Made by a program: the position numbers and the translations under genes | The notes under the pieces: model-generated | Database searches by the model: none | Seen by the model: the letters and a program-made list of their open reading frames with translations, nothing else | What the model was told of the DNA's origin: nothing | Shown here: piece after piece, positions 1 through 64,000 of the stretch | Position numbering within the stretch: position 1 is the stretch's first letter | How the letters are laid out: every line of letters starts with the position of its first letter | DNA from: a virus | Taxonomy: Duplodnaviria; Heunggongvirae; Uroviricota; Caudoviricetes | Virus record (IMG/VR): IMGVR_UViG_3300042349_000626 | DNA length: 64,000 bases | Reading direction: 5' to 3' (one strand)

Positions 1-2
1 AT

Positions 3-3000
3 ACTGCTGGATCTACATTAATTAAAAATTATGAAAAAGATCCCAATCCAGGTGGCACATGTAAATCATTCACCACCTATTTTGATCCAGAAAGAAATCC
101 ATATAAGCATGAGCCTCTACCTGAAGGAAAGAAATCGGAAGGTAATACGGAGAAAGATGATTCGGAGTACACAAAACCTGGACAAGCTGGAGTAATTGCT
201 GCTGCTATTCCTGGACAAGCTCCTGCTAGTTTCTATGCTTTGTTTGCTGAGAATACATCAACTAATCCAACTGGTTCTAAACTTTGTGTTGAAATTGCTA
301 ATCCAAAATGTGGTTCTGAATCTGATTTGTCTGGTGGATTAAAAAATATTTTATCAGAAATGCTTGCTGCTAACCAACAATCTGGTGGGCAACTTGGCGA
401 CTATTATGTGAGTCAAATCAATGGAGAATTAGATAACTATACAAATGTTGCTAGAGGCTATGTTAATAAAGCAACTAGATTAGTTTCTAGTTTTGTGTCT
501 AGAGCAAAGGGCGAGATAATAAAAGTTGTTAGACAAGGCATAGATGGCTTGGTTGACTTAGCATTAACTGTGGACGTTGCTACTACAGATGCCCTAGGCA
601 ATGTTAATACCGGACCAGTTGCTCCCGACCTAGGAGTTGAACCTTTTACACCAATTACTAAAAAAGAAAGTAGATTAAAGCCAGTCATTGATACAATCAA
701 TGAAGTTCTTGATGATTTGGGTTGTAGTATTGCTGATTTTACTGATAGGCTAGCATCTTGGTTGACTGATTTACTTTTAGAAATTTTTATGGAGGCATTC
801 AATGCCGCCACTTGTTTGATTGATGCTGTAATTGAATCTATTATTAGTGAAATATTAAATGGTCTTGAAGAAATTTTATCTGTAGTTTTAGGACCACTAC
901 AAGATTTCTTAAGTATCTTAGCTGCCCCATTAAACATTATTGGATCGGCTATAAGTGCTGTCTTTGATTTGCTAGGTATTTCTTGTGATGGTCCGAATGC
1001 TGAGTGTGAAAAAGTTTCAAAGGAGTGTACTGACTGTGGTTCTGAAGACACTGAAGATTGGCTTGATAAATTACTCAAACAAATTGAAGATGGTCCTTTG
1101 GCAGGAACTTCTGTTTGTGCCGAATCAAAAGAATCGCCAGCTGATGAAGAAACAGGCATCGTATTTGTTGGGGGCATCTTTCAACCTCCAGGAGATGTAC
1201 CAACAGATGCTTCTCCTACAAGTTTGGAAAAAGTTTTTGCCTACAAATCAAATGATCTTCAAGTAGTTGAAGGACAAGATGCTGTTTTTACTATTATAAG
1301 AGAAGGAAATACTTTACTTTCTTCTAGTATAAAATATCAAGTTGTTAATTTATCTGCTACAGAAGGAGTGGATTTTATTAAGCCAAATACTGGAGGGACA
1401 ATTGGGTTTGCTCCTGGCGAGTATCAAAAAACAATAACATTTAAAACTCTTGCTGATGATGTTGATGAAGGCATAGAAAAATTTGCTATTAGATTATCAG
1501 AATCTGTTACCCCAGAGGGATCAAGAACTATATTTCCTGACGGAACAATTTTTGAATGTGAAATTTTAAATTATGATTTAAATTCTATACAACCTCCTGT
1601 GGGAGGATTTGATTTTGAGGCACCTAATGGTTTGACTCCTGCTACAACATCTATAATCAAACCACCATCAAATTTTGTTACAACACCAGTAACAACTTTG
1701 ACTCCAGTGAACAATATTATTCCTACTGTGCCATTGTATACAGTAATACCAGAGAAAACATTTTATTATGAGGGCACGGAAATAGTATTCAATATTTTTA
1801 CTAAAAATGTAAAAGATAATACTGAATTAAATTATACTATTTTTGGTGATGTTGTTGCTGCTGATATTGTTGGTGGTCAACTTACAGGATCATTTATTGT
1901 TGTGGATAACAAAGCAACTGTTAAAATTACAACAACAACAGACAATGATTTAGTTGGTGAAATTGTAAATGATGATGGAACTATATCAACAGAAAACATA
2001 CCAGACCCAACAGAAAGATTAATCTTTGGCATTGATGATACAAATGTTTTCGCTAGTGTTTCTATATTGGGTGATGATATTCCAGTAGAACCATACTATT
2101 TTGTAGAAGCTGATAAGAATGTTTATGCTGAGGGAGAAACGATAGTTTATACAATAACATCCTATAATGTTCCCAACAATACGGTAGTTACATACGAACT
2201 TTCTGGACCAGGCATTACAGAAACTGATATTATCGAGTATGAATTATCTGGCACGTTTACTGTAGTTGATAATAAAGCTACAGTAAACGTACAGTTAACG
2301 GCAGATTCTGATATAGAACAGTCGGAACTATTAATCTTCACCATTACTGGTGTTGATAATGGAGATTTTACTACGGTAATAATTGAGCCAGATAAAACAA
2401 TTCAAGATCCTGTGGGCACTGTTGTTACCCCAACATTCTTTGTTCAATCTGATAAAATTGAATATGAGGAAGGAGAAACAGCAGAATTTACTATCACCAC
2501 AACTAATGTTCCTAATGGAACTAAATTACAATATGTTTTGTATGGTCCTTCGTTAAAATCATCTGATATTATTAATGGTGTACTGTTTGATACGTTTGTT
2601 GTTTATAATAACACAGCAAAAATTTATATTGGTATTAATAAAGACTTAGAAATTGAAAGCAATGAAGTGATCACTTTTGTTATCAATGGGACTGGAGCTT
2701 CGGCACAAATTATTGTGTTGGGAGAAATCGTTGAACCTCCTGTTGTGGTTCCTGATGTTATTAAACCTTGTATAACATCTCCATCAGCTGGTGTTCCTGT
2801 CACGAATGAATCTGGGGCAATCGTTAGCATACCAATTATTGATAGAGGGTGTCCGTATCAAAAACCACCTAGAGTAATCATACGTGGGAAAGGATATGGA
2901 GCTTCTGCTATTGCTTTGTTGGATGAAAACGGATATGTGAGTGAAGTAAGAGTGACAAGAACTGGCAGAGGATATGTAAAAAATACTTCTGTTAATCAAA

Positions 3001-3308
3001 ACTTAACCTGTGTCATTGATTCATATACATTATTGAATCCAGGTAGAGGGTATACTTCAGAACCAGAAGTATACATTGACGGTCAACTTGGAATTGCTAG
3101 AGCAAGAATAAATGATCTCGGATATGTTTTTAGTGTAGAAGTTCTCGACAGAACAAAAACCTTTAAGGATATTCCTAGTATTATAATTAGAGGTGGCGGT
3201 GGTGCTGGTGCTAGAGTATTACCTAGTTTAAATTGCCTAGATAAGGTAGAACTTGAAACCAAAGGCTATGCCAAAATTGGAACAGGTAAATATATTGATT
3301 GCCCATAA
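3..3308 (+). CDS. large virion structural/surface protein, 5'-partial (frame open from window start; ORF track starts it at TTG 240); Calx-beta-like domain plus three tandem ~100-aa repeats
   Basis: No stop in frame from nt 3. Segment VVEGQDAVFTIIREGN...GVDF...TITF...DDVDEGIEKFAIRL fits a Calx-beta pattern. Three repeats begin YYEGTEIVFNIF / YAEGETIVYTIT / YEEGETAEFTIT. Confidence 0.55.
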   Translation, partial: TAGSTLIKNYEKDPNPGGTCKSFTTYFDPERNPYKHEPLPEGKKSEGNTEKDDSEYTKPGQAGVIAAAIPGQAPASFYALFAENTSTNPTGSKLCVEIANPKCGSESDLSGGLKNILSEMLAANQQSGGQLGDYYVSQINGELDNYTNVARGYVNKATRLVSSFVSRAKGEIIKVVRQGIDGLVDLALTVDVATTDALGNVNTGPVAPDLGVEPFTPITKKESRLKPVIDTINEVLDDLGCSIADFTDRLASWLTDLLLEIFMEAFNAATCLIDAVIESIISEILNGLEEILSVVLGPLQDFLSILAAPLNIIGSAISAVFDLLGISCDGPNAECEKVSKECTDCGSEDTEDWLDKLLKQIEDGPLAGTSVCAESKESPADEETGIVFVGGIFQPPGDVPTDASPTSLEKVFAYKSNDLQVVEGQDAVFTIIREGNTLLSSSIKYQVVNLSATEGVDFIKPNTGGTIGFAPGEYQKTITFKTLADDVDEGIEKFAIRLSESVTPEGSRTIFPDGTIFECEILNYDLNSIQPPVGGFDFEAPNGLTPATTSIIKPPSNFVTTPVTTLTPVNNIIPTVPLYTVIPEKTFYYEGTEIVFNIFTKNVKDNTELNYTIFGDVVAADIVGGQLTGSFIVVDNKATVKITTTTDNDLVGEIVNDDGTISTENIPDPTERLIFGIDDTNVFASVSILGDDIPVEPYYFVEADKNVYAEGETIVYTITSYNVPNNTVVTYELSGPGITETDIIEYELSGTFTVVDNKATVNVQLTADSDIEQSELLIFTITGVDNGDFTTVIIEPDKTIQDPVGTVVTPTFFVQSDKIEYEEGETAEFTITTTNVPNGTKLQYVLYGPSLKSSDIINGVLFDTFVVYNNTAKIYIGINKDLEIESNEVITFVINGTGASAQIIVLGEIVEPPVVVPDVIKPCITSPSAGVPVTNESGAIVSIPIIDRGCPYQKPPRVIIRGKGYGASAIALLDENGYVSEVRVTRTGRGYVKNTSVNQNLTCVIDSYTLLNPGRGYTSEPEVYIDGQLGIARARINDLGYVFSVEVLDRTKTFKDIPSIIIRGGGGAGARVLPSLNCLDKVELETKGYAKIGTGKYIDCP

Positions 3309-4504
3309 TGTCTGTAACTAACAAACCCGCTTCAAATCCAGATGTAACAAAAGGAACTGTTCCTAATGCTGATGGAGATCTTTCTTTTAAATATGGCGAA
3401 GGTCCAATACCAGATTATTCTTATCTGTTAGGCAAATGGACTCTTACTACGTATACATTTCCTGAAGATGGATCTTCTGGCTTTGCTATAACTGATGGTA
3501 AATCAGCATTCCACATAGACAATCAGGGAAACATAATCTTTGGCACTGGGTCTCCATCTCAAAGTGGATGTGGTGGCAAACTGATTATGAAATCAGAAGC
3601 ACAACTACAAAAAACAGGATCTGTTTCAATTGAAGTTCAAGGAAGACCAGACGACGGTTCTGTAAAAAAGGAAACGAATGCTACTGGAGGCATAAGTGAA
3701 ACTAAACTGCCTGCTTACTCGCTAAAAGTATATGGAGATGTGTTAATTGAATGTATTGGTGGTGAAGCAGTTATAAAAGGAGAAAACATTACCTTAAATG
3801 CTGCTAGCACACTTAATTTAAATTCAGGAAAAGATATTAATCTCACGGCAGGTAAAGAGGGTGGTAGAATTAATATGTTTGGTGGAACTTTTTCACTCAA
3901 TACTAGCTTCTTTGAAAAAAATCTGAGTGGTGGTGAATACTCCAAGGGAGCAGGCGAAGTACAAATAGAACAGTACAACCCAAATGCTTCAACATCTGTT
4001 TCAACACCAGGAAGTGTTAATTATACAGTCAATGGTAATTATGATCTCGGAGTTACTGGAGACTATAAACAAATTGTTAATAAGAATTATTCATTGAGCG
4101 TTGATTTAGATTATGCTAGAGAAGTTAAAGGAAATGCCTCAGAAAAAACTGTAGGTAAACAGAAAACATCAATAACTGGAACAAAAATTCGTGAGTCATC
4201 ACAACAAGAGTCATATGTGTTAGAAGTAGGAGCAAATCCAACACCAGAAATAGCTGCTTATAAGGTATCTAGTGGCGGCAAAGTTGAAATGAGTACCACC
4301 ACAGGTGGATTTAAATTTGAGGCTGCTGCTCAAGTAAGCACCATGACACTTGACGAAAAATCTTTCAAGGTAAATGTTGGTAAAGAATTGGGTGTGCTTG
4401 AGATGTCTGAAACGAAAGCAGAATTTTCTTATGGAAAGACATCAAAAATTACACTGGAGCCAGCTAAAATTTCTGTGGTGGCGACACAAATTTACCTAAA
4501 TTGA
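3299..4504 (+). CDS. Gly/Ser/Thr-rich structural protein, possibly beta-helical (baseplate or needle-like)
   Basis: 401-aa ORF overlapping the previous stop. Low-complexity G/S/T/N-rich repeats typical of fibrous virion proteins. Confidence 0.45.
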   Translation: MPIMSVTNKPASNPDVTKGTVPNADGDLSFKYGEGPIPDYSYLLGKWTLTTYTFPEDGSSGFAITDGKSAFHIDNQGNIIFGTGSPSQSGCGGKLIMKSEAQLQKTGSVSIEVQGRPDDGSVKKETNATGGISETKLPAYSLKVYGDVLIECIGGEAVIKGENITLNAASTLNLNSGKDINLTAGKEGGRINMFGGTFSLNTSFFEKNLSGGEYSKGAGEVQIEQYNPNASTSVSTPGSVNYTVNGNYDLGVTGDYKQIVNKNYSLSVDLDYAREVKGNASEKTVGKQKTSITGTKIRESSQQESYVLEVGANPTPEIAAYKVSSGGKVEMSTTTGGFKFEAAAQVSTMTLDEKSFKVNVGKELGVLEMSETKAEFSYGKTSKITLEPAKISVVATQIYLN

Positions 4505-4523
4505 AATTGGAAAACTGAAACCA

Positions 4524-4580
4524 GGAAATCAGCAAAAAATTCTCTGGTAAAAAATCACTCAAAAAGTCGAGCAATAAATA
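4524..4580. repeat. ~55-bp A-tract/hairpin element, copy 1 of 2 (GAAATC..AAAAAATT..GGTAAAAAATC..CAAAAAGT)
   Basis: Near-identical element at 6760-6815. Both lie directly upstream of a small gene. Confidence 0.5.
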
Positions 4581-4601
4581 CCAATAACATTGAGGTGTAT
4601 T

Positions 4602-4922
4602 ATGTTATCTACCCAGTATCGTCTTCGCTTAGAATCTATTTGTCAAAAAATTGTTGCTGGACAAACAGTAGAATTATCTGAAATGATATGGGCAGAAAAA
4701 TTAGCAAAATCAAATAGAAGTGCTGCCACTATACTTAGACAAGCAAGACGTACTGCTAATAATCCAGATATGGTTGAGGGAGATATGGATGATTTTTTGA
4801 ATCAACTTGATATTGGTGGCACTGGTCACGAATCTAAAGGTATTACTGGATTTGATAGTATTGATGAGATTGTTGACTGGTTTCGCCAAGACAAACCAGA
4901 AGACTGGAGACAGCGTGACTAG
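4602..4922 (+). CDS. hypothetical protein (ATG 4602 with GAGG RBS; ORF track starts it at 4590)
   Basis: ORF; the stop TAG lies immediately 5' of a TGGCACA element. Confidence 0.4.
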   Translation: MLSTQYRLRLESICQKIVAGQTVELSEMIWAEKLAKSNRSAATILRQARRTANNPDMVEGDMDDFLNQLDIGGTGHESKGITGFDSIDEIVDWFRQDKPEDWRQRD

Positions 4923-4964
4923 TGGCACAGGGGGGTTGACAGACCAGCTTAAAGCTGCTATTAT
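4923..4964 (+). promoter_or_regulatory. sigma70-like promoter with upstream TGGCACA: TGGCACA(4923)-G6-TTGACA(4936)-17-TATTAT(4959)
   Basis: Consensus -35, 17-bp spacer, -10. Member of the repeated element family. Confidence 0.5.
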
Positions 4965-4990
4965 ACATACATACACGGGTCGAGGAAACA

Positions 4991-5122
4991 ATGAAAGTTC
5001 CAAATTGGCAACACCACAGCAAAAAAGAACAGAAGCGTACCCTCAAGCCCCAAGCATTGAGAGCTGCCAGAAAGCGTAGGCAGGCACTGAAAAACCTCTT
5101 GACAGCAACGGGACGAATATGA
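4991..5122 (+). CDS. small highly basic protein (43 aa, K/R-rich)
   Basis: ATG preceded by GAGG. Not in the track because it is under 60 aa. Sits between the promoter and the tRNAs. Confidence 0.25.
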   Translation: MKVPNWQHHSKKEQKRTLKPQALRAARKRRQALKNLLTATGRI

Positions 5123-5146
5123 TACCATAGATTGGTATCAATTCAA

Positions 5147-5236
5147 GCGAGTGAGACTTGGTAGTCAGAGGAGTCTTATAAACTCTTTCCGCCAGATTAG
5201 CGGCTTTGAGGTGGTTCGAATCCACCCACTCGTACC
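5147..5236 (+). ncRNA. tRNA-like structured RNA: canonical T-arm (GGTGG-TTCGAAT-CCACC), 7-bp acceptor pairing, long variable-arm hairpin; D-arm and anticodon arm do not fit a canonical fold (loop CTTATAA would give UAU)
   Basis: Hand fold. Acceptor GCGAGTG/CACTCGT. The D-region contains TTGGTAG as in Leu-type D-loops. The anticodon arm needs a 6-7 bp stem or a 9-nt loop. Confidence 0.35.
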
Positions 5237-5238
5237 TT

Positions 5239-5311
5239 GCTCCTTTAGCAATCTGGCGAATGCACCGAACTCATAATTCGGCTAAGGTGGGTTCGATCCC
5301 CTCAAGGAGCA
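5239..5311 (+). tRNA. tRNA-Met (CAU), elongator type; could instead be a tRNA-Ile2 (lysidine) gene
   Basis: Perfect acceptor GCTCCTT/AAGGAGC. Anticodon stem CCGAA/TTCGG with loop CTCATAA. T-loop TTCGATC. 5-nt variable loop. Confidence 0.8.
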
Positions 5312-5312
5312 C

Positions 5313-5341
5313 TTGACAATCTGAGCAAAACCTGCTACAAT
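5313..5341 (+). promoter_or_regulatory. internal sigma70-like promoter TTGACA-17-TACAAT overlapping the 3' end of tRNA-Met
   Basis: Consensus spacing. AAAACCTGCTACA motif is shared with the 59601-59641 element. Confidence 0.5.
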
Positions 5342-5355
5342 TGTCACATACACAT

Positions 5356-5428
5356 GCCCGTGTAGTCCAACGGCAGAGACAGGGGACTTAAAATCCCTCC
5401 AGTGTCGGTTCGAATCCGACCACGGGTA
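5356..5428 (+). tRNA. tRNA with anticodon UAA (Leu-type anticodon arm GGGGA-CTTAAAA-TCCCT) but a short 5-nt variable loop
   Basis: Acceptor GCCCGTG/CACGGGT. 3-bp D-stem. T-arm GTCGG-TTCGAAT-CCGAC. Discriminator A. Confidence 0.65.
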
Positions 5429-5459
5429 TTCCACTAAATAAAACGAGTGGAAAAAAGTA

Positions 5460-5726
5460 ATGAAATACACACTTTCTCAATCATATTGCTTTTATATGGG
5501 CGAGGTAGTTCGTATGTATTTCATACAGGGTATGCCATATACCTTTGACGAACTTCCTGCCCTCATACAAGACCATCCTTCTGTCCAAACTGAAGCCCTA
5601 TCTAATAGGGATTTTGATGATGAAGACATGTTTATTTGGTCTAATTATTTGATGATGGAAGAGGCTCATCCGCTAATGTTTGAATTGGAATTTGAAAATC
5701 CTGAGTTACTACCTAAAGATGATTAA
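5460..5726 (+). CDS. hypothetical protein
   Basis: 88-aa ORF inside the tRNA cluster. Stop overlaps the next start (GATGATTAA). Confidence 0.4.
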   Translation: MKYTLSQSYCFYMGEVVRMYFIQGMPYTFDELPALIQDHPSVQTEALSNRDFDDEDMFIWSNYLMMEEAHPLMFELEFENPELLPKDD

Positions 5727-6243
5727 AGAATTTTTTAGATTAATCGAAGGACGATTCGAAAACAAAATCCAAGCATTTTCTAACCCAAGCAAGTATGCCT
5801 TTATTAGGGTAACCCATGTGAACTTGGGTGGTGGTTTGATTTATGGAGAACAAGCATACAATTATCAGTTAAACAAACCTTATCGTCAGTTTGTTCTTCA
5901 GCCCAAAGAAGAAAACGGACAAATTCATATCTATAATTATGAATTGATTGATAAAGAAAACTATACTGGTTTTAAAAGGCTTGACGAAATCGACCAGGAT
6001 GTGCTAAAATTAAAAAGTGGTTGTGACGTGTTCATGACTCCCAAAAACAATTCCTTCGTGGGTGGTATCCAGGGATGTAATTGTATGGTAGACTGGAATG
6101 GTCGTCAAACCTACCTCCAAAACGAAATTGAGATAACACCAACTCATTATTACGTTATGGATCGTGGATTCTGTGCTGAACATAAGCATCAGCTTTGGGG
6201 TTCTAAATACGGTAGGTTTGAATTTGTTAGAATGCCTGAGTAG
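5719..6243 (+). CDS. cpeT: CpcT/CpeT-family phycobilin lyase homolog
   Basis: Motifs NKIQAFSNPSKYAFIRV, GEQAYNY, PYRQFVL, GCDVFM, FEFVR match the CpcT/DUF1001 pattern as I remember it. Confidence 0.7.
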   Translation: MIKEFFRLIEGRFENKIQAFSNPSKYAFIRVTHVNLGGGLIYGEQAYNYQLNKPYRQFVLQPKEENGQIHIYNYELIDKENYTGFKRLDEIDQDVLKLKSGCDVFMTPKNNSFVGGIQGCNCMVDWNGRQTYLQNEIEITPTHYYVMDRGFCAEHKHQLWGSKYGRFEFVRMPE

Positions 6244-6307
6244 CTCAGCTGGATAGAGCAACGGTTTTGTAAACCGTAGGTCGTCGGTTCAAGTCCGACC
6301 TTAGGCT
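6234..6307 (+). tRNA. tRNA-Thr (UGU)
   Basis: Acceptor GCCTGAG/CTTAGGC. D-arm GCTC..GAGC. Anticodon arm ACGGT-TTTGTAA-ACCGT. T-arm GTCGG-TTCAAGT-CCGAC. Confidence 0.85.
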
Positions 6308-6411
6308 CTCGCTTTCACATGGACTGGAAATATCTGGTCGTAGTGATAGCGTTCAATGTAGGAACCAAAACCTCTCCTTGGTCTTAGTATTCTGTGTCCA
6401 AGTGAAGTAAA

Positions 6412-6441
6412 GAGGGGGGCTTAAGGTGATGCTCCCCCCTC
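6412..6441. other. strong GC hairpin (GAGGGGGG-14 nt loop-CCCCCCTC) with no U-run
   Basis: 8-bp G/C stem between tRNA-Thr and the tRNA-like element. Possible RNA processing or structure signal. Confidence 0.4.
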
Positions 6442-6450
6442 CTACCACAA

Positions 6451-6522
6451 CTTCTGGTAGTCTATTGGTAAGGACGGGTGGACAACACACATGGAAACTA
6501 GGTTCGATTCCTAGACAGAGGA
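6451..6522 (+). ncRNA. degenerate tRNA-like element (pseudo-tRNA or stable small RNA): good D-arm and T-arm, anticodon arm not foldable
   Basis: Acceptor 6 of 7 pairs. D-arm GTCT-ATTGGTAA-GGAC. T-arm CTAGG-TTCGATT-CCTAG. The 17 nt where the anticodon arm should be (GGTGGACAACACACATG) make at most 3 pairs. Confidence 0.3.
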
Positions 6523-6640
6523 AATAAGGTAAGGAAAGTAAAAGGAGCATGGGAACCGTATGGAGATACCGCACCTGCCTTGTTAACACCCCTCAAGCCT
6601 ATCTCGGGACGCCGAATGATGCTCAAACAGAGGGGTCACT

Positions 6641-6720
6641 GCCCAAGTGGTGAAATTGGTATACACGCATGACTTAGGATCATGTGCTTCGGCGTGGAGG
6701 TTCGAGTCCTCTCTTGGGCA
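6641..6720 (+). tRNA. tRNA-Leu (UAG), class II
   Basis: Acceptor GCCCAAG/CTTGGGC. D-loop AAATTGGTATA. Anticodon arm CATGA-CTTAGGA-TCATG. 11-nt variable arm. T-arm GGAGG-TTCGAGT-CCTCT. Discriminator A. Confidence 0.85.
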
Positions 6721-6759
6721 CTTCGGATTACAAATCCGAAATTCAAAAACTAAATACAT

Positions 6760-6815
6760 GAAATCGGGAAAAAAATTCCCGGTAAAAAATCGTCAAAAAA
6801 GTTGAGGGTAAAAAA
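6760..6815. repeat. ~55-bp A-tract/hairpin element, copy 2 (contains the CGGGAAAAAAATTCCCG hairpin)
   Basis: Homologous to 4524-4580. Directly upstream of ORF 6814. Confidence 0.5.
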
Positions 6816-6957
6816 TGAGCTTACTTTCTAAGAAAGACCATGAAATGGTCATCGAGGCACTAGAAACCCTAATCCAAACAAAGGAGGAATCTGACGATAA
6901 ATTTGAATACTATAATTTACTTAATTGGGTAAAATTGAAGCAAAAAGACAAATTCTG
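6814..6957 (+). CDS. small hypothetical protein (47 aa)
   Basis: ORF downstream of the repeated element. Under 60 aa, so absent from the track. Confidence 0.3.
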
Positions 6958-6965
6958 ACTTAATC

Positions 6966-7382
6966 ATGTCACTTCTTGAAATTCTATTCAATGAAAAATC
7001 TGAAATAGCTGTACAAACCAGAGTTTGTAGGTATTGTAAAAAAGAAAAACCATTAACTAAAGATTTCTATCACAGAAATCATTCTACCCAAAATGGTTTT
7101 AGATATGAATGTAAAGAATGTAGAAAACCGGGAGGTGTTAAAGACCCTTCAGCTTCTAAGAAATTGAAGAAAAAATATAATCTAAAAACACCACTCCTAG
7201 GCACTCCTTGTGCTTGTTGTGGAAAAACTGATCAACTGCTGGTTTGTGATCATATTCATGGAACTGAAACCATTCGTGGTTTTATTTGTGATAATTGTAA
7301 TGTTGGTATTGGGAGACTTGGTGATAGTATTGAAGGCGTAAAAAAGGCACTTAATTATCTTGAGGGAAATTATTTGACATAA
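6966..7382 (+). CDS. HNH homing endonuclease with N-terminal zinc ribbon, inserted in the tRNA cluster
   Basis: CRYCKKEKPL..GFRYECKEC zinc ribbon plus CDHIHG...GFICDNCN HNH motif. AT-rich. Lies between tRNA genes. Confidence 0.7.
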   Translation: MSLLEILFNEKSEIAVQTRVCRYCKKEKPLTKDFYHRNHSTQNGFRYECKECRKPGGVKDPSASKKLKKKYNLKTPLLGTPCACCGKTDQLLVCDHIHGTETIRGFICDNCNVGIGRLGDSIEGVKKALNYLEGNYLT

Positions 7383-7385
7383 CAA

Positions 7386-7457
7386 TGGAGTGTAGCTCAG
7401 TGGTAGAGCGGTCGGCTGTTAACCGATTGGTCGTAGGTTCGAATCCCACCACTCCAG
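7386..7457 (+). tRNA. tRNA-Asn (GUU)
   Basis: Acceptor TGGAGTG/CACTCCA. D-arm GCTC-AGTGGTA-GAGC. Anticodon arm GTCGG-CTGTTAA-CCGAT. T-loop TTCGAAT with one T-stem mismatch. Confidence 0.85.
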
Positions 7458-7460
7458 TTT

Positions 7461-7543
7461 GGGTAGGTGTCCGAGTGGTTTAAGGAACCTGACTGTAAAT
7501 CAGGCGGCTCTGTCCAACGTTGGTTCAAATCCAACCCTGCCCA
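7461..7543 (+). tRNA. tRNA-Tyr (GUA), class II with 14-nt variable arm
   Basis: Acceptor GGGTAGG/CCTGCCC. Anticodon arm CCTGA-CTGTAAA-TCAGG. T-arm GTTGG-TTCAAAT-CCAAC. Confidence 0.85.
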
Positions 7544-7587
7544 TTGGCGATACTGCCAAACCAGAATCCCTTCCGTGTGCTTTAAAA

Positions 7588-7612
7588 CCTCTCCTTCGGG
7601 AGGGGTTTTATT
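7588..7612 (+). terminator. intrinsic terminator (CCTCTCC-TTCG-GGAGGGG then TTTTATT) ending the tRNA cluster
   Basis: 7-bp stem with UUCG tetraloop plus a U-run. Confidence 0.6.
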
Positions 7613-7613
7613 G

Positions 7614-7621
7614 TATAAATA
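7614..7621 (+). promoter_or_regulatory. T4-type late promoter motif TATAAATA upstream of the giant structural gene
   Basis: Exact TATAAATA 37 nt upstream of ATG 7658, immediately after the terminator. Confidence 0.5.
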
Positions 7622-7657
7622 CTCGTAAGAAGAAAGCACACATAGGTCTGGGTAATT

Positions 7658-10600
7658 ATGGCTCTTACAAGACTTGATAATCTGTATTCAAGCAAAACTG
7701 GTAAATATCTATATGTTTCTCCAGACGATTTTAATGCTACTGATGAATTAGATAATAGAGGTAATTCTCCTCTACGTCCATTCAAAACAATTCAAAGAGC
7801 CTTTATTGAAGTAGCAAGATATTCGTATCTTCCTGGTCAAGATAACGATAGATTTGACCAGTTTAGCATCATGTTGATGCCTGGCGATCACTACATTGAC
7901 AACAGACCTGGATTAATTGAAGTTGATCGTGGCGAAAAGCAACGCTATTTTGATGCCAAAGAACTTATTATTGCAAATAGACAAGAAATTATTGATAGAG
8001 CATTTGGCGAAATTGCCATCGAATATGATGAAGCTGCCTGGGGTACTGATTGGGTAGTTCCTGGCGATCCTATTAATAGCGATTTGAACAGAGGATTTGA
8101 CTCATACCGTCTGATTCAAAAAAATCGTCAAGAAATTGTTGACGGTGCTTTTGCTCAAATTGCTATTACACACCCGACTTTTACAAATCCAAATTCAGCT
8201 AAATGCCAGCGTGATATTGGATATTTTGTTGATGCAGTATCTTTGGATGTATTGCTAGGTGGTGGAAATCGTTATACACGTAAGTTTTTACAAAATTATT
8301 TTAATAATTCTGGAACTGCTTGGATCGATAATGGTCTTCAGGGAGAAGAAGCAGAATCTACTACAGCATTTAATAAAGCCAGAGATTTGATGAAGGCTGC
8401 TGTAGCGAATCAGCTAACATTTAAAGATCTGACACTCACTATTGATCCTCTTACTGGTTCGAATACAACTGTTAATTCATGTGCTAACATTCAAACTACA
8501 ATTGCCACTCTTACAGCAATTGTCACAGATGTAATTAATGATGGCAATTTAGAATATCTTCCTGAAGAGACTATCGAAACAATCGGTCTTGGTGAATCTA
8601 AGTGTAAAAGAGATATTGGTTATATTGTTGATGCTGTTGCTGCTGACCTCGCTAATGGCGGAAATGCCAATATTGTGGCTGCTGCCAAATCATATTTTAC
8701 AAAAGAAGGTCTTCCTATTTCGAATGGTCTTTTAGGAGAAGAAGCACAATCTGTTATTGCTTTTAATGCTGCTAAAGTAATGATGAAAAAAGCTGTAACC
8801 AATCAGCTTTATTCTAAAGATCTGAATATTCTTTCTGGTCCAGCTGTTTATAATTCTGGTGGTCCAGTAGTTCCAAATCTACCATCAGGTAATGTTGCCA
8901 CTTGTGTCGATGTTCAAGCAACTATTGATACTTTAATCGGTATTATAACGACTGCTATTTCTGATGGAGACATCACAAGTCTTGCTAATGTTCAAATTAC
9001 AGGAGACATTCCTGTATTTAATTACAACAGAGCACTTGAAGAGTGGCAAGACAACTCAATTCTTGATCTTAGCAATCCAGATAACGTTCTATACAAATTT
9101 AACGCTTCTACTGGTGGTGCTATCGTTCCTAGAGGTTGTTCTCTAATCGGTTATGATCTTCGTAGAACAATTGTACGTCCTCTCTATGTACCCGATCCTG
9201 CTGACGGAACACAAGAAAGAACTTCGATCTTTAATCTAACTGGTGGTTGCTATATTTGGCAGTTTACTATTAAAGATGGTGATCTTTCTGAGAATTCTCC
9301 TTTATATGACAACAACGATAAAGTAGGTAAGGTTTATTTCCAAAAGGGTAACAATACTCAATTAGCAATTCCTGAGTATTCTCACCACAAGATTACTATC
9401 ATGACTTATGCCGATCTAGATGATCTAGATCTGTATTACAATAAAGTCGCTACTGCTTTCGCTTTATTCCAACCAACAATTGATGATGGTGATTTAGAAG
9501 CATTACCACAAGAAAATAGAATTGTTGGTCCTCTTTCTGACACTAGAAGTATTGTAAATATTCGTCTTAAGCAGTCAACAAATCCATCCAGAACTACGAT
9601 TGTAGCTACTACTAAAATTGCTCATGGATATTTTGTAAACCAGTATGTTGCTATTGTAGATAACGGTCTTAATGATCTACTAAATGGTACTTTTAAAGTA
9701 ACTGCTGTTGATCAAGAAGATCCAAGAATATTTGAGTATCAAGTTGCTACTACACCAGCAATTTTAGGTCTTGATATTAATGAAAACGGATACAGCAATT
9801 CAACAACTCCATCATTAAATCTTAGCGCCAGAGCACAAGCAGAAATTGACTCCGTAGAATCTGCTTCGCCATACGTATTCAACTGCTCGATTAGATCCAC
9901 CTGGGGTCAGTGTGGTATGTGGGCGGATGGATCTAAGGCAACTGGATTCAAGTCGATGGTTGTTGCCCAGTATACGGGTGTTTCTCTACAAAGAGATGAT
10001 AGAGCGTTTATTCGCTATGATGAATTTAGTAATACTTGGAATCAGGCGTCACTTGTAGATGCTTTTGCTACAATTCCTTATCACAGCAAAGGTGATGCTT
10101 ACTGGAAAGATGACTGGAGAAACTTCCACATTCGTGCTTCAGATGATGCTTTCATTCAGTGTGTTTCGGTATTCGCTGTAGGCTTCTTTGATCACTTCTT
10201 AATGGAATCTGGTGGTGACATGTCCATCACCAACTCCAACTCCAACTTCGGTAACACTTCACTTCATGCTGTAGGATTTAAAGGATTCTCATTCAACCAG
10301 GATAAGGGTGGTTATATTACTGATATTATTCCTGTAAAGGAGATTGATGACAGTGCTTTTAACGAAGTAGAACTAAAGTACTATTCAATTGCTTTACAAG
10401 TATCAAAAGATGTAGCCAATCAAACCAAACTTTATTATGGTAGCGATGATTCCTATGATCCATTTGATAGACCATCTACATCAATTAGTGGATATAGACT
10501 AGGTGCTAAAACAGATGAAAAGATTTATCTTAAGTTAAAATCACCTGCCGGAACTACGGAAGAATACTTCTCTTCAGTTACACCAAACGGATTTAAAAAG

Positions 10601-13600
10601 TATACTGTTTCGTTAGAAACTTTAAATCCAGATGGTATTTCAATTGATAATAGAGCACAGGATGCTTCAAATATCATTGAAACTAATAAAACATTCATTC
10701 AGCAAGAAGCATACGGATATATCACACAAAAGTATCCAAATCTTCTAACAAATACTAACATCGAAATTTCTACATGTGAAAGAGACATTGGTTATTTTGT
10801 TGATGCTGTAATTCAAGATTTACGTCTTGGTGGCAATATTAACACTATTCAAGCTGCCGAAGGTTATTATATTGGCGGTCAATTAGCATACATTTCTAAT
10901 GAATTAAACGAAACAATAGAAGCTCTTGATTACGTCAAGAATCTTTGTATTTCGACGATGAGAAATTATGATTATCTCATCAGAAATTGTGTAACGACAC
11001 AGGGTTCTGCTATTGTCGATATTGGTGACACAAGTGGAATCTTGATTGGAATGAAAGTAACCCAGTATGATTACAATCTAATTAATTTTACTGATGGTAA
11101 ATTGAATCCTGGTGCTACACCAGTACAGTTAAACCCAGTTATTCCTAATAACGTATATGTTAAGAAAATTATTGATGCTAACAGAATTGAGCTAGGTAAT
11201 CTTGGCAGTAAATTAGAACAAGGTTTGTCTGTCCCAGCAAACTTAAATTCTTCTTCTGCTTATCTATACTTTGAATTACCAAAAACAACATCAATTGTAG
11301 ATAGCGATTCTAATCTTGTTGGTTCTTGGGCAGCGACTCCAGCTAAAAAAGATAATACTTTAATACAAGATACCAGCACTTGGGGTCCTACTGCTGGCAA
11401 TGGCTATCCTGAGTGTTCTGGTGTTGCTACTATTATTCAGGAGTATTTTGTAAATATATTCTTGATTCTTAATCAAGGTTTAACTCCTCTTGGCGGTAAA
11501 GAAGTTGATGCTTCCAATTTAATTCTTGCTAATAAGAATTTAATCGCTGAGGAAGCAGTTGATAGAATGCTTATTGCTAACCCAGGATTTGTAGTTCCTG
11601 GTGGCAATCAACAATGTACTGATGACGTTAAATTAATTATTGATGCTATTGCTTATAATATTAAGTACGGCGGTAATAGTAGAGTTTATGATGCTGCTAG
11701 AGTATATGTACTTCAGCCTAATTTACTTAATGGAGAAAGAACTCAGGCTGTTCAAGTTTATACTCAAGTAAGAGATCTTGCTATCCAGGCAATGAGAAAT
11801 CAGGTGATTACTATTCAAGGTGATCACAATTTAACTCAGTACATCGATAATACTGTTATTGGTGATCTTTCTGGTCAAGCTGGAGTCTATGATTCAGCTA
11901 ATGATTGTGCTGATATTGCTAGCACAATTACTACATTTAATGGTATTATTACTGGAGCTATTGGTACTGACGCTGATCCAGGTGATCTTGTTGGAATTAC
12001 CAGAACTGAACCAGAATTTAATAATGTAACTCGTGTAGAACCAGTTGTCGATACTGCTAATCTTGCTTCTAGAGCAACACTATTCACTGTTAATGTTGGT
12101 GGTGGTACTTCAAACCCACACAATTTTGAAACAGGAACTGCTGTTCGTCTTGTTCCTAAAGCAAGAGAAAGTACGAATCCAGATAAGAGAGTTATTCGTC
12201 TCCCAAGAGGATTCCAAACTAACACAGTTTATTATGTAATTGCTCCAGGAAGAAGCACTTCACCAGAAGATTATTCTGATGAAACAACATATCCAAACAC
12301 GTTTGGTCCTGATGAATCTACCAAGATCATGCTTGCTAGGACTAAAGAAAATGCTGCTGCTGGTATTTACATCTATTCGTCAGAAACAGATTCTGTAGAC
12401 GAAGAAGTAGAAATTGAACTTCAGCAGTATGTTCTTGATGAAACTTATGATCTACATCAATACCTATGTAACTTTATTACTGGTCAAACTGATGTAATTC
12501 AGACAGATGTACCACACGTTTTTGATGTCCCTTCTACATTAAATACAGTACATAAAGTTTTCTTTAGATCATTTGGTGATCCTAGTGAATCAGAATTGCC
12601 ACAAATTACTAGCGGTGGCATAACAGAGCCAATTGATACTAACACATATTACTATGCTAGATTTGTTACACCAAAAACTTTCGCTCTTTTCTATACTCCA
12701 ACTGAAGCAATTTCTGGTACTCCTAGAATCACTTTTACTGCTGGATTTGGTAAGAATTTCTATGTATTCTCGGATAAGAGAGAAAGCCCAGTAAAATTTG
12801 ATGCTACTTTAGTAAATGCTGATACTACTACTGGTCAATGGTATATTAACACCAAGAATGAAATTAGCAATCAATTTAATATTATTAGAAGAATTCAAGA
12901 ACTTGGCGATACCTTAAAAGATGCTAGAAGTAAGAACACTTTCTACAGAAGACTTAGAGATAATAGAACAGCTCAAGACAGAATTTATCGTTTAAGATAT
13001 GTAATTCCTGAGTATGCTCAAGGTGTTCGTGATCCTCTCAATGGATTTGTTCTTAAAGCAAGAACTGACGAAACAAGAAGACTTCTCCCACAAAAAATTG
13101 TTTTAGCTCCTGTTGCTGTTGGATCTCCTAATCTTGCTTATTTTGAAATTCAATTACAGCAACCAACTGGCGGAACAATCGCCCAGCAATTAGGATTACC
13201 TAAATCTCAGTTAGATCTTAATTTTGAATATGATCCATACAACATTAATCAAGTAAAAGTAATTGATAGTGATAAAACACAAAGTAAAGTATCATTTAGC
13301 ATTCAATCTGCTAGACAAGTTAATGTAAATGGAACAAATCTTATTGAGTTAACTGTATTTGATTACGGAATTACCAACGATCAGTTGAGAAATGAGAAAT
13401 TCACTACGGTCAAAATTGATGCTCCTCAAGGGGGAACTTTCCGATTTAATACATTAAACAGTGTATCAAATAATAGAATTACTTGGTCTGGTTTTTCTGC
13501 TGGTTCTGGCTACCTACAAGGTTACTTTAATGTAGATGGAACTGATGAACATTACTTAATCATCAAAAATATTGATGATAATAAGAGAATTGAGTATAAT

Positions 13601-16600
13601 TCACTTATTGATACTGTATTCACTCAACCTGTTCTTGACATTGATGGAGAACCAGTATTTGATGGTGATGGAAATGCCGTATTGATTTTTGCTTTTCTAC
13701 AAGCCAAAGAAAACAGCGTAGGAAGTGTAAACAATTCATTAAGTAAATCTGATAGAAAAGATTATCTATACAGCATTAAGGATTCTAATGTTCTTACAAT
13801 AACTCCTGGTGATATTATTGAAGATGATGACAGCACTCAATATAGAGTTATATCAGTTGAGGATGCTGGTCAAATTGAAGATTCTTTCTACATCTTTGAT
13901 ATTGATGAAATCCAAAGACGTATTCCTAATCAGCAAGCTGGTATTTACTACCTAACTTGCCTTAAAGGTAATATCTCGCCATTCCCAACTGGACCTGGAG
14001 TTGGTACTAACTTTAGAAACTTTAAGTTTAGTCAGCCAATTTCTCAACTGTATCCATTAGATTATAAGAATGATCCTCTGTGGTTCCAGGTAAGAGCAGA
14101 TGGTTCTAGAGATACTTCTATTGTAGACGTTCCTCCAACCATTTGTGCTGCTGATAACTTTGTTCATGGTTTAGTAACAACTAACGATTCTAAGAACAGT
14201 GAAACTAAAGAAGTTGTTTTAGATTTTATTAATAATCCTGCTTTAAACAGATATGATTACGTAGTTAATCCTATTGCTGCTCAAGCAGGAAATGCTACTT
14301 CTGGTTCTGAGGATAGATTAATTCCTATCTCTGGTGATTCTCCATACCCAACTGAAGGTAGACTATATGTAGAACTTCGTAGACCATCTATTGCTCGTTC
14401 TGGCAACCACACCTTCGAATATCTAGGTTTTGGTCCTGGTAACTACTCAACTGGTTTCCCACTAAGACAAGAAGTTGTTCTTTCCGATATTCAGGATTTC
14501 TATGCTCAATCTAAGAAAGAAGATGGTGGTATTGTATTCTATACTGGTCTAAACTCCAACGGTGACCTTTATATTGGTAACCGTAAAATTAATGCTATTA
14601 CTGGTGAAGAGACATATTTAGAAAGGGCTCAATTAATTTCATCCGATGATGAAACAGATGATTTGGGTGGTCTAGTTACTACGTTCGAACTCCCTGTTGT
14701 ATTTGAAAAAGATATTACTGTAGATGGCAATGCTAACTTTAATAATCCAGTAACAATTAATGTAGAACCATCTGAACCATTTGCTCTAACTGTTGTATCT
14801 AATTTAAATTCTTCCGCTGGTGAAGATGTAACATTAGATAGTGCCACGTTTGCTTTAAGTGACATTCCTTCGGAAGGTAATATTGTATTGAGTAAAAATA
14901 ATATTTACTCTGCCATATTTACTTTAAATCCACGAGGTAACACTGCTTTAAGTGGTCAAAATTACAGCATTAGAACTCATGTAAACCAAACAAACGGCAA
15001 TATTCCTTCCAATTACACTCCAAATCAAGAATTAAGCACTCTTGGATTGAATGTAACATTTGGATCTGCTTCTCCTACTCCAGGTGATATTCTTCTAAAA
15101 GGAGCCCAAGTAGACAAAACTGGATCACTTGGATGGATTTACAGTAATTTCTATGATTTAATTACATCCAATGTATTCACTGTAACTGCTTTAGGTTCAA
15201 ATATTGTTCAGTTTACACTTCAGGTAGGCGTAACAAATAGTCAAATTGGTATTACTCAAGGTTCTAAATTAAAAATTGGTGGATTTACTGGAAGATATGC
15301 TAATTTAAATGGTCTTAGAACTGTTGGCACTGTCACCACAAATACATTCCAAGTAATCTCGCCGTTTATTATTTCCACCAGTGTCGATGATCCTACTATC
15401 ATTCCAGCTGGATGGAGTATTGAAATTTCTAGAAATTCCTGGAAAGAATTTGGTGTTCTTGGAGCGGAAACTTTAAGAACAAATACACAAAATTATGGAG
15501 ATTTTAAACTTGGTATTAATACTCTTGCTAGAGCAAAACATGGCACTGACGGAGATCAATTAACTGGTTTTGTTTCTCAAGCAGTCGATCCTAGAGCTAA
15601 TCTAGATATCGTTGGTAATGCCTTTATTAGTGGCAGAACTTTAAGTACTTCTCCAAACAACTTTATTAACAATCCTCTATTATCAAATAGAACATTTAAT
15701 AAAGTTGATCATGCTTTTATTGTTGGATTTGATCCAAAAACAAATGCTCCTCAAGATGAAGTTGTTCTAAGAGTTGCTTCCACAACTATAGGAACTGCTT
15801 CAAATGCTGGTGGAAGAATTGGTATCAACACCACGTTATCTGAGTTGGATAGAAACTTTGTTGTTAAAGGTAACGCTAGAATTACTAATGATCTTAAGTT
15901 AGAATCTAATCTAGCAATTAACGGTGGATCATTAACAACTACAAGTACATCGTTTAATATTCTTGATACTATTGCCACAGATGTAAACGCTTTCAGTGTT
16001 GCTGAAGAGTTAAACATTGCTAATATTACTAATGAAAATCAATTAATCAACATTGGTAATGTATCAAACACTCAAGAATTTAACATTGGTAGATTTGTTC
16101 AAACTAGCCAGTTGTGGATTCATAGTAACTCTACTAATTCTTTAGTCGATATTGGTACTGTAAGTGAATCTAGTGCTAATACTAGTATTATTAGAATGGG
16201 TGGTGCTTTTGGAAAACTTAGTAACGTAGAAAGCTTATTTAAAATCAGGAACCGTTATACTGAAATTGATGGTAATCTATCAATCGGTACTTACAATCCA
16301 CCAGGAACAGGTTTCTCGGAATTCCAAACTAATTCTAGAGAAGTTGAAATGTTCAGCAGAAACATTTCAACACTTGATTTTGCTACATCAGTAACAAGAT
16401 TAAACATTGGTGGTGCTGGTGGTTTCACCACAATCAATAATACTCTGGTAGTGAAAAATGCTGCTGAGGTTAATGGTGATATTACATTAATTGGTGGATT
16501 GAACGCTGGAGCGTTTACGGTAAGGAGAGGTTCTTTCGGAACTCCAACTACTATACATGTAAGAGGAAATATTGATCTCCTAAACGTCGATATTTTCAAA

Positions 16601-18172
16601 AAAGTAATCATCCAAAGAACTATTGATACTCAAGGATTATCATTCTGGGGAGGAACGACATATCAAGTTGATCCATCAAATGCCGAAGAATATTTCCTAC
16701 CTATTGGGGAGCAAAGTTTCAACGAGTTTGGTATTGGTGATTATGTTTTAATTGATCGTTCTGTACAAGTTACTGGTCAAGATACTGTATCTTCTCCTGT
16801 TGGAGAGCAATATAGTGAATTAGTACAGGTTATTGAACTTACTAATCTAAACGATATTTCTGATTTACCACTTAGAGTTAAAGTAAAGCGAGCTAGAAAT
16901 GCTCTTACTGGCGAAGGTTTGATGATATCTGGTCCTAATGTTGGATCCAGCACAGGTGTTTATCGTTATCTTAGAACTGATCACCCAGATAATGCTGTTC
17001 TTGTAAAATATACTTTAGCAAATGATGTAAGTTATATTGATGAAGTAAGTGGATTGAATAATCCTGGTTCGGGAACAGTTCAAACAATTGCTACTGGTGT
17101 ATTCAGCGGATCTGTAATTCCTGGCGATATTCTGAGATTTAGTGATAGTGAATTAGCTAATGTTAATGCTATTAATCAGACAACTAATCAACTTTTCAGA
17201 ATTAATGATGGCGGCAACCCAGCGAATACTGTGTTCCAAGTTGATTCTACAACTGGTAATACAATTATAGCAGGAACTTTAGATTTAAATAAAACCTTCA
17301 CACTTATTGGATCTTCAACAACAAATCAAGATAGATTTGTAATTACTAATGGCACTTCTCAAAGATTTGCTGTTGATAGTGCTACTGGCAACACATGTAT
17401 TTTTGGAAATCTTGGTGTTGGTGGTTCGACTTGTGATAGATTTAAAGTTGATGGCGCTACATCAAATACCACTTTACGTGGTGGAAATCTATTAATTACT
17501 GACAACAATCCTGTTGATGATGGTGATGGTGGATTAGTATTTGGTCAGAAACTATTCTTACAAAATACTACAGGAAATCTGACTATTTCTGGAACGTTAA
17601 CTACTGAAGGATCTGGTACTAGCACTTTTGCTGGTGATGTTAAAATTAACGGCGGTGATTTAACAGTTAATAAGATTGTTAGTGATGGTGATGGTGGAAC
17701 ATTAGAGCAAAAATTATTTGAAATTGGCAATGATGGATCTATGGATTTTGCTGGAGTAAATGGATTCTTTACTCCATCGGGTGCTAGAAAATGGGTATAC
17801 GTTGGTGGTGGCGAAGATGTCATCGAGGGGGTTGCTAATGTGAATTATTTCCTTTCTCCTTCTGCTGACACCATCTTCAAACTTCCACAAAATCCAACGA
17901 CTGGTGATATGATTAGAGTAGTAGATGTTGGTGGAAATCTAACTTATAATATCTCATTGAGATTTAGAGCACCTTCGACTGTTCGTGTTCAGGGAGACAA
18001 TACAAACTCTGGACAAGGACCAGCTATCGGGTCTACATATAATGGTGGTGAACTTGTAGTACAATCTCCAAATGCTGCTCTCGGATTAATTTACATTGGT
18101 CCATTAAATTATGATGGTACTACTACTGGGGCTCCTCCATCACAACAAGGTTGGTGGTTAATGGAAATCTAA
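7658..18172 (+). CDS. giant virion structural protein (3504 aa) with four N-terminal ~140-aa repeats; probably fibre- or tail-associated
   Basis: Uninterrupted ORF. Repeats CQRDIGYFVDAV..GGGN, CKRDIGYIVDAV..GGNAN, CERDIGYFVDAV..GGNIN, CTDDVKLIIDAI..GGNSR. T/N/S/G-rich C-terminal half. Confidence 0.8.
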   Translation: MALTRLDNLYSSKTGKYLYVSPDDFNATDELDNRGNSPLRPFKTIQRAFIEVARYSYLPGQDNDRFDQFSIMLMPGDHYIDNRPGLIEVDRGEKQRYFDAKELIIANRQEIIDRAFGEIAIEYDEAAWGTDWVVPGDPINSDLNRGFDSYRLIQKNRQEIVDGAFAQIAITHPTFTNPNSAKCQRDIGYFVDAVSLDVLLGGGNRYTRKFLQNYFNNSGTAWIDNGLQGEEAESTTAFNKARDLMKAAVANQLTFKDLTLTIDPLTGSNTTVNSCANIQTTIATLTAIVTDVINDGNLEYLPEETIETIGLGESKCKRDIGYIVDAVAADLANGGNANIVAAAKSYFTKEGLPISNGLLGEEAQSVIAFNAAKVMMKKAVTNQLYSKDLNILSGPAVYNSGGPVVPNLPSGNVATCVDVQATIDTLIGIITTAISDGDITSLANVQITGDIPVFNYNRALEEWQDNSILDLSNPDNVLYKFNASTGGAIVPRGCSLIGYDLRRTIVRPLYVPDPADGTQERTSIFNLTGGCYIWQFTIKDGDLSENSPLYDNNDKVGKVYFQKGNNTQLAIPEYSHHKITIMTYADLDDLDLYYNKVATAFALFQPTIDDGDLEALPQENRIVGPLSDTRSIVNIRLKQSTNPSRTTIVATTKIAHGYFVNQYVAIVDNGLNDLLNGTFKVTAVDQEDPRIFEYQVATTPAILGLDINENGYSNSTTPSLNLSARAQAEIDSVESASPYVFNCSIRSTWGQCGMWADGSKATGFKSMVVAQYTGVSLQRDDRAFIRYDEFSNTWNQASLVDAFATIPYHSKGDAYWKDDWRNFHIRASDDAFIQCVSVFAVGFFDHFLMESGGDMSITNSNSNFGNTSLHAVGFKGFSFNQDKGGYITDIIPVKEIDDSAFNEVELKYYSIALQVSKDVANQTKLYYGSDDSYDPFDRPSTSISGYRLGAKTDEKIYLKLKSPAGTTEEYFSSVTPNGFKKYTVSLETLNPDGISIDNRAQDASNIIETNKTFIQQEAYGYITQKYPNLLTNTNIEISTCERDIGYFVDAVIQDLRLGGNINTIQAAEGYYIGGQLAYISNELNETIEALDYVKNLCISTMRNYDYLIRNCVTTQGSAIVDIGDTSGILIGMKVTQYDYNLINFTDGKLNPGATPVQLNPVIPNNVYVKKIIDANRIELGNLGSKLEQGLSVPANLNSSSAYLYFELPKTTSIVDSDSNLVGSWAATPAKKDNTLIQDTSTWGPTAGNGYPECSGVATIIQEYFVNIFLILNQGLTPLGGKEVDASNLILANKNLIAEEAVDRMLIANPGFVVPGGNQQCTDDVKLIIDAIAYNIKYGGNSRVYDAARVYVLQPNLLNGERTQAVQVYTQVRDLAIQAMRNQVITIQGDHNLTQYIDNTVIGDLSGQAGVYDSANDCADIASTITTFNGIITGAIGTDADPGDLVGITRTEPEFNNVTRVEPVVDTANLASRATLFTVNVGGGTSNPHNFETGTAVRLVPKARESTNPDKRVIRLPRGFQTNTVYYVIAPGRSTSPEDYSDETTYPNTFGPDESTKIMLARTKENAAAGIYIYSSETDSVDEEVEIELQQYVLDETYDLHQYLCNFITGQTDVIQTDVPHVFDVPSTLNTVHKVFFRSFGDPSESELPQITSGGITEPIDTNTYYYARFVTPKTFALFYTPTEAISGTPRITFTAGFGKNFYVFSDKRESPVKFDATLVNADTTTGQWYINTKNEISNQFNIIRRIQELGDTLKDARSKNTFYRRLRDNRTAQDRIYRLRYVIPEYAQGVRDPLNGFVLKARTDETRRLLPQKIVLAPVAVGSPNLAYFEIQLQQPTGGTIAQQLGLPKSQLDLNFEYDPYNINQVKVIDSDKTQSKVSFSIQSARQVNVNGTNLIELTVFDYGITNDQLRNEKFTTVKIDAPQGGTFRFNTLNSVSNNRITWSGFSAGSGYLQGYFNVDGTDEHYLIIKNIDDNKRIEYNSLIDTVFTQPVLDIDGEPVFDGDGNAVLIFAFLQAKENSVGSVNNSLSKSDRKDYLYSIKDSNVLTITPGDIIEDDDSTQYRVISVEDAGQIEDSFYIFDIDEIQRRIPNQQAGIYYLTCLKGNISPFPTGPGVGTNFRNFKFSQPISQLYPLDYKNDPLWFQVRADGSRDTSIVDVPPTICAADNFVHGLVTTNDSKNSETKEVVLDFINNPALNRYDYVVNPIAAQAGNATSGSEDRLIPISGDSPYPTEGRLYVELRRPSIARSGNHTFEYLGFGPGNYSTGFPLRQEVVLSDIQDFYAQSKKEDGGIVFYTGLNSNGDLYIGNRKINAITGEETYLERAQLISSDDETDDLGGLVTTFELPVVFEKDITVDGNANFNNPVTINVEPSEPFALTVVSNLNSSAGEDVTLDSATFALSDIPSEGNIVLSKNNIYSAIFTLNPRGNTALSGQNYSIRTHVNQTNGNIPSNYTPNQELSTLGLNVTFGSASPTPGDILLKGAQVDKTGSLGWIYSNFYDLITSNVFTVTALGSNIVQFTLQVGVTNSQIGITQGSKLKIGGFTGRYANLNGLRTVGTVTTNTFQVISPFIISTSVDDPTIIPAGWSIEISRNSWKEFGVLGAETLRTNTQNYGDFKLGINTLARAKHGTDGDQLTGFVSQAVDPRANLDIVGNAFISGRTLSTSPNNFINNPLLSNRTFNKVDHAFIVGFDPKTNAPQDEVVLRVASTTIGTASNAGGRIGINTTLSELDRNFVVKGNARITNDLKLESNLAINGGSLTTTSTSFNILDTIATDVNAFSVAEELNIANITNENQLINIGNVSNTQEFNIGRFVQTSQLWIHSNSTNSLVDIGTVSESSANTSIIRMGGAFGKLSNVESLFKIRNRYTEIDGNLSIGTYNPPGTGFSEFQTNSREVEMFSRNISTLDFATSVTRLNIGGAGGFTTINNTLVVKNAAEVNGDITLIGGLNAGAFTVRRGSFGTPTTIHVRGNIDLLNVDIFKKVIIQRTIDTQGLSFWGGTTYQVDPSNAEEYFLPIGEQSFNEFGIGDYVLIDRSVQVTGQDTVSSPVGEQYSELVQVIELTNLNDISDLPLRVKVKRARNALTGEGLMISGPNVGSSTGVYRYLRTDHPDNAVLVKYTLANDVSYIDEVSGLNNPGSGTVQTIATGVFSGSVIPGDILRFSDSELANVNAINQTTNQLFRINDGGNPANTVFQVDSTTGNTIIAGTLDLNKTFTLIGSSTTNQDRFVITNGTSQRFAVDSATGNTCIFGNLGVGGSTCDRFKVDGATSNTTLRGGNLLITDNNPVDDGDGGLVFGQKLFLQNTTGNLTISGTLTTEGSGTSTFAGDVKINGGDLTVNKIVSDGDGGTLEQKLFEIGNDGSMDFAGVNGFFTPSGARKWVYVGGGEDVIEGVANVNYFLSPSADTIFKLPQNPTTGDMIRVVDVGGNLTYNISLRFRAPSTVRVQGDNTNSGQGPAIGSTYNGGELVVQSPNAALGLIYIGPLNYDGTTTGAPPSQQGWWLMEI

Positions 18173-18173
18173 G

Positions 18174-19784
18174 ATGCCGAAAAATTACAACGCTGTAAGA
18201 ACACAAAAGGCATTACCAATTGGATCGGTAATGCCTTGGACTGGGGTATTAACTAGAATCCCCAAGGGGTGGCTATTGTGTAATGGTGCTGAAGTTAGAG
18301 CCGATGAATATCCTTTGTTAGCTAGAATTCTCAAGGATAGTTATGGTGGTACTGGTTTCGATGGTTCTTTTCCAGATTATGAGGGAACTTTTAGATTGCC
18401 TGCCGTAAATCAAAAAACTCTTGCTGATATAGGACCAGAACATTTTAATGCTAACGCTAGTATAGCACCATCATCTATTGATGATATTTCTGCTGGAAAT
18501 GTTGTCATTCAATATCTTGGAGATGAAGGAGATTTGGGTCCTCCAACAACTGTTTTTGCTACTACAGATATTAATTTTACCTACACTCCAGATCCAGACG
18601 GATTTATTGCTGCTTATACTACTTCTGGATCTGGAATTGCTACTGGCTCCACACAAGTATTTAAAAATATCTCTGCTACTGGAGGTACTGGAACAGGAGC
18701 ATTATTTACTGTAATTGTTGCTAGTGACGGAACATATTCTGTAGCTATTAAAAATAAAGGACAAGGTTATACACAAGGAAATATTTTAACCATAAGTGGA
18801 GCTAATATAGGTGGCGGAGGTAATGCTATAGTAACGGTTGATTCTATAGGTAATTCTTATTTTCAAGGAACTGTTGAAGGGCAAACATTTATTGGTGGGT
18901 TTGATGTTCGTTCTGTGTATGTAGTCCCAAGAAAATTGGGAAGAGATCACATGCCACAGCACGTACACCCAGGATCTTATGAAACGATTAATAAAAATGA
19001 TTCTGATACAGTTCCTGGTACTGGTGTGGGAGTTTGGGACAATCCCCAAATATTTTTAGCTCAAACATATGAGCAAACTAATGGAGACCCTAATGAATTT
19101 TGTTTTCCATTAAATCAAAATCCTGACGGTCCTTTAAGTAGTAATGGTGTTGCCAATTATTGGGGAGATCAAACTGGTCTTAATAGTAATGAAGCAACGG
19201 TTGGTTCTTCGAGTAGTCCTTTCCAACAAGGGTATGGAAAATACGCTCTAGCTGTTATTGGTGGAACAAAACCACCTAGAACACACATACCTATTCAAAC
19301 TAGTGCCGCTGCTCACGGTGTGGGCAAAACTTGGTTTACGTCAGCAAAAAAATTAAGAACTAGATCATCAGGTGAAACAGAAACTTCTGATTTAACTAAT
19401 ATTAGAACTACTGGTAGATTAAATGTAAATAGTTTTGTACCATTTTCTGATGAAACAGCTCCAATTAAACAACCAAATTACGATTCGGGGGGCAACGGAA
19501 GCGATCAAGCAGATAATTTTAAAAAGACGCTTTATAATACTGCCGCTGTTAGTTTTACAGTTACAGCTAAAGCTGACGCTAGTGTAAATGATGTTATTGA
19601 AACTCATGACCACGAAAGTGAATTTTTAGTTACTTATGATCCAGGTAATTTAAATATTAGAGATTTTATTTCTGTTAATTGTCAGCCAAATGTTATTCCT
19701 GATAATGTACCAGAAGCTTTACAAATCGCTTTCACATTAACTTCGCCATCATTATCCATAACAAATTTAATTAGGGCATATTAA
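18174..19784 (+). CDS. tail fibre protein with N-terminal phage tail-collar domain
   Basis: PKGWLLCNGAEVRADEYPLLARILKDSYGG..FRLP fits the tail-collar motif. Start is 2 nt after the upstream stop. Confidence 0.7.
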   Translation: MPKNYNAVRTQKALPIGSVMPWTGVLTRIPKGWLLCNGAEVRADEYPLLARILKDSYGGTGFDGSFPDYEGTFRLPAVNQKTLADIGPEHFNANASIAPSSIDDISAGNVVIQYLGDEGDLGPPTTVFATTDINFTYTPDPDGFIAAYTTSGSGIATGSTQVFKNISATGGTGTGALFTVIVASDGTYSVAIKNKGQGYTQGNILTISGANIGGGGNAIVTVDSIGNSYFQGTVEGQTFIGGFDVRSVYVVPRKLGRDHMPQHVHPGSYETINKNDSDTVPGTGVGVWDNPQIFLAQTYEQTNGDPNEFCFPLNQNPDGPLSSNGVANYWGDQTGLNSNEATVGSSSSPFQQGYGKYALAVIGGTKPPRTHIPIQTSAAAHGVGKTWFTSAKKLRTRSSGETETSDLTNIRTTGRLNVNSFVPFSDETAPIKQPNYDSGGNGSDQADNFKKTLYNTAAVSFTVTAKADASVNDVIETHDHESEFLVTYDPGNLNIRDFISVNCQPNVIPDNVPEALQIAFTLTSPSLSITNLIRAY

Positions 19785-19785
19785 C

Positions 19786-20664
19786 ATGGCAAAATATTAC
19801 ACTAGAGAAAAAGCAAAATATGGTGGTATTACAGGCATCATAATGCCCTTTATGGTTAAATTGCCTGATGTTAATATTCCCGATCAATCTACTTGGAAAA
19901 CTTTATTACCTGCTGGCTATTTGAGATGTGATGGCAGCATTCTTTCTGCTGAGGTTTATCCTGGTCTTGCTGCTATTTTAGGAACAGGACAAAATTCTAA
20001 ATTTGCTAAAAATCCAGATGTTCTTACAAGTAATCAATTTCAACTTCCGGATTTAGGATCAAAATATGTTAGATGTGCTAATTCAACTGGTCAATATCTT
20101 AATCTAACATTGGATCAAGATCCATCAATTACTAAAGTTGGAGCGGAAACAATAGTACAATCATTGGTTGGAGATTCGGTAACAATTAGATATGGGGGAA
20201 GTTTTGAAGTTATTGGTCAAGAAAATTCTTTTGGTGGAAACCCTCTATACAAAACTTCTACTGGGTTTGTTTTGAATTCTCCATTAACAGAAGAAAATTT
20301 TCAAGCTCACGGTCACGATGCCGATGTTGGGGTGTTTACGTATTTGGGTAATTGGACAGATACTTCATATGTTCAAAATAGAGGTAGTAGAGGCGGAAAT
20401 GATTCACAAACTGAAGGATCTAATAATGTTGTTCCTTTAGATGGTCCCGAAGGATCTACATTTACAATAAATCATACTCATGGTATTAATTTACCTGGAT
20501 CAACGGAATTAAAAGATAATACAACACTAAAATATCAATTTTTTAATACTGACATTGCTGCTGATGGTCTAGAAAGTGAAGTCATTATTACTACTGAAAA
20601 TGTTAAAAAATTGGACACTGCTATATCACCTTACATGTTAGTAGAATTTATTATCAAGATATAA
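19786..20664 (+). CDS. tail fibre/collar-domain protein
   Basis: PAGYLRCDGSILSAEVYPGLAAILGTG...QLPDLGSKYVR collar-like motif. Confidence 0.6.
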   Translation: MAKYYTREKAKYGGITGIIMPFMVKLPDVNIPDQSTWKTLLPAGYLRCDGSILSAEVYPGLAAILGTGQNSKFAKNPDVLTSNQFQLPDLGSKYVRCANSTGQYLNLTLDQDPSITKVGAETIVQSLVGDSVTIRYGGSFEVIGQENSFGGNPLYKTSTGFVLNSPLTEENFQAHGHDADVGVFTYLGNWTDTSYVQNRGSRGGNDSQTEGSNNVVPLDGPEGSTFTINHTHGINLPGSTELKDNTTLKYQFFNTDIAADGLESEVIITTENVKKLDTAISPYMLVEFIIKI

Positions 20665-20668
20665 AAAT

Positions 20669-22102
20669 ATGCCCAGTCAAGATTTTACTAGTTCGACATC
20701 TTGGACAGCACCCTTTGCTTGTAGAAATGTAACTGCTACAGCTATCGGTGGTGGTGGATCTGGCTATAAAGATAGAACTGATAATCAAGATGGTGGTGGC
20801 GGCGGCGGCGGTGGATTTGCTAGATCTACGAGATCAGTAGCTGGCGGAACCGTTGTATCCATAACTGTTGGATCTGGTGGTAATCAGCCAGGAAATAATA
20901 ATTCCAACAACGGCGGAACTACTATAATTAGTGGTGGACCATTAGGTGTAACTGCTACTGGGGGGAGAGGAGGCACTGACGGGCAAGGTGGAAATGGTGG
21001 TAGTGGATCTGGAGATGAAACTGGTGGTGGACAAGATGGAACAAAAGATTCCGACAATAACACTACTGGCGGCGAAGGTGGTGGAGCAGGAAGACCAGGA
21101 GGTAATTCTGGACGCTGTGGTAATTCTCTGGGGGGACAAGGAACAAATTTAGATGGGTCTCAGGCAGGATGTACTGGTGGTAAAAGGGGAGGTAATTATG
21201 GAGCTGGTGGAGCTGGTAATACTAATGGAGGTGAGGCAGGCGCTGGCGCTAATGGAGCTGCTCGATTAGTATGGGATTTTCATCCACCACAAATAAATTC
21301 ATTTACTGCTAGTACTCAAACTAATCCAGTTCCAGGAACATTAAGTAGTACTATAACACTAACTTGGAGCACTACTTATGCTAGCAGTGTAACAATTGAT
21401 CAAGGAGTTGGTGGAGTTGCTGTTAATTCTGGTGGGTTCTCAGTTAATACTGGTCTTCAATCTGTCGCTGGATCTAATTCTCCAGCACAAAGAACTTATA
21501 CAATAACAGCCACTGGTCCTGGAGGAACTGTCACCGCCACTGCTACTGCTAGTGTTTATAATGATGGTACTCCAAATGATTACTCCGTACCAAGTCAAAC
21601 AAATTTAGAACCAAGTACATTAACCAGCATTTCGATTGGAACAATTACTGGCATAGATGTTACAATTAATGCCCAAGGTGGTCCTGGTGTACAAGTATCA
21701 ACTAATAATTCTTCTTGGGCTGGATCTGTTTTTGTATCTAATAACAATCCTTTATTTGTTAGAGCTGTTTCTCCCCCATTCAATACTGATCCATCTGGGT
21801 TAACTAATTCTTCTAGTTTTTATGTTGATGTGGGTCCCATTCGAAGATTTTTTACCTTAACAACTAGAGCGCCTGATGTCAACGAGACATTTAATTACCC
21901 AAATGAAGATGATAGAGTTCCTTTTCCTGATATAGATACTATACCCGATCCAGCTGAACCTTATATTATATCTAACACATTAACTGTTGATGATATTGAA
22001 ATACCTGTAGAAATTAAAACTAATAATTCTAATGTACAAATTAGAAAAAAAACTCCTGGCTCATCTGCTTGGGGCGAATGGATCGATATAAGGAGTATTT
22101 AA
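20669..22102 (+). CDS. Gly-rich fibre-like protein, paralog 1 (shared ~260-aa C-terminal module)
   Basis: Poly-Gly tracts (GGGGGGGGF). C-terminus TRAPDVNETFNYPNEDDR..DIDTIP..TLTVDDIEIPVEIKTNNSNVQIRKK..WGEWIDIRSI. Confidence 0.6.
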   Translation: MPSQDFTSSTSWTAPFACRNVTATAIGGGGSGYKDRTDNQDGGGGGGGGFARSTRSVAGGTVVSITVGSGGNQPGNNNSNNGGTTIISGGPLGVTATGGRGGTDGQGGNGGSGSGDETGGGQDGTKDSDNNTTGGEGGGAGRPGGNSGRCGNSLGGQGTNLDGSQAGCTGGKRGGNYGAGGAGNTNGGEAGAGANGAARLVWDFHPPQINSFTASTQTNPVPGTLSSTITLTWSTTYASSVTIDQGVGGVAVNSGGFSVNTGLQSVAGSNSPAQRTYTITATGPGGTVTATATASVYNDGTPNDYSVPSQTNLEPSTLTSISIGTITGIDVTINAQGGPGVQVSTNNSSWAGSVFVSNNNPLFVRAVSPPFNTDPSGLTNSSSFYVDVGPIRRFFTLTTRAPDVNETFNYPNEDDRVPFPDIDTIPDPAEPYIISNTLTVDDIEIPVEIKTNNSNVQIRKKTPGSSAWGEWIDIRSI

Positions 22103-23407
22103 ATGCCGTTACCTCCAGCAGTATCAGTAAATTGGACTACATCTCAAGTTGGTGTTGGCGCTCCTTTTGGATGGAATATATCAAATAGTGGAAACACTAT
22201 AAGATTTGATGTACAGGATTCTGCTAATTGTGGCGGTCCTAATGGTAATGTTCAAAATGGTGTTGCTACAGCAGTATTGAGTGCTCAAGCAAGATTTAAT
22301 ATGACTGTTTCGTTAACTGGTCTGGGAGAAAGTCAAGATCCTGGATTTGAAAATATGAGTTTGAGATTCAATGGAGCCGAAATAATTAGAGCAACATCTC
22401 CAGGTGGACAACAAGGTTGTGCTGTAGGAAGACCAGTAAATCAAACAATAGTAGTTCCTGGCCCATATTTTCTAGCTAAAAATAGCACTAATTCTTTTCA
22501 ATTAAATTTTAGCACGACAGACTCTTTATTCCACGTTGGTTGTTTTTATCAATGTAATTTGACTTTTACCTTATTAGATCCTCCAGAAATTTTTGAATTT
22601 TATGCTGATCCAAATCCACAAACTAGTGGTATTTTAGGTGTACCATCAGCAAATACAGCATTTTTTTGGAATACTTTTGGGGCACAAACATTAAACATTA
22701 ATCAAGGAGTTGGCGAACTTTCTTCGATTGCTGGATCAACTGGAACAGTTAACACTGGTCTTCAATCTATCACAGGATCAGTTTCGCCAGCAACTAAAAC
22801 TTATACACTAACAGCAGCAAATAGTGCTGGCACAACGACTGCTCAAACTACAGTATCAGTATATAATGATAATACTCCAACTGGGTTCAGTATACCAAAT
22901 CAAAATAATGTAGAACCAAATAGTCCTGTAATTATACAAACATCAGCAATTGAAGGAATAGACATGATAACTGTTGCTAGTGGTGGTCCAGGTGTTCAAG
23001 TTTCTACCAACGGCGTTAATTATGCTAATACAACTACTATAAGTAACAATCAACAATTATACGTAAAAGTTTTTTCTTTACCATTTAACACAGATCCTTC
23101 TGGTTTAACTAACTCTACTCAGTATTATGTTGATGTTGGACCAACTAGATCAACTTTTACAGTGACAACAAGAGCACCAGATGTTAATGAAACCTTCAAT
23201 TACCCAAATGAAGATGATAGATTACCATCTCCAGATATTGATACAATACCTGGAACACCAGATTCATATATAACATCGGATACTTTAACGGTTGATGATA
23301 TTGAAATACCAGTTGAAGTTAAAGTTAGTAATCCAAATGTTCAAGTGAGAATAAAACCTTCTGGTTCTACTAATTGGAATAATTGGCAAGATGTAAGGAG
23401 TATATAA
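22103..23407 (+). CDS. fibre-like protein, paralog 2 (different N-terminal domain, same C-terminal module)
   Basis: C-terminal region is near-identical in pattern to paralogs 1 and 3 (...NPNVQVRIKPSGSTNWNNWQDVRSI). Confidence 0.6.
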   Translation: MPLPPAVSVNWTTSQVGVGAPFGWNISNSGNTIRFDVQDSANCGGPNGNVQNGVATAVLSAQARFNMTVSLTGLGESQDPGFENMSLRFNGAEIIRATSPGGQQGCAVGRPVNQTIVVPGPYFLAKNSTNSFQLNFSTTDSLFHVGCFYQCNLTFTLLDPPEIFEFYADPNPQTSGILGVPSANTAFFWNTFGAQTLNINQGVGELSSIAGSTGTVNTGLQSITGSVSPATKTYTLTAANSAGTTTAQTTVSVYNDNTPTGFSIPNQNNVEPNSPVIIQTSAIEGIDMITVASGGPGVQVSTNGVNYANTTTISNNQQLYVKVFSLPFNTDPSGLTNSTQYYVDVGPTRSTFTVTTRAPDVNETFNYPNEDDRLPSPDIDTIPGTPDSYITSDTLTVDDIEIPVEVKVSNPNVQVRIKPSGSTNWNNWQDVRSI

Positions 23408-24967
23408 ATGGCATCATCAACTTTTAGTGCTACCTACACATCTAGCCAAACTATATCTATTCCAGCAAATGCTACCAACATTTCTATTCAAGTTGCTGCT
23501 GCTAGGGGTGGATCTGGTGGTTATGATGCCAATACTCCTGGGGGAACTTATGGAGCTGGTAGATTCGGAACATTTAATATACAACCATCATTTGTTGCTA
23601 GAAATTTACAATTTAATATTGGTACGATTGGTGGCGATGGAACGAGTAGCCAAGGTAGTGCTCCTGGTGGCGGTGGGGGTGGTGGTGTTGCTTCTGGTGG
23701 AACAGGTGGTCGTGCTGGTCCACAGGGATCTTCTGGAGGTGGCGGTGGCGGTGGCGGAGCCACTGGTGTTTATGATAGTTATTCTGGTTCTTGGATCATT
23801 GTTGCTGGTGGCGGCGGCGGTGGCGGTGGAGCAGCATACCCAGGCGTTAATGGTTTAATAGGTGATGTTGCTCTTAATTGGGTAGGTTCTGTTTCTCCAA
23901 TCAGTAACGGTGGTGGTGGTGGTAATTGTCCTAGTGATGGATCTGGTGGTGGTGGAGGCGGAGGTGGTGCTAGCGGAGGAGGTGGAGGATATAATGGTTT
24001 TGACGTGAGTGTTGGAAACGTCAATGCTAGGGGTGGATACGGTGGTGGTAGCGGATATAACACTACATACGCTTCATTAACTTCATCAAATATTAATAAT
24101 GGTAACGGATATATTTTTATTCAATACACTTTATTAACTCCAGAAATTAATAATTTTTCGGCAAATCCAAATCCACAAACTAGTGGATCTGATGGTATTC
24201 AAAATTATGACACTACATTAAGTTGGAATACATCAGATACAACATCTGTTTCTATAAGTAATATTGGTGTGGTTGGTTCTAGTGGTTCTGCTAGTATTAC
24301 AAATTTACCTCAATCAACAGTTGGTTCGTCTTCTCCTGCCACGAGATCTTATACATTAACTGCTTGTGCTGGATCTAATTGTGTCAATCAAACTATAACC
24401 GTTGAAGTTTTTAATGATAATACACCAGATAATTATAGTATTTCTAATCAAAGTAATTTAGAACCAAATACTTTAACGACTACCAGTACAACAACTATAA
24501 CTGGAATTGATATGCAAACTATAGTATCTGCTGGACCAGGAGTTCAAGTTTCTAATAATAGCGTAAATTGGTCTGGATCTGTTTTGGTATCAAATAATAA
24601 CGTAATTTTTGCTAGAGCTTCGTCTCCTCCATTTAATACAGATCCTTCTGGTTTAACTAATTCTTCACAGTTTTACATTGATATTGGTCCAGTTAGAAGA
24701 TTTTTTACACTGACAACAAGAGCACCAGATGTCAGTGAAACGTTTAATTTTTCTAATAAAGATGATAAAGTTCCTTATCCAGATATAGACACTATAACAA
24801 CTCCTCCAGACAATCCAGCGGAACAATATATTAGTTCGAATACTTTAAGTGTCGATGATATTGAAATACCAGTTGAAATTAAAACCAATAATTCAAATAT
24901 ACAGATTAGAGTAAAACGAGCTGGAGCTAGCAGTTGGGAAAATTGGCAAGATACTAGATCAATATAA
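23408..24967 (+). CDS. Gly-rich fibre-like protein, paralog 3
   Basis: Long poly-Gly runs. C-terminus ...NSNIQIRVKRAGASSWENWQDTRSI. Confidence 0.6.
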   Translation: MASSTFSATYTSSQTISIPANATNISIQVAAARGGSGGYDANTPGGTYGAGRFGTFNIQPSFVARNLQFNIGTIGGDGTSSQGSAPGGGGGGGVASGGTGGRAGPQGSSGGGGGGGGATGVYDSYSGSWIIVAGGGGGGGGAAYPGVNGLIGDVALNWVGSVSPISNGGGGGNCPSDGSGGGGGGGGASGGGGGYNGFDVSVGNVNARGGYGGGSGYNTTYASLTSSNINNGNGYIFIQYTLLTPEINNFSANPNPQTSGSDGIQNYDTTLSWNTSDTTSVSISNIGVVGSSGSASITNLPQSTVGSSSPATRSYTLTACAGSNCVNQTITVEVFNDNTPDNYSISNQSNLEPNTLTTTSTTTITGIDMQTIVSAGPGVQVSNNSVNWSGSVLVSNNNVIFARASSPPFNTDPSGLTNSSQFYIDIGPVRRFFTLTTRAPDVSETFNFSNKDDKVPYPDIDTITTPPDNPAEQYISSNTLSVDDIEIPVEIKTNNSNIQIRVKRAGASSWENWQDTRSI

Positions 24968-24970
24968 ATA
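24963..24970 (+). promoter_or_regulatory. TATAAATA late-promoter motif
   Basis: Exact motif 20 nt upstream of ATG 24990. Confidence 0.4.
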
Positions 24971-24989
24971 CAAAAAATAAGGTGATGAT

Positions 24990-25166
24990 ATGAAAAAGAC
25001 ATTTGTAGATGCCCCCAACATGTCTCCGAAAGAAGAGTACTATCGCTCACAAATTATTTCTGTAAATAACATTAAAGAAAACGAAAAATTAGAAATTAAA
25101 GCATCGGAACCAATTCAAGTTAGAATTAATGGGGGACCATGGCAAGATATAAGACCACTACAGTGA
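24990..25166 (+). CDS. 58-aa protein carrying only the C-terminal motif of the paralog family (..IQVRINGGPWQDIRPLQ)
   Basis: Hand-translated ORF (under 60 aa). Its terminal motif matches the ends of the three paralogs. Confidence 0.4.
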   Translation: MKKTFVDAPNMSPKEEYYRSQIISVNNIKENEKLEIKASEPIQVRINGGPWQDIRPLQ

Positions 25167-25167
25167 A

Positions 25168-25175
25168 TATAAATA
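25168..25175 (+). promoter_or_regulatory. TATAAATA late-promoter motif upstream of the 1822-aa fibre gene
   Basis: Exact motif 29 nt upstream of ATG 25204. Confidence 0.45.
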
Positions 25176-25203
25176 AAGAATAGCGGATATTGTCATAAAA
25201 TAA

Positions 25204-28200
25204 ATGCCATTTAGTAGTACGCCAGTATATGTTGGGCTTGGAGATCAAGTAGAAGTTAGATACCCAACACCATCAACTTGGAATACAAAAGTATCAGTTA
25301 ACGTTCAAATTGGAACTGGTTCTGATCCTGATGGCATTATTTTTGGTACGAGAATACCAGATTCGAGACCAGATAGTTTTAGCTTTAACGATCAACAAGC
25401 ATTTATTAACACAAGTACCACAACAGTACTTACAACAATTGAAAGATCTACTACATATTATTCAAATGAAATTTTAGTTAATGGAATTGAAATTGAAATT
25501 CCTGCTGTAGTAACGGTTACTACTAGTGGTCCGAAAGGAACTACGACAGGAGCAAATGCCGCTGCTGCTTTTAGAATAGATCGTGGTGGTTCTATAGGTC
25601 CTTGGATTACGTCAGGAACTGTACGTCAAGGCGATAAGATCAGATTACGATTAACCACCGAAAATTGGTATACTACAACAACTAATGTAACCCTCAGACT
25701 TTCAGATGAAACGTGGGGAACAAATGTAGGGCAACCTAGTGCTGTAGTAAGTGATACTTGGTCTGTTACTACACGAGCACAAGATCAACTTGTAAATTCT
25801 TGGCAGTTTACTGATTTTGTTGATGTTATTGCTACAGAATTTGGTACATACAAAACACAAAATATACCCATCACTGGCATTGATTCTGATGCTGTTTTAA
25901 GAGCTACATCTACTGGTAATGTACAGATTTCTAAAGATAATTCAACTTGGTCTCAATCTGTAACTGGTCTTGTTTTAAACAATACATTATATACACGAAT
26001 TGCTATTGGATCTACGTATACAACTAAAACATCTGGATCCGTAACTATTTTTTCAAATGATGCTGATACTTTAACTGGCGGTTACGAAAATAACGATGCT
26101 GGAACTTATGGGTCTGGAACTTTTCAAGTAATACAAGCAATTGGAACTGTAACAGATAACTGGTATGTTTGGACAGAAGTAGATAGATATCCAAATACTG
26201 TTTCTTTATCTCCTATTTTTACTCCATCCGATGATGGAACAATTGATAATGTTGTAGTTAGTTCTACAAATACTTTTAATGCTGCTGAACCAGACAGAAC
26301 TTATTTTACCAATTTCAATATTTCTGGATTGGGTACAGAATATCCAAGCAATACATATGCTGAAGCAGCAACCCCAATTAATCCTTCGTATCTTTCTAGT
26401 TCACTACCGTTAAATACTACTCCAACTTCAAATCAAACTGTACAAGTTCTTTGTTCTGTAACTAGTGGTGATGCTCAAATTAGAAAGAATAATACAGGAA
26501 CTTGGGTACAACAATTATATGTTCAAAATGGCGATCAAGTAAATTTAAGATTAACTGCTTCTCCCAATTTCAATACTACAAAAACTAGTTCAATTAGAAT
26601 ATCTGGTCCTCCATCAGCTGGTCCTAATGGGAACCCCACGGCAGGTCCAACAACACCTACATTTGCTGATAAAGTAGATACAATTACTTTAAAAACACGA
26701 CTTTCTAGAAGCACTCCATATCCATTCAGAGCTAGAGATAATTATACCGCTTTGCCTGGACAAACATATATTGTAACCATACCAATTGCTGGTCTTGATG
26801 TAGCTACCACAGCACAAGCAGTAGATGCCGAATCAACTGTAGGAGCAAATGTACAAGTAAGTGTAGATAACGTAACATTTGCTAAAACTGTTACTGTTCC
26901 TGCTACTGCTGAAGTAGTATATGTAAGAGCAACTGCTTCAAATACTCAAGGTAATGTTGTTAGTGCTGCTTATAGAATTGGAAGCACTACTGATGTTTGG
27001 AAAATACAAACACAAATAGAAGACAATATTTATGCTAGTTACAGTGGTGGTGTTGGTGCTAGTGGGTCTTTTGTTGAATATAATCTCCCAGCTTATGTAC
27101 AGCAATTATCTTTTGTAATGTATGGTGGTGGTGGCGGAAATGGTGGTGATGATGCCCCAAATAGTTTTGGTGGAAGGGGTGGTTTTAGTACAATATTAAA
27201 GGGTGTAATTAATTTACCTCAAGAAGTGTTGAATGATGACAATTTAAGAAATCTAAAAATATATACAGGAAATTCTGGTAGATTTGGTGTAAATTTCTTG
27301 AGTGGTGCTCAAGGTGGAGCTGGTGGTTGGGGTTATGCTATTGGTGGTGATGGTGGTAATGCTGGTCCTAGCGATAAATCAGGTGGAGGAGGCGGAGGCG
27401 GTGGTGCTTCCGCTATTACATTAGGGGATGGAACTTTACTTGTTATGGCTGGAGGTGGTGGCGGCGGTGCTGGTGCTGGTAATGACACTACGCTTCAACA
27501 AACAAATCAAAATGGCAACTATACAGGAATAACTACATTAAGAACATCTTTAAATGGATTGAATTTTAATGGTTCTGATGGTCAATCTAATCTCACCGAT
27601 GGTGGTGGTGGAGGCGGTGGTGGTGGTGGCTTTGGAGCTGGTGGAATAATTCCGCCAAACAAAGTTGATGAAAGTGGTGTTGTAATCCAAACAACTGATT
27701 TAGATGCTATTGGTGGCACAACTGGAGATCTTTATTATAATTCAAATTACGCCACAATAACAGAAACAACTGGTTTAAATTTGGGTGCTGGACCACAAGA
27801 GTTTGGCTATGTAATGTTAACTTATTCTCCGCAGGACATTACACCAGAACCATTTTTCTTCCCTGAAGTAGATAATGCTTCTCCTGCTACTCAATACACT
27901 TCAGAAAAAGTTCAAATTTTTGGAATCACTGGTGGAGTTATATCTACATTGATTGGTAATAATGCCCAAGTTAGAACTTGTAATCCAAATGATCCAAATA
28001 CCTGTGGAGCATGGGGACAATCAGCAATTATTTTCAATGAAGGATATGTTCAAGTCAGATTTACAACTGGCAATGATTATTTTACGACTTACAGAGCAAA
28101 CGTTACGATTGGTAATGTAACTTCATTCTTTAATGTAAATACTGGCGAACCCCCAGATAATAATCCAGCGCCATTTACAATACCAAATAAAATAGATCAA

Positions 28201-30672
28201 GCAGTTAATACTTTAATTGAAAGTGATATTGTGTATGTGTCTGGGATTAACATACCAGTAAATATAACTGCTAGCAATGGAGCACAAATTTCTATTTGTA
28301 CTCCATCTGGGACATGTGATACCTACCAAAATTCTCCTAGACAAATATCGAACGGTCAGGGCTTTAAGGTTAGATTGTTATCATCACCAGATAATTTAAC
28401 ATCTGTTTTTACTGACGTAGCTATAGGAACTGGTCCATCAGTTGAGTGGGAAGTTAGAACAATTAAAAGTTTTGATACTTCGCCAATCGGTTTTATTTTC
28501 ACTGATTTATCTAATGTTCCGCTCAATACTCTCGTAAATAGTAACACCAGAACAATACAGGGTATTGATACATCTATTGTTGCTACTGTGACTGGTGGAG
28601 CTTCTGTAATATTAAATGCCAATACAGCAAATCCAATACTTCCTGTCGGAAATACAACCACATTCACTGTAAGCAATCTTGATAGTATTCAATTACGATA
28701 TACGACTAGCGGTATAAATGGAGATCCAAAACAATTTATTGTAACTGTTGGAACTTATAGCACTACATGGACAGTCACAAACGAAGGGCAGTTAGGAACA
28801 ACACCAACACCATTTTTATTCACGCCAGTACTTGCTACTGGTCCTGGTACATTTACTGATTCTGAAATTATCACAATTAGTGGTCTGGGTCAAACAGTAA
28901 GTATATTTTCTACTGGTGGTGGATTAATTAGTATCAATGGTGGTAGTTTTCAATTGTTGACTGCCTCTAATCCAGGAACTGTTAGTAATGGTAATACAAT
29001 TAGAGTTAGATTAAAATCAAGTGAAATAGAAGCATTTTCTCTTTCTACCAATATATACGTTGGTTCATTTAATACCCCATTCTCGGTAATTACCCCTGGA
29101 CCAGAGCCAGAACCTGTATTTGGGCAGTATTACAGCAGTCCTTTTGTAATTAAGGTATTAGGTTCCGATCAAATTAAATTTAATACTAAATTTGATGGCA
29201 TGGCAATTGGATCAATTATGCCTGTATTTAAAGATAATACCCAAGTAGATGAATGGGGAATTTCTGAGGATAAATTGAATGGTAAAGCCAACTCTAGATT
29301 TCCTGGGTGGATTTATTGTGATGGTAGATTTGTTTCACCACAAGATTATCCACTTCTTTATCAAGTAATTGGAAATACTTTCGGGGCAAATCTTGCTGGG
29401 GAATTTAGAGTTCCTGACATGAGAAATAGAAAACTTCTCGGAACAGGAAACGTAGATAACCAATCACCATCTTCGCCAATTGTCACACCAGAATATGGTC
29501 CAGCAAAACAAAGTGGAAATGGTTCTGCTTTTATTCCAGGATCTTTTGGTGGAATGTGGTACATTGACACTATTGCCGATCCTGGTATAGATGAATTGGA
29601 ACAAGTAGAAACCCCAGCAACTGGACAACCAGCTCAAGATAGTCAATTTTTTGCTGTTGCTCAAATTATCACAACTGGTTATTCTGAAGTATCAGATACA
29701 ATCGAATTTGCTGTTAGTGGACAAGTATCTGGTCAGGTTTCTTTAAAAGAAACTAAACTTTTTGATGTTCCATTCCACCAGCATAATCTTATTACTGGAC
29801 AAGCTGATTTAGGTAGTGTTAAAGGAAGAGTTGGGTGGGGAAGTCCTGGTGGTGCCCCTAGTGGAGTTGATATAGGACAAAAAGGCGGAAATTCAGCATC
29901 TCCTCCTCTAGAAGGAACGGCAACTATTAATCTGTGGGGATATCATACTGGGAATCAATATCAATTGCTGAGCGATCCTTCAAATAGTGATGAAAGCGCC
30001 AACACTCTTAGAACAACTAATTCAATTGCTACATATGGTACTGTTTGGGGTAAAAAAATCGGAGAATATGGTTTATGTCTCCCTCCAGGAAAACAAGGAA
30101 ACTTCTTAAATCCTAATACAGATCCTGGACCAACTCAGGATGAATATCAATGTATTGAGTTTTTACAAATATTTGATACGTCTTGTGGTAGCCCTACTAC
30201 TGCCGAAATTCATAATTCAATTACTATTAGACAGCCAAACTCAGCAATATTTGGTGAAATTTATAATTACGTAGATAATAATGCTTTGCCAGCAGACACA
30301 GTTTCTGGCAATAATTTAAGATGGATTGGAGCTGTAACTATTCCTAGAAGATTTATTAGCGTTTCTAAGTTTTCTCCTTCAACAAAACTTTCCCATTCCC
30401 ATTATCTTTCGTTGTCTGCTATAACTAATACTAATACCGTATTTTCTTATGGTAATAGTATTGGGGGCGGAACATCGTTTGGTGGGGCACCTACCAATTC
30501 TTCAGTTTCTGTCGTATTTACTGCTGCTCAAGTTGGACTTGAAGTTTTCCCAGGAACATTTACTTTAGGTTTAGGAAAACAGTTGATACCGTCGCCAGCA
30601 TTCTCTCCAAATGATTTGGTGCCACTTGTTACACCTTATACTAAAGTTAGATGGGTAATCAAAGCATATTAA
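25204..30672 (+). CDS. long tail fibre protein (1822 aa) with Gly-rich blocks and a C-proximal tail-collar domain
   Basis: FPGWIYCDGRFVSPQDYPLLYQVIGNTFGANLAGEFRVPDMRNRKLLG collar motif. Gly blocks resemble those of paralogs 1 and 3. Confidence 0.75.
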   Translation: MPFSSTPVYVGLGDQVEVRYPTPSTWNTKVSVNVQIGTGSDPDGIIFGTRIPDSRPDSFSFNDQQAFINTSTTTVLTTIERSTTYYSNEILVNGIEIEIPAVVTVTTSGPKGTTTGANAAAAFRIDRGGSIGPWITSGTVRQGDKIRLRLTTENWYTTTTNVTLRLSDETWGTNVGQPSAVVSDTWSVTTRAQDQLVNSWQFTDFVDVIATEFGTYKTQNIPITGIDSDAVLRATSTGNVQISKDNSTWSQSVTGLVLNNTLYTRIAIGSTYTTKTSGSVTIFSNDADTLTGGYENNDAGTYGSGTFQVIQAIGTVTDNWYVWTEVDRYPNTVSLSPIFTPSDDGTIDNVVVSSTNTFNAAEPDRTYFTNFNISGLGTEYPSNTYAEAATPINPSYLSSSLPLNTTPTSNQTVQVLCSVTSGDAQIRKNNTGTWVQQLYVQNGDQVNLRLTASPNFNTTKTSSIRISGPPSAGPNGNPTAGPTTPTFADKVDTITLKTRLSRSTPYPFRARDNYTALPGQTYIVTIPIAGLDVATTAQAVDAESTVGANVQVSVDNVTFAKTVTVPATAEVVYVRATASNTQGNVVSAAYRIGSTTDVWKIQTQIEDNIYASYSGGVGASGSFVEYNLPAYVQQLSFVMYGGGGGNGGDDAPNSFGGRGGFSTILKGVINLPQEVLNDDNLRNLKIYTGNSGRFGVNFLSGAQGGAGGWGYAIGGDGGNAGPSDKSGGGGGGGGASAITLGDGTLLVMAGGGGGGAGAGNDTTLQQTNQNGNYTGITTLRTSLNGLNFNGSDGQSNLTDGGGGGGGGGGFGAGGIIPPNKVDESGVVIQTTDLDAIGGTTGDLYYNSNYATITETTGLNLGAGPQEFGYVMLTYSPQDITPEPFFFPEVDNASPATQYTSEKVQIFGITGGVISTLIGNNAQVRTCNPNDPNTCGAWGQSAIIFNEGYVQVRFTTGNDYFTTYRANVTIGNVTSFFNVNTGEPPDNNPAPFTIPNKIDQAVNTLIESDIVYVSGINIPVNITASNGAQISICTPSGTCDTYQNSPRQISNGQGFKVRLLSSPDNLTSVFTDVAIGTGPSVEWEVRTIKSFDTSPIGFIFTDLSNVPLNTLVNSNTRTIQGIDTSIVATVTGGASVILNANTANPILPVGNTTTFTVSNLDSIQLRYTTSGINGDPKQFIVTVGTYSTTWTVTNEGQLGTTPTPFLFTPVLATGPGTFTDSEIITISGLGQTVSIFSTGGGLISINGGSFQLLTASNPGTVSNGNTIRVRLKSSEIEAFSLSTNIYVGSFNTPFSVITPGPEPEPVFGQYYSSPFVIKVLGSDQIKFNTKFDGMAIGSIMPVFKDNTQVDEWGISEDKLNGKANSRFPGWIYCDGRFVSPQDYPLLYQVIGNTFGANLAGEFRVPDMRNRKLLGTGNVDNQSPSSPIVTPEYGPAKQSGNGSAFIPGSFGGMWYIDTIADPGIDELEQVETPATGQPAQDSQFFAVAQIITTGYSEVSDTIEFAVSGQVSGQVSLKETKLFDVPFHQHNLITGQADLGSVKGRVGWGSPGGAPSGVDIGQKGGNSASPPLEGTATINLWGYHTGNQYQLLSDPSNSDESANTLRTTNSIATYGTVWGKKIGEYGLCLPPGKQGNFLNPNTDPGPTQDEYQCIEFLQIFDTSCGSPTTAEIHNSITIRQPNSAIFGEIYNYVDNNALPADTVSGNNLRWIGAVTIPRRFISVSKFSPSTKLSHSHYLSLSAITNTNTVFSYGNSIGGGTSFGGAPTNSSVSVVFTAAQVGLEVFPGTFTLGLGKQLIPSPAFSPNDLVPLVTPYTKVRWVIKAY

Positions 30673-30697
30673 AATAAATACTAAAAAAACTACAGCA

Positions 30698-31639
30698 ATG
30701 GGAAAATTAAATTTTAATCCTGACGATTTTGTATTTGAAAAGTTGCCTTCTCCTGATGAGAAAAAAACAATTCTTGAGTATGATGCAAAAAACAGATTAA
30801 TTCTTCTAAGAACTAAAGACGAAACTGGTAATTATGTTTACAACAGTGTAGTAATTAGTTCGGCAATCAATGAAAATATTTTAAAAAATATTCCTGATGA
30901 GTGGTCAAATGACAACGATAGAATTATTTTGTTCGCCATCTACGAAAATGGTGATTATATAATTGAAAAGGAAAAATTGAAATATGATTTTTCTACAAAA
31001 AATACTAGATGGATTCAATATACATCTGACTTCTTAACTATAGAACAAGCAAAAGAATTATATAATATTCTGAATGCTGCTATCACTATCGACACGGAAG
31101 TAAAAAATTATAATGCTACTAAAGAGTATTTGGAATTATCTAAAACTGCTTATTATCTTTCCGAATTCAATAAAAAAAATGATCATTTTATTGAGGAATT
31201 GTTGAGAGGAACTGATCATAAGGTTCTCCCAGATGCTCCAGAACTTTTTGAAAATGAAAAGGAAATGTGGATTACGTGGAGAAATAAACTTCGTGATTTG
31301 GATAAAATCCGTGATGATTTTGAAACTGATTTAGATTATATAATTTGGATTGAGGAAATGAAATGGCCCATAAGACCAGATCAATACTATTCAAAGTATT
31401 CTAATTTAGAAGAGGAATATTTAAGTACTCCAGATCAATTTGTAAATAATCCACAATTTTTGAATCTTAAATCATCTTCCGATTCAACAATGGAAGTTAC
31501 AAAATTTGCTGAAATGATTAGAACGTATGAAGTATCTGGGTTTGAAATTAACCCAACAACATCAAAACTTGTGGCCAAATATAATTTAATTAAAGATATC
31601 GAAGAGTTTAAAACTATTAAAATGAAGGAGATGGAATGA
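30698..31639 (+). CDS. hypothetical protein
   Basis: 313-aa ORF, acidic and K/E-rich. Confidence 0.5.
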   Translation: MGKLNFNPDDFVFEKLPSPDEKKTILEYDAKNRLILLRTKDETGNYVYNSVVISSAINENILKNIPDEWSNDNDRIILFAIYENGDYIIEKEKLKYDFSTKNTRWIQYTSDFLTIEQAKELYNILNAAITIDTEVKNYNATKEYLELSKTAYYLSEFNKKNDHFIEELLRGTDHKVLPDAPELFENEKEMWITWRNKLRDLDKIRDDFETDLDYIIWIEEMKWPIRPDQYYSKYSNLEEEYLSTPDQFVNNPQFLNLKSSSDSTMEVTKFAEMIRTYEVSGFEINPTTSKLVAKYNLIKDIEEFKTIKMKEME

Positions 31640-32025
31640 TGATAACTAGAGATTTTTTAGAGTGGATTGAATACTATACAGAAACTCAGAAAAAAACGAT
31701 GATGATTCTGAGAACTGTTGGACCAGACAATGTAACGGACACGGAAAAAGCAAATCAAATTTATTCAGCATATTATCAAAATCTACAGCCAGAATCACCT
31801 GAGTTATTTGACAAACTATTGTATAATGAATTTACATTTGTGGAATTTGATACCGAAGAGCAAGCATATCTATTTGCCACTGAGAATTTTCCAATGAATC
31901 GAGATGGCGATCCTGATTATTTTGTTCAGGTTGTGGTATTTTCGAACGGTAATTTGGCTTACTCGAACGATAATCTACGATCATTTTCTGACAGAATACC
32001 GCCCCCAGTTCAGCCACCTGCTTAA
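31636..32025 (+). CDS. hypothetical protein
   Basis: 129-aa ORF, ATGA-coupled to the previous gene. Confidence 0.5.
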   Translation: MMITRDFLEWIEYYTETQKKTMMILRTVGPDNVTDTEKANQIYSAYYQNLQPESPELFDKLLYNEFTFVEFDTEEQAYLFATENFPMNRDGDPDYFVQVVVFSNGNLAYSNDNLRSFSDRIPPPVQPPA

Positions 32026-32026
32026 T

Positions 32027-32068
32027 TGGCACAAGGGGGTTGACTGCCCTCTTTTTTTGTGCCATACT
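32027..32068 (+). promoter_or_regulatory. composite boundary element: TGGCACA-AGGGGG-TTGACT(32040)-17 (contains T7)-CATACT(32063)
   Basis: Weak GGGG/CCCT stem plus T7 run, then a consensus-spaced -35/-10. Sits just after the stop of ORF 31636. Confidence 0.55.
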
Positions 32069-32090
32069 ATCTTTATTGAAACGCTTCGCC

Positions 32091-33317
32091 ATGAAACTCC
32101 GCCCTCAACAAGAGCAGAGCATTGCCGCCATGATCAAGCACCAGTTTGGGCAGATCATTGCTCCCACTGGAGCTGGCAAGACTCTCATCATGATTTATGA
32201 TGCTATTCGTCGAATGAACGAATCTAGCAGACCACTGACCATTGTTGTGTGTGCTCCTCGTATTCTCCTGGCAGAGCAGCTGTCCAGCGAGTTTCTTGAG
32301 CACATTGATTTTGCCAATATTCTTCACGTTCATAGCGGCGAGACTCATCACAAAAGCACCACCAAGCCCGATGTGATTGCTGCTTGGGATGAAGTTGTAG
32401 ATAATCATAAACTCATTTTTACTACCTATAATTCTCTTCGTCGTGTTAACGAGTCAGAAATCAATATCGATGTTGCTTATTTTGATGAAGCCCACAATAG
32501 CACTCGTGTAGATTTCTTTGACTCTGTGGCATCCTGTAATGCTACCAACTATTATTATTTCACTGCTACTCCTAAGCATCGTCGTTCTTCGCTTGGCACT
32601 GGCATGAACAACAGCATGGTATTCGGTCAGATTATTTCTAACATTTCAGCTCCAGAACTTGTAGAGCAAGGCAATATTCTTCGTCCTACCATTCAGATTC
32701 ATGAAGTTGATTATGAGCGTCAGAAAGGTCTCACTGCTGCTGACAACGACGCCAGCACCCTGATCGACATGATCGACGGACTGGACTCTAGGAACGCCCA
32801 GAAGGTGCTTGTGGCTGCTCCCAGCAGCAAGATCCTCTGGCAAATGCTGTCGAGCACCAAGGTGCTCTCAGACCTCGCTGAGCGAGGCTTTGATGTTCTT
32901 CATATTACCAGCAAGTTTGGTGCTTATGTCAACCAAACCAAAGTTGATCGTGAGACTTTCTTCGACACTTTCAATTCTTGGGGTCAAGATCCTAACCGTA
33001 AGTTTATTATCTTCCACTACAGTATTCTGTCCGAAGGCATCAACGTTCATGGTCTGACTCACACCATCTTGCTTCGTAACCTGCCGATTGTGGAAATGGC
33101 ACAGACCATCGGGCGTGTGATCCGTCTTAACAAAGACGACGCTAGGGACGTTGAGTGTGGTAAAATCGAGGCAGGAAACTTCGCTATGTACCGAAAGCCC
33201 ACTGGGTTCGTCACCGTTCCCGTCTTCAAGAACTACGGCAAGAAAACCCAGCGTCGTCTGGAAGAAGTCGTAAACACCATTTTTGTTCAAGGTCAACCCG
33301 CCATTGATGTACGATGA
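32091..33317 (+). CDS. SF2 DEAH-box helicase (ResIII/UvsW-like)
   Basis: Motifs APTGAGKT (I), FDEAHN (II), FTATP (III), SEGINV (V), QTIGRVIR (VI). True start ATG 32091; the track's 32040 start runs through the promoter. Confidence 0.75.
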   Translation: MKLRPQQEQSIAAMIKHQFGQIIAPTGAGKTLIMIYDAIRRMNESSRPLTIVVCAPRILLAEQLSSEFLEHIDFANILHVHSGETHHKSTTKPDVIAAWDEVVDNHKLIFTTYNSLRRVNESEINIDVAYFDEAHNSTRVDFFDSVASCNATNYYYFTATPKHRRSSLGTGMNNSMVFGQIISNISAPELVEQGNILRPTIQIHEVDYERQKGLTAADNDASTLIDMIDGLDSRNAQKVLVAAPSSKILWQMLSSTKVLSDLAERGFDVLHITSKFGAYVNQTKVDRETFFDTFNSWGQDPNRKFIIFHYSILSEGINVHGLTHTILLRNLPIVEMAQTIGRVIRLNKDDARDVECGKIEAGNFAMYRKPTGFVTVPVFKNYGKKTQRRLEEVVNTIFVQGQPAIDVR

Positions 33318-34300
33318 CACTCAAACGATCAATTGATTACAAGGATCAACTACTCACTTTCAAACAACTTGAGGGTGTAGTTGCTCGTAAAGACATTATC
33401 ACTGGTCCTGCTGAAGCTATTGTTGCTCAAGCAAAGATCAATGATTTTTCCTGGGAATCTGCTGTTCAAACATATTCGAAGTTCACGAAAGAAGAACAAG
33501 CAGACATTCGTAAGTCTGGACAGCAATTGCTGGCTGGATACTATGATCCCCTCACAAATACCATAGGTTCTCCTGGTTCTAACCCCACAGAAGCCAGGGG
33601 TATCATGATTACCCAAATGTATCTCAATCAGGATCGTTGCTGTGCTTATAGTGGCGACGGTCCATATCATATTTTAGATTTTCAGGTAGAACACATTGAT
33701 CCTATTGCTGGTGATCATCCAGAAAATATTGTACTTGTCCTTGCTAACATCAACGAGAACAAGAAGCAATCTGCTCAAAATTTTATTCAACGTTGTGAAC
33801 GTCGATATGAAATGGGAGAGCTTGAATATACTATCTGGTATAAGTCTATGAAAGACGCTGTGAAGCGTAATCATAAGATGAAAGCGGAGATTCTTTCTAT
33901 GAGTGAGCATGAATTGTGTCAGTATTGGCTCACTCGTACCACACCCAAATACGACAAATATGTGTGGCGTAACATTGGGATGTCTTCGCTGAGTGAATTC
34001 CGTATCCTCAAGGGTTCTGGAATCAAGCGAGCTGGTGGCACTCAGGGGAACTACGTGGACATCCTCAACACTATCGCTGCCGAGCACCTGTTCGGAAATC
34101 CTGACGTAGCACGAGACATCTACGAGTGTGCTAGAATGTTCAGGAGCAATTTTCTCAATGGACGGATTCAGCGTGAGGAATATGCCATGTTTAACATGGA
34201 GATTATAGAGTTGTCAGATCACATCAATCCAGGTTATAATAGAGAAAAGTTTTACAACAACATCGTTCGGAACAACTATTCATGGCCTCATCTAAACTGA
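33314..34300 (+). CDS. protein with C-terminal HNH nuclease motif
   Basis: CCAYSG..H..VEHIDP...N..NENKK HNH-like motif. ATGA overlap with the helicase stop. Confidence 0.55.
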   Translation: MTLKRSIDYKDQLLTFKQLEGVVARKDIITGPAEAIVAQAKINDFSWESAVQTYSKFTKEEQADIRKSGQQLLAGYYDPLTNTIGSPGSNPTEARGIMITQMYLNQDRCCAYSGDGPYHILDFQVEHIDPIAGDHPENIVLVLANINENKKQSAQNFIQRCERRYEMGELEYTIWYKSMKDAVKRNHKMKAEILSMSEHELCQYWLTRTTPKYDKYVWRNIGMSSLSEFRILKGSGIKRAGGTQGNYVDILNTIAAEHLFGNPDVARDIYECARMFRSNFLNGRIQREEYAMFNMEIIELSDHINPGYNREKFYNNIVRNNYSWPHLN

Positions 34301-35139
34301 CCAACCATTCCCTGTACCGCTACGCTGGCGGTAAAAATAGGATGAAAAATGAGATTATCGACATTATCAAGGATGTTTATCCTGGTGTCGATTATGTTGT
34401 TTCTCCTTTTCTTGGCGGCGGTTCGGTTGAGATGCTGCTTGCCTCTCAAGGCATTCAAGTACAGGCATACGATATTTTTCGTTCCCTTGCCGATTTTTGG
34501 GAAATACTGACTACCGAAGGTGGCAACCGATTGGCGGATGAAGTCACTAAACATTATCCGTTGATTGATAGTGATCATTATAAATCTTTTCTGCCATTAA
34601 TGGATAGTGAAGATAAATTTACCCGTGCCTGGGCATTCTATATTGCTATCAAGGGATCTTATTCTGGAAAGATTGGATGCTCCACTGTACGCTCTAGGGC
34701 AGAATTTCGCTTGGTTGGTGTGGAAAAGCTTAGGAAATTCAATAATCCCAACTTTAGTTTCAACTATGGCAGTTGTTTCGACACCATTCCCCAGCATGTA
34801 GATGATTTCATGTATTTGGATCCACCGTACTACGAAACTGTCAGCCATTATTATGGTAAGGATGGTGAACTACATAAGACGTTCGACCATGAAGAGTTTG
34901 CCGAGATTCTTAAATCTCATCGTGGCGGCTTTGTAATGTCCTACGATAACAGCGAAAGTGTTCAAAACCTTTATAAGGATTGGACTGAGTTTCGATACTT
35001 GACTTTCCCGTATCAAATGTCTGGCACTAAGCGGTATGAGAAAACGGAACTCATCATCGTTAAATATCCAGAAAATCCCAAACCAAAACCCAAAAGTATA
35101 CTAGAAACGTTTTTAACACAGGAGAATGTAAATGTATGA
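34282..35139 (+). CDS. dam: Dam-family N6-adenine DNA methyltransferase
   Basis: YAGGK, SPFLGGGSVEM (AdoMet site), YLDPPYY (catalytic DPPY). Overlaps the HNH gene stop by 19 nt. Confidence 0.85.
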   Translation: MASSKLTNHSLYRYAGGKNRMKNEIIDIIKDVYPGVDYVVSPFLGGGSVEMLLASQGIQVQAYDIFRSLADFWEILTTEGGNRLADEVTKHYPLIDSDHYKSFLPLMDSEDKFTRAWAFYIAIKGSYSGKIGCSTVRSRAEFRLVGVEKLRKFNNPNFSFNYGSCFDTIPQHVDDFMYLDPPYYETVSHYYGKDGELHKTFDHEEFAEILKSHRGGFVMSYDNSESVQNLYKDWTEFRYLTFPYQMSGTKRYEKTELIIVKYPENPKPKPKSILETFLTQENVNV

Positions 35140-35332
35140 AACCCTCACAGAATTCGAACGAGCACTCGCTCGTTTTGGTGATAAAGTTGGACTCATTGCC
35201 GGACTTGAAATTGCGGATAAAATCTCTCCAGAAGATGCTTATCAACAAATCAAGGAACTTTACAAAGAACTTAAGAGCCTCCGTAAACAAGAAAAATCTA
35301 GTTGGCAACAACTCGACTACGACAACAAGTAG
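35132..35332 (+). CDS. small helical hypothetical protein, start overlapping the dam stop
   Basis: 66-aa ORF; ATGTATGA overlap with dam. Confidence 0.45.
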   Translation: MYETLTEFERALARFGDKVGLIAGLEIADKISPEDAYQQIKELYKELKSLRKQEKSSWQQLDYDNK

Positions 35333-35474
35333 AGTTTGTTCACGTTGTGAAATTGAAAAACCATTAGATAAAGATCATTATCAAGTTGTAAAATCTTTTA
35401 GGTCGGGATTTTCTTATTATTGTAATGATTGCTCTATCGAAATGAGAAAGACCTCACCAGGAAATAAGAAATAA
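35333..35474 (+). pseudogene. start-less zinc-ribbon segment homologous to the N-terminus of HNH endonuclease 6966 (VCSRCEIEKPLDKDHY..GFSYYCNDC); remnant or +1 fusion
   Basis: In frame 0, directly after the TAG of 35132. No ATG/GTG/TTG of its own. Clear motif match to CRYCKKEKPLTKDFY..GFRYECKEC. Confidence 0.35.
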
Positions 35475-35492
35475 ATAGTAAAAAACATTCAA

Positions 35493-35924
35493 ATGACGCT
35501 TATAGAAGCCTTACAAAAATTAAAATCTTTTTCCGAAGATTTGTATTCTATTATTAATGGATACAATTATACTGGATATGATAAATTTTTGGAAAAGTAT
35601 TCTTTGTCTATTTCAACTCAATTAAAAGCTATACTTCGTTCCATAGAAGTTAATGATCAGTTTACATTTAAATATGCTATCACCAATATTAGTAGTAAAT
35701 TAAACAAAATTTATTATATTGGAGAATTGAATCAAATTTTTGTATCTAATGATATAAAATATTTTGATATGAATCAAGCTATGGAATGGTGTGATGATAA
35801 TTGGTCTAATATGTCTGAATATATTAACGACATAGAAATAGAAATTATTACGTGTATGGAAAATTATGAAAACATTTTTCAATACATGAATCAAAAATTT
35901 GCTGCTCGTTTTTACAATAGATAA
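35493..35924 (+). CDS. hypothetical protein, markedly AT-rich
   Basis: 143-aa ORF, N/I/Y-rich, flanked by higher-GC genes. Confidence 0.45.
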   Translation: MTLIEALQKLKSFSEDLYSIINGYNYTGYDKFLEKYSLSISTQLKAILRSIEVNDQFTFKYAITNISSKLNKIYYIGELNQIFVSNDIKYFDMNQAMEWCDDNWSNMSEYINDIEIEIITCMENYENIFQYMNQKFAARFYNR

Positions 35925-35925
35925 C

Positions 35926-36186
35926 ATGACTTTATACTACTACGCCATATTTGCTTTCTTTGCTATCATTGCTTATATGATGGTAGTAGATAAAAACGTC
36001 GTCATATTTATTGACTTGATGTTTCGCTATGCTGGGGTTCAACTCAAGCGAGCATGGTGGATTGTCAGATTTCACCCAATCAACCCAATCCCACGCTGGA
36101 CTCTCAAATGGAGAGTCGAGAGGATGACCAGGCAACTGGAAAAAGATCTTAAGATCAACACAAAGGGCTTGACGGACCCCGACTGA
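35926..36186 (+). CDS. small membrane protein
   Basis: Hydrophobic N-terminus YYYAIFAFFAIIAYMMVV. Confidence 0.35.
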   Translation: MTLYYYAIFAFFAIIAYMMVVDKNVVIFIDLMFRYAGVQLKRAWWIVRFHPINPIPRWTLKWRVERMTRQLEKDLKINTKGLTDPD

Positions 36187-36219
36187 GCTGCTACCATACA
36201 ACCATCAACGAATTTCGCC

Positions 36220-36402
36220 ATGACCAAGTACGACAAACTTATGGACGCTATTAAAGATCACCTGTATGGTTACTATATCAGTGGTCAGCAGAATGATGGT
36301 TGGGATGAATCAGATGCTCAGGAGAGTGCTCATGCTATTCTCAAAGCAGTTGAAGAGTATCAATCTTCTCCTCTAGCAAAAAGTTGGAGGGCATCTGATT
36401 AA
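36220..36402 (+). CDS. hypothetical protein
   Basis: ORF; TAATG coupling to the next gene. Confidence 0.4.
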   Translation: MTKYDKLMDAIKDHLYGYYISGQQNDGWDESDAQESAHAILKAVEEYQSSPLAKSWRASD

Positions 36403-36551
36403 TGTCACATTTAAAAGTGATGAATCTCCTCAATTCATTGGCATCAGCTAAACAAATTTTGGGTGAGATGGGAGAGTATGACGATTATGACTTGGTGGAG
36501 CTTCTCGAAATGAAATACGAGAAGATCTACGTCCAACTATCCAAAAACTGA
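36402..36551 (+). CDS. hypothetical protein (49 aa)
   Basis: Hand-translated; TAATG start. Confidence 0.3.
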   Translation: MSHLKVMNLLNSLASAKQILGEMGEYDDYDLVELLEMKYEKIYVQLSKN

Positions 36552-36563
36552 CTTTACTTTATC

Positions 36564-36791
36564 ATGGACATCCGTATTCACAACAAGTCTGGCGACTACG
36601 TTTCTATTGAAGATTATATTCAAGAAATGGAAAGCACCATCATTACTCTTCAGGCAACCATTGTTCAGCTTGAGTATCAAATGAAGACTCACACTCCAGC
36701 GGAACCCAAGGAAGCTCCCAAAACTGATTACGAAAAACTCAAAGAAGAAATTCTTGAAGAAGTAAACCTTGTTATTTCAGATCTACTATGA
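36564..36791 (+). CDS. hypothetical protein
   Basis: ORF in the coupled series. Confidence 0.4.
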   Translation: MDIRIHNKSGDYVSIEDYIQEMESTIITLQATIVQLEYQMKTHTPAEPKEAPKTDYEKLKEEILEEVNLVISDLL

Positions 36792-37174
36792 CATTTTCAG
36801 AACCTGTTCTTGGCACTGCCACTAAAAAAATTAAACTCAATTGGTGGGAATATTGGATTGGTCACTGTTGGATGACTGGATGGCAAAGTATTGGTGGAGC
36901 ATTTCGTATCTGGTCAGATTTGATGACAGATAACTTTGCTGATTATGCTCTACCTAGGACTGTAGAAGATCCATTTGAAGAATGTCGTGATTGGTTCTGG
37001 GTATCTCTTGGCGAAGATAACACTTATCCCCGAGAGTTTCTTGAGTATCTACAACAGATGGTGGATGACATTGAGACAGGTAAAGAAGAACTGATTCCAC
37101 TGGACGAAGATTTCTTTGAACGCTTGAAAGAACTTGTTGCTGATGTTGATTTAGAAGAGGATGATTTACGATAA
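36788..37174 (+). CDS. hypothetical protein
   Basis: ORF, ATGA-coupled. Confidence 0.45.
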   Translation: MTFSEPVLGTATKKIKLNWWEYWIGHCWMTGWQSIGGAFRIWSDLMTDNFADYALPRTVEDPFEECRDWFWVSLGEDNTYPREFLEYLQQMVDDIETGKEELIPLDEDFFERLKELVADVDLEEDDLR

Positions 37175-37658
37175 CGACAAGCTAAACGAAATTTACCACG
37201 CCACTTGGCCAAATTTAGGATGGGCAAAACGTATGACTGAACACAATCTCCCTGTGCCTGATGATATGTGCTGGGTTAATCTCACCAAAGAAGAAATAGA
37301 AGAACTTCGTAGTAAAAAACACACACTCACCGAATATGGTAGAGAACAATTGAGAAAACTTATGACACACGAAGAAATGCTTGATGAAGCAGAGCGTCGT
37401 GAGAAAAGCAATCGTGTTCTTCAAAGATATAATGATTACTACAATATGGAATGTGCTGGACTTCCTCACGGCACACCCATCACACCAGAACATCAACAAA
37501 TGATTACATTCCAATCTATGATTGATGCTCTACGTTGTGAGAACCTCAACCGTGAGTATAATGAGATTGCCATTTCTGATATTGAGGATTTGATTCAACG
37601 ACTTGATGAACAAGCAACTAAGTTTCTACAACGAGTGAGAGAGAATAATGACCGATAA
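37161..37658 (+). CDS. hypothetical protein
   Basis: 165-aa ORF. Confidence 0.45.
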   Translation: MIYDNDKLNEIYHATWPNLGWAKRMTEHNLPVPDDMCWVNLTKEEIEELRSKKHTLTEYGREQLRKLMTHEEMLDEAERREKSNRVLQRYNDYYNMECAGLPHGTPITPEHQQMITFQSMIDALRCENLNREYNEIAISDIEDLIQRLDEQATKFLQRVRENNDR

Positions 37659-38034
37659 AGAAAAAGAAGTATTGGAAATTGCCAGAAAGTTTATGGATGA
37701 ACATCACGAAGCAATGGCAGAACTTGCTGAGATTGAACGTAAAGAGTTTTATCGTTTCTTTGCAGTTGATTACTGTGCCACTGGTGAAGGACGATCTATT
37801 TGGTTGAAGATTTGTCGCAACTATCAATCATATGATGGCAAAGACCGTGAGAAAGAAAAGTGGGAAAAGTTTGTTGGTCATGAATACTATCTTCAATGTT
37901 CGGAAGAACAAACTGAAGAAGAGTTCTTTAAACGCTATGACAATCTAATTCCAGAACGTGTTAGAATCATGGTTGAGAAACGTGATCAACCAATCTTTAC
38001 TTGGGAAACACATTATCATTTTAACTATTCATGA
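37648..38034 (+). CDS. hypothetical protein
   Basis: 128-aa ORF. Confidence 0.45.
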   Translation: MTDKEKEVLEIARKFMDEHHEAMAELAEIERKEFYRFFAVDYCATGEGRSIWLKICRNYQSYDGKDREKEKWEKFVGHEYYLQCSEEQTEEEFFKRYDNLIPERVRIMVEKRDQPIFTWETHYHFNYS

Positions 38035-38228
38035 CTGACAAAGAACTTCACAACCCAGACGAGTTTTTGCTTGACAATATCAAATCCTACCATTATGAGG
38101 TGATGGATGAAGGCGAGCATGTATGGATGGCATTCTATTTTGAGAATGGTAACACAGGACACTTGAATATTTTCAGGAATAATGGTAAAATCAACACTCG
38201 TTATGAGGAATGGGTCAATGACTCTTGA
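38031..38228 (+). CDS. hypothetical protein
   Basis: ORF, ATGA-coupled. Confidence 0.4.
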   Translation: MTDKELHNPDEFLLDNIKSYHYEVMDEGEHVWMAFYFENGNTGHLNIFRNNGKINTRYEEWVNDS

Positions 38229-38505
38229 GATCAACGCTAACCAACCAGCATTCTCTATCGATGTGGAAGAACTGTTTGATGTGATTACAAACATCGTAGC
38301 ACATCCACACACTGTTATCACTTTCCACGACAAACAACGAGCAGCAAAAATCTTCCTCGCTCTTCAAGATTATGTGAGTAATCACGTTCAAGGACAGGAA
38401 GGTTTTGGTCACTTTGTAATGTCAGAACCTGCCCTTGATTTTGATACCTTTGTGGAGAATAACTTCAATGAAAAAGAACTGGAACAAATTCATAGCATGG
38501 GTTGA
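38218..38505 (+). CDS. hypothetical protein (start set at ATG 38218)
   Basis: ORF overlapping the previous stop. Confidence 0.4.
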   Translation: MTLEINANQPAFSIDVEELFDVITNIVAHPHTVITFHDKQRAAKIFLALQDYVSNHVQGQEGFGHFVMSEPALDFDTFVENNFNEKELEQIHSMG

Positions 38506-38689
38506 AGATGCTTATTGGGCATGTGGCAATGTAATTCATTTTCGTACTGACATCTACGAAACTAAAATAGATTACTGTGCCTTTTGGGAAGAAATAAACT
38601 GTGGGTGGTATCAAATGTATATCTATCCATATGATGATTGGTATAATCCTACCATATCAAAAGAACGTAAACTGAGGTTAAATCAATGA
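38468..38689 (+). CDS. hypothetical protein (start uncertain)
   Basis: ORF overlapping the previous gene by 38 nt in another frame. Confidence 0.3.
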   Translation: MKKNWNKFIAWVEDAYWACGNVIHFRTDIYETKIDYCAFWEEINCGWYQMYIYPYDDWYNPTISKERKLRLNQ

Positions 38690-38871
38690 AAGTACCGACT
38701 AAATCTGAACTCGTTCACCTGAAAATTCAGGCAGCAATGAGAGAAAACATTTTTGAAGAAGATCAAATGAAATACCTTGGTATTCGTGAAGGCGAGCACT
38801 GGTATCTTGTTGGCGGAAAGCATGAAGTTCCAGTATCATGTATTGAAGATTTTGAGATGAACCACCAATGA
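38686..38871 (+). CDS. hypothetical protein
   Basis: ORF, ATGA-coupled. Confidence 0.4.
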   Translation: MKVPTKSELVHLKIQAAMRENIFEEDQMKYLGIREGEHWYLVGGKHEVPVSCIEDFEMNHQ

Positions 38872-39074
38872 CACAAAGAGCACAACAATTAATGGACGCC
38901 ATCTGGAATGAGCGTAACACATGGGCGGACAGCGAGCAAAAACTCGTTGCCGCCATTATTCGTAAGACGATGGAACATGTGAGAACCATGACAGCACAGA
39001 AGATGAACAACTTGACAGTGCTGGATAAGGGTGATATGATGACGCTATCCAAAGAAGTGGAGAATCTCCCATGA
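38868..39074 (+). CDS. hypothetical protein
   Basis: ORF, ATGA-coupled. Confidence 0.4.
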   Translation: MTQRAQQLMDAIWNERNTWADSEQKLVAAIIRKTMEHVRTMTAQKMNNLTVLDKGDMMTLSKEVENLP

Positions 39075-39340
39075 AACTGTTTGACTATTTCCATCAATAC
39101 GATTACGGTCACGAGTGGTATTTGAATGTATTTTGTACCAGAGTGTTTAATTTGTTTCAATTTAACTTAGATTGGTCTGATTGGGGCTGTAGACCCATTT
39201 TTCTTTTGAATATTTTAGGGGAAAGTTTGTTTGGGTTTAATATTTCTGTATACAGGTTTTCATTTTCTTTTGATTTCCTTGCTTATCGTCAACGTGATTT
39301 AAATTGGTATCGTGATGAACCTTCCAGCGGTCTTAAATAA
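39071..39340 (+). CDS. hypothetical protein, W/F-rich
   Basis: ORF. Confidence 0.35.
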   Translation: MKLFDYFHQYDYGHEWYLNVFCTRVFNLFQFNLDWSDWGCRPIFLLNILGESLFGFNISVYRFSFSFDFLAYRQRDLNWYRDEPSSGLK

Positions 39341-39680
39341 ATGGATTATCGGATTTAAACCGATTAAGTATACAATTTTTTGGTATTGGTATCGTCTTAT
39401 CAATCATGATAACTGGCGTATGGATGACCACCAACGATATGCTGATTTCTGGTTGAATCTCAATCATGGTTGGGATCATATGAATTATGTTCATAAATTT
39501 GAAGAATACTGGGGTAAAGGTTCTTATCCACCAGAACGTATCATAGTATCAGAAGAAACATATGATGCTTTGATTGAACGTATTAATGCTCCCCCAGATC
39601 CAAAAGTTCAAGAAAGATTTCGTGAAATATTAAACAAAAAAGCACCCTGGGACGATGACTATGAACAACCCACTACTTGA
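39312..39680 (+). CDS. hypothetical protein
   Basis: 122-aa ORF. Confidence 0.4.
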   Translation: MMNLPAVLNKWIIGFKPIKYTIFWYWYRLINHDNWRMDDHQRYADFWLNLNHGWDHMNYVHKFEEYWGKGSYPPERIIVSEETYDALIERINAPPDPKVQERFREILNKKAPWDDDYEQPTT

Positions 39681-40179
39681 TAAATTTGATGAAATATACG
39701 GAAAATCTAAGGTAGAAACTGAGAAAGAAACTAAGGAAGAACCTGTAGATAAAAGAAAAGAAATTCTTGAAGAAGCAGAAGAAGAATTTGATAGAATCAT
39801 AGGCGGTAACATCCCATTTACTATATCAAATACTCCTATTAATTCTATTTCCGCCCCAGCAAAAGGAACACTTTCTATTAACGGTGGGGGTGAACTAACA
39901 GTATTTGATGGTAGCAATAATGTTGTGATACCTACAGGAACTGTAAGTAATGGTTCTTTACACATGGATGGTAGTTGGGTGACGCCAAATACCATAACAT
40001 CTCATGTTGTCAAACACAAGATGTTTACTATGGATCCTCAAAATGAAATGGAAGAACAATTTTGTAGAGTTCTTCGTGATGTTACCGATAAAAGAGCAAT
40101 TATAACAGGATTGACTGTTAATTCTGACGGTGGCGGAAGATTAAATTACTCTATTGAAATCGCTGGGACATATCCGTAA
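39655..40179 (+). CDS. hypothetical protein (acidic N-terminus, G/T/N-rich C-terminus)
   Basis: 174-aa ORF. Confidence 0.45.
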   Translation: MTMNNPLLDKFDEIYGKSKVETEKETKEEPVDKRKEILEEAEEEFDRIIGGNIPFTISNTPINSISAPAKGTLSINGGGELTVFDGSNNVVIPTGTVSNGSLHMDGSWVTPNTITSHVVKHKMFTMDPQNEMEEQFCRVLRDVTDKRAIITGLTVNSDGGGRLNYSIEIAGTYP

Positions 40180-40192
40180 AACTTATCAGTGC

Positions 40193-40221
40193 TTGACAGA
40201 CCACGATCACCCTGTTATTTT
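40193..40221 (+). promoter_or_regulatory. candidate sigma70 promoter TTGACAGACCA...-17-TATTTT upstream of rnlA
   Basis: Same TTGACAGACCA start as the 4936 promoter. Weak -10. Confidence 0.35.
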
Positions 40222-40241
40222 AATTGAAATTAATCAAGACC

Positions 40242-41411
40242 ATGAACTACGATTTTCCTGAAATTAATCATATTGACGATGTGATTCCTCACATTGAAGA
40301 TCTCCCTGAGTTCAAGGTGATGGTCAAGGATTGGTACACTGTCATCAATTATATGGTGGCGTTTGATGAAACGTTTTCGCTTGTTCGTGAGCGTAGTCAC
40401 CACAATATGAAGATTCGTCGTGAGTGTCGTGGTCTGATCTTTGATACTGAAACTGGCAATCTTATTTCTCGCCCATACCATAAGTTTTTCAATGTTGGCG
40501 AGCGTGAAGAAACTGCTATCAACAAAGTTAATCTGTATGAACCTCATGTGGTTCTGGAGAAACTTGATGGTTCTATGATCCGTCCGATTCCTACAAAAGA
40601 AGGTTTTCGTCTTGCTACCAAAGCAGGTGTTACTGATGTAGCAATGAATGCTGAGGTGTTTATTGCTGACAAACCAGAATATGCTAAGTTTATCCGTTCC
40701 TCTATTGCTTGTGGGATGACCCCCATTTTTGAATGGGTCTCTAGAAAAAATCGTATTGTAGTTGATTACCCAGAAGATAATTTAATTCTTACTGCTGTTA
40801 GGGACAATCTAAGTGGAACTTACCTCCACCATTCAGTCATTGTTGAAACTGGCAAAAACTACAATATTCCTGTTGTAAAATCACTTGCTGGACTTGCTGT
40901 TCAAAACATTGATTTGTTTGTCAATCAGGTTCGGGAATGGGATGATGGTGAAGGTATTGTGCTACGATTTAATAGTGGGCACATGGTTAAAGTGAAAGCA
41001 GATGAGTATGTGCTTCGTCACAAATCCAAGGAGCAGATCAGTCAGGAGAAAAACGTTCTCCAGACCATCCTAAGTGACTCTGTGGACGACGTTGTGCCCC
41101 TGCTCACCCCTGACGACGCCACCCGCCTTAAAGCGTTCCAGAACGCCTTCTGGCTATCTGTAGACGATCTTGCCAGCGAGATGGCAGACATGTATAATGC
41201 TGGTAACATCATGTATCCAGAGAAAAAGGATTTCGCTACCAAGTACGTACAACGTATGATTCTACCGATTCACGCTCCTATCATGTATGCTATGAAAGGT
41301 GGTAAGGGTTCCCGTGCTACCATTATAGATATGATCAGCAAGTCGCTAACGACTCAAACTAAAATTGAACAAAATCGCTGGTTGTGGGGGCATCTGAAAT
41401 GGAATGTGTAA
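40242..41411 (+). CDS. rnlA: RNA ligase 1 (T4 RnlA-like)
   Basis: ECRGLIFDTETG..ISRPYHKFFNV, KxDG motif EKLDGSM, FEWVSRKNRIVVDY resemble T4 Rnl1 blocks. ATG 40242; the track used TTG 40224. Confidence 0.75.
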   Translation: MNYDFPEINHIDDVIPHIEDLPEFKVMVKDWYTVINYMVAFDETFSLVRERSHHNMKIRRECRGLIFDTETGNLISRPYHKFFNVGEREETAINKVNLYEPHVVLEKLDGSMIRPIPTKEGFRLATKAGVTDVAMNAEVFIADKPEYAKFIRSSIACGMTPIFEWVSRKNRIVVDYPEDNLILTAVRDNLSGTYLHHSVIVETGKNYNIPVVKSLAGLAVQNIDLFVNQVREWDDGEGIVLRFNSGHMVKVKADEYVLRHKSKEQISQEKNVLQTILSDSVDDVVPLLTPDDATRLKAFQNAFWLSVDDLASEMADMYNAGNIMYPEKKDFATKYVQRMILPIHAPIMYAMKGGKGSRATIIDMISKSLTTQTKIEQNRWLWGHLKWNV

Positions 41412-41908
41412 TGCTGTGTGGTATACCAACGTCAGGTAAATCTACCTTCGTTGAACGTCTTCTCAAGACAGATTATTGGAAAAATTGTGTAGTGCTGTCC
41501 ACAGATTACTACATTGATTACTACACCAAGAAATTTGGGAAGACATACAACGAAGTGTTTGATGAATACATTGACGAAGCAACCAAAAGCATGAACAAAT
41601 GCTTGGCACATGCTATCGAAAATGAGAAGCACATCATCTGGGATCAAACCAATCTTGGTGTGAAAGCACGAAGAAAGAAACTGAATAAACTCCCGTCACA
41701 TTGTCACAGAGGAGCAATCTATTTTGAAGTTCCTTTGGAAGAAGCAATGGAACGTAATGAACACCGTGAAGGTAAGTTCATTCCAAAAAGCATTCTTCAT
41801 AGAATGTATCACCAATTTGAAATTCCCACTGTAGCAGAAGGATTTGATTATGTCGAATGTGGAACTGAAGAAATGCTTCGTCTTCGATCTCGATGGCACT
41901 ATTTGTGA
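41411..41908 (+). CDS. pseT: polynucleotide kinase, 5'-kinase (P-loop) domain, T4 PseT-like
   Basis: MLCGIPTSGKST Walker A. TAATG overlap with the rnlA stop. Frame ends at TGA 41906 inside the Pnk linker. Confidence 0.7.
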   Translation: MLCGIPTSGKSTFVERLLKTDYWKNCVVLSTDYYIDYYTKKFGKTYNEVFDEYIDEATKSMNKCLAHAIENEKHIIWDQTNLGVKARRKKLNKLPSHCHRGAIYFEVPLEEAMERNEHREGKFIPKSILHRMYHQFEIPTVAEGFDYVECGTEEMLRLRSRWHYL

Positions 41909-42311
41909 TGTTCGTCACCGAAGACAATATGTAGCAACGAAACCCCGTAACTGGGATGCTTGGAATGCTGGTCTGGTAAATGATACACCTAATGTAGCAG
42001 TACAAAAAGTATTTCAAGCACTTCGTAATGATCAGGAAGTTGACTTGATTATTGTTTCTGGTCGCTCAGATGACTATAAAGAACAAACTATCAAGTGGTT
42101 GACTGACAACGAAATCTTCTACGATGAGATTTATATGAGAAAGTATAAGGATCATCGTGATGATGCGGTTGTCAAAAATGAGATTGCGGATGAGATTGAG
42201 AAGACACACAAAATTCTTGGTGTGTTTGATGATCGCCAGCGTGTTGTCAACATGTGGATTGAGCGTGGCATCTGGGTGTTTGATGTTGGACAAGGCAAGG
42301 GACAGTTTTGA
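41844..42311 (+). CDS. pseT: polynucleotide kinase 3'-phosphatase (HAD) domain. Probably joined to the kinase ORF by a +1 frameshift (programmed or error) near 41867-41876
   Basis: FVFDLDGT (HAD motif I), VSGR, DDRQRVVNMW resemble the T4 Pnk C-domain. No ATG near the domain start; the track starts it at TTG. Confidence 0.65.
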   Translation: MIMSNVELKKCFVFDLDGTICDVRHRRQYVATKPRNWDAWNAGLVNDTPNVAVQKVFQALRNDQEVDLIIVSGRSDDYKEQTIKWLTDNEIFYDEIYMRKYKDHRDDAVVKNEIADEIEKTHKILGVFDDRQRVVNMWIERGIWVFDVGQGKGQF

Positions 42312-42313
42312 AA

Positions 42314-42356
42314 CTGACACAAGAGGGTTGACACCCTCTTTTTTATGGTCTATACT
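42314..42356 (+). promoter_or_regulatory. composite terminator/promoter: TGACACA-AGAGGGT-[TGAC loop]-ACCCTCT-T6; TTGACA(42328)-17-TATACT(42351)
   Basis: 7-bp stem plus U-run that is also an exact -35/17/-10. Lies just after the pnk stop. Confidence 0.6.
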
Positions 42357-42379
42357 GACTTCAGTTCAAACAAAAAAAC

Positions 42380-42580
42380 ATGTCCAGTTCTTCCTCTTCC
42401 TCCAGCGGTATCGGTTTCCCTGGTCTGCTGACTGTTCTGTTTGTTGGTCTGAAACTTACTGGCCACATTACTTGGCCATGGGTGTGGGTGCTGTCGCCGT
42501 TGTGGATTAGTGCTCTTATCTTTCTTTGTGCTGTTGCCACTATCGTGATTGTTGGTGTTATTACTGGTGCTTTCAAATGA
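42380..42580 (+). CDS. small membrane protein (poly-Ser N-terminus, two TM segments)
   Basis: 66-aa hydrophobic ORF. Confidence 0.45.
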   Translation: MSSSSSSSSGIGFPGLLTVLFVGLKLTGHITWPWVWVLSPLWISALIFLCAVATIVIVGVITGAFK

Positions 42581-42756
42581 TTGAAGCAATTGAAACCGCA
42601 ATCTACGAAGGAAAAATCCTCTGTGGATTTTCTACTCGTGAAGAATGTAAAACCTTTATCAAAGAAAAATACCCAGATATTGACCCCTTTGATGTTGAGT
42701 TGAAAACTCAATATCTTACTTATAACAAACCTTATAATGGTGGAGTGCCCCGATGA
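42577..42756 (+). CDS. hypothetical protein (59 aa)
   Basis: ATGA overlap with the previous stop. Confidence 0.35.
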   Translation: MIEAIETAIYEGKILCGFSTREECKTFIKEKYPDIDPFDVELKTQYLTYNKPYNGGVPR

Positions 42757-42892
42757 GAAGTTTTTTTGAGGAATATGTTGCTATTCCACTTGGCATTCTG
42801 ATGTTGATTTTTATTGCTCCAACTGCGGTGCTTGGTGGACTGAAACTTGCCGCAACTTTAGTTGATATGACTCCTGCTTGTGAGGTGAGCAA

Positions 42893-43075
42893 ATGAAACC
42901 AAAGTATCATGTGATTCTTGAATTAGCAATCGAGCAGGGTGTTCAACGTGGTTGGCGTCTTGCTCACAAACATGTAGAAAATCCTGAAGAGCATGTAATC
43001 ATTGATCGTATCAATGATGCTGTGATGTCTGCTATTACTGATTACTTTACCTTTGAAGATTCTGATTTCGTATGA
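42893..43075 (+). CDS. hypothetical protein
   Basis: 60-aa ORF, ATGA-coupled to the ligase gene. Confidence 0.4.
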   Translation: MKPKYHVILELAIEQGVQRGWRLAHKHVENPEEHVIIDRINDAVMSAITDYFTFEDSDFV

Positions 43076-44115
43076 ACACCGTCCGTAAACTTGCTTCCAT
43101 TAAACCTATTACTTACATCAAACCCATTGAAGGTGCTGATGCTATTGAGTGTGCTATCGTGGATGGTGGTTGGCCAGTAGTGGTCAAGAAAGGTGAGTAT
43201 AAAGTTGGTGATATTGCTATCTACCTTGAGATTGATAGTTGGGTGCCTCATGAACTTGCTCCATTCCTCAGTAAGGGTCAAGAACCCCGTGAGTATAATG
43301 GTGTGAAGGGTGAACGTCTCAAAACTGTTAAACTTCGTGGTCAAGTAAGTCAGGGTCTTTTGCTGCCGATTGAACTTACTTTCTGGCGTGATATTGGCAC
43401 CGACCTTACCGAATCGCTGGGTATTCAGAAGTGGGAACCGCCCATCCCTGCTCAACTTCAGGGAACGATGAAGGGTAACTTCCCCCACTTCATTCCTAAA
43501 ACTGACCAGGAGCGTTGCCAAAACCTTCGTAAAGACATCTTTGAGGAGCACGAAGGTGAAACCTATGAAGTAACTCTCAAACTTGATGGTAGCAGCACCA
43601 CCATTTATATCAAAGATGGTGAGATTGGTGTGTGTTCTCGGAACATTGACCTTAAGGAAACTGAGGGTAATAGTTTCTGGAAAGCAGCACGGGAACAGAA
43701 CATCATTGAACCTTTGCTTGAACTGAGCAAAGAGAAAGGTGAAGAGTATGCCATTCAAGGTGAGTTGATTGGTGAGGGTATTCAGGGTAATCCCGAGAAA
43801 CTCAAAGGTCAGCGTTTCTACCTGTTTGACATCTACAGCATCACTGAAGGTCGTTATTTTGAACCATTTGAGCGTTATACCGTTCTTGACCAACTGAGGA
43901 TGCTTGGTGCTGATGTGGAGCATGTTCCTATCATTGACCAACACGTTTTTGTTACCCAACAATACGAAACCATTGACGACCTTCTTAACTTTGCCGAAGG
44001 TCCATCGCTGAACCCACAGACCAAACGTGAAGGTATCGTATTCAAATCGTGGGATAGTGATTTCACTTTCAAAGCGATTGCTAACTCGTATCTCCTAAAG
44101 CATAAAGACCGATGA
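43072..44115 (+). CDS. second ATP-dependent RNA/polynucleotide ligase (KxDG nucleotidyltransferase with N-terminal OB-like module)
   Basis: Motif I TLKLDGSS. N-terminal pattern IKPIEGADAIECAIVDGGWPVVVKKGEYKVGDIAIYLEIDS resembles DraRnl-type RNA ligases as I remember them. Confidence 0.6.
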   Translation: MNTVRKLASIKPITYIKPIEGADAIECAIVDGGWPVVVKKGEYKVGDIAIYLEIDSWVPHELAPFLSKGQEPREYNGVKGERLKTVKLRGQVSQGLLLPIELTFWRDIGTDLTESLGIQKWEPPIPAQLQGTMKGNFPHFIPKTDQERCQNLRKDIFEEHEGETYEVTLKLDGSSTTIYIKDGEIGVCSRNIDLKETEGNSFWKAAREQNIIEPLLELSKEKGEEYAIQGELIGEGIQGNPEKLKGQRFYLFDIYSITEGRYFEPFERYTVLDQLRMLGADVEHVPIIDQHVFVTQQYETIDDLLNFAEGPSLNPQTKREGIVFKSWDSDFTFKAIANSYLLKHKDR

Positions 44116-44393
44116 ATGAAGAAGAACTCCCAGTATCAAACGAATTCATTACATTTGTAAGAATTCAACTTGACCACGAACAAAAGCAACAACTCAATCG
44201 TTTCCTCAATCTCCATTATCTAGGTGATGTAAATTGTAATGAGTATGATGAGAACTTCAAACTTGTTCCCAAATACCCAGAGAAAGAAACACAAGAGTTC
44301 AAAGATGCTATGTGGAGAGCAGGTATGTGTGTAGATTATCAAGTCAAAGTAGTGTATGATGTGAATGGTGGTTGTAAATTGGAGTTGCTATGA
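44112..44393 (+). CDS. hypothetical protein
   Basis: ORF, ATGA-coupled. Confidence 0.4.
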   Translation: MNEEELPVSNEFITFVRIQLDHEQKQQLNRFLNLHYLGDVNCNEYDENFKLVPKYPEKETQEFKDAMWRAGMCVDYQVKVVYDVNGGCKLELL

Positions 44394-44659
44394 AGTTATT
44401 TCAATACGATAAAAAAGTTTGGGGTGATGGTGAAACCTCTCATACTTGGCAGTTTGTTATTCTCAAAAATCGTTCATTCCTGTGGATGAATTATGAAAAT
44501 CCTACCGCTCATCATTGGTCTTCTGGTGGATTTCATATCACACTTTCTTTTCTTGCCAGTTCTCTTTTTGGTGTAGAACTTAATAACGACAAACAATCTC
44601 TTGCTTTTGAATTTTTCACAGAATACTTTGAGGGGTGGGATGATGACTTATCGTGCTGA
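44390..44659 (+). CDS. hypothetical protein
   Basis: ORF, ATGA-coupled. Confidence 0.4.
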   Translation: MKLFQYDKKVWGDGETSHTWQFVILKNRSFLWMNYENPTAHHWSSGGFHITLSFLASSLFGVELNNDKQSLAFEFFTEYFEGWDDDLSC

Positions 44660-44840
44660 AGAAATCTGGGAAGCATTCTGTGGGGAGCTTATTGTAGCAC
44701 CCACAGAGGATATGAGACAGGCACTTGCTACTTCTATTAGAGTAATTGCCGAACGAATGTATACTGATTTGGGTGAACTACAACACCCGTCCACTGTTCT
44801 TGAAGAAATTGCTGATGAGGTGGATGAGAACTATGACTGA
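44640..44840 (+). CDS. small protein, paralog A (MMTYRAEEIWEAF..)
   Basis: Homologous to 45209-45418 (shared IWE.F..ELIV.PT.DM.QALA.SIRVI). Confidence 0.45.
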   Translation: MMTYRAEEIWEAFCGELIVAPTEDMRQALATSIRVIAERMYTDLGELQHPSTVLEEIADEVDENYD

Positions 44841-45003
44841 AAGAGCAAAAAGAATTATGAAAGCATACGAAGCAGAGGATACATACAACTTTCCAAATGA
44901 TGGAGTTGCTGCTGCTCTCCGTAAGGTTGTAGAAGAACTCAAGTATATCGGTATTACTGAAAAGAACATCCTTGAACTTGCTGATGAATTGGAGGCACTC
45001 TAA
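44833..45003 (+). CDS. hypothetical protein
   Basis: ATGACTGA overlap with the previous gene. Confidence 0.35.
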   Translation: MTERAKRIMKAYEAEDTYNFPNDGVAAALRKVVEELKYIGITEKNILELADELEAL

Positions 45004-45212
45004 TGATTTTAGATGAAGAAATCCGTGAACTTGCTAACACCTATGGGTTTGATAGACACATATGTAAAACAACACACGACATTTACTGGGAATGTGATGA
45101 AAAAGACTTCTTGAAGTTTGCCCAAAAAATCTATCAAATGGGTTATGATGATGGTTGCTACGAAACATCTTATTCTACTGGATACACTGGACTTTTTGGG
45201 GAACCACAATGA
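45003..45212 (+). CDS. hypothetical protein
   Basis: ORF. Confidence 0.4.
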   Translation: MILDEEIRELANTYGFDRHICKTTHDIYWECDEKDFLKFAQKIYQMGYDDGCYETSYSTGYTGLFGEPQ

Positions 45213-45418
45213 TGACTAACACAGCACACCAAATCTGGGAAACATTCAAAGCAGAATTGATTGTAGAACCTACAGATGATATGAAACAAGCATTAGCATC
45301 TTCTATTCGTGTGATTTCTTCTCTCATTCATAGAGATGGAGTGCTTGCAAATGAACCTTGGCTTACTCATACTGCTCAAGAACTAAATGAAATCTCTTAT
45401 GATGTGGAGGCACTATGA
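45209..45418 (+). CDS. small protein, paralog B (MMTNTAHQIWETF..)
   Basis: Paralog of 44640-44840. Confidence 0.45.
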   Translation: MMTNTAHQIWETFKAELIVEPTDDMKQALASSIRVISSLIHRDGVLANEPWLTHTAQELNEISYDVEAL

Positions 45419-45582
45419 AACTCTACCGATACAAGAAAGACGGACACCTTTATACTCTCTATGAGCAGTTAAGACCATTCTATAATCTTGTAGCAGTTCC
45501 TTATTTTCCCAATCAAGGTATTCTTGCTAAAAGTAAGAGGAGTATTTCTATGAATGACTTTATTGTGGTTGCTGAACGATGA
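45415..45582 (+). CDS. hypothetical protein (55 aa)
   Basis: Hand-translated, ATGA-coupled. Confidence 0.3.
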   Translation: MKLYRYKKDGHLYTLYEQLRPFYNLVAVPYFPNQGILAKSKRSISMNDFIVVAER

Positions 45583-45713
45583 CTGAACCAACCGACGAAC
45601 AACTTGATGAACTCTGGGATGAGATCGGGGGGTATTACAATCTTTATCCCGAAGTTAGAAATACTATTCGTGAAGCACTCAATCGTTGGGGAAATGTGGA
45701 GGCACTGGAATGA
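45579..45713 (+). CDS. hypothetical protein (44 aa)
   Basis: Hand-translated, ATGA-coupled. Confidence 0.3.
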   Translation: MTEPTDEQLDELWDEIGGYYNLYPEVRNTIREALNRWGNVEALE

Positions 45714-45913
45714 TTGAACTCCTCAAAACTCCAATAAGATATGTGATAGATACTCAAAATAAAAAAATTTCTCTTCATCGAGAGGAAGACTTTGAAGTAT
45801 TATCTTTCAATACCACTGATGAGTTTATACATGCTCTAACATCTATTCGCAAAACAAACAACATTATCTGGTATGTAATTCCACCAGGATTGATTGAGGG
45901 TCCTCACAAATGA
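45710..45913 (+). CDS. hypothetical protein
   Basis: ORF, ATGA-coupled. Confidence 0.35.
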   Translation: MIELLKTPIRYVIDTQNKKISLHREEDFEVLSFNTTDEFIHALTSIRKTNNIIWYVIPPGLIEGPHK

Positions 45914-46089
45914 ACAAAGTTAAATTCGTAACGATCGCCCGCACAATTGATCCTAAGACACGTATTCATTATCTTGATGCTGTTGATGAGAATGGATACC
46001 ACTGGTCTGCGCAAATGGAAACTGGTGTAGAGCCTTGGATTACATACAAAGAAATTTGGAAAAAAGACCCACAGCAACCTTATGACTGA
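45910..46089 (+). CDS. hypothetical protein (59 aa)
   Basis: Hand-translated, ATGA-coupled. Confidence 0.3.
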   Translation: MNKVKFVTIARTIDPKTRIHYLDAVDENGYHWSAQMETGVEPWITYKEIWKKDPQQPYD

Positions 46090-46297
46090 CCTCGAAAAAC
46101 TATTAGAAAAACATAGTAGACGCCCACCATCGTTGTGGAATGTGATGAGACATGAGTTGGGATACTCTATTGATATGTGCGATGAGATTGTGTCTGCTGT
46201 TGAAGAATGGTTGCCACCAGAACATCCCACGAATGACTATCAATGGAATAAATGTGTTAGAATGATTCGTGAGAAACTTTGGGATCAACCAGAATGA
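46082..46297 (+). CDS. hypothetical protein
   Basis: ORF. Confidence 0.4.
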   Translation: MTDLEKLLEKHSRRPPSLWNVMRHELGYSIDMCDEIVSAVEEWLPPEHPTNDYQWNKCVRMIREKLWDQPE

Positions 46298-46488
46298 CTA
46301 AAGAACAAATTGAAATCTTACGATCACTCATCCGTGGTGAGATTGAAGCAGCACTGATGAATGAAAATGGGTATCGTTTTGCTTTTGAGCAAGAGCAATC
46401 AAATGATCAAGGATGGGAAACCTTCATAGATAGTTTCACACGACTTAGAATGACAACAACAGGAGGTGATTCAGTTGGGAATGTTTGA
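46294..46488 (+). CDS. hypothetical protein
   Basis: ORF, ATGA-coupled. Confidence 0.4.
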   Translation: MTKEQIEILRSLIRGEIEAALMNENGYRFAFEQEQSNDQGWETFIDSFTRLRMTTTGGDSVGNV

Positions 46489-46897
46489 CTATTTCCGATC
46501 ATCGTATGATCTTGGAGAACCATTTACTGAAACTGTGTGTCAATCCAAAACATTTCATGAACACTACAGGGGATCTCTCGATCTATACTGGTTAGATCCA
46601 TCGGGACGCCTGTGGGTTGTTGATGAAACTGACATATCCGACATGGTAGAATCTGATACTGCCTTCCTTGGCTTTGACTGGGTGCCAAACGGCAACCATG
46701 GCAAGGTTACACCTTGTCGGATCTCCAGAACTGTGGTAGTATACCCAGAGCAGTACAAAGGTCGGTGGGAAGACTGGCCCGAGTGCTCTCTCACTTTTTT
46801 CAATGGCAAATTACAACATTATGAAACAAGACCAAGACCTTTTCCCTCACAGCGGATTTCCAGTTCGTCTGGAGTATCAAGATGGCAAGGAACATAG
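46466..46897 (+). CDS. hypothetical protein (3' end overlaps the next gene by 95 nt; tail may be read-through)
   Basis: 143-aa ORF. Confidence 0.4.
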   Translation: MIQLGMFDYFRSSYDLGEPFTETVCQSKTFHEHYRGSLDLYWLDPSGRLWVVDETDISDMVESDTAFLGFDWVPNGNHGKVTPCRISRTVVVYPEQYKGRWEDWPECSLTFFNGKLQHYETRPRPFPSQRISSSSGVSRWQGT

Positions 46898-47198
46898 AAT
46901 CTGTTGGTTTCAATGCCAAAACCATCTGGAAAAGCATTTGACACGGTACAAGATCAAGGCAAAGGATGCTACCATTCATTACCAAGATCCTACTCTTGCT
47001 GTGCCACTTCCTGTAGTGGATAAGGAAGAACCTGTAGAAACTCCGAAGAAACGTGGCAGGAAGCCCAAACAACAACTATTCTCTTCACTAGAACAATTCT
47101 TTGAACCAAATGAAAAAACTGTGGCACCTGTGGGCACTAGCACTGGGGGAGAAAGCACACAAAAAAGACGACGTGGCCGACCGAGTAGCAATCGTTAG
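46803..47198 (+). CDS. AT-hook-containing putative DNA-binding protein
   Basis: KKRGRKPK and RRRGRPS AT-hook-like motifs in a basic C-terminal tail. Confidence 0.45.
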   Translation: MANYNIMKQDQDLFPHSGFPVRLEYQDGKEHRICWFQCQNHLEKHLTRYKIKAKDATIHYQDPTLAVPLPVVDKEEPVETPKKRGRKPKQQLFSSLEQFFEPNEKTVAPVGTSTGGESTQKRRRGRPSSNR

Positions 47199-47305
47199 GA
47201 CAATTATATTTGTTACATATTTTGTGACAAATGCTTTTATCATTGCTGGAGTAGTTCGCCATTGGAACGATGCTCCAGCACAAATTATTATTGAAGGAGT
47301 ACCAG

Positions 47306-47527
47306 ATGAGCAACCAGCAAGAACAAATTTTTTATGATGAAGGAGCATTTTATCTGAAGAAAACTCCATATGGACTTTGGCACTCTTTTGGCAAAGATGA
47401 GAAACCTATCATTACATCTCTCACAGAGGAACAATGTGTTAATGCTACTCGATGCTATCTTAAATGGTTGCAAGAAGGATTTCCCGAAGCACAAAAACAC
47501 GAAGGAGTAGTAGGTGGAAAACTCTAA
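47306..47527 (+). CDS. hypothetical protein
   Basis: ORF; MSNQQEQ start. Confidence 0.4.
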   Translation: MSNQQEQIFYDEGAFYLKKTPYGLWHSFGKDEKPIITSLTEEQCVNATRCYLKWLQEGFPEAQKHEGVVGGKL

Positions 47528-47674
47528 ATATCCATATCATGTGTTGGATCCAACGACACCCTGGTATGATTGGCTATGCTACTGCGAAATTTGTCATCAG
47601 TTACAAGTTGTGAACCAGCCAAAACTTGGTCGGTTTATACGCTATCGTGAGTACCTTAAAGAAGTTGGAATTCT

Positions 47675-48187
47675 ATGAACATCTTTGTCACATCACCATG
47701 GCCAGCAGAATCTGCTTTGTGTCTTCCTGACAAACATATTGTCAAGATGCCATTAGAATGCTGTCAAATGCTTTCGATAGTAGCATCTAAGTGGTATCAC
47801 AATTATGGTCCTCTTCATAAATCCGATGCCACTCCCTATGCTACAGAAAAGGGGGCATTCCGTAATCATCCATGTACACAATGGGCGGCAGAGTCTATCC
47901 ATAATGCCTATTGGCTGATTAAACATGGAATGAATCTATGTGATGAATTTGAACTTCGTTATGGAAAACCACATTCATGTTATTTTACTCTTTTGGAAGC
48001 ATATTACCTGTTTCCCAAGGGCAAAATTACAGAAGTAACACCATTTGCCCGTGCTATGCCAGATGAATTTAAACTTGACACAAGCATTGACACTTTTACT
48101 GCTTACAAGATGTATATTTCGTCCAAACCTTGGGTTGCATCTAATTATCTTCGTATGCCAGAACGTAAGCCCGAGTGGGTAGCATAA
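47675..48187 (+). CDS. conserved-looking hypothetical protein (MNIFVTSPWPAESALCLPDKHIVKMPLECCQMLS..)
   Basis: 170-aa ORF. The N-terminal pattern looks like a recurrent phage family I cannot name. Confidence 0.45.
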   Translation: MNIFVTSPWPAESALCLPDKHIVKMPLECCQMLSIVASKWYHNYGPLHKSDATPYATEKGAFRNHPCTQWAAESIHNAYWLIKHGMNLCDEFELRYGKPHSCYFTLLEAYYLFPKGKITEVTPFARAMPDEFKLDTSIDTFTAYKMYISSKPWVASNYLRMPERKPEWVA

Positions 48188-48189
48188 TT

Positions 48190-48369
48190 ATGTCTGAATA
48201 TAATTTTGAATATGAATCTTTACAGGATAGAATCAGCTATCTTGAGAATGAGGTGGAGCGTCTCAAGTCGGAACTGATTGAGACAGATAATACCATCTAC
48301 GAGATCCTGAACAGGCTTGACACCCTGGATGGAATGACGTATAATAGCGAGAGATTCAAATGGAGATGA
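48190..48369 (+). CDS. small coiled-coil protein
   Basis: ORF; heptad-like LENEVERLKSELIE. Confidence 0.35.
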   Translation: MSEYNFEYESLQDRISYLENEVERLKSELIETDNTIYEILNRLDTLDGMTYNSERFKWR

Positions 48370-48713
48370 CCATGACCACATACAAAGATGTCTGGGACAC
48401 GATGAATGAGCTTGACATGATGACATCCAAAATTGGATATATCAAAACAAGCATTGATACTGCTCTTGAAGCAATTGACAATCGGGATTATCAAAAAGCA
48501 GAATCTTTGATGTTTATGTGTTCTGAATTTGTTGAGTATTATCTTCAAGATTACGATACCAAATTTCAACGTGCTTGGGCAACAACCACCGCTGTTGGCA
48601 AAGAACTTGATGACGTGAGGGCAAAACTCTCTCGCCTTGAAAATCCAGACAATCCTCACTACACAGAAGAAGAAATGGAAGCAATGACCAACGAAATCGA
48701 AATTGAGCAATGA
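48360..48713 (+). CDS. hypothetical protein
   Basis: 117-aa ORF. Confidence 0.4.
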   Translation: MEMTMTTYKDVWDTMNELDMMTSKIGYIKTSIDTALEAIDNRDYQKAESLMFMCSEFVEYYLQDYDTKFQRAWATTTAVGKELDDVRAKLSRLENPDNPHYTEEEMEAMTNEIEIEQ

Positions 48714-48982
48714 AACAAATACATTTGTTTGTACAAGAAGGGTGTCGTCCCTGTCTGTATGCCGAAACACAACTAAAAAAAGTTGAAGGCTGGGAGAATG
48801 TGATTACTATTACGAATGCCAAAGAGAATGGCGAATGGTCTCAGTTTGCCAAAGATTGTGGTGTTGAAGCAACACCAACGCTTGTGGCGTTGATCGATGG
48901 CAACATTGTTGCTCGTATGGCTGGATCACAACATATGACTAGTACATTCTGGGAAACTACAATTTATAATCATGGAAAGTAA
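48710..48982 (+). CDS. thioredoxin/glutaredoxin-fold protein (NrdH/NrdC-like)
   Basis: CxxC active site EGCRPC near the N-terminus. 90 aa, consistent with a small redoxin. Confidence 0.55.
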   Translation: MKQIHLFVQEGCRPCLYAETQLKKVEGWENVITITNAKENGEWSQFAKDCGVEATPTLVALIDGNIVARMAGSQHMTSTFWETTIYNHGK

Positions 48983-49247
48983 TGATCTTTTTGTGTGTCA
49001 GTGTGGTGAGATAGATCATCAACTGGTGCTATCATTTGATGCTGGTCCAGATTTCAATGATACTATTTGGTTTCATGTACATCTGTCTGACCTTGGCATT
49101 TTGAATCGTATCAAATATGCTTTCTTATACATATTTGGTAAAAAATCTAGGTATGGTGGCGGAGCATTTGCTGAGGTTCTACTAGACAAACAAACAACTA
49201 AAGAATTTATTGATACATTAACTAAACACTACGAGGTAATGAAGTAA
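48972..49247 (+). CDS. hypothetical protein
   Basis: ORF. Confidence 0.4.
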   Translation: MESNDLFVCQCGEIDHQLVLSFDAGPDFNDTIWFHVHLSDLGILNRIKYAFLYIFGKKSRYGGGAFAEVLLDKQTTKEFIDTLTKHYEVMK

Positions 49248-49465
49248 TGGCACTGTCCGAATCTGTAGCAACCAGTTTAAAAGAAGCTGAAGCATCGCTT
49301 CGTAATGCTCTTGCTTATGCTGCTCGCCAAGAACGTCCGCTTGTGTGTAAAACCATCTCTGCTATGATTGGGGACATTGATTCTCTCATGAAAATTGATG
49401 AGTTCATCGACAAGCTAGAAGAGCGTATGGATGGTGGCAAGGGCATGTTTGGTCCCTTTACATAA
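49247..49465 (+). CDS. hypothetical protein
   Basis: ORF, TAATG-coupled. Confidence 0.4.
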   Translation: MALSESVATSLKEAEASLRNALAYAARQERPLVCKTISAMIGDIDSLMKIDEFIDKLEERMDGGKGMFGPFT

Positions 49466-49557
49466 CTTCACACAAATATAAAAACATTATAAAGGCATCA
49501 ATACATTTCGATTAAATAGATGTATAATGTGTTGAAACGCTGACACAAGAGGTAACC

Positions 49558-49722
49558 ATGACTCTCCCAAAACAACCAAATAGTAGTCTCAACAATGAAG
49601 AATGGAATGAGATGGTTGCCTTAAGGAACGCCATTCATGACCTTCCCCAGTCAGTTTCTCCAGAAAAAATGGAACAATTTACAGCGTATCTTGTGAGAAG
49701 CATCCGAGAAAATGGTGGGTGA
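49558..49722 (+). CDS. hypothetical protein (54 aa)
   Basis: Hand-translated. RBS AAGAGG lies within a CTGACACAAGAGG motif. Extended -10 TGTATAAT at 49519-49527. Confidence 0.3.
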   Translation: MTLPKQPNSSLNNEEWNEMVALRNAIHDLPQSVSPEKMEQFTAYLVRSIRENGG

Positions 49723-49734
49723 CAGTTGAGCAAG

Positions 49735-49776
49735 TGGCACAGGGGGCTTGACGCCCCCTTTGTTTTGCCCTATATT
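49735..49776 (+). promoter_or_regulatory. composite terminator/promoter: TGGCACA-GGGGGC-[TTGAC]-GCCCCC-TTTGTTTT; TTGACG(49748)-17-TATATT(49771)
   Basis: 6-bp GC stem with the -35 in the loop. Immediately after the stop of ORF 49558. Confidence 0.6.
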
Positions 49777-49801
49777 AAGTGAGTCAACAACAGAGGACCA
49801 C

Positions 49802-50257
49802 ATGGCAACCCGCTCACGAATCGGCATCATGCTTCCCGACGAATCTGTGCTCTCGGTGTACCACCACTGGGATGGCTACCCAGAGTGGCTTGGTCGTATT
49901 CTCAAGACCCACTACAACAGCCGTGAGAAAGCGTCTGAACTGATCGACGGCGGTGATATGAGTTCCTGCTGGACTGAAGATCGTTGGACTACTGAAACCA
50001 TTCAGTTGAATCCTTATGTTTCTGAAGCAAATACTTCTACGAAAGAAGTAGAATACGGTCCTCAGTATTATTCTCAGCGTGGCGATGATTGCCCCCCTCG
50101 GCATGATGACAACAAGTATGATTATCTTGCCGATGGCGAGGAGTATGCTTACCTGTTCACTCTCGATGGCGAGTGGATCTGCTATGATCGCCACCAGTTT
50201 GAAGAGAACACTATGCCCACCATTGCTGAGATTCCTTCGGGAGCACTGGCAGTCTGA
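49802..50257 (+). CDS. hypothetical protein (true start ATG 49802 with GAGGA RBS; the track's 49748 start runs through the promoter)
   Basis: 151-aa ORF. Leader contains GAGTCAACAACAG. Confidence 0.5.
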   Translation: MATRSRIGIMLPDESVLSVYHHWDGYPEWLGRILKTHYNSREKASELIDGGDMSSCWTEDRWTTETIQLNPYVSEANTSTKEVEYGPQYYSQRGDDCPPRHDDNKYDYLADGEEYAYLFTLDGEWICYDRHQFEENTMPTIAEIPSGALAV

Positions 50258-50261
50258 CAAC

Positions 50262-50304
50262 TGGCACACACCACCCCACAACGGGGTGGTTTCACCCCTA
50301 TAAT
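50262..50304 (+). promoter_or_regulatory. composite element, hairpin-abutting variant: TGGCACA-CCACCCC/GGGGTGG hairpin-TATAAT(50299)
   Basis: Same stop-TGGCACA-hairpin-(-10) layout as 62830-62873, with no TTGACA. Confidence 0.45.
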
Positions 50305-50327
50305 GAGTAGGTACTCAAGCAAACGAC

Positions 50328-50489
50328 ATGGTTACTGACACCACCCAAGACGCTCAGATCCGCCACACCATCCGAATGGCAGTGCTGGACATGGATCTCC
50401 GTCTGCTCCAGCGTATTGCCTACGAGGTTCGTTGTGAAGAGATGGGTATTCACCCTGATACTTGGCAACTGTTCCCCATTGAAGACTGA
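50328..50489 (+). CDS. hypothetical protein (53 aa)
   Basis: Hand-translated ORF downstream of the element. Confidence 0.3.
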   Translation: MVTDTTQDAQIRHTIRMAVLDMDLRLLQRIAYEVRCEEMGIHPDTWQLFPIED

Positions 50490-50514
50490 TTGTAAACCTT
50501 ATTATTTTATTACC

Positions 50515-50664
50515 ATGAGCAAGCAACTTCTGATCTCCATGCTTCGTAAAGGCGCCAACGGTCAAGAAATTCTCAACATTCTTGACGTTATTGCCAGTGA
50601 TACTGTGACAGAAGACAACAGCGAATCTTTCGCTGCTCCTACCCTCGACGAAATTTCTTTCTGA
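50515..50664 (+). CDS. hypothetical protein (49 aa)
   Basis: Hand-translated. Confidence 0.3.
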   Translation: MSKQLLISMLRKGANGQEILNILDVIASDTVTEDNSESFAAPTLDEISF

Positions 50665-50666
50665 TT

Positions 50667-50951
50667 ATGATTTCTCTTCCCGTGATCGACCAACCAATCG
50701 TTGAAGATACGAATGATAATCTTCACATTGATCAGAATGATCTTAACATTACACTGACTTATACTGAGCATGAAATGCTCTGTGATGTATTGCTTCAAGC
50801 AGTTGAAATTATTAGTTTTGCTTGTCCTTATGGGTATTTTGATTTGCCCATGGACAGCGAACTGATTCAACGATTCTCTACCATTGAGAATCTTCGTGAA
50901 CGCTTCAATCATGCCTGGTCCGATCGCTTTAACAACAATGAAATTCACTGA
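50667..50951 (+). CDS. hypothetical protein
   Basis: 94-aa ORF. Confidence 0.4.
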   Translation: MISLPVIDQPIVEDTNDNLHIDQNDLNITLTYTEHEMLCDVLLQAVEIISFACPYGYFDLPMDSELIQRFSTIENLRERFNHAWSDRFNNNEIH

Positions 50952-51213
50952 TCTTGACTTCCAACCCCATCCCACCTATGCTACTGATGGGGTTCAAGCA
51001 AAGCACATCTTTCCCAATGGTTATGGTGTGAGTGTGGTACGATTTCCTGGATCCTATGGTTATTCTCAGGATCTGTATGAAGTAGCAGTCATCAAAGGTA
51101 CGGTAGATGACTTTGAACTGTGCTATGATACTCCCATCACTGAGGATGTTCTTGGTCATCGTGATGAGCAAGATGTAGAAATCATTATGGAAGAGGTTGC
51201 TGCTTTGACATGA
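50938..51213 (+). CDS. hypothetical protein (start at internal ATG 50938)
   Basis: ORF, ATGA-coupled to the next gene. Confidence 0.4.
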   Translation: MKFTDLDFQPHPTYATDGVQAKHIFPNGYGVSVVRFPGSYGYSQDLYEVAVIKGTVDDFELCYDTPITEDVLGHRDEQDVEIIMEEVAALT

Positions 51214-51371
51214 TTGCTCGTATTCTTGGTACTGGAGCAGGTGTATTTCTCATCCTGCTGATTCTATTGTCGAGGGGCATTCCAGTATTATTCTTTATGA
51301 AGATGCTGCCCCTCGTTCTTCTTCTTATCGTAGCAGCAGCGTTAATCTACGCGGGTGTTACTTCTGACTAA
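51210..51371 (+). CDS. small two-TM membrane protein (53 aa) directly upstream of the SPFH gene; possible NfeD-like partner
   Basis: Hand-translated MIARILGTGAGVFLILLILLSRGIPVLFFMKMLPLVLLLIVAAALIYAGVTSD. Confidence 0.4.
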   Translation: MIARILGTGAGVFLILLILLSRGIPVLFFMKMLPLVLLLIVAAALIYAGVTSD

Positions 51372-51398
51372 TTCTTGTTCTTTACTCCCTAACTAACT

Positions 51399-52217
51399 AT
51401 GTCTACTGGCAAAATTGTTCTTGGTGCTGGCGGTGTTCTGCTCGCTCTCGTGCTCACTGCTGGTCAATTCACCACCATCAACACTGGCGAAAATGGTCTC
51501 TATGTGGGATTTGATGGTCAGGTGAAGAATGAAGTGCTGACTCCTGGTATTAAATACGATGGTTTCGGTTCTATCAAAGTCTTCAACACTCGTAAGATTA
51601 CTGTTCAATCAGATAACCTGACTCCTAAGACTAAAGACAACACCATCATGAAAGATATGGATGTTGTGGTTACTTATAGTCTGTCTCCCACTTCGCTGTA
51701 TGATTTCTATACTGCTTATGACATGAGTAATCATGGTGTCAGTGAGAATGGACAGATTGAACTGATGGCAAGTTTCATCAAGCGTCTGATTACGTCTGCT
51801 GTGAATCAATCGGTTGACGAATATCCTGCTCTGGATGTAAACAGCAGTCTGGATAAGATTCAGGATACTATCAAACAGAATTTGATTCTTGCTCTGGATA
51901 AGAACAATTTGGGTGGTAAGATTGACATTGAATCTGTTGTGGTTGTGAAGGCAGATCTTCCCGAGGATCTGGTTGCTGCTGTGAACCGTGTGGTGACTGC
52001 TCAATCTGCTGAGAAAGAACAGATTGTGAAGAACCGTACTGCTGAACTGAAATCGAACGAGAACAAATCTCTTGCTTCGACTATCACTCCGTCCTATCTT
52101 GAGTATCAGCGTAATGAGATTCTCCGTGAAGCAATGAAGAATGGTAGCATCCAAAAGATGATTATCGTGAACGGTGCTAAGATGGACATTCTGCCTGGTG
52201 GTTTCGACGGTAAGTGA
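51399..52217 (+). CDS. SPFH/band-7 (stomatin/prohibitin/HflK-C-like) membrane protein
   Basis: N-terminal TM helix, then TINTGENGLYVGFDGQVKNEVLTPGIKY and later blocks typical of SPFH domains. C-terminal coiled-coil region. Confidence 0.6.
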   Translation: MSTGKIVLGAGGVLLALVLTAGQFTTINTGENGLYVGFDGQVKNEVLTPGIKYDGFGSIKVFNTRKITVQSDNLTPKTKDNTIMKDMDVVVTYSLSPTSLYDFYTAYDMSNHGVSENGQIELMASFIKRLITSAVNQSVDEYPALDVNSSLDKIQDTIKQNLILALDKNNLGGKIDIESVVVVKADLPEDLVAAVNRVVTAQSAEKEQIVKNRTAELKSNENKSLASTITPSYLEYQRNEILREAMKNGSIQKMIIVNGAKMDILPGGFDGK

Positions 52218-52219
52218 TT

Positions 52220-52387
52220 ATGATTGAACTCCTCGCCAGTGCTCTTATTGCTTCCAGCAATCAATCCGAGCAAATTAACAAATTCTGTGCTTATGTAGTG
52301 GGTATCCCATATGCTAGTGATAACTTCACTGACGAGGAATGGGAAAGGTTTAAATACTGTAGAGAACGATTAGGATATGATAACTAA
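52220..52387 (+). CDS. hypothetical protein (55 aa)
   Basis: Hand-translated, starts 3 nt after the SPFH stop. Confidence 0.3.
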   Translation: MIELLASALIASSNQSEQINKFCAYVVGIPYASDNFTDEEWERFKYCRERLGYDN

Positions 52388-52586
52388 AGATGGATATGCT
52401 ACGGTCCCCTGGGGGGACCGTTTTGTTTTAATACACAATGGCTTTCAGCTCAGTGATCACAAGACAGATGAGCAAGCAATTGAAGCACTCAAGAAACATA
52501 GGGAGAAAAACAAACCGAAGCCACCCAAACGTGCCAGTAAGAAAACTGGCACACGCTCCAAGTCAAAGGGTAAAATTGACTTATAA
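52377..52586 (+). CDS. small protein with basic K-rich tail
   Basis: 69-aa ORF. Confidence 0.35.
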   Translation: MITKDGYATVPWGDRFVLIHNGFQLSDHKTDEQAIEALKKHREKNKPKPPKRASKKTGTRSKSKGKIDL

Positions 52587-52781
52587 TACATGTAGTTGAG
52601 GAACCACTATGTACAACGTCACAGAAAATCAAGTCAATGAAGCAGTTGAACTTGTATTCGACACACTTCAATTAGAACCTAATTTGGCAAGCGATTTTCA
52701 TAGATTACTTGTTGATTGGTTGGATGTCAATAATGTAGAAATTATCGAATAAAAATAAATAGTTGGAAATGGTAGCATAAA

Positions 52782-54404
52782 ATGTCAGCAACTACTTCCA
52801 TAGAAAGTTTACAGTGCTTCGCATTTGCTTATTATGCTATAAATCCAACTATTACTAATGTTCACCAACAAAATTGGTATGATATATTTGATATAACACA
52901 ATTATCTCAACAAGAAATAAAAAACAAATCTAATTTATTGAGATCTACATATGGCAATCATTTGAGTTCAACGTTTAGTTCAAACATATTTGAAAATGTA
53001 TTGAACCAATATGGAAGCACATTAACAGCTACAGGAAAAGTTAGCATTAGTGAATATGTTAAGAAAGTATATCTTGTTGCCAAGAAAGTTGCTGCCACTT
53101 CTTTATTAGATAAGTGGTCACAATACGTGTTTCTTGATCAATCAGATTCTTTCACTACACTGGTTAAAAATACTGCTTTACAAAGAATCGCTTCAGCATT
53201 TGATATGCTAGGCAAAGATGATTTACTTTCCCCAGTAGATATGTTTGCCGTAAAGAAAACTAAAATTACTACAATTCTTACTGATTTCAACAAGCATATA
53301 ATTAATGCTACCGATGAACAATTGCTAGCAAATACTATTTGGGGTAAAACTGGCAAGAATACATATAGAACTTTATCAAACAAGTATTTCAAATCAAAAT
53401 CTATGATTGGAATATCATTGAAATTACCTGAAGCGATTACTGGATCAGGAATAATAAAAATTGTTGGTACTGAAAATGTTGATTCATCTCTTCTTGGTTT
53501 TGTAGATCCATATACAAAATTGATTGCTGCTATGTTAGCACATCCAACACAAACAAAAAAATTAATTGAGGACGTTATTGATATTGAATTTGATAATTTT
53601 AGAATAACACCTGATTTATTATCATGGGAGTACCCCATTACGTTTAGATATAAAGATGTTGTAGATCCCAGAACAGGATTAGAATTACACAAACAAAATC
53701 TTCGATTTAAATTGATGACATGGAGCAGTCAAGGATTTAATGCTTCGTGGTATAAAGGACAAGAAGCACCAGGAAATTGGACTGGTGGAGCCACAACTAT
53801 TCCTATTGGCGAACTATTTGTTAGATACAATGAATATTCTGGAATTTTAAATGAATTGGTTAAATTAAGAAGAGCAGCATTTTTCTATGCTATTCATGGA
53901 TCTACTAAAGATCCCTCATCAATAATACCTAAAAATTTGAAGTCTGAATATGAGAAGGCATTAAATGATGTGGAAAAGAAAATGATACTCACATCAGACA
54001 AAAGAGCCAACGTGGGCGAAGCAAAGAATTTGATAACGTTTTTGGAGGCATATTCTCCATCTTCCAACAAATATCATGTTTATCAGGAACATCTCATATT
54101 AAGTACAACAAGACCTATGAGAAATTCATCTAGGATTGTAACTAAAGATCCTAAGAGATTGAATGCTCACTACATTGCTTGTCAATGTGCTTGGTTTTTG
54201 TTTAGAGGTGGTCCTTCAATGCACAAATATCTCAAACAAAGAATGTTCTTATCATTGTTTGGTTTAATTACTAAGAGTGGATACAAAATCTTTCAAGGTA
54301 ATGAGAACACTGTTATGGAAGATTACCTCCAGAAATCATTCAAGAAAAACAAGAAGAATTTTGTAGCATACTTCAATGCTGCTCCCCACATCGTATTGTC
54401 ATAG
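52782..54404 (+). CDS. 540-aa hypothetical protein, strongly AT-rich relative to its neighbours (candidate moron)
   Basis: Long clean ORF. I recognise no motifs. Confidence 0.55.
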   Translation: MSATTSIESLQCFAFAYYAINPTITNVHQQNWYDIFDITQLSQQEIKNKSNLLRSTYGNHLSSTFSSNIFENVLNQYGSTLTATGKVSISEYVKKVYLVAKKVAATSLLDKWSQYVFLDQSDSFTTLVKNTALQRIASAFDMLGKDDLLSPVDMFAVKKTKITTILTDFNKHIINATDEQLLANTIWGKTGKNTYRTLSNKYFKSKSMIGISLKLPEAITGSGIIKIVGTENVDSSLLGFVDPYTKLIAAMLAHPTQTKKLIEDVIDIEFDNFRITPDLLSWEYPITFRYKDVVDPRTGLELHKQNLRFKLMTWSSQGFNASWYKGQEAPGNWTGGATTIPIGELFVRYNEYSGILNELVKLRRAAFFYAIHGSTKDPSSIIPKNLKSEYEKALNDVEKKMILTSDKRANVGEAKNLITFLEAYSPSSNKYHVYQEHLILSTTRPMRNSSRIVTKDPKRLNAHYIACQCAWFLFRGGPSMHKYLKQRMFLSLFGLITKSGYKIFQGNENTVMEDYLQKSFKKNKKNFVAYFNAAPHIVLS

Positions 54405-54416
54405 ACACCACACAAA

Positions 54417-54457
54417 CCGTCACGGGGGCTTGACCAGCCCCTTTTTCATGCTATGAT
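54417..54457 (+). promoter_or_regulatory. composite terminator/promoter (degenerate TGGCACA): GGGGC-[TTGACCA]-GCCCC-T5; TTGACC(54430)-16-TATGAT(54452)
   Basis: Hairpin plus U-run followed by a good -10. Just after the stop of ORF 52782. Confidence 0.5.
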
Positions 54458-54482
54458 ACGAGGGTAGTCAAGGGAGACCCCC

Positions 54483-54674
54483 ATGAGCACCACCACTAAG
54501 AAGCCCTATCCCCTGGGCATTGACAACCCCATGATCATTCGTGCTAGGATTGGTACGAGCAAGTGGGAGATCATTGATCGTGAGACTCGCCACTGCCTTG
54601 GTGTCTACCCCAATGAGTTTACTGCCTACGATGCTCGACGTGCCATGCTACGTTACGCTGGTTACGATGCCTGA
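54483..54674 (+). CDS. hypothetical protein
   Basis: 63-aa ORF with AGGGAG RBS. Confidence 0.45.
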   Translation: MSTTTKKPYPLGIDNPMIIRARIGTSKWEIIDRETRHCLGVYPNEFTAYDARRAMLRYAGYDA

Positions 54675-54768
54675 GCACAGTGGGACAGTTCTGAAAGTGG
54701 CACACTGACCACCACAGATCCGTCCCACACACCCTATAATTACAGAGTAATCAACGGAGCACCTTCCC

Positions 54769-55173
54769 ATGAACACCACACTCACCGCTGAGAAAATCGA
54801 AGATTACGCTGTGATGCTGTGTGATGCCCTCTACATGAACCTGAAGAATCAGCAGATTCGCTCTCACCAGCGTTCGATTCGTGAAGAAATCAACATGGAT
54901 TACCATGCTCAAAAGATCGAAGAAATCAAAAATCATGGTCCCAGTGTCGAATTCTATTTTCGTCGTGGTCGTAAGTATCTGAAACTGATCATGAAGGATT
55001 CTGGTGGACAGCAACATGTTCATGCTTTCATTGATCGTAACAACGGTGAAGTATTCAAACCAGCATCATGGTCTGGTCCAGCAAAAGATGTACGTTTCAA
55101 TTTGACACTGGAGCAATCCCGTGAGTGGTTGTATGAACATGCTGATTGGGCAGGAGGTTATCTGTACAAATGA
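54769..55173 (+). CDS. hypothetical protein
   Basis: 134-aa ORF. Confidence 0.45.
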   Translation: MNTTLTAEKIEDYAVMLCDALYMNLKNQQIRSHQRSIREEINMDYHAQKIEEIKNHGPSVEFYFRRGRKYLKLIMKDSGGQQHVHAFIDRNNGEVFKPASWSGPAKDVRFNLTLEQSREWLYEHADWAGGYLYK

Positions 55174-55316
55174 AAACAACTTACGCTTTTTTGGCAGTTG
55201 TAGCCATTCTCGGCTACAACGCCTTTCTCATCAAACGTGACACCCAATTGTTCAAAGCATATGATACAATATGCCAAGAACAACCACACCACCCAAATTG
55301 TAAGTATTCCAAATGA
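55170..55316 (+). CDS. small membrane protein (48 aa)
   Basis: Hand-translated, ATGA-coupled. Confidence 0.3.
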   Translation: MKTTYAFLAVVAILGYNAFLIKRDTQLFKAYDTICQEQPHHPNCKYSK

Positions 55317-55416
55317 TTGAAGAAGAAACACCAATTGATGATCTGTTCATGATGGCACTCGAAGAGAAGGCTGCGGAACTTGAAATCACTGTTGATTACT
55401 ACATTGCTGAGTTTTT

Positions 55417-55674
55417 ATGATTCGAGTATCCGTTAGAGATCTTACACATTGTCCTGAATGCGGAACTAATTGGGTTACTTCCGCAATACCTGAGGAACGG
55501 CGAGAGCATTACTCTTGGCCATACTTCTTTTCCCGTATTAATGCTTGTTACAATATAGAAACAGATCGTACAGAATACTATCAATGTCCTGATTGTAAAC
55601 ATACATTCCCACGATTTGGTCCTGATGTCAAGACATACGAGGTTGACAAAACCGAGTATGCTACATATACTTGA
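55417..55674 (+). CDS. zinc-ribbon protein (CPEC...CPDC)
   Basis: Two CxxC pairs. Confidence 0.45.
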   Translation: MIRVSVRDLTHCPECGTNWVTSAIPEERREHYSWPYFFSRINACYNIETDRTEYYQCPDCKHTFPRFGPDVKTYEVDKTEYATYT

Positions 55675-55695
55675 TTAGTTTTTTACTTACTCCAT

Positions 55696-55848
55696 ATGAC
55701 TGTTAGCATCGAACAAGCAAACGCTATCATCAAAGAACTTCGTGAAGTAAACAGTGCTCTTCAGAAAGAAAATGAGTTTCTTCGTGATGAGCTTGAAGAA
55801 TTGAAGTTCGAACTGTCCTGTGAAATAGACAAAGAGTATGATGTCTGA
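55696..55848 (+). CDS. small coiled-coil protein (50 aa)
   Basis: Hand-translated. Confidence 0.3.
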   Translation: MTVSIEQANAIIKELREVNSALQKENEFLRDELEELKFELSCEIDKEYDV

Positions 55849-56101
55849 TCTTATTATTGACTTTGATAATCATCTCAAGCATGGTCATGTATATCTTGTA
55901 GAAGTTGCTTTGCCATTACAAGATGCTCCCGAAGATGTACCCAATTGTATCACTGCTGATGTGTATGTGATAGCAAATAATTCACATCAAGCATTGTATA
56001 TTGTTAATTCTATGTACCCTGATAATGATGGAGCAACTACAGGAGAAGAACCAATTACAGAGTACGAGTATGCTGCCCGTAGGAACAGAAGTGTATTATA
56101 A
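55838..56101 (+). CDS. hypothetical protein
   Basis: 87-aa ORF. Confidence 0.4.
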   Translation: MMSDLIIDFDNHLKHGHVYLVEVALPLQDAPEDVPNCITADVYVIANNSHQALYIVNSMYPDNDGATTGEEPITEYEYAARRNRSVL

Positions 56102-56427
56102 TAACATGTATGGTCATGTACGATTTGTATGTGAGAAATATATGACCATCTGTGTTAAAGAATTTCCAACAGAACCAGTACGGGATGTATGTTTGATCGT
56201 GTATCCCGACAGATATGATAAAGTTGAACTTGTAAGAGGAAACCATTCACACGAATTATGACTTATTTTTCTGATTTTGAACATGTGGATTACCTGGATG
56301 ATTACAACGCCAGGCAGAATATCCTACAGGATATAGAAAATGTCTATTTGAAGGACACTATCGAAACTGTCCCAAATGACTTATTAGATGAGTTTGATTT
56401 CTGTAACATCAACTGAACACATCAACA

Positions 56428-56715
56428 ATGAGCAAGTTTCAATCGACTGTCTCCACAGTAGCAGCATTGGCTAGTATTTTTGCTGCTGGTGCTGCTGGAT
56501 ATAAACTGGCACAGAATCAGCCAGAATACAAACCAGAAGAACCACAGCCTGCCATTGAACAGAAATTAACTCAATTGGAGCAGAAGCTAGAAGAAAAGCT
56601 CACCACACCCCTCCAGCAGCCCCAGCAGCAGGCTCCTGTTGTACCACAGCTGCCACCCACGCCACAAGTGCCCCCAGCTCCTCCAGAGTCCCCTACACAA
56701 GAGGTAACACCATGA
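56428..56715 (+). CDS. TM/signal peptide plus Pro/Gln-rich protein
   Basis: N-terminal hydrophobic segment, then a PQ-rich tail. Confidence 0.4.
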   Translation: MSKFQSTVSTVAALASIFAAGAAGYKLAQNQPEYKPEEPQPAIEQKLTQLEQKLEEKLTTPLQQPQQQAPVVPQLPPTPQVPPAPPESPTQEVTP

Positions 56716-56972
56716 AAATGAGAATTATTCGAAGGCCATCGTTAACAAACAATCCTGATATTCACTGGTATCATGCTCAAGTACGACGATTTGGTATTTG
56801 GGTAGAATGTCGTGATGATTTGTTCATGATGTTGAAGTATACGAGTGAGATGATGTCACAATCACATGATACTAGTCTCGAACGTGTGGAGCGTTTCGTA
56901 GAATATGCCATGAGGAAGGAAGATATGTTCCCTAAATCAAAGAACATTGTCCTCAAAGAGTATGAAACCTGA
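56712..56972 (+). CDS. hypothetical protein
   Basis: ORF, ATGA-coupled. Confidence 0.4.
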   Translation: MKMRIIRRPSLTNNPDIHWYHAQVRRFGIWVECRDDLFMMLKYTSEMMSQSHDTSLERVERFVEYAMRKEDMFPKSKNIVLKEYET

Positions 56973-57183
56973 TGTAAAAGCAAGAATCATATCATCTATT
57001 CTTGTAATCACAGCGTATTACATTACCATGTACCATGACACTGTAACAGGTGCCAAGTTATACATGGTAGCCAATGCCCTAGCACTTCCGTATATGATAC
57101 GGAATAAGTGTTGGGATGTTGTGGCTCTACTCTCTTTCCTGATCCTTGTGGGTCTCCCCAAGGTGTTGACATCCACCAACTGA
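56947..57183 (+). CDS. small membrane protein
   Basis: Hydrophobic ORF. Confidence 0.35.
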   Translation: MSSKSMKPDVKARIISSILVITAYYITMYHDTVTGAKLYMVANALALPYMIRNKCWDVVALLSFLILVGLPKVLTSTN

Positions 57184-57217
57184 TCTGCTACACTGTTCTC
57201 ATACATCACTGAAAATC

Positions 57218-57439
57218 ATGGAACACGACGAAATGTACTTTGTAATCGAAGGCAAAGCCATCACACTCGATGAGATGGGTGCCGCTGTAATCTGTAATGT
57301 CAACCAAGATGGTCAAGTTGACTGGGATTCTTTTGATCTGATTGATTGGATGGATCTCTCTCCTGATCAGTATCAATTGTACAAAGCAGTCGTTGACTTT
57401 CTTCAACAGCACACTCCTCACCCCATGTATGTCAAATGA
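57218..57439 (+). CDS. hypothetical protein, acidic
   Basis: ORF. Confidence 0.4.
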   Translation: MEHDEMYFVIEGKAITLDEMGAAVICNVNQDGQVDWDSFDLIDWMDLSPDQYQLYKAVVDFLQQHTPHPMYVK

Positions 57440-57672
57440 ACATAGTAGCAGATCACGTCAGGGAACTTGCCGAGTTAGTTCCTGTAACTCAAACTGAATA
57501 CCAACCAATTCCAAAACAATCTCTCACACCAAAAGAACAGCAACTGTTCTGGAGGTATCATGGACATTTCCCAAATGACTTCGCCCGTGGAATAGCAGAA
57601 TGTCTTCCTGAAAACTGTAAGTTTGTAACTTACGATCATCTGTCAAATAGAGTTACGGTGGAGGTAGTATGA
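57436..57672 (+). CDS. hypothetical protein
   Basis: ORF, ATGA-coupled. Confidence 0.4.
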   Translation: MNIVADHVRELAELVPVTQTEYQPIPKQSLTPKEQQLFWRYHGHFPNDFARGIAECLPENCKFVTYDHLSNRVTVEVV

Positions 57673-57914
57673 CACCAGATCAAGAACAACGACAACAAGA
57701 AAGAGAGTATGAGTCTGTGTCTGAGCAATCAGACCAGATTTTATTATACATGCAAGATCGCTTTCAAGAATTGATGTCTGAGAATCGTATGGATGATGCC
57801 ATTGCCTTAGGTGATGAGTATATCGAATGGATTGGTCAGTATCCTGATGAAGTGTTCTTGTATTACAATGAGAAAGAACTGAAACAGGATTACAAGGAAA
57901 GAAAACGTAAATGA
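57669..57914 (+). CDS. hypothetical protein
   Basis: ORF. Confidence 0.4.
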   Translation: MTPDQEQRQQEREYESVSEQSDQILLYMQDRFQELMSENRMDDAIALGDEYIEWIGQYPDEVFLYYNEKELKQDYKERKRK

Positions 57915-58489
57915 TACACACATTCACCCCAGAGTTTTTCTTTTATCATTCCATACCAAATCACCAACAACACAAGGAGATTATTCTTCCTAAACTAGAG
58001 AAGGATAAAGATCGTGCTTTTCGTGCTACTGCTAATGGTACATGTATTACTACTAGTACACTGAGTAACTTTGATTTGTTTCATGAAGAGTTTGTACGAG
58101 AAGTGATCTGGAATCCATTTAATCAAATGTTAAGTGAGTTTGATATTCATTTGAATAAGATTAAATTGACGAATTCAAAGGTGAATGCTGTGTGGTGGAA
58201 TTACTACGAACCAAATGAAATCTGTCATCCACATAGGCATTATCAATCAGATTTCACAGGAATCTATCTTCTACATCTAGAAGAACCCAATCCAACAAGA
58301 TTTCTACCAACGAATAATTCGTCAAATACTTATCCATTGTTCGATGGTATTGTATTGTCTGAACAATGTAAAGAAGGAGATGTATTAATCTTTCCAGGTA
58401 AGATTCTACATTGGACTGTACCTATCTCAACACCACGTTGGATTGTTGCTTTTGACATTAATGTGGGCAGCTATCACAAGAGTATTTGA
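57911..58489 (+). CDS. hypothetical protein; weak resemblance to cupin/2OG-Fe(II) oxygenase (HPHRH...H)
   Basis: 192-aa ORF; the His cluster is only suggestive. Confidence 0.35.
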   Translation: MIHTFTPEFFFYHSIPNHQQHKEIILPKLEKDKDRAFRATANGTCITTSTLSNFDLFHEEFVREVIWNPFNQMLSEFDIHLNKIKLTNSKVNAVWWNYYEPNEICHPHRHYQSDFTGIYLLHLEEPNPTRFLPTNNSSNTYPLFDGIVLSEQCKEGDVLIFPGKILHWTVPISTPRWIVAFDINVGSYHKSI

Positions 58490-58761
58490 TTGTGCCACTG
58501 ATTCAACTGGCACACACCACTCACCAACACCACTCAGCAGCCCCTACAATAAGCACAGTTCAAACAACTCACATGAACACCACTGTCACCATCACTCTCA
58601 CTCCTGAGCAGCGTACAGCTCTTGCTGATGCTCTTTATATTCGAGCAATGGATCTTCAAGCCAACGTTCATGGAACAGATCGTAATGTGGCAATGAATGA
58701 AGTTGCTGCTTGTTTGCTCGATCAAATGGATTATCCTGTACATGAATGGATGAATGTATGA
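58486..58761 (+). CDS. hypothetical protein
   Basis: ORF. Confidence 0.35.
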   Translation: MIVPLIQLAHTTHQHHSAAPTISTVQTTHMNTTVTITLTPEQRTALADALYIRAMDLQANVHGTDRNVAMNEVAACLLDQMDYPVHEWMNV

Positions 58762-59261
58762 TCAAAGCAGCAGTATTTTGTGGTAAAATCATTCCTGGTT
58801 ACTATGTTTCCACCGATGGACGTGTATTCACTACTAGAATCAGAATCAGAAACAAAGGAAAGATTACTCGGTTTGACAACACAGGACCAATGGTAGAAAT
58901 GATACAAACAAGATGGAATAAAAAACAAGATTACCTATCTGTTCGCCTAGCAATACCATATGGATTATTACCCAATGATGAACACTACCAAAAGAAAAGA
59001 AAAAATTTAAATTGTACAACATATCAACGTAGAGTATATGTTCATAGGTTAGTAATGGAAACATATAAACCAATAGAAAAGTATCCACCTGATAGATTGA
59101 AAACACATTGGAAAGAATTACCATCACCAGTCAAAGAGATTATAAGTGAAATGATCTATGTTAATCATATGGATCATGTACAAACAAATAATCATGTAAG
59201 TAATCTTGAATGGGTAACACCACAAGAAAACTCTATTAGGGCAGCTACTTTCCGCAGGTAG
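58746..59261 (+). CDS. HNH homing endonuclease, second copy, AT-rich island
   Basis: YYVSTDGRVFT...VHRLV...VNHMDHVQTNNHVSNLEWVTPQEN is a classic phage HNH homing-endonuclease signature. Confidence 0.75.
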   Translation: MDECMIKAAVFCGKIIPGYYVSTDGRVFTTRIRIRNKGKITRFDNTGPMVEMIQTRWNKKQDYLSVRLAIPYGLLPNDEHYQKKRKNLNCTTYQRRVYVHRLVMETYKPIEKYPPDRLKTHWKELPSPVKEIISEMIYVNHMDHVQTNNHVSNLEWVTPQENSIRAATFRR

Positions 59262-59302
59262 AGTATCCAGTGTATGACTGAGATGTTCTCAATGATACCT
59301 TT

Positions 59303-59343
59303 GAGTTTTCCACATACCTGTGGAAAAACCTGTGGAAAACTAG
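59303..59343. repeat. hairpin repeat copy 1 (AGTTTTCCACA-N4-CCTGTGGAAAA..CTAG)
   Basis: Inverted repeat TTTTCCACA/TGTGGAAAA. Direct repeat of 59553-59587. Confidence 0.5.
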
Positions 59344-59552
59344 TATATTAATAAATGTTTAAAAAAACATAGTTGAGTGTTTTGAATTGCTCACATAAGC
59401 TTTCGTTAATTGTTGCTGAAAGCATGGAAATGTACGGAGGTGTTGTTGTCTAAGCCCGCCACCACTCGAAAGTCAAGGATTTATGTGCCAGTTCTCCAAG
59501 TGTCACACAGGGGCTTGACAAATAGTTCTATATATGCTTCGAGCACCTCCAA

Positions 59553-59587
59553 GATAGTTTTCCACAACCCTGTGGAAAAACTCCTAG
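59553..59587. repeat. hairpin repeat copy 2
   Basis: Same 30-35 bp unit. The two copies flank about 210 bp of structured non-coding sequence. Confidence 0.5.
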
Positions 59588-59600
59588 CCACTTCGAGGAC

Positions 59601-59641
59601 TGGCACAGGGGGTTGACAAGCCCAGAAAAACCTGCTACACT
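59601..59641 (+). promoter_or_regulatory. sigma70-like promoter TGGCACA-G5-TTGACA(59613)-17-TACACT(59636), no hairpin
   Basis: Exact spacing. Shares AAAACCTGCTACA with the tRNA-cluster promoter. Confidence 0.55.
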
Positions 59642-59656
59642 GTATTCATGAAGTTC

Positions 59657-59733
59657 GGAAATCTCAAAAATCGAGAAATCCCAAAAATCCAAAAAACTCA
59701 AAAACTTGAAATTTAAGGTTTTTGAGATTTTCC
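59657..59733. repeat. A-tract iterons (AAATCTCAAAAA x3-4 at ~10-11 bp phasing) bracketed by the imperfect inverted repeat GGAAATCTCAAAAA / TTTTTGAGATTTTCC
   Basis: Seen directly. A similar array lies at 61125-61190. Confidence 0.45.
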
Positions 59734-59764
59734 AAAAACTTCAAAGTTAAACTTTAACATTTAA

Positions 59765-60001
59765 TTGATGAACATGAAAACCATTAACAACATTGATTCT
59801 ACTGCTATTAACACTGTAACACAAGATAGTGATAACCTTGTTACTATTACATTTAACAGTGGTAAGAGCTATAATTACCGTGATACCACTGGTAATTTTG
59901 TAAATACCGTTGAGAATGCTGTAGAAAACAACCAAAGTGTTGGTCGTTTGTTCAATCGAGCACTAAAAGAAGATCAAACTCTTCAACTAGTCACTGTTTG
60001 A
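59765..60001 (+). CDS. hypothetical protein, AT-rich
   Basis: 78-aa ORF. Confidence 0.4.
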   Translation: MMNMKTINNIDSTAINTVTQDSDNLVTITFNSGKSYNYRDTTGNFVNTVENAVENNQSVGRLFNRALKEDQTLQLVTV

Positions 60002-60050
60002 ACAATAAATAACCCAAATACCACAACAACTGGAGTAAATTGAGTTAAAA

Positions 60051-60209
60051 ATGGCAAAAACAAGTCGTAAGTACACAGATCCCGTTAAAGATCTGCCCCT
60101 TGAAGATGACTACGAGAATTTTGGATACGATATCCAAAACGCTAAACGTTATTCCACAAGGAACAAACGCCAGACCAAATTCAAGGACTACGATGATTAT
60201 GGTGAGTGA
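60051..60209 (+). CDS. small basic/acidic protein (52 aa)
   Basis: Hand-translated. Confidence 0.3.
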   Translation: MAKTSRKYTDPVKDLPLEDDYENFGYDIQNAKRYSTRNKRQTKFKDYDDYGE

Positions 60210-60221
60210 ATAAAATATTTC

Positions 60222-60250
60222 AAGGGGGGCATTAGCCCCTCTTTTTTTAT
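60222..60250 (+). terminator. intrinsic terminator (GGGGGGC-ATTA-GCCCCTC then T7)
   Basis: 7-bp GC stem plus U-run after ORF 60051. Confidence 0.6.
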
Positions 60251-60410
60251 ACACATCCACAAGGGCATTCATAGCACGTTTAGGTGCCCCTGCCTCTATG
60301 ACACTGTGACACTTCGGCAAGTGGCATAGAGGGGCTTCCAGGGGGCTCTCAGGGGTGCCATACTATGTTCATCGGGGGAACACCCCGACCCACACTACTC
60401 AAAGGATCAA

Positions 60411-60590
60411 ATGACCTCTCAGCAACTGCTCCAGACCGCTCGTAACGTGCTCACCGCCACTTCGAGCGACACTGGTCGTCCTGCCCTTCGGAAGGCTGCC
60501 ATGGCAGCTGGTCGTACCCAACAGCAGGTGGACAAGGCTAGCACCATGCGTCTGGCACTGTGGAGCCGTGGCTTTAAGTCCGCCATCTGA
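60411..60590 (+). CDS. small GC-rich hypothetical protein (59 aa)
   Basis: Hand-translated; AAGGA RBS. The track shows only minus-strand shadows here. Confidence 0.4.
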   Translation: MTSQQLLQTARNVLTATSSDTGRPALRKAAMAAGRTQQQVDKASTMRLALWSRGFKSAI

Positions 60591-60592
60591 AC

Positions 60593-60634
60593 TGGCACAA
60601 GGGGGTTGACACCAGCCCCCACCCATGTTATTCT
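60593..60634 (+). promoter_or_regulatory. composite element: TGGCACA-AGGGGG-TTGACA(60606) in a GGGGG/CCCCC hairpin -17- TATTCT(60629)
   Basis: Just after the stop of ORF 60411. Confidence 0.5.
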
Positions 60635-60657
60635 TGATCTGTACCTGAGAAATCCAA

Positions 60658-60825
60658 ATGGATTACTTCAACACCAACATCGTTGCCCGTCATGAAGACA
60701 CCACCATGCTGAATGCTTGGATGGTTGAACACTTCAACTTCGTGCTTTCTATGCCTTGGTTGACTGATGCTGAGATTGACATGTATGAAGATGAGAAAGC
60801 AATGTACCTTTGTTACGATGTATGA
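60658..60825 (+). CDS. hypothetical protein (55 aa)
   Basis: Hand-translated. Confidence 0.3.
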   Translation: MDYFNTNIVARHEDTTMLNAWMVEHFNFVLSMPWLTDAEIDMYEDEKAMYLCYDV

Positions 60826-60910
60826 TGGTTGACACTTACAACTTTACTGGTGACGCTGTGACAGTTCTAGGACTGGTCGGTGTCATCTCCACTGGCATCA
60901 TCCTGGTGCT

Positions 60911-61123
60911 ATGCTTCACTCGTTACTACAACTCACCCCTTCGGAAATGATGGATCGTCAAGTTCTTCAAGAACAACTTGTTCAACAAATGTTGGATGAC
61001 ATGGATCTTAAAACAGTGATGTCATTGTGTTATGACTATCTTCAAGAGGGTTATGATAAGTATAGTGATGAAGAATTGAAGGAAGAGGTAGAACAGTATT
61101 ATCCTGAAATTTTAGAAAACTAA
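60911..61123 (+). CDS. hypothetical acidic protein
   Basis: 70-aa ORF. Confidence 0.4.
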   Translation: MLHSLLQLTPSEMMDRQVLQEQLVQQMLDDMDLKTVMSLCYDYLQEGYDKYSDEELKEEVEQYYPEILEN

Positions 61124-61140
61124 AAAATCTAAAAATCTCA

Positions 61141-61190
61141 AAAACTGAGAAATCTAAAAAACTCAAAAGTTAAGATTTCTCAGTTTTTTT
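61141..61190 (+). terminator. long AU-rich hairpin (15-bp stem AAAACTGAGAAATCT/AGATTTCTCAGTTTT, 17-nt loop) ending in a T-run; sits in the second A-tract array
   Basis: Perfect inverted repeat 18 nt after the stop of ORF 60911. Confidence 0.45.
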
Positions 61191-61325
61191 AACATTAAAC
61201 TTTAATCTTTAATCTTATGTCTAATATATTAACCTTTCAAGATTATATAAAGAATGAATTAGAAGAACAAGATATAAAGAATAAAGAATACGAATACGAT
61301 GACTATAGTATAACTACAGATATAG

Positions 61326-61382
61326 ATTATACTACTCAAGAGTAGTATATTATACCCTCTAGACCACAATCTAGAGGGTATT
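61326..61382. other. two tandem perfect hairpins (ATATACTACTC/GAGTAGTATAT and ACCCTCTAGA/TCTAGAGGGT), the second followed by TTTTAGTGTTT
   Basis: Seen directly. Could be a bidirectional terminator or a structured RNA. Confidence 0.45.
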
Positions 61383-61433
61383 TTAGTGTTTGTCAAGGGG
61401 TGCTGTGCCACTTTCTGAACTGTCCACTCCCCC

Positions 61434-61462
61434 TTGACACCGCTGGTTGTTGTTGCTATGCT
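61434..61462 (+). promoter_or_regulatory. sigma70-like promoter TTGACA(61434)-17-TATGCT(61457). A divergent TGGCACA-GCACCCC-TTGACA element lies on the minus strand at 61391-61410
   Basis: Plus-strand promoter before gene 61519. A second TATACT..CAACCCACCA leader sits at 61482-61500. Confidence 0.45.
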
Positions 61463-61518
61463 TGGTGTGTGGTTGAGAGAAGTATACTCAACCCACCAAT
61501 CAATTCTTAACAACAACC

Positions 61519-61758
61519 ATGAACAACGAGTTTGTGAAGTCTTTCGTGTCCACCCTGATGTATAATCTAGCAACGGTGGTTGCTATCATCGTGGGTGTGG
61601 CACTGTTTGTTGCTAACCGTGCCCAGCAGTGGTACAACTCAGGCGGGCGAGAAACCCTCCTAAAGTATACTCAACGTGTGCTGCTGTTTGTGAGTTCTAC
61701 CACAGAAAAAGCCTACTATTGGGCATGTGATGTGACAGAATCTGAACTGGCACACTAA
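61519..61758 (+). CDS. small membrane protein
   Basis: 79-aa ORF with an N-terminal TM helix. Its last codons encode the TGGCACA motif. Confidence 0.45.
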   Translation: MNNEFVKSFVSTLMYNLATVVAIIVGVALFVANRAQQWYNSGGRETLLKYTQRVLLFVSSTTEKAYYWACDVTESELAH

Positions 61759-61803
61759 CACCCCCAGGGGGGCATCGTGCCCCCTATACTGAACAAGTCA
61801 ACA
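61747..61803 (+). promoter_or_regulatory. composite element plus conserved leader: TGGCACA-GGGGGCA/TGCCCCC hairpin-TATACT(61785)-GAACAAGTCAAC
   Basis: Copy 1 of the 20-mer CTATACTGAACAAGTCAAC(C). Confidence 0.5.
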
Positions 61804-61813
61804 CAATTCTATT

Positions 61814-62005
61814 ATGTTTGACCTCGCTTTTGTCACTCCTAAATCTAAAAAAGCAAAGAACAGATTTGCTAACCTGATGAACAGCAACCCAGAGTGTATT
61901 GTGGAACAAATTAAAGAGAACCGTGTGTTCCTTCGTTCTCACAATGGGAAGAACTTCTTCTGGGTTGCTGTCAAGAATGACCCAGACTGGAGTGTAGACT
62001 TCTGA
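61814..62005 (+). CDS. hypothetical protein
   Basis: 63-aa ORF 24 nt after the -10. Confidence 0.4.
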   Translation: MFDLAFVTPKSKKAKNRFANLMNSNPECIVEQIKENRVFLRSHNGKNFFWVAVKNDPDWSVDF

Positions 62006-62010
62006 CCCTG

Positions 62011-62081
62011 TGCCAGTTGGGGCACTGTCCACCAACACCAGCAGGGGGCACCACCAGCCCCCTATACTGAACAAGTCAACC
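62011..62081 (+). promoter_or_regulatory. composite element plus leader: inverted TGTGCCA, GGGGGC/GCCCCC hairpin, TATACT(62063), leader copy 2
   Basis: 20-mer CTATACTGAACAAGTCAACC at 62062-62081. Confidence 0.5.
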
Positions 62082-62096
62082 AAACGACACCCGATC

Positions 62097-62825
62097 ATGC
62101 TTCACTTCTCCCACGGCAACGCTAAGCTTGGCAAGGGCACAGTGATTTTCAACCTGCCTGCTGGCAGCACCTGCCCAGGTGCTCTCCAGTGCTTCTCCAT
62201 GGCGGTTGCTGATGCTAACGGCAAGCGTTCGATTGTTGACGGTCAACACACCCAATTCCGCTGCTTTGCTGCTTCTTCTGAGGTTCAGTATGACGCTGTT
62301 TATGCCAACCGCCAGCACAACTTTAAAACAATTGTTGAAGCTCTCAAGTCTGGCAATTGTGCTGATTTTATTAACACCGAACTCCAGAAAGCACGCAAAA
62401 AGAATACTAAACTCGTCCGAATTCATGAGTCTGGTGACTTCTTCTCTGCCGCCTATCTGCTCTCGTGGATGCTTGTTGCTCAGGCAAATCCTGATCTGAA
62501 GTTCTACTGCTACAGCAAGAATCTGCCACTGTTTGTTGGTTTGGTGTTGCCCTCTAACTTCTACTTCACTGCCTCCTATGGTGGTAAGTTCGACTATCTC
62601 ATCGATGAGGGCAAGTTTACACGCTACGCCAAGGTGTTCATGACCGAAGCTGATGCTAACGCTGCTGGTCTTAAGTTAGATTCACAGGATCAGTCTTGCT
62701 TTGAGGAAGGTCCCTTCGCTCTGCTGGTTCACGGCACCCAACCCAAGGGCAGCGAGTGGGGCAAAGCAGCGAGGGCAAACCGTAAGATCCAGAAGGCTAA
62801 AGTCAAGCAGCCTCAGCCAGTCTGA
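62097..62825 (+). CDS. hypothetical Cys-rich protein (true start ATG 62097)
   Basis: 242-aa ORF, GC-rich. CPGALQC motif. Confidence 0.5.
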   Translation: MLHFSHGNAKLGKGTVIFNLPAGSTCPGALQCFSMAVADANGKRSIVDGQHTQFRCFAASSEVQYDAVYANRQHNFKTIVEALKSGNCADFINTELQKARKKNTKLVRIHESGDFFSAAYLLSWMLVAQANPDLKFYCYSKNLPLFVGLVLPSNFYFTASYGGKFDYLIDEGKFTRYAKVFMTEADANAAGLKLDSQDQSCFEEGPFALLVHGTQPKGSEWGKAARANRKIQKAKVKQPQPV

Positions 62826-62829
62826 CAAG

Positions 62830-62886
62830 TGGCACACAGGGGGCAGCAATGCCCCCACCCCACCCCCTATACTGAACAAGTCAACC
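62830..62886 (+). promoter_or_regulatory. composite element plus leader copy 3: TGGCACA-GGGGGCA/TGCCCCC hairpin-TATACT(62868)-GAACAAGTCAACC
   Basis: Seen directly; starts 5 nt after the stop of ORF 62097. Confidence 0.5.
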
Positions 62887-62897
62887 ACAGGCACCCC

Positions 62898-63167
62898 ATG
62901 ACCTACGCCTTCACCGACACCGTACAGATCGATGAGCAGTGGGAGATCCCCACCAACCTCGACGCCGTTCTCTCTAAGGTGGACGAAATCCTGGAGAATC
63001 GGTATTGCATCTGGGGAGAATTCACCACCAGTGGTGACAACGAGTGGGCAACAGATCTGGCGATCCAAGGTATCCTGGAGGGCAAGAATCCTTCGGAGAT
63101 TGCTGATACAATCGCCAGTGAGTATGACCCCACCCCCGACATCATGCCTATCGGGGAGATGTTCTGA
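62898..63167 (+). CDS. hypothetical acidic protein
   Basis: 89-aa ORF (ATG 62898). Confidence 0.45.
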   Translation: MTYAFTDTVQIDEQWEIPTNLDAVLSKVDEILENRYCIWGEFTTSGDNEWATDLAIQGILEGKNPSEIADTIASEYDPTPDIMPIGEMF

Positions 63168-63169
63168 AA

Positions 63170-63230
63170 TGTTACAGGGGCATCCACAGGGGTGCCCCTC
63201 CCCATGCTAGAATTCCAGAGTCAACCACAC
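63170..63230 (+). promoter_or_regulatory. variant element: AGGGGCA/TGCCCCT hairpin-GCTAGAAT-CCAGAGTCAACCACAC leader
   Basis: Same layout with -10-like TAGAAT and an AGTCAACCACA leader. Confidence 0.4.
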
Positions 63231-63238
63231 AGCCACCG

Positions 63239-63400
63239 ATGAGAATCGAAGTCCGCTACCAGACCCCCTACAACCACACCGAGTGGCGGTCTCAGTGGTT
63301 CCCCACCCTGGAGGAGGCACAGCGTATGGTAGAATTCTACCTGAGCTGTGGATCACCCTCCCACATCGCCCCCAGCAGCCTCGCCCAGTTCGACCGATGA
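63239..63400 (+). CDS. hypothetical protein (53 aa)
   Basis: Hand-translated, GC-rich. Confidence 0.3.
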   Translation: MRIEVRYQTPYNHTEWRSQWFPTLEEAQRMVEFYLSCGSPSHIAPSSLAQFDR

Positions 63401-63567
63401 TCAACCGCCTCTCTGCCGCCATCCTCGCCACCGCTGCTCTGGGCATCACGGTGGGGCTGCCGCTGTTCTCCTGCCTCAGGGATAGTAAGGCACTCCAGAG
63501 CACCGCCCCCCTGTGCCACCCCACAGAGCGGCTGAGCGACTGCCTGGATCAGCTGCCCACCGTCTAG
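63397..63567 (+). CDS. small membrane/secreted protein (56 aa)
   Basis: ATGA-coupled; hydrophobic N-terminus. Confidence 0.35.
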   Translation: MINRLSAAILATAALGITVGLPLFSCLRDSKALQSTAPLCHPTERLSDCLDQLPTV

Positions 63568-63593
63568 ACTGAATCACGACGACACCCACCCCC

Positions 63594-63770
63594 ATGATCA
63601 AGACCATCGCTCTGCTCTGCCTCGGTGCTGCCTTCTACGCCCCCATCGCTGCTGTAGGATCTGCTGCTGTGGGGTTCGCTGCCGACACCGTGAGCAGCCT
63701 CAACGCCGCCACCGCTGCCCGTTGTGACACCTACAATTCTGTCCTCCCTGGTGCTTGCCAGATGCCTTGA
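63594..63770 (+). CDS. small protein with signal-peptide-like N-terminus (58 aa)
   Basis: Hand-translated MIKTIALLCLGAAFYAPIAA... Confidence 0.35.
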   Translation: MIKTIALLCLGAAFYAPIAAVGSAAVGFAADTVSSLNAATAARCDTYNSVLPGACQMP

Positions 63771-63796
63771 GAGGCTCTATACTGAACAAGTCAACC
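63755..63796 (+). promoter_or_regulatory. TTGCCA(63755)-17-TATACT(63778) plus leader copy 4 (CTATACTGAACAAGTCAACC)
   Basis: Seen directly; the -35 lies inside the end of the upstream ORF. Confidence 0.5.
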
Positions 63797-63811
63797 ACAG
63801 ACACCCGACCG

Positions 63812-63985
63812 ATGTTCATCACCAACGAAGCTGCCCGTAACGACCTCGCCTGCCAGATGGCGATGGCATCCTACATGAAGCAGCTCCAGGCAGAGGAGCA
63901 ACGCCGCCAGGAGATCCGCCAGGGTCTCCGCCCCGCCCCCACCTGGAGCGAGGGTGGCACCTGGAACATCTCCGACCGCCACTGA
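63812..63985 (+). CDS. hypothetical protein (57 aa)
   Basis: ORF 29 nt after the -10. Confidence 0.4.
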   Translation: MFITNEAARNDLACQMAMASYMKQLQAEEQRRQEIRQGLRPAPTWSEGGTWNISDRH

Positions 63986-64000
63986 TCCACACGGGGGCAC

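Follow-up and report, generated by a model that had tools for sequence, protein, structure and literature searches.

A mobile nuclease-methyltransferase cassette in T4-like cyanophages and its possible role as a Type II restriction-modification system with predicted YGCR specificity

RESULTS

Organization of the locus

The window analyzed here is a stretch of 64,000 nucleotides of viral DNA (IMG/VR record IMGVR_UViG_3300042349_000626). Three co-directional ORFs in this window encode an SF2 helicase (32091-33317, 408 aa with the ATG start), an HNH protein that we term HNH-330 (33314-34300, 328 aa) and a methyltransferase (34282-35139, 285 aa). Consecutive genes overlap as the first-pass annotation had described, through an ATGA at 33314-33317 between the helicase and HNH genes and a 19-nt overlap at 34282-34300 between the HNH and methyltransferase genes. 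An alternative upstream TTG start of the helicase ORF is possible at 32040. The locus and its flanks contain the following features.

32033..32068, + strand: hairpin with T-run and sigma70-like promoter, upstream of the helicase gene
32091..33317, + strand: core SF2 helicase (DEAH), assigned by Pfam, phrog_16 and distribution; outside the module
33314..34300, + strand: HNH-330 protein, putative restriction nuclease, 328 aa, of a rare phage-only family
33641..33760, + strand: HNH (beta-beta-alpha-metal) catalytic core, residues 110-149
33959..34054, + strand: second invariant block of HNH-330, residues 216-247
34211..34240, + strand: internal sigma70-like promoter in the 3' end of the nuclease gene
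34282..35139, + strand: D12-family methyltransferase, M.CbeI-like, putative protective methylase, 285 aa, alpha-class, PF02086
35132..35332, + strand: DUF7219 small protein, downstream flank, PF23856; outside the module
35334..35474, + strand: zinc-ribbon peptide (CxxC...CxxC); outside the module

The block is richer in GC (0.43-0.46) than its immediate flanks (0.30-0.33) and the window as a whole (0.38), as had been noticed at first. However, this enrichment is no sign of a foreign cassette because the GC-richest part of the block is the core helicase gene.

The helicase is a core gene at the insertion site

The helicase contains ResIII/DEAD and Helicase_C domains (Pfam) and matches phrog_16, in agreement with the DEAH helicase originally assigned to 32091-33317. 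It occurs without the HNH-methyltransferase pair in 436 phage records, where it is annotated as T4-LIKE GC:36. In 12 relatives with a helicase 83-89% identical to that of the window, the pair is absent and DUF7219 starts 2-10 nt past the helicase stop codon. DUF7219 (PF23856, E = 1.8e-20) directly follows the helicase in Sf-FR1 (51% identity) as well as in the cassette-less relatives. Conversely, the pair is found without an adjacent helicase gene in L014, L017, L082, L093 and L129. The helicase sequence exhibits no carrier-specific co-variation beyond the silent-site purging of YGCR (TGCA, CGCA, TGCG or CGCG), which is equal across the rest of the window. Judged by its distribution, the helicase is a core cyanomyovirus (T4-like) gene that forms the upstream neighbor and the insertion flank of the cassette. 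Gene neighborhoods in related phages thus link the HNH and methyltransferase genes to each other but do not link the helicase to both.

HNH-330 and the methyltransferase form a mobile cassette

The HNH-330 and methyltransferase genes constitute a cassette of 1.82 kb (33314-35131). Every HNH-330 gene with available downstream sequence is immediately followed by the gene for this methyltransferase (~65 fetched loci, 39 non-redundant), and the adjacency is kept in L073, whose protein is only 29% identical to that of the window. The pair occurs in at least five contexts without a helicase, and the nuclease is never without the methylase across at least six different insertion contexts. Methyltransferases of at least 65% identity always have an HNH-330 gene upstream, and a sister clade of 55-60% identity has none. 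Therefore, the nuclease is never alone, whereas the methylase clade may stand alone.

The two genes are gained or lost only together, as an indel that takes the exact place of the 2-10-nt spacer between the helicase and DUF7219 genes. In ~90% of the loci found, the pair immediately follows the helicase, and its presence at this fixed site between conserved genes is sporadic in three helicase clades with a mutual identity of 57-63%. Between clades, the nuclease is 43-50% identical, compared with 73-79% for the methylase. The nuclease gene also recombines independently of the methylase, and its tree conflicts with the flanking genes: HNH-330 of the window is 73% identical to that of L004 while the helicases share 61%, and the L009 and L046 nucleases are 92% identical while their methyltransferases share 77%. 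By linkage and indel pattern, HNH-330 and the methyltransferase are a mobile two-gene unit and the real module of the locus. The mobile island that had been offered as an alternative is correct in the form of this precise 1.8-kb indel.

HNH-330 belongs to a rare phage family with an intact HNH core

The HNH motif is located in the middle of the 328-residue protein (residues ~108-152) rather than in the C-terminal third to which it had been assigned. Its core follows the pattern CAY..G...DFQVEH127..GD.P.N138......N145.N147EN149 at residues 110-149. In 24 homologues with identities of 43-93%, neither H127, N138 and N147/N149 nor the motif around them varies, so that the catalytic His and Asn residues, whose absence had been named as a refutation of the proposed system, are intact. 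The AF2 model (pLDDT 90.4) contains the beta-beta-alpha element and places the H-N-(N/H) motif on a beta-hairpin and helix, as is characteristic of the HNH superfamily. The curated Pfam HNH threshold is missed (HNH_4, E = 0.0095, 16.3 bits where 22 are required), and the HNH-330 profile matches the HNH domain of Cas9 in the PDB at E = 0.09-0.16. A second invariant block at residues 216-247, Y..R..GMS.L...R.....G..R.G..QGNY, adopts a helix, beta-hairpin, helix arrangement in the AF2 model and may serve as a DNA-recognition element.

To what family does HNH-330 belong? None of its 42 homologues has a precomputed Pfam domain, and only 73 matches were obtained among 1.84e9 representative proteins. 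A motif-limited scan of 185,579 prokaryotic genomes found no HNH-330, a PDB search found no whole-protein match, and DNA-binding modules of the NUMOD, AP2 or IENR type were not detected in the protein. Its fold relatives are larger cyanophage proteins that are annotated as virion structural (S-TIM5 gp079 and S-CBWM1) or as 'cytitidyltransferase', and the distant S-TIM5 homologue has as its neighbor a DNA methyltransferase from another family (C5). By these sequence surveys, HNH-330 is a new, rare and phage-only family. We infer its nuclease activity and specificity and regard it as the candidate restriction enzyme within the cassette.

The methyltransferase resembles M.CbeI rather than Dam

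The 285-residue protein matches PF02086 (D12) with E = 1.6e-18 and 67.8 bits (cutoff 22). Its GGGS and DPPYY motifs are invariant, and an FxGxG AdoMet motif precedes DPPY, confirming the AdoMet site and DPPY motif that had been recognized in the third protein. The Dam-family label given with them is not safe. The score against TIGR00571 (dam, NCBIfam) is 53.6 bits, below the cutoff of 114.85, identity to the usual cyanophage Dam is ~31%, and Dam structures match the N-terminal half only (E ~3e-3). By comparison, the PDB entry 7M6B (M.CbeI, N4-cytosine) matches over the full length with E = 5.6e-27. An identity as Dam (GATC, N6-adenine) was thus rejected, and the mark on phage DNA is probably other than Dam/GATC. 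The best PADLOC model is that of a Type II R-M methyltransferase (MTase_II, 5e-34), compared with 1e-18 for the orphan-methyltransferase model. The gene is the best conserved of the locus (73-98% identity). By homology, the enzyme looks like an R-M-type alpha-class D12 methyltransferase with M.CbeI as its nearest solved relative.

The two cassette genes lie behind different sigma70-like promoters

The composite promoter reported ahead of the three genes was recovered as a sigma70-like site (TTGACT-17-CATACT with a TG extension) that overlaps the hairpin and T-run at 32033-32068. The block GGGGG-TTGAC-CCCC-T7...CATACTATCT is kept in relatives with and without the cassette, including Sf-FR1. On this pattern of conservation, the promoter is that of the helicase gene, whose transcription unit the cassette makes use of. 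A second sigma70-like promoter, TTGTCA-18-TATAAT (11/12 matches), lies ~40 nt before the methyltransferase ATG. Its hexamers recur at the fixed 18-nt spacing in 33/33 non-redundant cassettes of T4-like context (TATGAT in 2); they are conserved at synonymous positions, and the spacer is free to vary.

Cassette carriers avoid YGCR

The window contains 34 YGCR sites, whereas 391 are expected (observed/expected 0.09). The median ratio is 0.10 in the 39 non-redundant HNH-330 loci and 0.72 in 65 loci without HNH-330 (Mann-Whitney p = 3e-14), a correlation that rests on few independent contrasts, the carriers representing only ~3-4 lineages. YGCR words rank top of the 136 tetramers in each independent contrast. 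At equal GC, YGCR sites in the orthologous helicase gene number 0-3 in 26/26 carriers and 9-21 in 19/20 non-carriers; the window helicase has 0, compared with 9-19 in cassette-less orthologues. The GC-rich end of the window contains 2 sites, compared with 32 expected. Avoidance of the own site in the carrying genome has been described for orthodox Type II R-M only, where the effect rises with residence time (PMC4687349).

The intact pair is accompanied by no YGCR avoidance in L014, L017, L083 and L093 (observed/expected 0.62-0.76), which could reflect recent acquisition or a different specificity and weakens the motif assignment. The YGCR correlation could also stem from shared hosts that restrict YGCR. 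RGCY, CCGG, GGCC and AGCT are likewise depleted in cyanophages, and no phage nuclease that explains their loss is known. The four loci without YGCR avoidance all lie in other, non-T4-like genomic contexts.

DISCUSSION

A possible offensive restriction-modification system

The 33314-35131 segment combines adjacent and co-inherited genes, a nuclease that is never solitary, an intact catalytic center and a short palindrome that is avoided by the carrier genome, as orthodox Type II R-M systems do. We propose, with slightly better than even confidence, that this segment is a mobile cassette that acts as an orthodox Type II R-M system with predicted YGCR specificity in a lytic T4-like cyanophage. 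The shared specificity, methylated base and biological role are those that we infer from the comparisons above. HNH-330 would be a sequence-specific HNH (beta-beta-alpha-metal) endonuclease, and the M.CbeI-like alpha-class methyltransferase would mark the same short site, the degenerate palindrome YGCR, on phage DNA. Only the central G and C of YGCR are invariant, and we therefore predict a methylated cytosine, probably at N4, as the mark. The methyltransferase would be driven by its own promoter inside the end of the nuclease gene, and the nuclease would be translationally coupled to the early helicase transcript.

In this mechanism, unmethylated DNA would be cut, and host or competitor DNA would be shredded. 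If base composition is the only guide, one YGCR is expected per ~50 bp of a host genome with ~58% GC, and co-infecting phages that lack the cassette contain YGCR far more often than carriers do. The cuts would release nucleotides and keep rivals out. Furthermore, cut rival genomes may be repaired from the carrier, and such repair would place a copy of the cassette at the same helicase/DUF7219 junction. YGCR would have been purged from carrier genomes because phage DNA that replicates fast is never fully methylated. The earlier proposal of methylation marking combined with nuclease attack on unmarked DNA is thus best supported for the two genes, but the role given to the helicase and the Dam/GATC mark are not retained. 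Several observations speak against an R-M system, including the four loci with the pair but without YGCR avoidance, the small number of carrier lineages, the depletion of other palindromes and the sub-threshold Pfam HNH match. Furthermore, a fast, independently recombining nuclease is unusual for a pair that is bound to one specificity, and a nuclease gene that is upstream of the methylase and coupled to an early gene looks like a risk to self-protection.

The wider proposition, to which we give slightly less than even credence, is that lytic cyanomyoviruses across lineages carry a complete offensive R-M system, which consists of an undescribed HNH family and an M.CbeI-like, probably N4-cytosine methylase, recognizes YGCR and spreads through the cutting and repair of rivals. 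If this is true, GC-rich hosts would contain the degenerate 4-bp YGCR site at high frequency, and the weapon would have reshaped the genome of the phage that carries it, in which YGCR is depleted 10- to 25-fold, synonymous positions in core genes included.

Relation to known restriction-modification systems

The cassette resembles CbeI/M.CbeI of Caldicellulosiruptor bescii (7M6B) in its separate, adjacent and co-directional nuclease and methyltransferase genes and in an alpha-class, D12-fold methylase with DPPY. Unlike the CbeI system, it resides in a lytic T4-like phage instead of a bacterium and has YGCR rather than GGCC as its predicted site. HNH-330 also differs from Type II HNH nucleases as a new family whose kinship to Pfam, PDB and bacterial proteins extends only over the ~45-residue HNH core.

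A precedent comes from chloroviruses, which encode R-M pairs in adjacent genes and use them to degrade host DNA; pairs such as CviJI (RGCY) and CviRI (TGCA) are packaged in the virion (PMC7019647). The cassette is likewise a viral pair of adjacent nuclease and methylase genes with a very short degenerate site, which is predicted here, and its role is presumed to be offensive, as in the degradation of host chromatin and recycling of nucleotides. The virion annotation of distant HNH-330 fold relatives in cyanophages offers a further parallel. Unlike the chlorovirus pairs, the cassette has a prokaryotic host, and the virus lineages are unrelated.

Homing, DNA metabolism and a three-component machine as alternatives

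Could HNH-330 be a free-standing homing endonuclease that cuts the empty helicase/DUF7219 junction of cassette-less relatives, so that repair copies the cassette in, accompanied by a methylase as beneficial cargo that only shields the phage from host restriction, with the loss of YGCR imposed by the host? We consider this unlikely, although the cassette, like the T4-like homing cassettes (seg/mob, F-CphI type), is precisely present or absent between conserved genes and has a fast-evolving, recombining nuclease gene, and homing-like spread is likely. Its sporadic presence at one precise intergenic site in the three helicase clades and the tree conflicts of the window with L004 and of L009 with L046 are in line with homing. 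Furthermore, T4-like phages are rich in such elements, an EndoVII-type ORF lies at 6966 in the window, and GIY-YIG genes flank a related methylase in L130. Homing endonucleases normally move alone, however, whereas HNH-330 is always accompanied by the methyltransferase in its insertion contexts. The sporadic fixed-site presence expected of a homing element is thus observed, but solo mobility and a DNA-binding module for a long site are not, and, unlike in T4-like homing cassettes, the genome-wide avoidance of a 4-bp motif accompanies the nuclease. Solitary methyltransferases are common anti-restriction cargo of phages (PMC4176335), which counts for homing; yet a methylase that protects against the host predicts relaxed avoidance in carriers, and the avoidance is 7-fold stronger than in non-carriers. 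The homing and R-M readings partially overlap, since R-M cassettes also spread in a homing-like manner.

It is quite unlikely that the methylase serves in anti-restriction while HNH-330 functions in DNA metabolism (repair, replication restart or packaging) or as a virion-delivered protein, their linkage reflecting co-regulation or physical partnership and the loss of YGCR being imposed by the host. The virion structural and 'cytitidyltransferase' annotations of the fold relatives, the depletion of other palindromes in many cyanophages without a known phage nuclease and the four loci with the pair but without avoidance favor such roles. However, strict adjacency to the methyltransferase and an invariant catalytic HNH core are an R-M signature, and even the distant S-TIM5 homologue is located beside a DNA methyltransferase. 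HNH-330 has no housekeeping function because close relatives with a helicase of 83-89% identity live without both genes.

The 3.4-kb block resembles a Type III R-M system in containing an SF2 ATPase, a nuclease and a methyltransferase. Unlike in Type III systems, its ATPase is an independent core helicase of the replication/recombination type, its nuclease is of the HNH type and unfused to the ATPase, and its methylase is alpha-class D12 instead of Mod-type. The split Type III-like machine of helicase, HNH protein and Dam that the first-pass annotation proposed from the overlapping stops and starts behind one promoter, and for which the position of the pair directly after the helicase also speaks, is highly improbable given that the components fail to co-occur or co-vary (the core helicase without the pair in the 436 records and 12 near relatives, the pair without the helicase in five loci, and no carrier-specific change in the helicase other than YGCR loss) and that the promoter is kept in cassette-less phages. 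A helicase that does not co-vary with the other two genes is the outcome that the first-pass annotation had itself named as a refutation.

A zinc-ribbon peptide beyond the cassette

The stretch downstream of DUF7219 had been described as a start-less zinc-ribbon remnant related to the ORF at 6966. No start codon is present near 35334-35471, and, as proposed, the stretch resembles the N-terminus of the EndoVII-type ORF (6966-7382), with 48% identity across 33 aa. However, the peptide, whose frame is +1 with respect to DUF7219, has been conserved at more than 10 related loci and is therefore probably no decaying remnant.

Locus organization

The window belongs to a T4-like cyanomyovirus (Kyanoviridae-type) that carries tail-fibre and tail-chaperone genes and DUF7219 and whose best matches are Synechococcus phages. 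Three co-directional ORFs with overlapping stop and start codons, which the first-pass annotation had combined into a Type III-like system of helicase, HNH nuclease and Dam methyltransferase, are present in the following arrangement.

32091-33317, + strand: SF2 DEAH helicase with ResIII/DEAD and Helicase_C domains
33314-34300, + strand: 328-aa protein (HNH-330), co-directional with the helicase, with overlapping stop and start
34282-35139, + strand: D12-class methyltransferase (PF02086, E = 1.6e-18)
35132-35332, + strand: DUF7219 (PF23856, E = 1.8e-20), next after the methyltransferase

The observation was thus largely real, but the three-gene interpretation is not supported. We consider it plausible that the second and third genes form a two-gene, phage-borne restriction-modification (R-M)-like cassette, of which the searched literature and databases give no description. 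Compared by megablast with 50,697 phage records, the block gave no match, and protein-level searches replaced the nucleotide search. The block is indeed GC-rich (0.43-0.46 versus 0.30-0.33 in the immediate flanks), but its highest value lies in the helicase. GC content is ruled out as a sign of foreign origin because this core gene is the GC-richest part.

The helicase is an independent core gene

The helicase does not belong to the system. It is found in 436 phage records (tblastn), nearly all from cyanomyoviruses, and is annotated as T4-like gene cluster 36. None of these 436 records encodes the 328-aa protein, and a distant partial match is confined to S-TIM5-like phages. A small gene lies directly 3' of the helicase in Sf-FR1 (helicase 71% identical), Syn1 and S-PM2, and that of Sf-FR1 is DUF7219 (51% identity). 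An IMG/VR scan with the window helicase as the query yielded 22 close relatives. Both extra genes are present in 5/5 relatives with a helicase 93-100% identical and absent from 12 relatives at 83-89% identity with enough downstream sequence, in which DUF7219 starts a few bases past the helicase stop. In alignments, the 1.82-kb cassette (33314-35131) stands in place of a 2-10-nt spacer. It joins its neighbours through overlapping codons: the first cassette ATG shares bases with the helicase TGA, as does the methyltransferase stop with the start of DUF7219.

The helicase promoter overlaps a hairpin with a T-run (32033-32068), in which GGGGG-TTGAC-nnn-CCCC contains the -35 hexamer and is followed by TG-n-CATACTATCT. 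This block, apparently an early promoter combined with a terminator, also occurs at homologous positions in other fetched phage loci (L001, L020, L022, L023, L056, L057 and L063). It is kept in cassette-less phages and across phages whose helicases are only 71% identical. The first-pass annotation had itself held that a helicase distributed without the pair would speak against its model, and such a distribution is what we find. Because the helicase is common without the pair and the promoter block is conserved in cassette-less phages too, the three-gene model fails.

Linkage of the nuclease and methyltransferase genes

About 65 loci were fetched from IMG/VR, JGI, ENA and Logan. Every HNH-330 gene with downstream sequence (about 65 loci) has the methyltransferase directly next to it, including a member with only 29% identity to the protein of the window; the ORF after it opens with the methyltransferase N-terminus. 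The contigs of the distant members P0048 and P0055 are too short for informative context, save that the gene after P0048 begins with this N-terminus. Most pairs are located after the helicase, and the pair also occurs in other genomic contexts with no helicase (L014, L017, L082, L093 and L129). Methyltransferases at least 65% identical all have an HNH-330-family ORF upstream, and a sister clade at 55-60% identity sits beside other genes without HNH-330. The nuclease gene was never seen without the methylase, whereas the methylase clade can occur without the nuclease, an asymmetry that is expected for a toxin-like nuclease and a protective methylase.

The sister methyltransferase is adjoined by GIY-YIG/NUMOD3 genes in locus L130. 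In L131 and L132, a helicase (43% identical) and a conserved ORF without a Pfam match lie upstream of it.

L131 2198-2710 and L132 1967-2479: 170-aa ORF with a PGVD...ESK motif resembling PD-(D/E)xK
L131 3998-4834 and L132 2655-3491: sister-clade methyltransferase

CATG is absent from L130 and L132 (about 25 expected), as is AGCT (17-20 expected). The sequences of L130-L132 hint at a second R-M-like cassette at the same locus with another nuclease and specificity.

A mid-protein HNH motif in a small protein family

HNH-330 has 42 homologues, which are 43-93% identical to it and carry no precomputed Pfam domain, and only 73 of 1.84 billion representative proteins match it. No relatives were found in 185,579 bacterial and archaeal genomes by a motif-limited scan, which leaves their absence unproven. 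The HNH motif, previously assigned to the C-terminal third, is instead central, at residues about 108-152. It contains the invariant block CAY..G...DFQVEH127..GD.P.N138......N145.N147EN149 in a 24-member alignment. In the AF2 model (pLDDT 90.4, pTM 0.78), this block is placed on two strands and a helix, an arrangement of the beta-beta-alpha-metal type. The helical remainder has no match in a PDB search. The HNH-330 fold is common to larger cyanophage proteins of 528-972 aa (H6WG06, A0A0E3I3P8, A0A3G1L3U7 and A0A6G8R5X3 in BFVD), which are annotated as virion structural proteins or 'cytitidyltransferase'. A second invariant block (residues 216-247) surrounds an Arg/Gly-rich beta-hairpin and is a candidate DNA-recognition element.

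The methyltransferase resembles M.CbeI

The methyltransferase contains FxGxG and DPPYY motifs. Among solved structures, 7M6B is far closer to it than any other (E = 5.6e-27 across the full length, compared with about 3e-3 for Dam structures). The depositors of 7M6B identify it as M.CbeI, an N4-cytosine methyltransferase of the alpha class that has a DPPY motif and is needed to transform C. bescii with E. coli DNA. The best PADLOC model is a Type II R-M methyltransferase (5e-34 versus 1e-18 for the orphan model). Given these matches, a score below the NCBIfam dam cutoff and only about 31% identity to the Dam common in cyanophages, whose gene has a different genomic location, the earlier Dam-family label is unsafe.

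Two targets suggested by these relationships were rejected. GATC, following the Dam idea, is unavoided (observed/expected 0.9) and gives no contrast between carriers and non-carriers of the cassette, a result compatible with GATC methylation and with its lack. GGCC, by analogy with M.CbeI, is depleted in carriers and non-carriers alike and is thus not cassette-specific.

Carriers avoid YGCR

Which site would the cassette recognize? The tetramers most depleted in carriers relative to non-carriers are TGCA, CGCA/TGCG and CGCG, which together define the degenerate palindrome YGCR. These words rank top of 136 tetramers in each contrast, both between close relatives with and without the cassette and between marine carriers and other marine cyanomyoviruses. 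The whole window contains 34 YGCR sites versus 391 expected (TGCA, 11 versus 235), and the cassette itself has none (about 13 expected). Roughly 100 YGCR sites remain per carrier genome; the carrier contigs come from lakes and estuaries, for example IMG 3300044642 and 3300020578. Among 104 non-redundant loci, behind which stand few independent lineages, the median observed/expected ratio is 0.10 with HNH-330 (n=39) and 0.72 without (n=65; Mann-Whitney p = 3e-14), whereas the two groups differ little in the control motif RGCY. A GC-matched comparison of the orthologous 1.2-kb helicase gene gives 0-3 YGCR sites in 26/26 carriers and 9-21 in 19/20 non-carriers, a test that takes in relatives 83-89% identical in protein. 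Window positions 62000-64000 have a GC content of 0.52-0.61 versus 0.38 in the rest and yet only 2 YGCR sites (about 32 expected), indicating that this stretch was shaped like the remaining phage genome; its ORFs include one of 271 aa at 62010-62825.

The central G and C are the sole invariant bases of YGCR, and a methylase that covers all four variants must therefore modify cytosine. Cytosine would thus be the methylated base, in agreement with the relationship to M.CbeI.

Avoidance is not universal among pair-bearing loci. L014, L017, L083 and L093, with the pair in other contexts, show ratios of 0.62-0.76. In prokaryotes, only orthodox Type II R-M systems are reported to cause own-site avoidance in the carrying genome, and such avoidance rises with residence time, so that presence without avoidance suggests recent acquisition (PMC4687349). 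The four loci fit this rule. Conversely, the cassette-less close relative L056 (IMGVR_UViG_3300044609_000595; helicase 89% identical) has ratios of 0.30 for YGCR and 0.28 for TGCA, compared with 0.53-1.04 for YGCR in other non-carriers, and may be a recent cassette loser. The S-TIM5 locus (L018, gp079/gp080) shows no YGCR depletion (0.94); its gp079, a distant homologue of HNH-330, adjoins a C5-cytosine DNA methyltransferase (PF00145) in divergent orientation.

Expression of the cassette

Through its overlap with the helicase stop, the nuclease start is coupled to the gene that follows the conserved early-type promoter. A predicted internal promoter (TTGTCA-18-TATAAT, 34211-34240) lies inside the 3' end of the nuclease gene, about 40 nt before the methyltransferase ATG. 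Its hexamers occur at the same spacing in 33/33 non-redundant cassettes in T4-like context, whereas the 18 nt between them and the neighbouring codons show unconstrained variation. The pattern points to DNA-level selection for a methylase transcribed on its own from this putative promoter, a common R-M arrangement.

Evolution of the cassette

Identity among the three carrier clades is 73-79% for the methyltransferase, 57-63% for the helicase and 43-57% for the nuclease. Individual comparisons are incongruent (window versus L004: HNH 73%, helicase 61%; L009 versus L046: HNH 92%, methyltransferase 77%, helicase 81%; L009 versus L048: HNH 64%, methyltransferase 98%), indicating that the nuclease gene evolves fast and is swapped by recombination between conserved flanks. 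Presence of the cassette is patchy relative to the helicase tree, which is compatible with homing-like spread and repeated loss.

Interpretation and alternatives

On balance, we favour an R-M module like those of orthodox Type II, carried by a lytic phage, in which a YGCR-specific HNH nuclease would be paired with a protective methylase, probably of the N4-cytosine type. Its targets would be the DNA of the host or of rival phages, and it would propagate as a selfish cassette. The main weaknesses of this reading are the few independent lineages, the four pair-bearing loci without avoidance and the depletion of several other palindromes in cyanophages.

Alternatively, though this is unlikely, the cassette could consist of a homing endonuclease and, as its cargo, an anti-restriction methylase.

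Slightly less likely still is a non-restriction role of the HNH protein, with YGCR avoidance imposed by the host. Several other short palindromes are strongly depleted with or without the cassette in window 1-62000 and most fetched cyanophage loci; window counts are 6 versus 41 expected for CCGG, 13 versus 65 for GGCC, 10 versus 28 for GCGC and 113 versus 274 for AGCT. RGCY ratios fall to 0.0-0.15 in many marine loci (L132, L135, L136, L145, L158 and L163), and GATC, CTAG and CATG show no depletion in the window. The original three-component model, given the distribution of the helicase, is highly improbable.

The best-known viral R-M case is that of the chloroviruses, which infect eukaryotes. 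They provide the closest functional precedent for the cassette (PMC7019647). Complete R-M systems are reported to be nearly absent from virulent phages, with 9 in 831 genomes (PMC4176335). If the cassette is a working R-M system, abundant aquatic cyanophages use restriction offensively, for host DNA demolition or competitor exclusion. It would also represent a new HNH restriction-enzyme family, possibly with a new specificity (YGCR) and potential as a tool, and would illustrate cleanly, in nature, how a selfish or weapon gene sculpts the oligonucleotide make-up of the genome that carries it. Moreover, it would explain one strong palindrome-avoidance signal in cyanophages, of a kind usually credited to host defences.

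Zinc ribbons near the locus

A zinc ribbon follows DUF7219 and has a paralogue elsewhere in the window.

35136-35474, + strand: zinc ribbon frame, +1 relative to DUF7219, with the zinc ribbon proper at 35334-35471
6966-7382, + strand: 138-aa ORF that combines a zinc ribbon at the N-terminus with an endonuclease VII/HNH-type core, CxxC...DH...N..CN

The first of these had been taken for a start-less remnant. It is conserved at the protein level with all four Cys in more than 10 distinct loci (59-82% identity), which argues against a dead remnant, and it is also found in L011, L020, L022, L023, L056 and L057, cassette-less phages included. Its frame is open back to an ATG 4 nt past the DUF7219 ATG in the window, L020, L056 and L057; the upstream ATG lies about 30 codons away in L011 and L023 and 6 codons away in L022. 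This layout suggests either that a small gene overlaps here or that the ribbon is made by a +1 frameshift. The proposed homology to the endonuclease at 6966 holds, and the 6966-7382 ORF, flanked by structural genes, probably encodes a homing endonuclease of the free-standing type.

Follow-up and report, generated by a model that had tools for sequence, protein, structure and literature searches.

A probable RNA heal-and-seal repair system with separate kinase and phosphatase genes in a T4-like cyanophage

The 64,000-nucleotide stretch of viral DNA analyzed here (the window) belongs to a T4-like cyanophage that probably carries an early-expressed RNA heal-and-seal repair system. The core of this system is a plus-strand unit with one promoter and one terminator that codes, in order, for an Rnl1-like RNA ligase, a kinase and a phosphatase, with overlaps of 13 nt and 59 nt between successive genes. 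The same gene order is found again in dozens of viral contigs: of the viral loci in which an Rnl1 relative is followed by no less than 1.5 kb of sequence (61 in all), 46 have a kinase, which lies within 600 nt in 38, and 34 have a phosphatase as well, counts that overstate the support because related loci are phylogenetically non-independent. The enzyme families, their catalytic residues, the gene architecture and the conservation of gene order are established here, and the system is another example of a known repair system rather than a new mechanism.

The first gene (40242..41411, plus strand) codes for a 389-residue ATP-dependent RNA ligase of the Rnl1 family, with K107 as the lysine nucleophile. 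The resemblance to T4 RNA ligase 1 with a KxDG motif, noted in the initial annotation, is borne out by matches to PF09511 (E = 3.1e-28), to PHROG 562 ("RNA ligase and tail fiber attachment catalyst", E = 4.7e-68) and to the PDB entries 2C5U and 5TT6 (E ~1e-17; 6e-18 for the T4 Rnl1 entry), and by the motif I sequence EKLDGS, in which K107 aligns with K99 of T4 Rnl1. The two proteins are divergent, with 24% identity across aligned columns; hhalign aligned columns 60-371 with 51-364 of T4 Rnl1 at 99.9% (E = 8e-32), and the C-domain alone at 88% (E = 2.9e-6). All the equivalents checked of T4 Rnl1 residues (R54, K75, F77, K99, D101, G102, K119, E159, E227, G228, K240 and K242) are retained. Foldseek likewise gave 5TT6 and 2C5U as best matches; the AF2 model was poor (pLDDT 66), the score of the Rnl1 relative against the NCBIfam equivalog was 124.5 bits, far under the 242.25-bit cut-off, and Pfam PF20819 matched the C domain at a sub-threshold 19.9 versus 27 bits.

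As originally annotated, a P-loop kinase follows the ligase. The gene at 41399..41908 (plus strand) codes for a 169-residue candidate stand-alone polynucleotide 5'-kinase that matches AAA_33 (E = 9.7e-20) and contains the Walker A motif GIPTSGKST; among solved chains it is closest to the kinase domain of Pnkp1 (4XRP, 1.5e-8). The TAATG that had been taken to join the ligase stop to the kinase start is present at 41409-41413, but the ATG at 41411, which would give a protein of 165 residues, is probably not the start. The likelier one is the ATG at 41399 (MECVMLCG...), which is kept in relatives and which the gene callers chose in each of three independent assemblies; the functional C-terminal end of the kinase probably lies near ...EGFDYVE. 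The protein keeps the K, S, D and R equivalents of T4 K15, S16, D35 and R126. As the equivalent of T4 Arg38 is absent (motif STDxYIE) and PSTK scores above Pnkp in NCBIfam, both far under cut-off, the polynucleotide specificity of this kinase rests on context.

The third gene (41850..42311, plus strand) codes for a stand-alone HAD (DxDGT) polynucleotide 3'-phosphatase of 153 residues with the motif DLDGT. It matches PF25109 HAD_PNKP (E = 1.7e-27), Pnkp1 (1.2e-12) and T4 Pnkp (2.4e-5), and retains every equivalent of T4 D165, D167, R176, R213, D254, D277 and D278. The earlier assignment of a HAD phosphatase ending at 42311 thus stands, but not its placement in a single Pnkp protein: the two genes lie in different frames (codon-start mod 3 of 2 for the kinase and 0 for the phosphatase), sharing 59 nt up to the end of the kinase ORF at 41908, and the phosphatase starts at a separate ATG (41850), preceded by GAAGGA. 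On PHROG 505, a bifunctional Pnkp profile of 295 positions, the kinase covers positions 7-142 and the phosphatase 157-294, with no shared part. Every one of the 18 related loci looked at, like each of three independent assemblies, has the phosphatase as an ORF of its own. It is plausible that the splitting of Pnkp into two polypeptides is structurally sound. The profile matches and catalytic residues agree with the view, taken from the outset, that the genes code for homologues of T4 Rnl1 and Pnkp that heal and seal RNA ends; the motif I lysine, Walker A and DxDGT are all there, and the best-matching homologues are RNA rather than DNA ligases.

A sigma-70-like promoter candidate (TTGACA-17-TATTTT with TG; 40193..40221, plus strand) lies 21 nt 5' of the ligase ATG and is nearly base-for-base the same in the relatives L033, L034 and L058. 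The ligase-kinase-phosphatase unit ends at an intrinsic-terminator-like hairpin (42321..42346, plus strand; 8 bp, -10.9 kcal/mol, followed by a T-run), whose T-run and TTGAC loop are constant in relatives while the two arms of the stem change together (AGAGGG/CCCTCT, GGGGC/GCCCC, GGGGGG/CCCCCC). Set within this hairpin is a promoter-like TTGACA-17-TATACT (42328-42356), part of an element CACAAGAGGGTTGACA-17-TATACT (42318..42356, plus strand) whose -35 hexamer is the hairpin loop and which starts the downstream unit. The composite promoters of the initial annotation are retained as far as the TTGACA-17 elements at 40193 and 42328 are concerned, but promoter-like hexamer pairs in general show no enrichment (20, against 14.6 expected from region-wide shuffles). 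The motif CACARGRGGNTTGAC occurs six times on the plus strand versus 0.07 expected. The late-promoter motif TATAAATA was not found near the repair genes, whose flanking promoters are only sigma-70-like, and its absence there makes early expression of these genes probable.

Four small plus-strand ORFs, rather than the three first reported, separate the hairpin from a second ligase. ORF 1 (42380..42580, 66 aa) codes for a hydrophobic conserved cyanophage protein (PHROG 1374, 9.5e-17) with 86% nucleotide identity to a hypothetical gene of S-PM2, and is also present in relatives. ORF 2 (42577..42756, 59 aa), which is ATGA-coupled to ORF 1, and the hydrophobic ORF 3 (42753..42896, 47 aa) are located elsewhere in the relative L046, and ORF 4 (42893..43075, 60 aa) is directly 5' of the Rnl1 gene in other relatives.

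The second ligase (43072..44115, plus strand; 347 aa) had been described as a KxDG ligase with an OB-like N-terminus, in agreement with its matches to PF21189 (E = 1.7e-27) and PF09414 (E = 1.4e-26). [quoted passage not shown] T4 Rnl2 was rejected as its identity on the strength of the 5COT match and the retained active-site residues. Its earlier inclusion in the T4 tRNA-repair set is not upheld, as it is an Rnl5-family enzyme behind the conserved terminator/promoter hairpin and the four ORFs, in its own transcription unit, and its gene shifts position or is missing in many relatives. The physiological role of Rnl5 is described as uncharted (PMC5397189).

From these assignments we infer the substrates, the nuclease that is countered, the timing of expression and the cooperation of the two ligases. 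The HAD phosphatase would strip the terminal phosphate (2',3'-cyclic or 3') that metal-independent ribonucleases leave behind, the P-loop kinase would put a phosphate on the 5'-OH, and the Rnl1-type ligase, adenylylated on K107, would activate the 5'-phosphate and close the break. Its C-terminal domain is homologous to the one that makes T4 Rnl1 favor tRNA anticodon loops. The Rnl5 ligase probably closes breaks in duplex RNA, at nicks with a 3'-OH RNA strand, on which Rnl1 is poor. The likely purpose would be to undo the damage that abortive-infection or toxin nucleases of the host do by cutting RNA, tRNA being the most plausible target, and, by analogy, the host may use a tRNA-targeting defense. 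The module does lie downstream of a tRNA cluster, as initially annotated, but is not physically linked to it: the cluster (5147-7544; six tRNAs pass Rfam and two are called by ARAGORN alone) is 33 kb upstream, with structural genes between.

An unlikely alternative is that these genes form a general RNA repair kit, not specific to anticodon nucleases acting on tRNA, whose targets are broken mRNAs or rRNAs; the breaks would come from toxin-antitoxin, HEPN or CRISPR-associated RNases, or from a competing phage. To our knowledge, tRNA repair is the only task physiologically proven for an Rnl1-Pnkp pair, which argues against this. Likewise, the C domain of the ligase is homologous to the domain that gives T4 Rnl1, whose physiological role is tRNA repair, its anticodon-loop specificity (PMC6379707), but this resemblance is only moderate. 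In favor of the alternative, ends with a 2',3'-cyclic phosphate and a 5'-OH are made by many metal-independent RNases (PMC7824862), and Rnl5, as a ligase for duplex nicks, suggests that the substrates are not confined to anticodon loops.

We give slightly less weight to the idea that Rnl5, and possibly also the healing enzymes, serve DNA metabolism rather than RNA repair, closing DNA nicks that end in a ribonucleotide or cleaning up 3'-phosphate DNA ends after damage. NgrRnl seals nicks with an RNA 3'-OH strand, in an assay that used DNA for the 5'-phosphate strand (PMC7261155); Deinococcus lacking DraRnl becomes radiation-sensitive (PMC5397189). A DenV-type pyrimidine-dimer glycosylase gene lies 3.5 kb downstream in the window, in S-CREM1 denV and Rnl5 share a region that lacks Rnl1 and Pnk, and 46 of 80 Rnl5-bearing viral loci have neither a healing enzyme nor Rnl1 nearby. 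Against this, an Rnl1-type gene occurs within 10 kb in 29 of the 80, far above the random-gene frequency, and the kinase and phosphatase pack directly after an RNA ligase, not after a DNA-repair gene.

It is improbable that the Rnl1 homologue is retained mainly for tail-fiber attachment, the second activity of T4 gp63, with RNA ligation secondary. The two roles are compatible with each other. The family name of PHROG 562 covers both activities, and baseplate and tail-fiber genes are abundant 7-30 kb upstream of the module; yet all ligase catalytic residues are invariant in 27 relatives, down to 36% identity, and the tight linkage of the gene is with RNA end-healing enzymes rather than with fiber genes. 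Finally, it is very improbable that kinase and phosphatase form a single fused T4-like Pnkp, with the frame change at 41850-41908 due to an error in sequencing or to programmed +1 frameshifting: the ORFs do overlap, and joining them at ...EGFDYV/SNVELKK... would mimic T4 Pnkp with a similar linker length, but the same arrangement recurs in three independent assemblies and in relatives with 98% to 62% kinase identity, the genes abut or share only about 8-22 nt in L057, L060, L064 and L082, other inspected relatives have a deaminase or another ORF, or the ligase, between them, the phosphatase ATG and GAAGGA are kept while the kinase tail in the overlap differs in length, and a frameshift at the kinase stop would lose DLDGT, which sits within the overlap.

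The preferred reading, RNA repair against host cutting, can be compared with several known systems. The same Rnl1 subfamily followed by a stand-alone-kinase match is encountered in Synechococcus phages B3 and B23, Ruegeria/Roseobacter phages RpAliso and DSS3P8 and Caulobacter phage Cr30, all cultured; identity to the window Rnl1 is 58% for B23 and 36-41% for the others. In B23 the kinase match is just 3' of the Rnl1 gene, both being annotated only as hypothetical, whereas in RpAliso the annotation "polynucleotide kinase" is given both to the gene after the RNA ligase and to a second gene upstream, which is possibly the phosphatase. These five records differ from the window in phosphatase placement and show neither the 59-nt overlap nor an adjacent Rnl5. 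The second ligase is collinear over its full length with NgrRnl of Naegleria gruberi (55% identity), has the OB-plus-NTase build without a C-terminal appendage that marks NgrRnl and DraRnl of Deinococcus radiodurans, and passes the DraRnl equivalog model but, unlike them, comes from a phage and is 0.8 kb away from an Rnl1-kinase-phosphatase unit. In the literature covered, phage Rnl5 homologues are named for Aeromonas, Caulobacter, Mycobacterium and Sinorhizobium phages, cyanophages not being among them (PMC4408790). The closest solved relative of both healing enzymes is Capnocytophaga gingivalis Pnkp1 (4XRP), in which T4-type kinase and HAD folds form independent dimer modules. Pnkp1 is fused and has as partners an Rnl4-like ligase and a Hen1 methyltransferase (the Pnkp1-Rnl-Hen1 complex), whereas the window ligase is Rnl1-type and Hen1 was not found among the neighboring ORFs scanned. 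T4 Rnl1 (gp63, rnlA) is homologous to the window ligase in the N-subdomain, NTase motifs and C domain, and T4 Pnkp (pseT) to the window enzymes in kinase and HAD phosphatase chemistry. T4 Pnkp is, however, one 301-aa bifunctional protein that has Arg38, in contrast to the two overlapping genes and the kinase lacking its equivalent in the window phage, for which we know of no Stp or PrrC counterpart. In T4, rnlA is likewise upstream of pseT on one strand, but separated from it by four genes, whereas the window ligase and kinase genes overlap. T4 Rnl1 and Pnkp constitute the tRNA restriction-repair pathway that reverses the cleavage of tRNA-Lys by PrrC.

The product of the gene at 40242-41411(+) is, by profile and residue comparison, an Rnl1-type RNA ligase, a family characterised by joining the 3'-OH and 5'-phosphate ends of tRNAs broken in the anticodon loop. 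It matches PF09511 (E 3.1e-28) and nearly the whole profile of PHROG 562, the T4 gp63 family (E 4.7e-68), and the T4 Rnl1 structures match it at E ~1e-17. NTase motifs I, III, IV and V are all present, with K107, D109, G110, E164, E237, G238, K250 and K252 corresponding to T4 K99, D101, G102, E159, E227, G228, K240 and K242, and alignment with the T4 sequence places the motif I lysine nucleophile at K107. [quoted passage not shown] All the T4 Rnl1 residues checked (R54, K75, F77, K99, D101, G102, K119, E159, E227, G228, K240 and K242) are kept, and most of them are invariant across 27 relatives, with identity as low as 36%.

As appended domains define the families of RNA ligases (PMC6379707), the C domain was tested separately. 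In hhalign comparisons with T4 Rnl1 the ligase covers T4 residues 51-364 of 374 at 99.9% probability, and its C domain alone is aligned over 107 columns at 88% probability (E 2.9e-6). PF20819 falls below threshold in the window ligase (19.9 bits) and is recorded for many close relatives. An AF2 model of the ligase, built from an alignment of sequences at least 70% identical, is weak overall (pLDDT 66, pTM 0.42), and only its helical C domain and its Foldseek ranking are used here. Residues 263-382 are modelled as helical, at a block pLDDT of ~65-84 for 261-300 and ~88-94 for 301-380, and T4 Rnl1 is the top Foldseek hit, aligned over 384 columns and six orders of magnitude ahead of other ligase families. 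Taken together, the alignment and the model argue with moderate confidence for the presence of the clade-defining, all-helical T4 Rnl1-type C-terminal domain. With 124.5 bits the protein does not reach the cut-off (242.25) of the NCBIfam equivalog TIGR02308 for the T4 RnlA family; judged by these scores, it belongs to a divergent Rnl1 subfamily and is no NCBI equivalog of T4 RnlA. In the related viral loci L070 (6548-7195, -) and L090/L095 (6593-7216, -) the Rnl1 gene is interrupted, each time just after ...TGEYLPY, by a ~630-bp insertion that leaves it as two ORFs and encodes, in antisense orientation, a GIY-YIG homing endonuclease (PF22945, E 4.6e-8). In these relatives the ligase may be produced as two polypeptides.

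The kinase domain encoded at 41399-41908(+) is recognized by AAA_33 (E 9.7e-20) and the phosphatase domain encoded at 41850-42311(+) by PF25109 HAD_PNKP (E 1.7e-27, 96.8 bits vs a cut-off of 27.6). The nearest solved relative of both is Pnkp1, from the Pnkp1-Rnl-Hen1 complex. For the phosphatase T4 Pnkp comes second; for the kinase the nearest chain is the Pnkp1 kinase (E 1.5e-8), with T4 Pnk at only 0.38. Structures of the archaeal L-seryl-tRNA(Sec) kinase PSTK are second in the PDB ranking for the kinase (E 1e-6), and PSTK is also its best NCBIfam match, at 56.5 bits and far under the cut-off. The catalytic set of the T4 Pnkp kinase comprises K15, S16, D35, R38 and R126. K10, S11, D32 and R119 of the window kinase (numbered from ATG 41411) preserve T4 K15, S16, D35 and R126, and the equivalent of Arg38 is missing from the entire kinase clade, in which the motif STDxYIE replaces T4 DDYR. 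The conserved residues of the phosphatase (D13, D15, T17, R24, R72, D105, D127 and D128) include the DxDGT motif, and equivalents of T4 D165, D167, R176, R213, D254 and D278 are kept. A homologous stand-alone kinase is found in Sinorhizobium phage phiN3 (2477-3067), where its annotation as a 'putative polyA polymerase' is probably a mis-annotation; a metallophosphoesterase lies two genes downstream of it, in place of the HAD phosphatase.

The initial annotation had described the kinase and phosphatase as consecutive domains and missed the change of frame between them. The two ORFs lie in different frames, have their own start codons and overlap by 59 nt, and so are not two domains of one Pnkp: the kinase ORF stops at 41908 and the phosphatase begins at ATG 41850, 7 nt past GAAGGA, with the DLDGT motif lying within the overlap. 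The most likely start of the kinase is ATG 41399 (MECVMLCG), which adds the strand before the P-loop that is seen in relatives. The TAATG junction noted earlier between the ligase and kinase genes is indeed there, and given this start it is probably internal to the kinase gene. Three independent assemblies give the same gene calls, a 169 aa kinase and a 153 aa phosphatase, and separate ORFs are likewise found in 18/18 relatives inspected; a sequencing error or a programmed frameshift fusing the two is rejected on these identical calls and unfused relatives. The long overlap recurs in seven related IMG/VR loci, whose kinases range from 98% down to 62% identity. Among more distant relatives the arrangement is variable, and in none are the genes fused: in four loci they abut or overlap by just ~8-22 nt, in others a 75-aa ORF or a CDA-fold deaminase lies between them, and in a further group the phosphatase is upstream of the ligase. 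The kinase and phosphatase cover positions 7-142 and 157-294 of the PHROG bifunctional Pnkp profile, and in the Pnkp1 structure paper the two modules dimerise apart and are barely in contact. Since the assemblies agree, the relatives are never fused, the proteins form two halves of one profile and the Pnkp1 modules are separate, the arrangement in the window is best described from its sequence as a split Pnkp.

The intervening ORFs of the distant relatives fall into two kinds. A 75-aa ORF occupies the kinase/phosphatase junction in L036, L040, L047 and L055, and a 125-aa protein with a cytidine/deoxycytidylate-deaminase fold (PF00383, E 5e-10; HAE...PCPIC) is encoded there in L043 (7655-8032), L046, L051 and L052. 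This deaminase, encoded as it is within an RNA-repair operon, could have RNA as its target.

The second ligase (43072-44115, +) had been presented as part of a T4-style enzyme set; T4 tRNA repair uses Pnkp and Rnl1 only, and the protein is, by homology, an Rnl5 enzyme and not T4 Rnl2. It aligns over its full length with Naegleria NgrRnl (4-347 vs 4-340, E 3.5e-103, 55% identity) and passes the DraRnl equivalog TIGR02306 (195.4 bits, above the cut-off of 151.15). An OB domain (PF21189, residues 7-100) is followed by the NTase domain (PF09414, 164-335), with no C-terminal appendage. Rnl5 enzymes are characterised by sealing nicks in duplexes solely where RNA provides the 3'-OH strand. The active site of NgrRnl consists of K170, D172, E227, E312, K326 and R149 together with the OB-domain residues R4, D53 and K121 (PMC7261155), and 9/9 of these are identical at the aligned positions. 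T4 Rnl2, which the initial label of a T4-style second RNA ligase implies, is rejected on domain architecture: the protein has an N-terminal OB, stops at the NTase domain and is without the Rnl2-specific C-terminal domain. All nine solved chains found with it are NgrRnl, with no Rnl2 chain at E 1. A DNA ligase is rejected on a DNA_ligase_A_M score of just 17.6 bits, under the cut-off, set against the NgrRnl match. Profile and residue comparisons establish what the first ligase, the phosphatase and Rnl5 are, and make the kinase a candidate polynucleotide kinase.

A sigma-70-like site at 40193-40221, conserved in the nearest relatives, stands ahead of the first ligase. An 8-bp hairpin followed by a T-run (-10.9 kcal/mol) lies 3' of the phosphatase stop; its stem covaries in relatives, and the TTGACA of its loop doubles as the -35 of a promoter candidate, TTGACA-17-TATACT. 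This combined terminator and promoter is one member of a + strand motif family, CACARGRGGNTTGAC, of which 6 copies (4926, 32030, 36159, 42318, 49738 and 60596) are present against 0.07 expected, and near-variants lie at 54420 and 59603. In every case TAnnnT comes 17 nt after the copy and an ATG another 20-40 nt on, and several copies also form G/C hairpin and T-run terminators. The family looks like a set of early promoter/terminator cassettes of this phage. From the element after the phosphatase four ATGA-coupled small ORFs lead into Rnl5. Because the element intervenes before these ORFs, Rnl5 is assigned to the next unit, and the predicted core operon consists of the ligase, kinase and phosphatase. 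The late-promoter motif TATAAATA does not occur near the module; it precedes, at 7614, a 3504-aa ORF (7658-18172). An Rfam scan within the module at E<=1 gave no credible structured RNA.

The phage tRNA cluster, downstream of which the module had been placed in the initial annotation, is in fact 33 kb away and is linked to it solely by the shared promoter type, one CACARGRGGNTTGAC copy being directly upstream of the cluster. It encodes Met-CAT, Leu-TAA, Thr-TGT, Leu-TAG, Asn-GTT and Tyr-GTA tRNAs and two sub-threshold tRNA-like calls, namely an ARAGORN 'Ile-TAT' of 90 nt (5147-5236; 34.1 bits with the Rfam tRNA-Sec model, cut-off 47) and an ARAGORN 'Leu-CAA' (6451-6522; 27.8 bits with Rfam tRNA, cut-off 29). 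An abiF-RNA-like match at 6589-6636 is likewise sub-threshold (32.6 bits vs 37). Within the cluster lies a cpeT/cpcT phycobilin-lyase gene (5680-6243, +; PF06206, E 1.5e-40), which points to a phycoerythrin-containing cyanobacterium as the host. The large ORFs of the window resemble T4-type baseplate hub, short tail fibre and tail-fibre chaperone families, and at the nucleotide level the only cultured phages matched, when close relatives were sought, were the Synechococcus myoviruses S-CREM1 (in the Rnl5 gene, 81% identity) and S-PM2 (in a small ORF). The structural families, cpeT and these matches therefore identify the window, at the sequence level, as part of a T4-like cyanophage (Kyanoviridae-like) without a close cultured relative. 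The identical ligase protein is recorded in JGI, NCBI and Logan assemblies, on contigs of up to 192 kb.

Among 61 viral loci that contain an Rnl1 relative and extend far enough downstream, the kinase is present in 46 (within 600 nt in 38), the phosphatase as well in 34, and Rnl5 in 13. An Rnl1-type gene lies within 10 kb in 29 of 80 Rnl5 loci, and 46 of the 80 have none of Rnl1, kinase or phosphatase; both sets of counts are descriptive only, the loci being related to one another. In the cultured-phage collection the kinase matches only three Synechococcus phage records, and the best cultured Rnl1 matches listed include just three Synechococcus phages, B3, B23 and BUCT-ZZ01. Pfam and NCBIfam searches of the ~25 surrounding ORFs found no RtcB, Hen1, 2H phosphoesterase, CCA-adding enzyme or Tpt1, and recognized only cpeT, a Dam-type N6-adenine methyltransferase (34282-35139), a DenV-type pyrimidine-dimer glycosylase (47675-48187), an HNH endonuclease (58746-59261), a helicase and a Band-7 protein.

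Most likely the module would heal and seal the RNA ends that metal-independent nucleases leave behind, as T4 does against PrrC (PMC10264068, PMC7824862), with Rnl5 plausibly covering duplex nicks; we infer the substrate, trigger and host nuclease by analogy. Dozens of related uncultured viral contigs are on record, which would imply a significant role for RNA-cutting defences in picocyanobacteria. It is conceivable, if on balance improbable, that Pnkp has been permanently split in this lineage, with the junction serving as an insertion site (for a deaminase in some members), and that Rnl5 has been recruited beside the Rnl1 unit. In such a two-ligase system Rnl1 would deal with breaks in loops and Rnl5 with those in duplex regions, and if true this would supply the first concrete biological context for Rnl5 ligases, a family with a physiological role that has been called uncharted (PMC5397189). 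The recurrent Rnl5/Rnl1 neighbourhood is in any case a testable lead on the function of Rnl5 ligases, and the separate genes suggest that Pnkp can function with its kinase and phosphatase made as two independent gene products. The module brings T4-like cyanophages within the range of T4's heal-and-seal strategy of RNA repair and leaves the known mechanism unchanged: it is a sound but largely ordinary addition to the phage RNA-repair systems, in which two variant features deserve note, the split of Pnkp and the presence of Rnl5 nearby.

Follow-up and report, generated by a model that had tools for sequence, protein, structure and literature searches.

The window, by which we mean the whole stretch of 64,000 nucleotides that was analysed (IMGVR_UViG_3300042349_000626), carries all of its long ORFs on the plus strand. 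These include giant structural ORFs of 3504 and 1822 amino acids and a long series of small ORFs that begins at about 42 kb, while ARAGORN and Rfam place a cluster of tRNA genes at 5147-7544. The G+C content is 32-45% across most of the length. The T4-type late promoter TATAAATA occurs in the window only at 7614, 24963 and 25168, each time directly before a structural ORF. Patchy DNA matches of 70-86% identity were obtained to the Synechococcus myoviruses S-CREM1, S-PM2, Sf-FR1 and S-SRM01, and the protein matches pointed likewise to Synechococcus myoviruses; these were the best that the GenBank phage set offered, and it contained no near-identical phage. Taken together, the DNA and protein matches, the late-promoter boxes and the content of small and structural ORFs indicate that the window belongs to a T4-like cyanomyovirus with a marine cyanobacterial host, and that the elements described here lie in its hyperplastic region.

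These elements comprise 18 plus-strand cassettes and one divergent minus-strand promoter at 61410 (Table 1). Sixteen of the 18 cassettes are found in 42-64 kb, among the small ORFs, and the genes downstream of cassettes code for small proteins whose function is unknown and for one helicase. An earlier note on this DNA had listed 13 plus-strand copies and the minus-strand copy; when each of its coordinates was read, each was found to hold a copy, and five further cassettes and an orphan dyad were added (marked as new in Table 1). The exemplar, at 42315, is exactly as described there, with the hairpin AGAGGGT/TGAC/ACCCTCT followed by a T-run and overlapped by a TTGACA-17-TATACT promoter. The minus-strand promoter and the cassette that faces away from it share one dyad (61402-61426), of which each uses a different half. 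A search of the window against Rfam gave no gathering-level match to a known RNA family except the tRNAs. The GC-rich copies at 61.7-63.8 kb do not originate from tRNA genes, which ARAGORN and Rfam confine to the cluster at 5147-7544.

Table 1. Cassettes and related features in the window
Feature	Position	Strand	Details
Exemplar cassette	42299..42379	+	dyad 42299-42321, GGGACAGT-TTTGAA-ACTGACAC-A; TGA of upstream ORF (42309) in spacer
Exemplar hairpin	42322-42339; T-run 42340-42345	+	-9.5 kcal/mol, z = -3.0
Exemplar promoter	-35 42328-42333; -10 42351-42356	+	-35 TTGACA in hairpin loop; -10 TATACT; spacer 17
Exemplar downstream parts	AGTTCAA 42363-42369; ATG 42380	+	
Cassette	4907..4990	+	TTGACA-17-TATTAT; hairpin not significant; upstream of 43-aa ORF and tRNA cluster 5147-7544
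Cassette	32011..32090	+	hairpin and T7 run; TTGACT-17-CATACT; before DNA helicase gene (ATG 32091)
Cassette	49719..49801	+	hairpin GGGGGC/GCCCCC and T-run; TTGACG-17-TATATT, then AGTCAAC; stop of upstream ORF is the TGA within left arm GTGACAGT
Cassette without -35	50246..50327	+	hairpin ACCACCCC/GGGGTGGT, -15.6 kcal/mol, then CCCC TATAAT
Cassette 52547, new	52531..52608	+	perfect dyad CGTGCCAGT-N6-ACTGGCACG; TATAAT; no hairpin; ATG 52609
Cassette	54402..54482	+	degenerate box CGTCACG; hairpin and T5 run; TTGACC-16-TATGAT, then TAGTCAAGGGAG
Cassette 54698, new	54682..54768	+	dyad; CCC TATAAT; no hairpin, no -35
Cassette 58508, new	58492..58572	+	dyad TGTGCCACT-N6-ACTGGCACA; CCCC TACAAT; AGTTCAA; no hairpin
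Orphan dyad, new	59485..59507	.	TGTGCCAGT-N6-AGTGTCACA, then GGGGCTTGACA; no properly spaced -10
Cassette without ORF behind it	59585..59641	+	TTGACA-17-TACACT; leads into A-tract repeat array
Cassette 60322, new	60306..60410	+	box TGGCATA; -10 CATACT; ATG 60411; canonical terminator 60222-60243 upstream
Cassette	60577..60657	+	hairpin GGGGGTTG/CCAGCCCCC, -15.8 kcal/mol, no T-run; TTGACA-17-TATTCT
Divergent promoter	61368..61426	-	TGGCACA 61410-61404; -35 TTGACA 61396-61391; -10 TAGATT 61373-61368
Cassette	61405..61518	+	right arm degenerate (ACTGTCCAC); TTGACA-17-TATGCT; ATG 61519
Cassette without -35	61732..61813	+	hairpin 3' arm adjoins -10 (GCCCCC TATACT), then GAACAAGTCAAC; L050 insertion site
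Cassette	62010..62096	+	left arm TGTGCCAGT, right arm degenerate; hairpin adjoins TATACT, then GAACAAGTCAAC
Cassette	62814..62897	+	hairpin GGGGGCA/TGCCCCC, -15.8 kcal/mol; CCCCC TATACT GAACAAGTCAAC
Cassette	63154..63238	+	box TGTTACA; hairpin -18.6 kcal/mol; -10 TAGAAT; AGTCAAC
Cassette 63740, new	63724..63811	+	left arm TGTGACAC, right arm degenerate; TTGCCA-17-TATACT; GAACAAGTCAAC

The cassette is a module of about 80-87 nt from dyad to ATG, reaching from around the upstream gene's stop codon as far as the start codon of the next gene. Its parts follow one another as dyad, optional stem-loop, -35 (in some copies), C-run and -10, AGTCAA(C), leader and ATG. The dyad spans 22 bp and reads GTGMCAST-N6-ASTGGCAC(A), its right half being the heptamer TGGCACA (the box). 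When the arm ACTGGCAC was compared with the sequence upstream of it, complementarity reached 83 of 136 positions at a spacer of 6, as against 17-42 at the other spacers between 0 and 20, and near-perfect dyads are present at 52538-52555 and 58491-58514 (cassettes 52547 and 58508). The left half and the spacer overlap the last codons and the stop codon of the upstream gene, the stop usually falling inside the dyad. The centre of the dyad precedes that of the -10 hexamer by about 44-45 bp, which puts it at approximately -54.

The distance from box to -10 is 35-38 nt in all copies, with or without a hairpin or a -35, and is kept even at the hairpin-free copies 52547, 54698 and 58508. Because of this fixed distance, and because the box is half of a dyad, we regard TGGCACA as a promoter-upstream site rather than the post-stop boundary tag for which it had been taken: it is the promoter-proximal half of the dyad, and it lies 0-23 nt from the stop codon, not 2-10 nt as the earlier note had it. 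The box is not TGGCACA everywhere: it reads TGACACA in the exemplar, CGTCACG at 54417, TGTTACA in the copy at 63170 and TGTCCAC in those at 61434 and 62011. The dyad partner, the fixed box-to--10 distance, the AGTCAA box and the constant length of 80-87 nt are features that the earlier note does not contain.

All 18 copies have a -10 of the form TAnnnT, preceded by a C-run, and nine have a -35 (TTGAC at 16-18 nt spacing, with at least 5 of 6 positions) inside or beside the loop. Five to eight nucleotides past the -10, at or near the predicted transcription start, the box AGTCAA(C)/AGTTCAA is conserved; the stretch CTATACTGAACAAGTCAAC is identical in four copies. Next comes a short, C/A-rich leader, and the ATG stands 20-28 nt past the -10. 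The idea of repeated gene-boundary cassettes with sigma70-type promoters before individual small genes is supported by the universal -10, the TTGAC of nine copies and the fixed distance of the ATG.

The GC stem-loop, where there is one, lies between the box and the -10 and not upstream of the promoter. It begins 0-2 nt past the box and is present in about 55-65% of copies. In the window, a hairpin of -9 kcal/mol or lower separates box and -10 in 12 of the 18 copies (z of -2.5 or lower in 10), and the remaining six, like about 44% of the copies elsewhere (among the matches listed), are without a strong hairpin. A hairpin with a T-run (at least 6 T in 8) was found only at 32027, 42315, 49735 and 54418, so that most copies are not canonical terminators; most of the other hairpins run into C-rich sequence or directly into the -10. 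The earlier note had also assigned a U-run to the copy at 60593, which has the hairpin without it. Canonical terminators do occur upstream of cassettes at three places (52401, 60222 and 61352).

The box on its own is over-represented, with 26 occurrences of TGGCACA in the window against 9.2 +/- 3.1 in dinucleotide shuffles, none of 100 of which reached 26. However, it is not diagnostic alone, since the heptamer also occurs in coding sequence, both in the window, where it is found inside structural ORFs (22828, 27714) and the helicase gene (33097), and in Syn9, where the 88 plus-strand copies are mostly coding and many of them lie inside structural genes. The composite is diagnostic. Defined as a box with at most one mismatch, TAnnnT at 35-38 nt and an ATG 15-35 nt further on, it gave 11 plus-strand sites where shuffles gave 0.43 +/- 0.67, an excess of about 25-fold; the minus strand has one. 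All composite copies lie at gene boundaries. Orientation is strict, every one of the 18 plus-strand copies being co-directional with the genes.

We then have the same cassette in other genomes. A scan of IMG/VR with the exact pattern TGGCACA-N28-31-TATAMT-N4-8-AGTCAA returned at least 133 matches on at least 120 stretches, of which at least 85 are non-redundant. The 85 elements were picked on the right half, the -10 and AGTCAA only and represent the -35-less form; the left half was not selected for. Of the 120 loci among the matches listed, 100 encode proteins similar to those of Syn9, and we therefore consider these to be cyanomyovirus-like. Although selected without regard to it, the 85 elements conserve the left half, with G in 65/85 (-14), A/C (-13), C in 77/85 (-12), A in 67/85 (-11), S (-10) and T in 62/85 (-9), and they keep AA(C/G) at -3 to -1. 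The two halves are not equivalent, the left preferring GTGACA and the right TGGCAC. Upstream stop codons in the same set peak at -15, -8/-7 and -5, with a TGA inside GTGACA in 25 of the 85, and the role of the left half in providing these stops may have contributed to its sequence.

The same 85 elements bear on the stem-loop. The interval from box to -10 folds at a mean of -9.4 kcal/mol, compared with -6.6 kcal/mol for dinucleotide shuffles (Wilcoxon p = 6e-9), and 60 of the 85 sites fold below their own shuffle mean. The 48 hairpins among them have 39 distinct 5'-arm sequences, and 43 begin 0-2 nt past the box. The stem-loop is selected and fixed in position, and the earlier note was right to treat it as a real part of the element. 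Part of the folding signal could nonetheless be a by-product, since sequence conservation as such is seen for a G-run that follows the box and for CCC in front of the -10. A T-run (at least 5 T in 8) is present in only 5 of the 85, and a -35 in 8. The form of an intrinsic terminator is seen in only four of 18 copies here and in 5 of 85 elsewhere (among the matches listed), the other copies being without a U-tract. The proposed terminator/promoter cartridge holds in outline, but termination was overstated and the dyad tied to the -10 was missed.

In Syn9, cassettes are clustered at 46-53 kb among small ORFs (46342, 48575, 51017, 51228 and 53013), three copies sharing CGTG TATTCT ATAAGAGTCAAAG, and the cassette is also found upstream of gp4, gp150, gp183 and psbA. 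S-PM2 has copies upstream of p015 and p029. A strict pattern of the dyad with a -10 at the right distance was also run against 185,579 bacterial and archaeal species, one genome each. It gave five matches, against about 0.5 expected by chance, all of them on contigs of metagenome-assembled genomes (Flavobacteriales TMED113, a Kaiserbacteria bin and a Lishizhenia bin). Since these contigs encode Syn9-like and window-like proteins, we take them for mis-binned cyanophage DNA. No cassette was found in cyanobacterial genomes with this strict pattern, which weaker host sites would escape. A host regulon of the same architecture was accordingly set aside, the genome collection having yielded only mis-binned phage contigs.

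The cassettes are also associated with a difference in gene content from a related contig. This contig, L050, is collinear with 59250-63395 of the window at 70-88% identity but has 936 extra nucleotides exactly between the element at 61748 and the ATG at 61814. This insert consists of three promoter-ORF units that all contain a dyad, a hairpin, a -10, an AGTCAA box and an ORF. Additionally, the segment at 62-64 kb has 57% G+C, compared with about 38% elsewhere, and its genes are separated by near-identical copies of the element. Both the L050 insert and the high-GC segment fit gene-cassette exchange at the repeated elements.

Modules of this kind have been described for other T4-like phages. 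The PeSLs (promoter-early stem-loop) of RB49/phi1, T4/PST and KVP40/nt-1 are repeated intergenic modules in which a polyG/polyC stem-loop comes right before an AT-rich region and an early promoter of sigma70-like type; their promoter and terminator activities have been proven with reporters, and they mediate modular shuffling (Arbiol et al, 2010, PMC2839356; Comeau et al, 2014, PMC4122927). The window cassettes resemble them in being short repeated intergenic modules in small-ORF hyperplastic regions, in joining a polyG...polyC stem-loop, strong in 12 of the 18 copies, to a predicted sigma70-like early promoter, with a -35 in nine, and in being tied to the insertion or deletion of ORF cassettes between related genomes, for which one case (L050) was examined. 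They differ in several respects. The stem-loop of the window cassettes is inside the promoter, often enclosing or replacing the -35, whereas that of a PeSL is just upstream. Instead of the AT-rich region, the window cassettes have a 22-bp, GC-containing dyad, and what precedes the -35 is TGGCACA and a G-run. At least half of the window-type copies are without a -35, and a conserved AGTCAA start-site box is present. Finally, most of the hairpins have no U-run, and the promoter and terminator activities of the cassettes are predicted ones. PeSLs have been sought in S-PM2, where few were reported (Puxty et al, 2015, PMC4503421), and Sullivan (2010) used generic promoter and terminator predictors only.

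The cassette also lies in the small-ORF region of Syn9 and is widespread in cyanomyovirus contigs, and in both it is like the element of Doron et al (2016), to which it is likened here by description only. That element reportedly drives early genes of the T4-like cyanophages Syn9 and P-TIM40, and is said to be novel, to differ from host-like promoters, and to be both common and conserved among the genomes and metagenomes of cyanophages. The cassette, too, is abundant and conserved among T4-like cyanophages: IMG/VR has it on at least 120 stretches, the non-redundant elements number at least 85, and it is present in S-PM2. The cassette is probably the same early-gene regulatory element, to the extent that a match by description allows. 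In a search of the cyanophage literature the heptamer itself turned up only in a primer table, and several citing papers give no motif detail.

T4 early promoters are extended sigma70 promoters, conserved from about -55 to +7 and used by the unmodified host polymerase. The cassettes share with them a conservation that reaches far outside the -35 and -10 and takes in an upstream element as well as the region of the start site, but where T4 has an A-rich, UP-like tract and a strong -35, the cassette has a GC-containing dyad. Like Rho-independent terminators, the copies at 32027, 42315, 49735 and 54418 have a GC stem and a T-run; this combination is missing in 14 of the 18 window copies and, among the matches listed, in 80 of 85 elsewhere.

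The element is best regarded as of a kind already described for T4-like phages and not something new, and the finding mainly extends known biology, since both the T4-like promoter/terminator cassettes and a cyanophage early element are already published. We consider it likely that the repeats are class-specific promoter cassettes of the small-gene, early region of a T4-like cyanomyovirus, the cyanophage counterpart of the PeSLs. Their early timing is suggested by the type of gene they precede and by the homology of the elements with those of Syn9 and S-PM2, and the start sites and 3' ends at the cassettes are predicted positions. The host RNA polymerase with its primary sigma factor would start 6-9 nt after the -10. 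The dyad near -54 would be a candidate site for a dimeric protein or for an RNA-polymerase contact, giving the promoters their class identity and making up for the often-missing -35. The stem-loop would act on RNA reading through from the upstream cassette, as a true terminator in copies with a U-run behind it and in the others as an attenuator or a structure protecting the 3' end. If it acts on read-through RNA in this way, each small gene would largely be its own transcription unit. Being repeated, the cassette could also provide a homology patch for the gain and loss of gene cassettes.

A more specific version of this model, which we put forward tentatively and think somewhat less than evenly probable, makes the dyad GTGMCAST-N6-ASTGGCAC the operator of a candidate dimeric regulator (from the host, delivered with the virion, or an early-made shut-off factor) that would define the early regulon of T4-like cyanophages; through the stem-loop embedded in the promoter spacer, a single stretch of DNA would work both as terminator for the cassette upstream and as promoter for the one that follows. 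There is room for a phage-specific factor, because the composite was found only on cyanomyovirus DNA and, in the strict scan, not in cyanobacterial genomes. To our knowledge, T4-like cyanophages lack the MotA/AsiA switch of T4. The arrangement is also reminiscent of CRP/NtcA-type promoters, in which a palindrome precedes a -10-only promoter by a roughly constant distance. However, compared with their sites (TGTGA-N6-TCACA; GTA-N8-TAC, at -41.5), the arms of the dyad are 8-9 bp with a gap of 6 (TGTG-N16-CACA), and its centre is near -54 rather than at -41.5 or -61.5. GTA-N8-TAC is absent from the elements, and a CRP/NtcA-type class II activator site was rejected, as the geometry of the dyad does not fit. 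The box-to--10 spacing differs by 3 bp even between orthologous copies, which is loose for an activator contacting one face of the helix.

An alternative is that the dyad and the GC hairpin are two 3'-terminal RNA stem-loops of the upstream mRNA, acting in termination, processing or protection from exonucleases, and that the regular placing of -10 and ATG merely reflects tight gene packing. The dyad could indeed form a stem of 8-9 bp whose loop holds the stop codon, the GC hairpin comes directly behind it, and four copies are textbook terminators. We nevertheless think this unlikely. At the pair (-10, -1), 22 elements are paired compared with 34 expected if the two positions were independent, and the association is anti-complementary (C-C, G-G; Fisher p = 4e-4), although only three dyad pairs vary on both sides in the IMG/VR set and lineage effects may contribute. 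An A-G mismatch results when the commonest halves, GTGACA and TGGCAC, are paired; the box holds its distance from the -10 at copies that have no hairpin (52547, 54698 and 58508); and the dyad at 61410 also serves a divergent minus-strand promoter. With no covariation and an anti-complementary association, the dyad as an RNA helix was rejected. We favour reading it as a DNA site for a protein or for RNA polymerase, rather than as an RNA stem, because compensatory change is missing, the commonest arms mismatch, and at 61402-61426 it appears to serve promoters in both directions.

We consider it similarly improbable that the elements are primarily selfish or recombinogenic intergenic repeats (MITE-like, or the palindrome of an endonuclease or recombinase) that spread with gene cassettes, with the promoter features secondary. 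This reading draws on the palindromic core at cassette boundaries, the three-cassette indel of L050 exactly at an element and the 57% G+C cassettes flanked by near-identical copies, and the PeSL authors have speculated on a recombination protein that recognises the stem-loop. Against it, the 18 plus-strand copies are strictly co-directional with the genes, the distances to -10 and ATG are fixed, the promoter-like positions are conserved in Syn9, S-PM2 and 85 independent elements, and there are neither terminal inverted repeats nor target-site duplications. Spread of this sort is compatible with promoter function and fits better as a consequence of the repetition than as its primary role.

We give almost no credence to sigma54-type -24/-12 promoters (TGGCAC-N5-TTGCW), which the earlier note had rightly rejected. 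TGGCAC followed a few bases on by TTGAC superficially resembles the consensus, but the gap is 6-7 nt rather than 5, TTGAC has no -12 GC and is absent from half of the copies, and a sigma70-type -10 stands at a fixed distance in all of them. TGGCAC-N5-TTGCW is found on neither strand of the window, and spacing and sequence thus refute such a promoter; we also know of no rpoN in cyanobacteria. Equally remote is an artefact of chance or composition, in which TGGCACA would be a frequent coding word (Gly-Thr, GGC ACA), as its many copies in Syn9 structural genes and in window ORFs might suggest, and the hairpins would follow from G/C-rich intergenic sequence: it is refuted by the dyad spacing, the 25-fold excess of the composite at gene boundaries, the left half conserved in independent data and hairpins more stable than dinucleotide shuffles.

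Read as promoter cassettes, the elements mark the transcription units of the least understood cyanophage genes, the small early 'dark matter' genes. A model comprising dyad, hairpin, -10, start-site box and ATG can be used to annotate small genes and their true start codons in isolates and metagenomes, to flag mis-binned phage contigs among bacterial metagenome-assembled genomes, and to identify the breakpoints of cassette exchange. If the dyad is a protein-binding site, it would offer a handle on the timing of early transcription in T4-like cyanophages without MotA/AsiA. As a minor observation, the string CCTATACT GAT CTCAGTTC of S-PM2d, which is listed as the putative Pho box of one of its genes (PMC10976474), resembles the C-run, -10 and start-site box of the cassette.

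In window 62001-64000, almost identical copies of the cassette, the repeated early-promoter module, lie between the genes, and the G+C content of this segment is 57%, as against ~38% in the remainder of the window. Together, these two features suggest that the segment consists of high-GC gene cassettes that were recently acquired. In the related contig L050 (IMGVR_UViG_3300032218_003035), the region at rc 2813-3873 contains three promoter-ORF cassettes (936 nt) that are additional to those of the window. The site of this insert is the exact counterpart of window element 61748, the cassette that precedes the ATG at 61814, and its junctions in L050 fall within the CA-rich leader sequence. The coordinates of the individual features are collected in the table.

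Features of the window
Feature	Position	Remark
Stand-alone canonical terminator	52401-52421	hairpin + T-run
ORF-free stretch	59262-59764	~500 nt
Stand-alone canonical terminator	60222-60243	hairpin + T-run
A-tract repeat array, second copy	61098-61190	
19-nt inverted repeat	61140-61188	within second A-tract array
Tiny AT-rich ORF	61217-61345	downstream of second A-tract array
Palindrome	61323-61354	
Terminator-like palindrome; stand-alone canonical terminator	61352-61381	hairpin + T-run; then bidirectional dyad
PF17338 GP88-family protein gene	62097-62825	in high-GC segment

The ORF-free stretch holds five of the eight TTTTCCACA words in the window, for the whole of which 1.5 would be expected. 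They form two palindromes of the form TTTTCCACA-N4-TGTGGAAAA, at 59306-59327 and 59558-59579, and there is one additional copy of TTTTCCACA, which is the cyanobacterial DnaA-box consensus. The same stretch also contains two dyad boxes and a promoter with its -10 at 59636, which leads into A-tract repeats with an 8-9-nt period (59650-59714) and an inverted repeat. The stretch may serve as a replication origin, with the promoter transcript as primer, or else be a non-coding RNA locus.

On the minus strand, the promoter at 61410 (TTGACA-17-TAGATT) would direct transcription into 61098-61400, a region in which no protein-coding target for it was evident. Each of the three stand-alone terminators lies 50-150 nt 5' of a cassette, the arrangement described for classical PeSLs, the promoter-early stem-loop cassettes of other T4-like phages. 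The cassette at 4907-4990 lies just 5' of a 43-aa ORF and an eight-gene tRNA cluster (5147-7544), a position from which a promoter of this class may drive transcription of the tRNA genes. Words matching TATAAATA, the T4-type late promoter, occur only three times in the window (7614, 24963 and 25168, all on the plus strand), each immediately preceding one of the large structural ORFs at 7658-18172 and 25204-30672.

Cassettes were also present on contigs assigned to non-cyanobacterial MAGs, namely Flavobacteriales bacterium TMED113 (L125, L127 and L129), Kaiserbacteria (L126) and Lishizhenia (L128). All five contigs also encode proteins resembling those of the window and of the T4-like cyanophage Syn9; most probably, the contigs belong to cyanomyoviruses and were mis-binned into the bacterial MAGs. 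A promoter table for S-PM2d lists CCTATACT GAT CTCAGTTC, at position -30, as a putative Pho box (PMC10976474). Its sequence resembles less a PhoB site than part of a cassette of the present family, with C-run, -10 and start-site box. Finally, TGGCACAGAC(C/G)ATCGG(G/T)CGTGT is conserved within the helicase gene of both the window (33097) and Syn9 (50176); here the heptamer TGGCACA lies in coding sequence, and despite a good dyad-matrix score the site is not a cassette.
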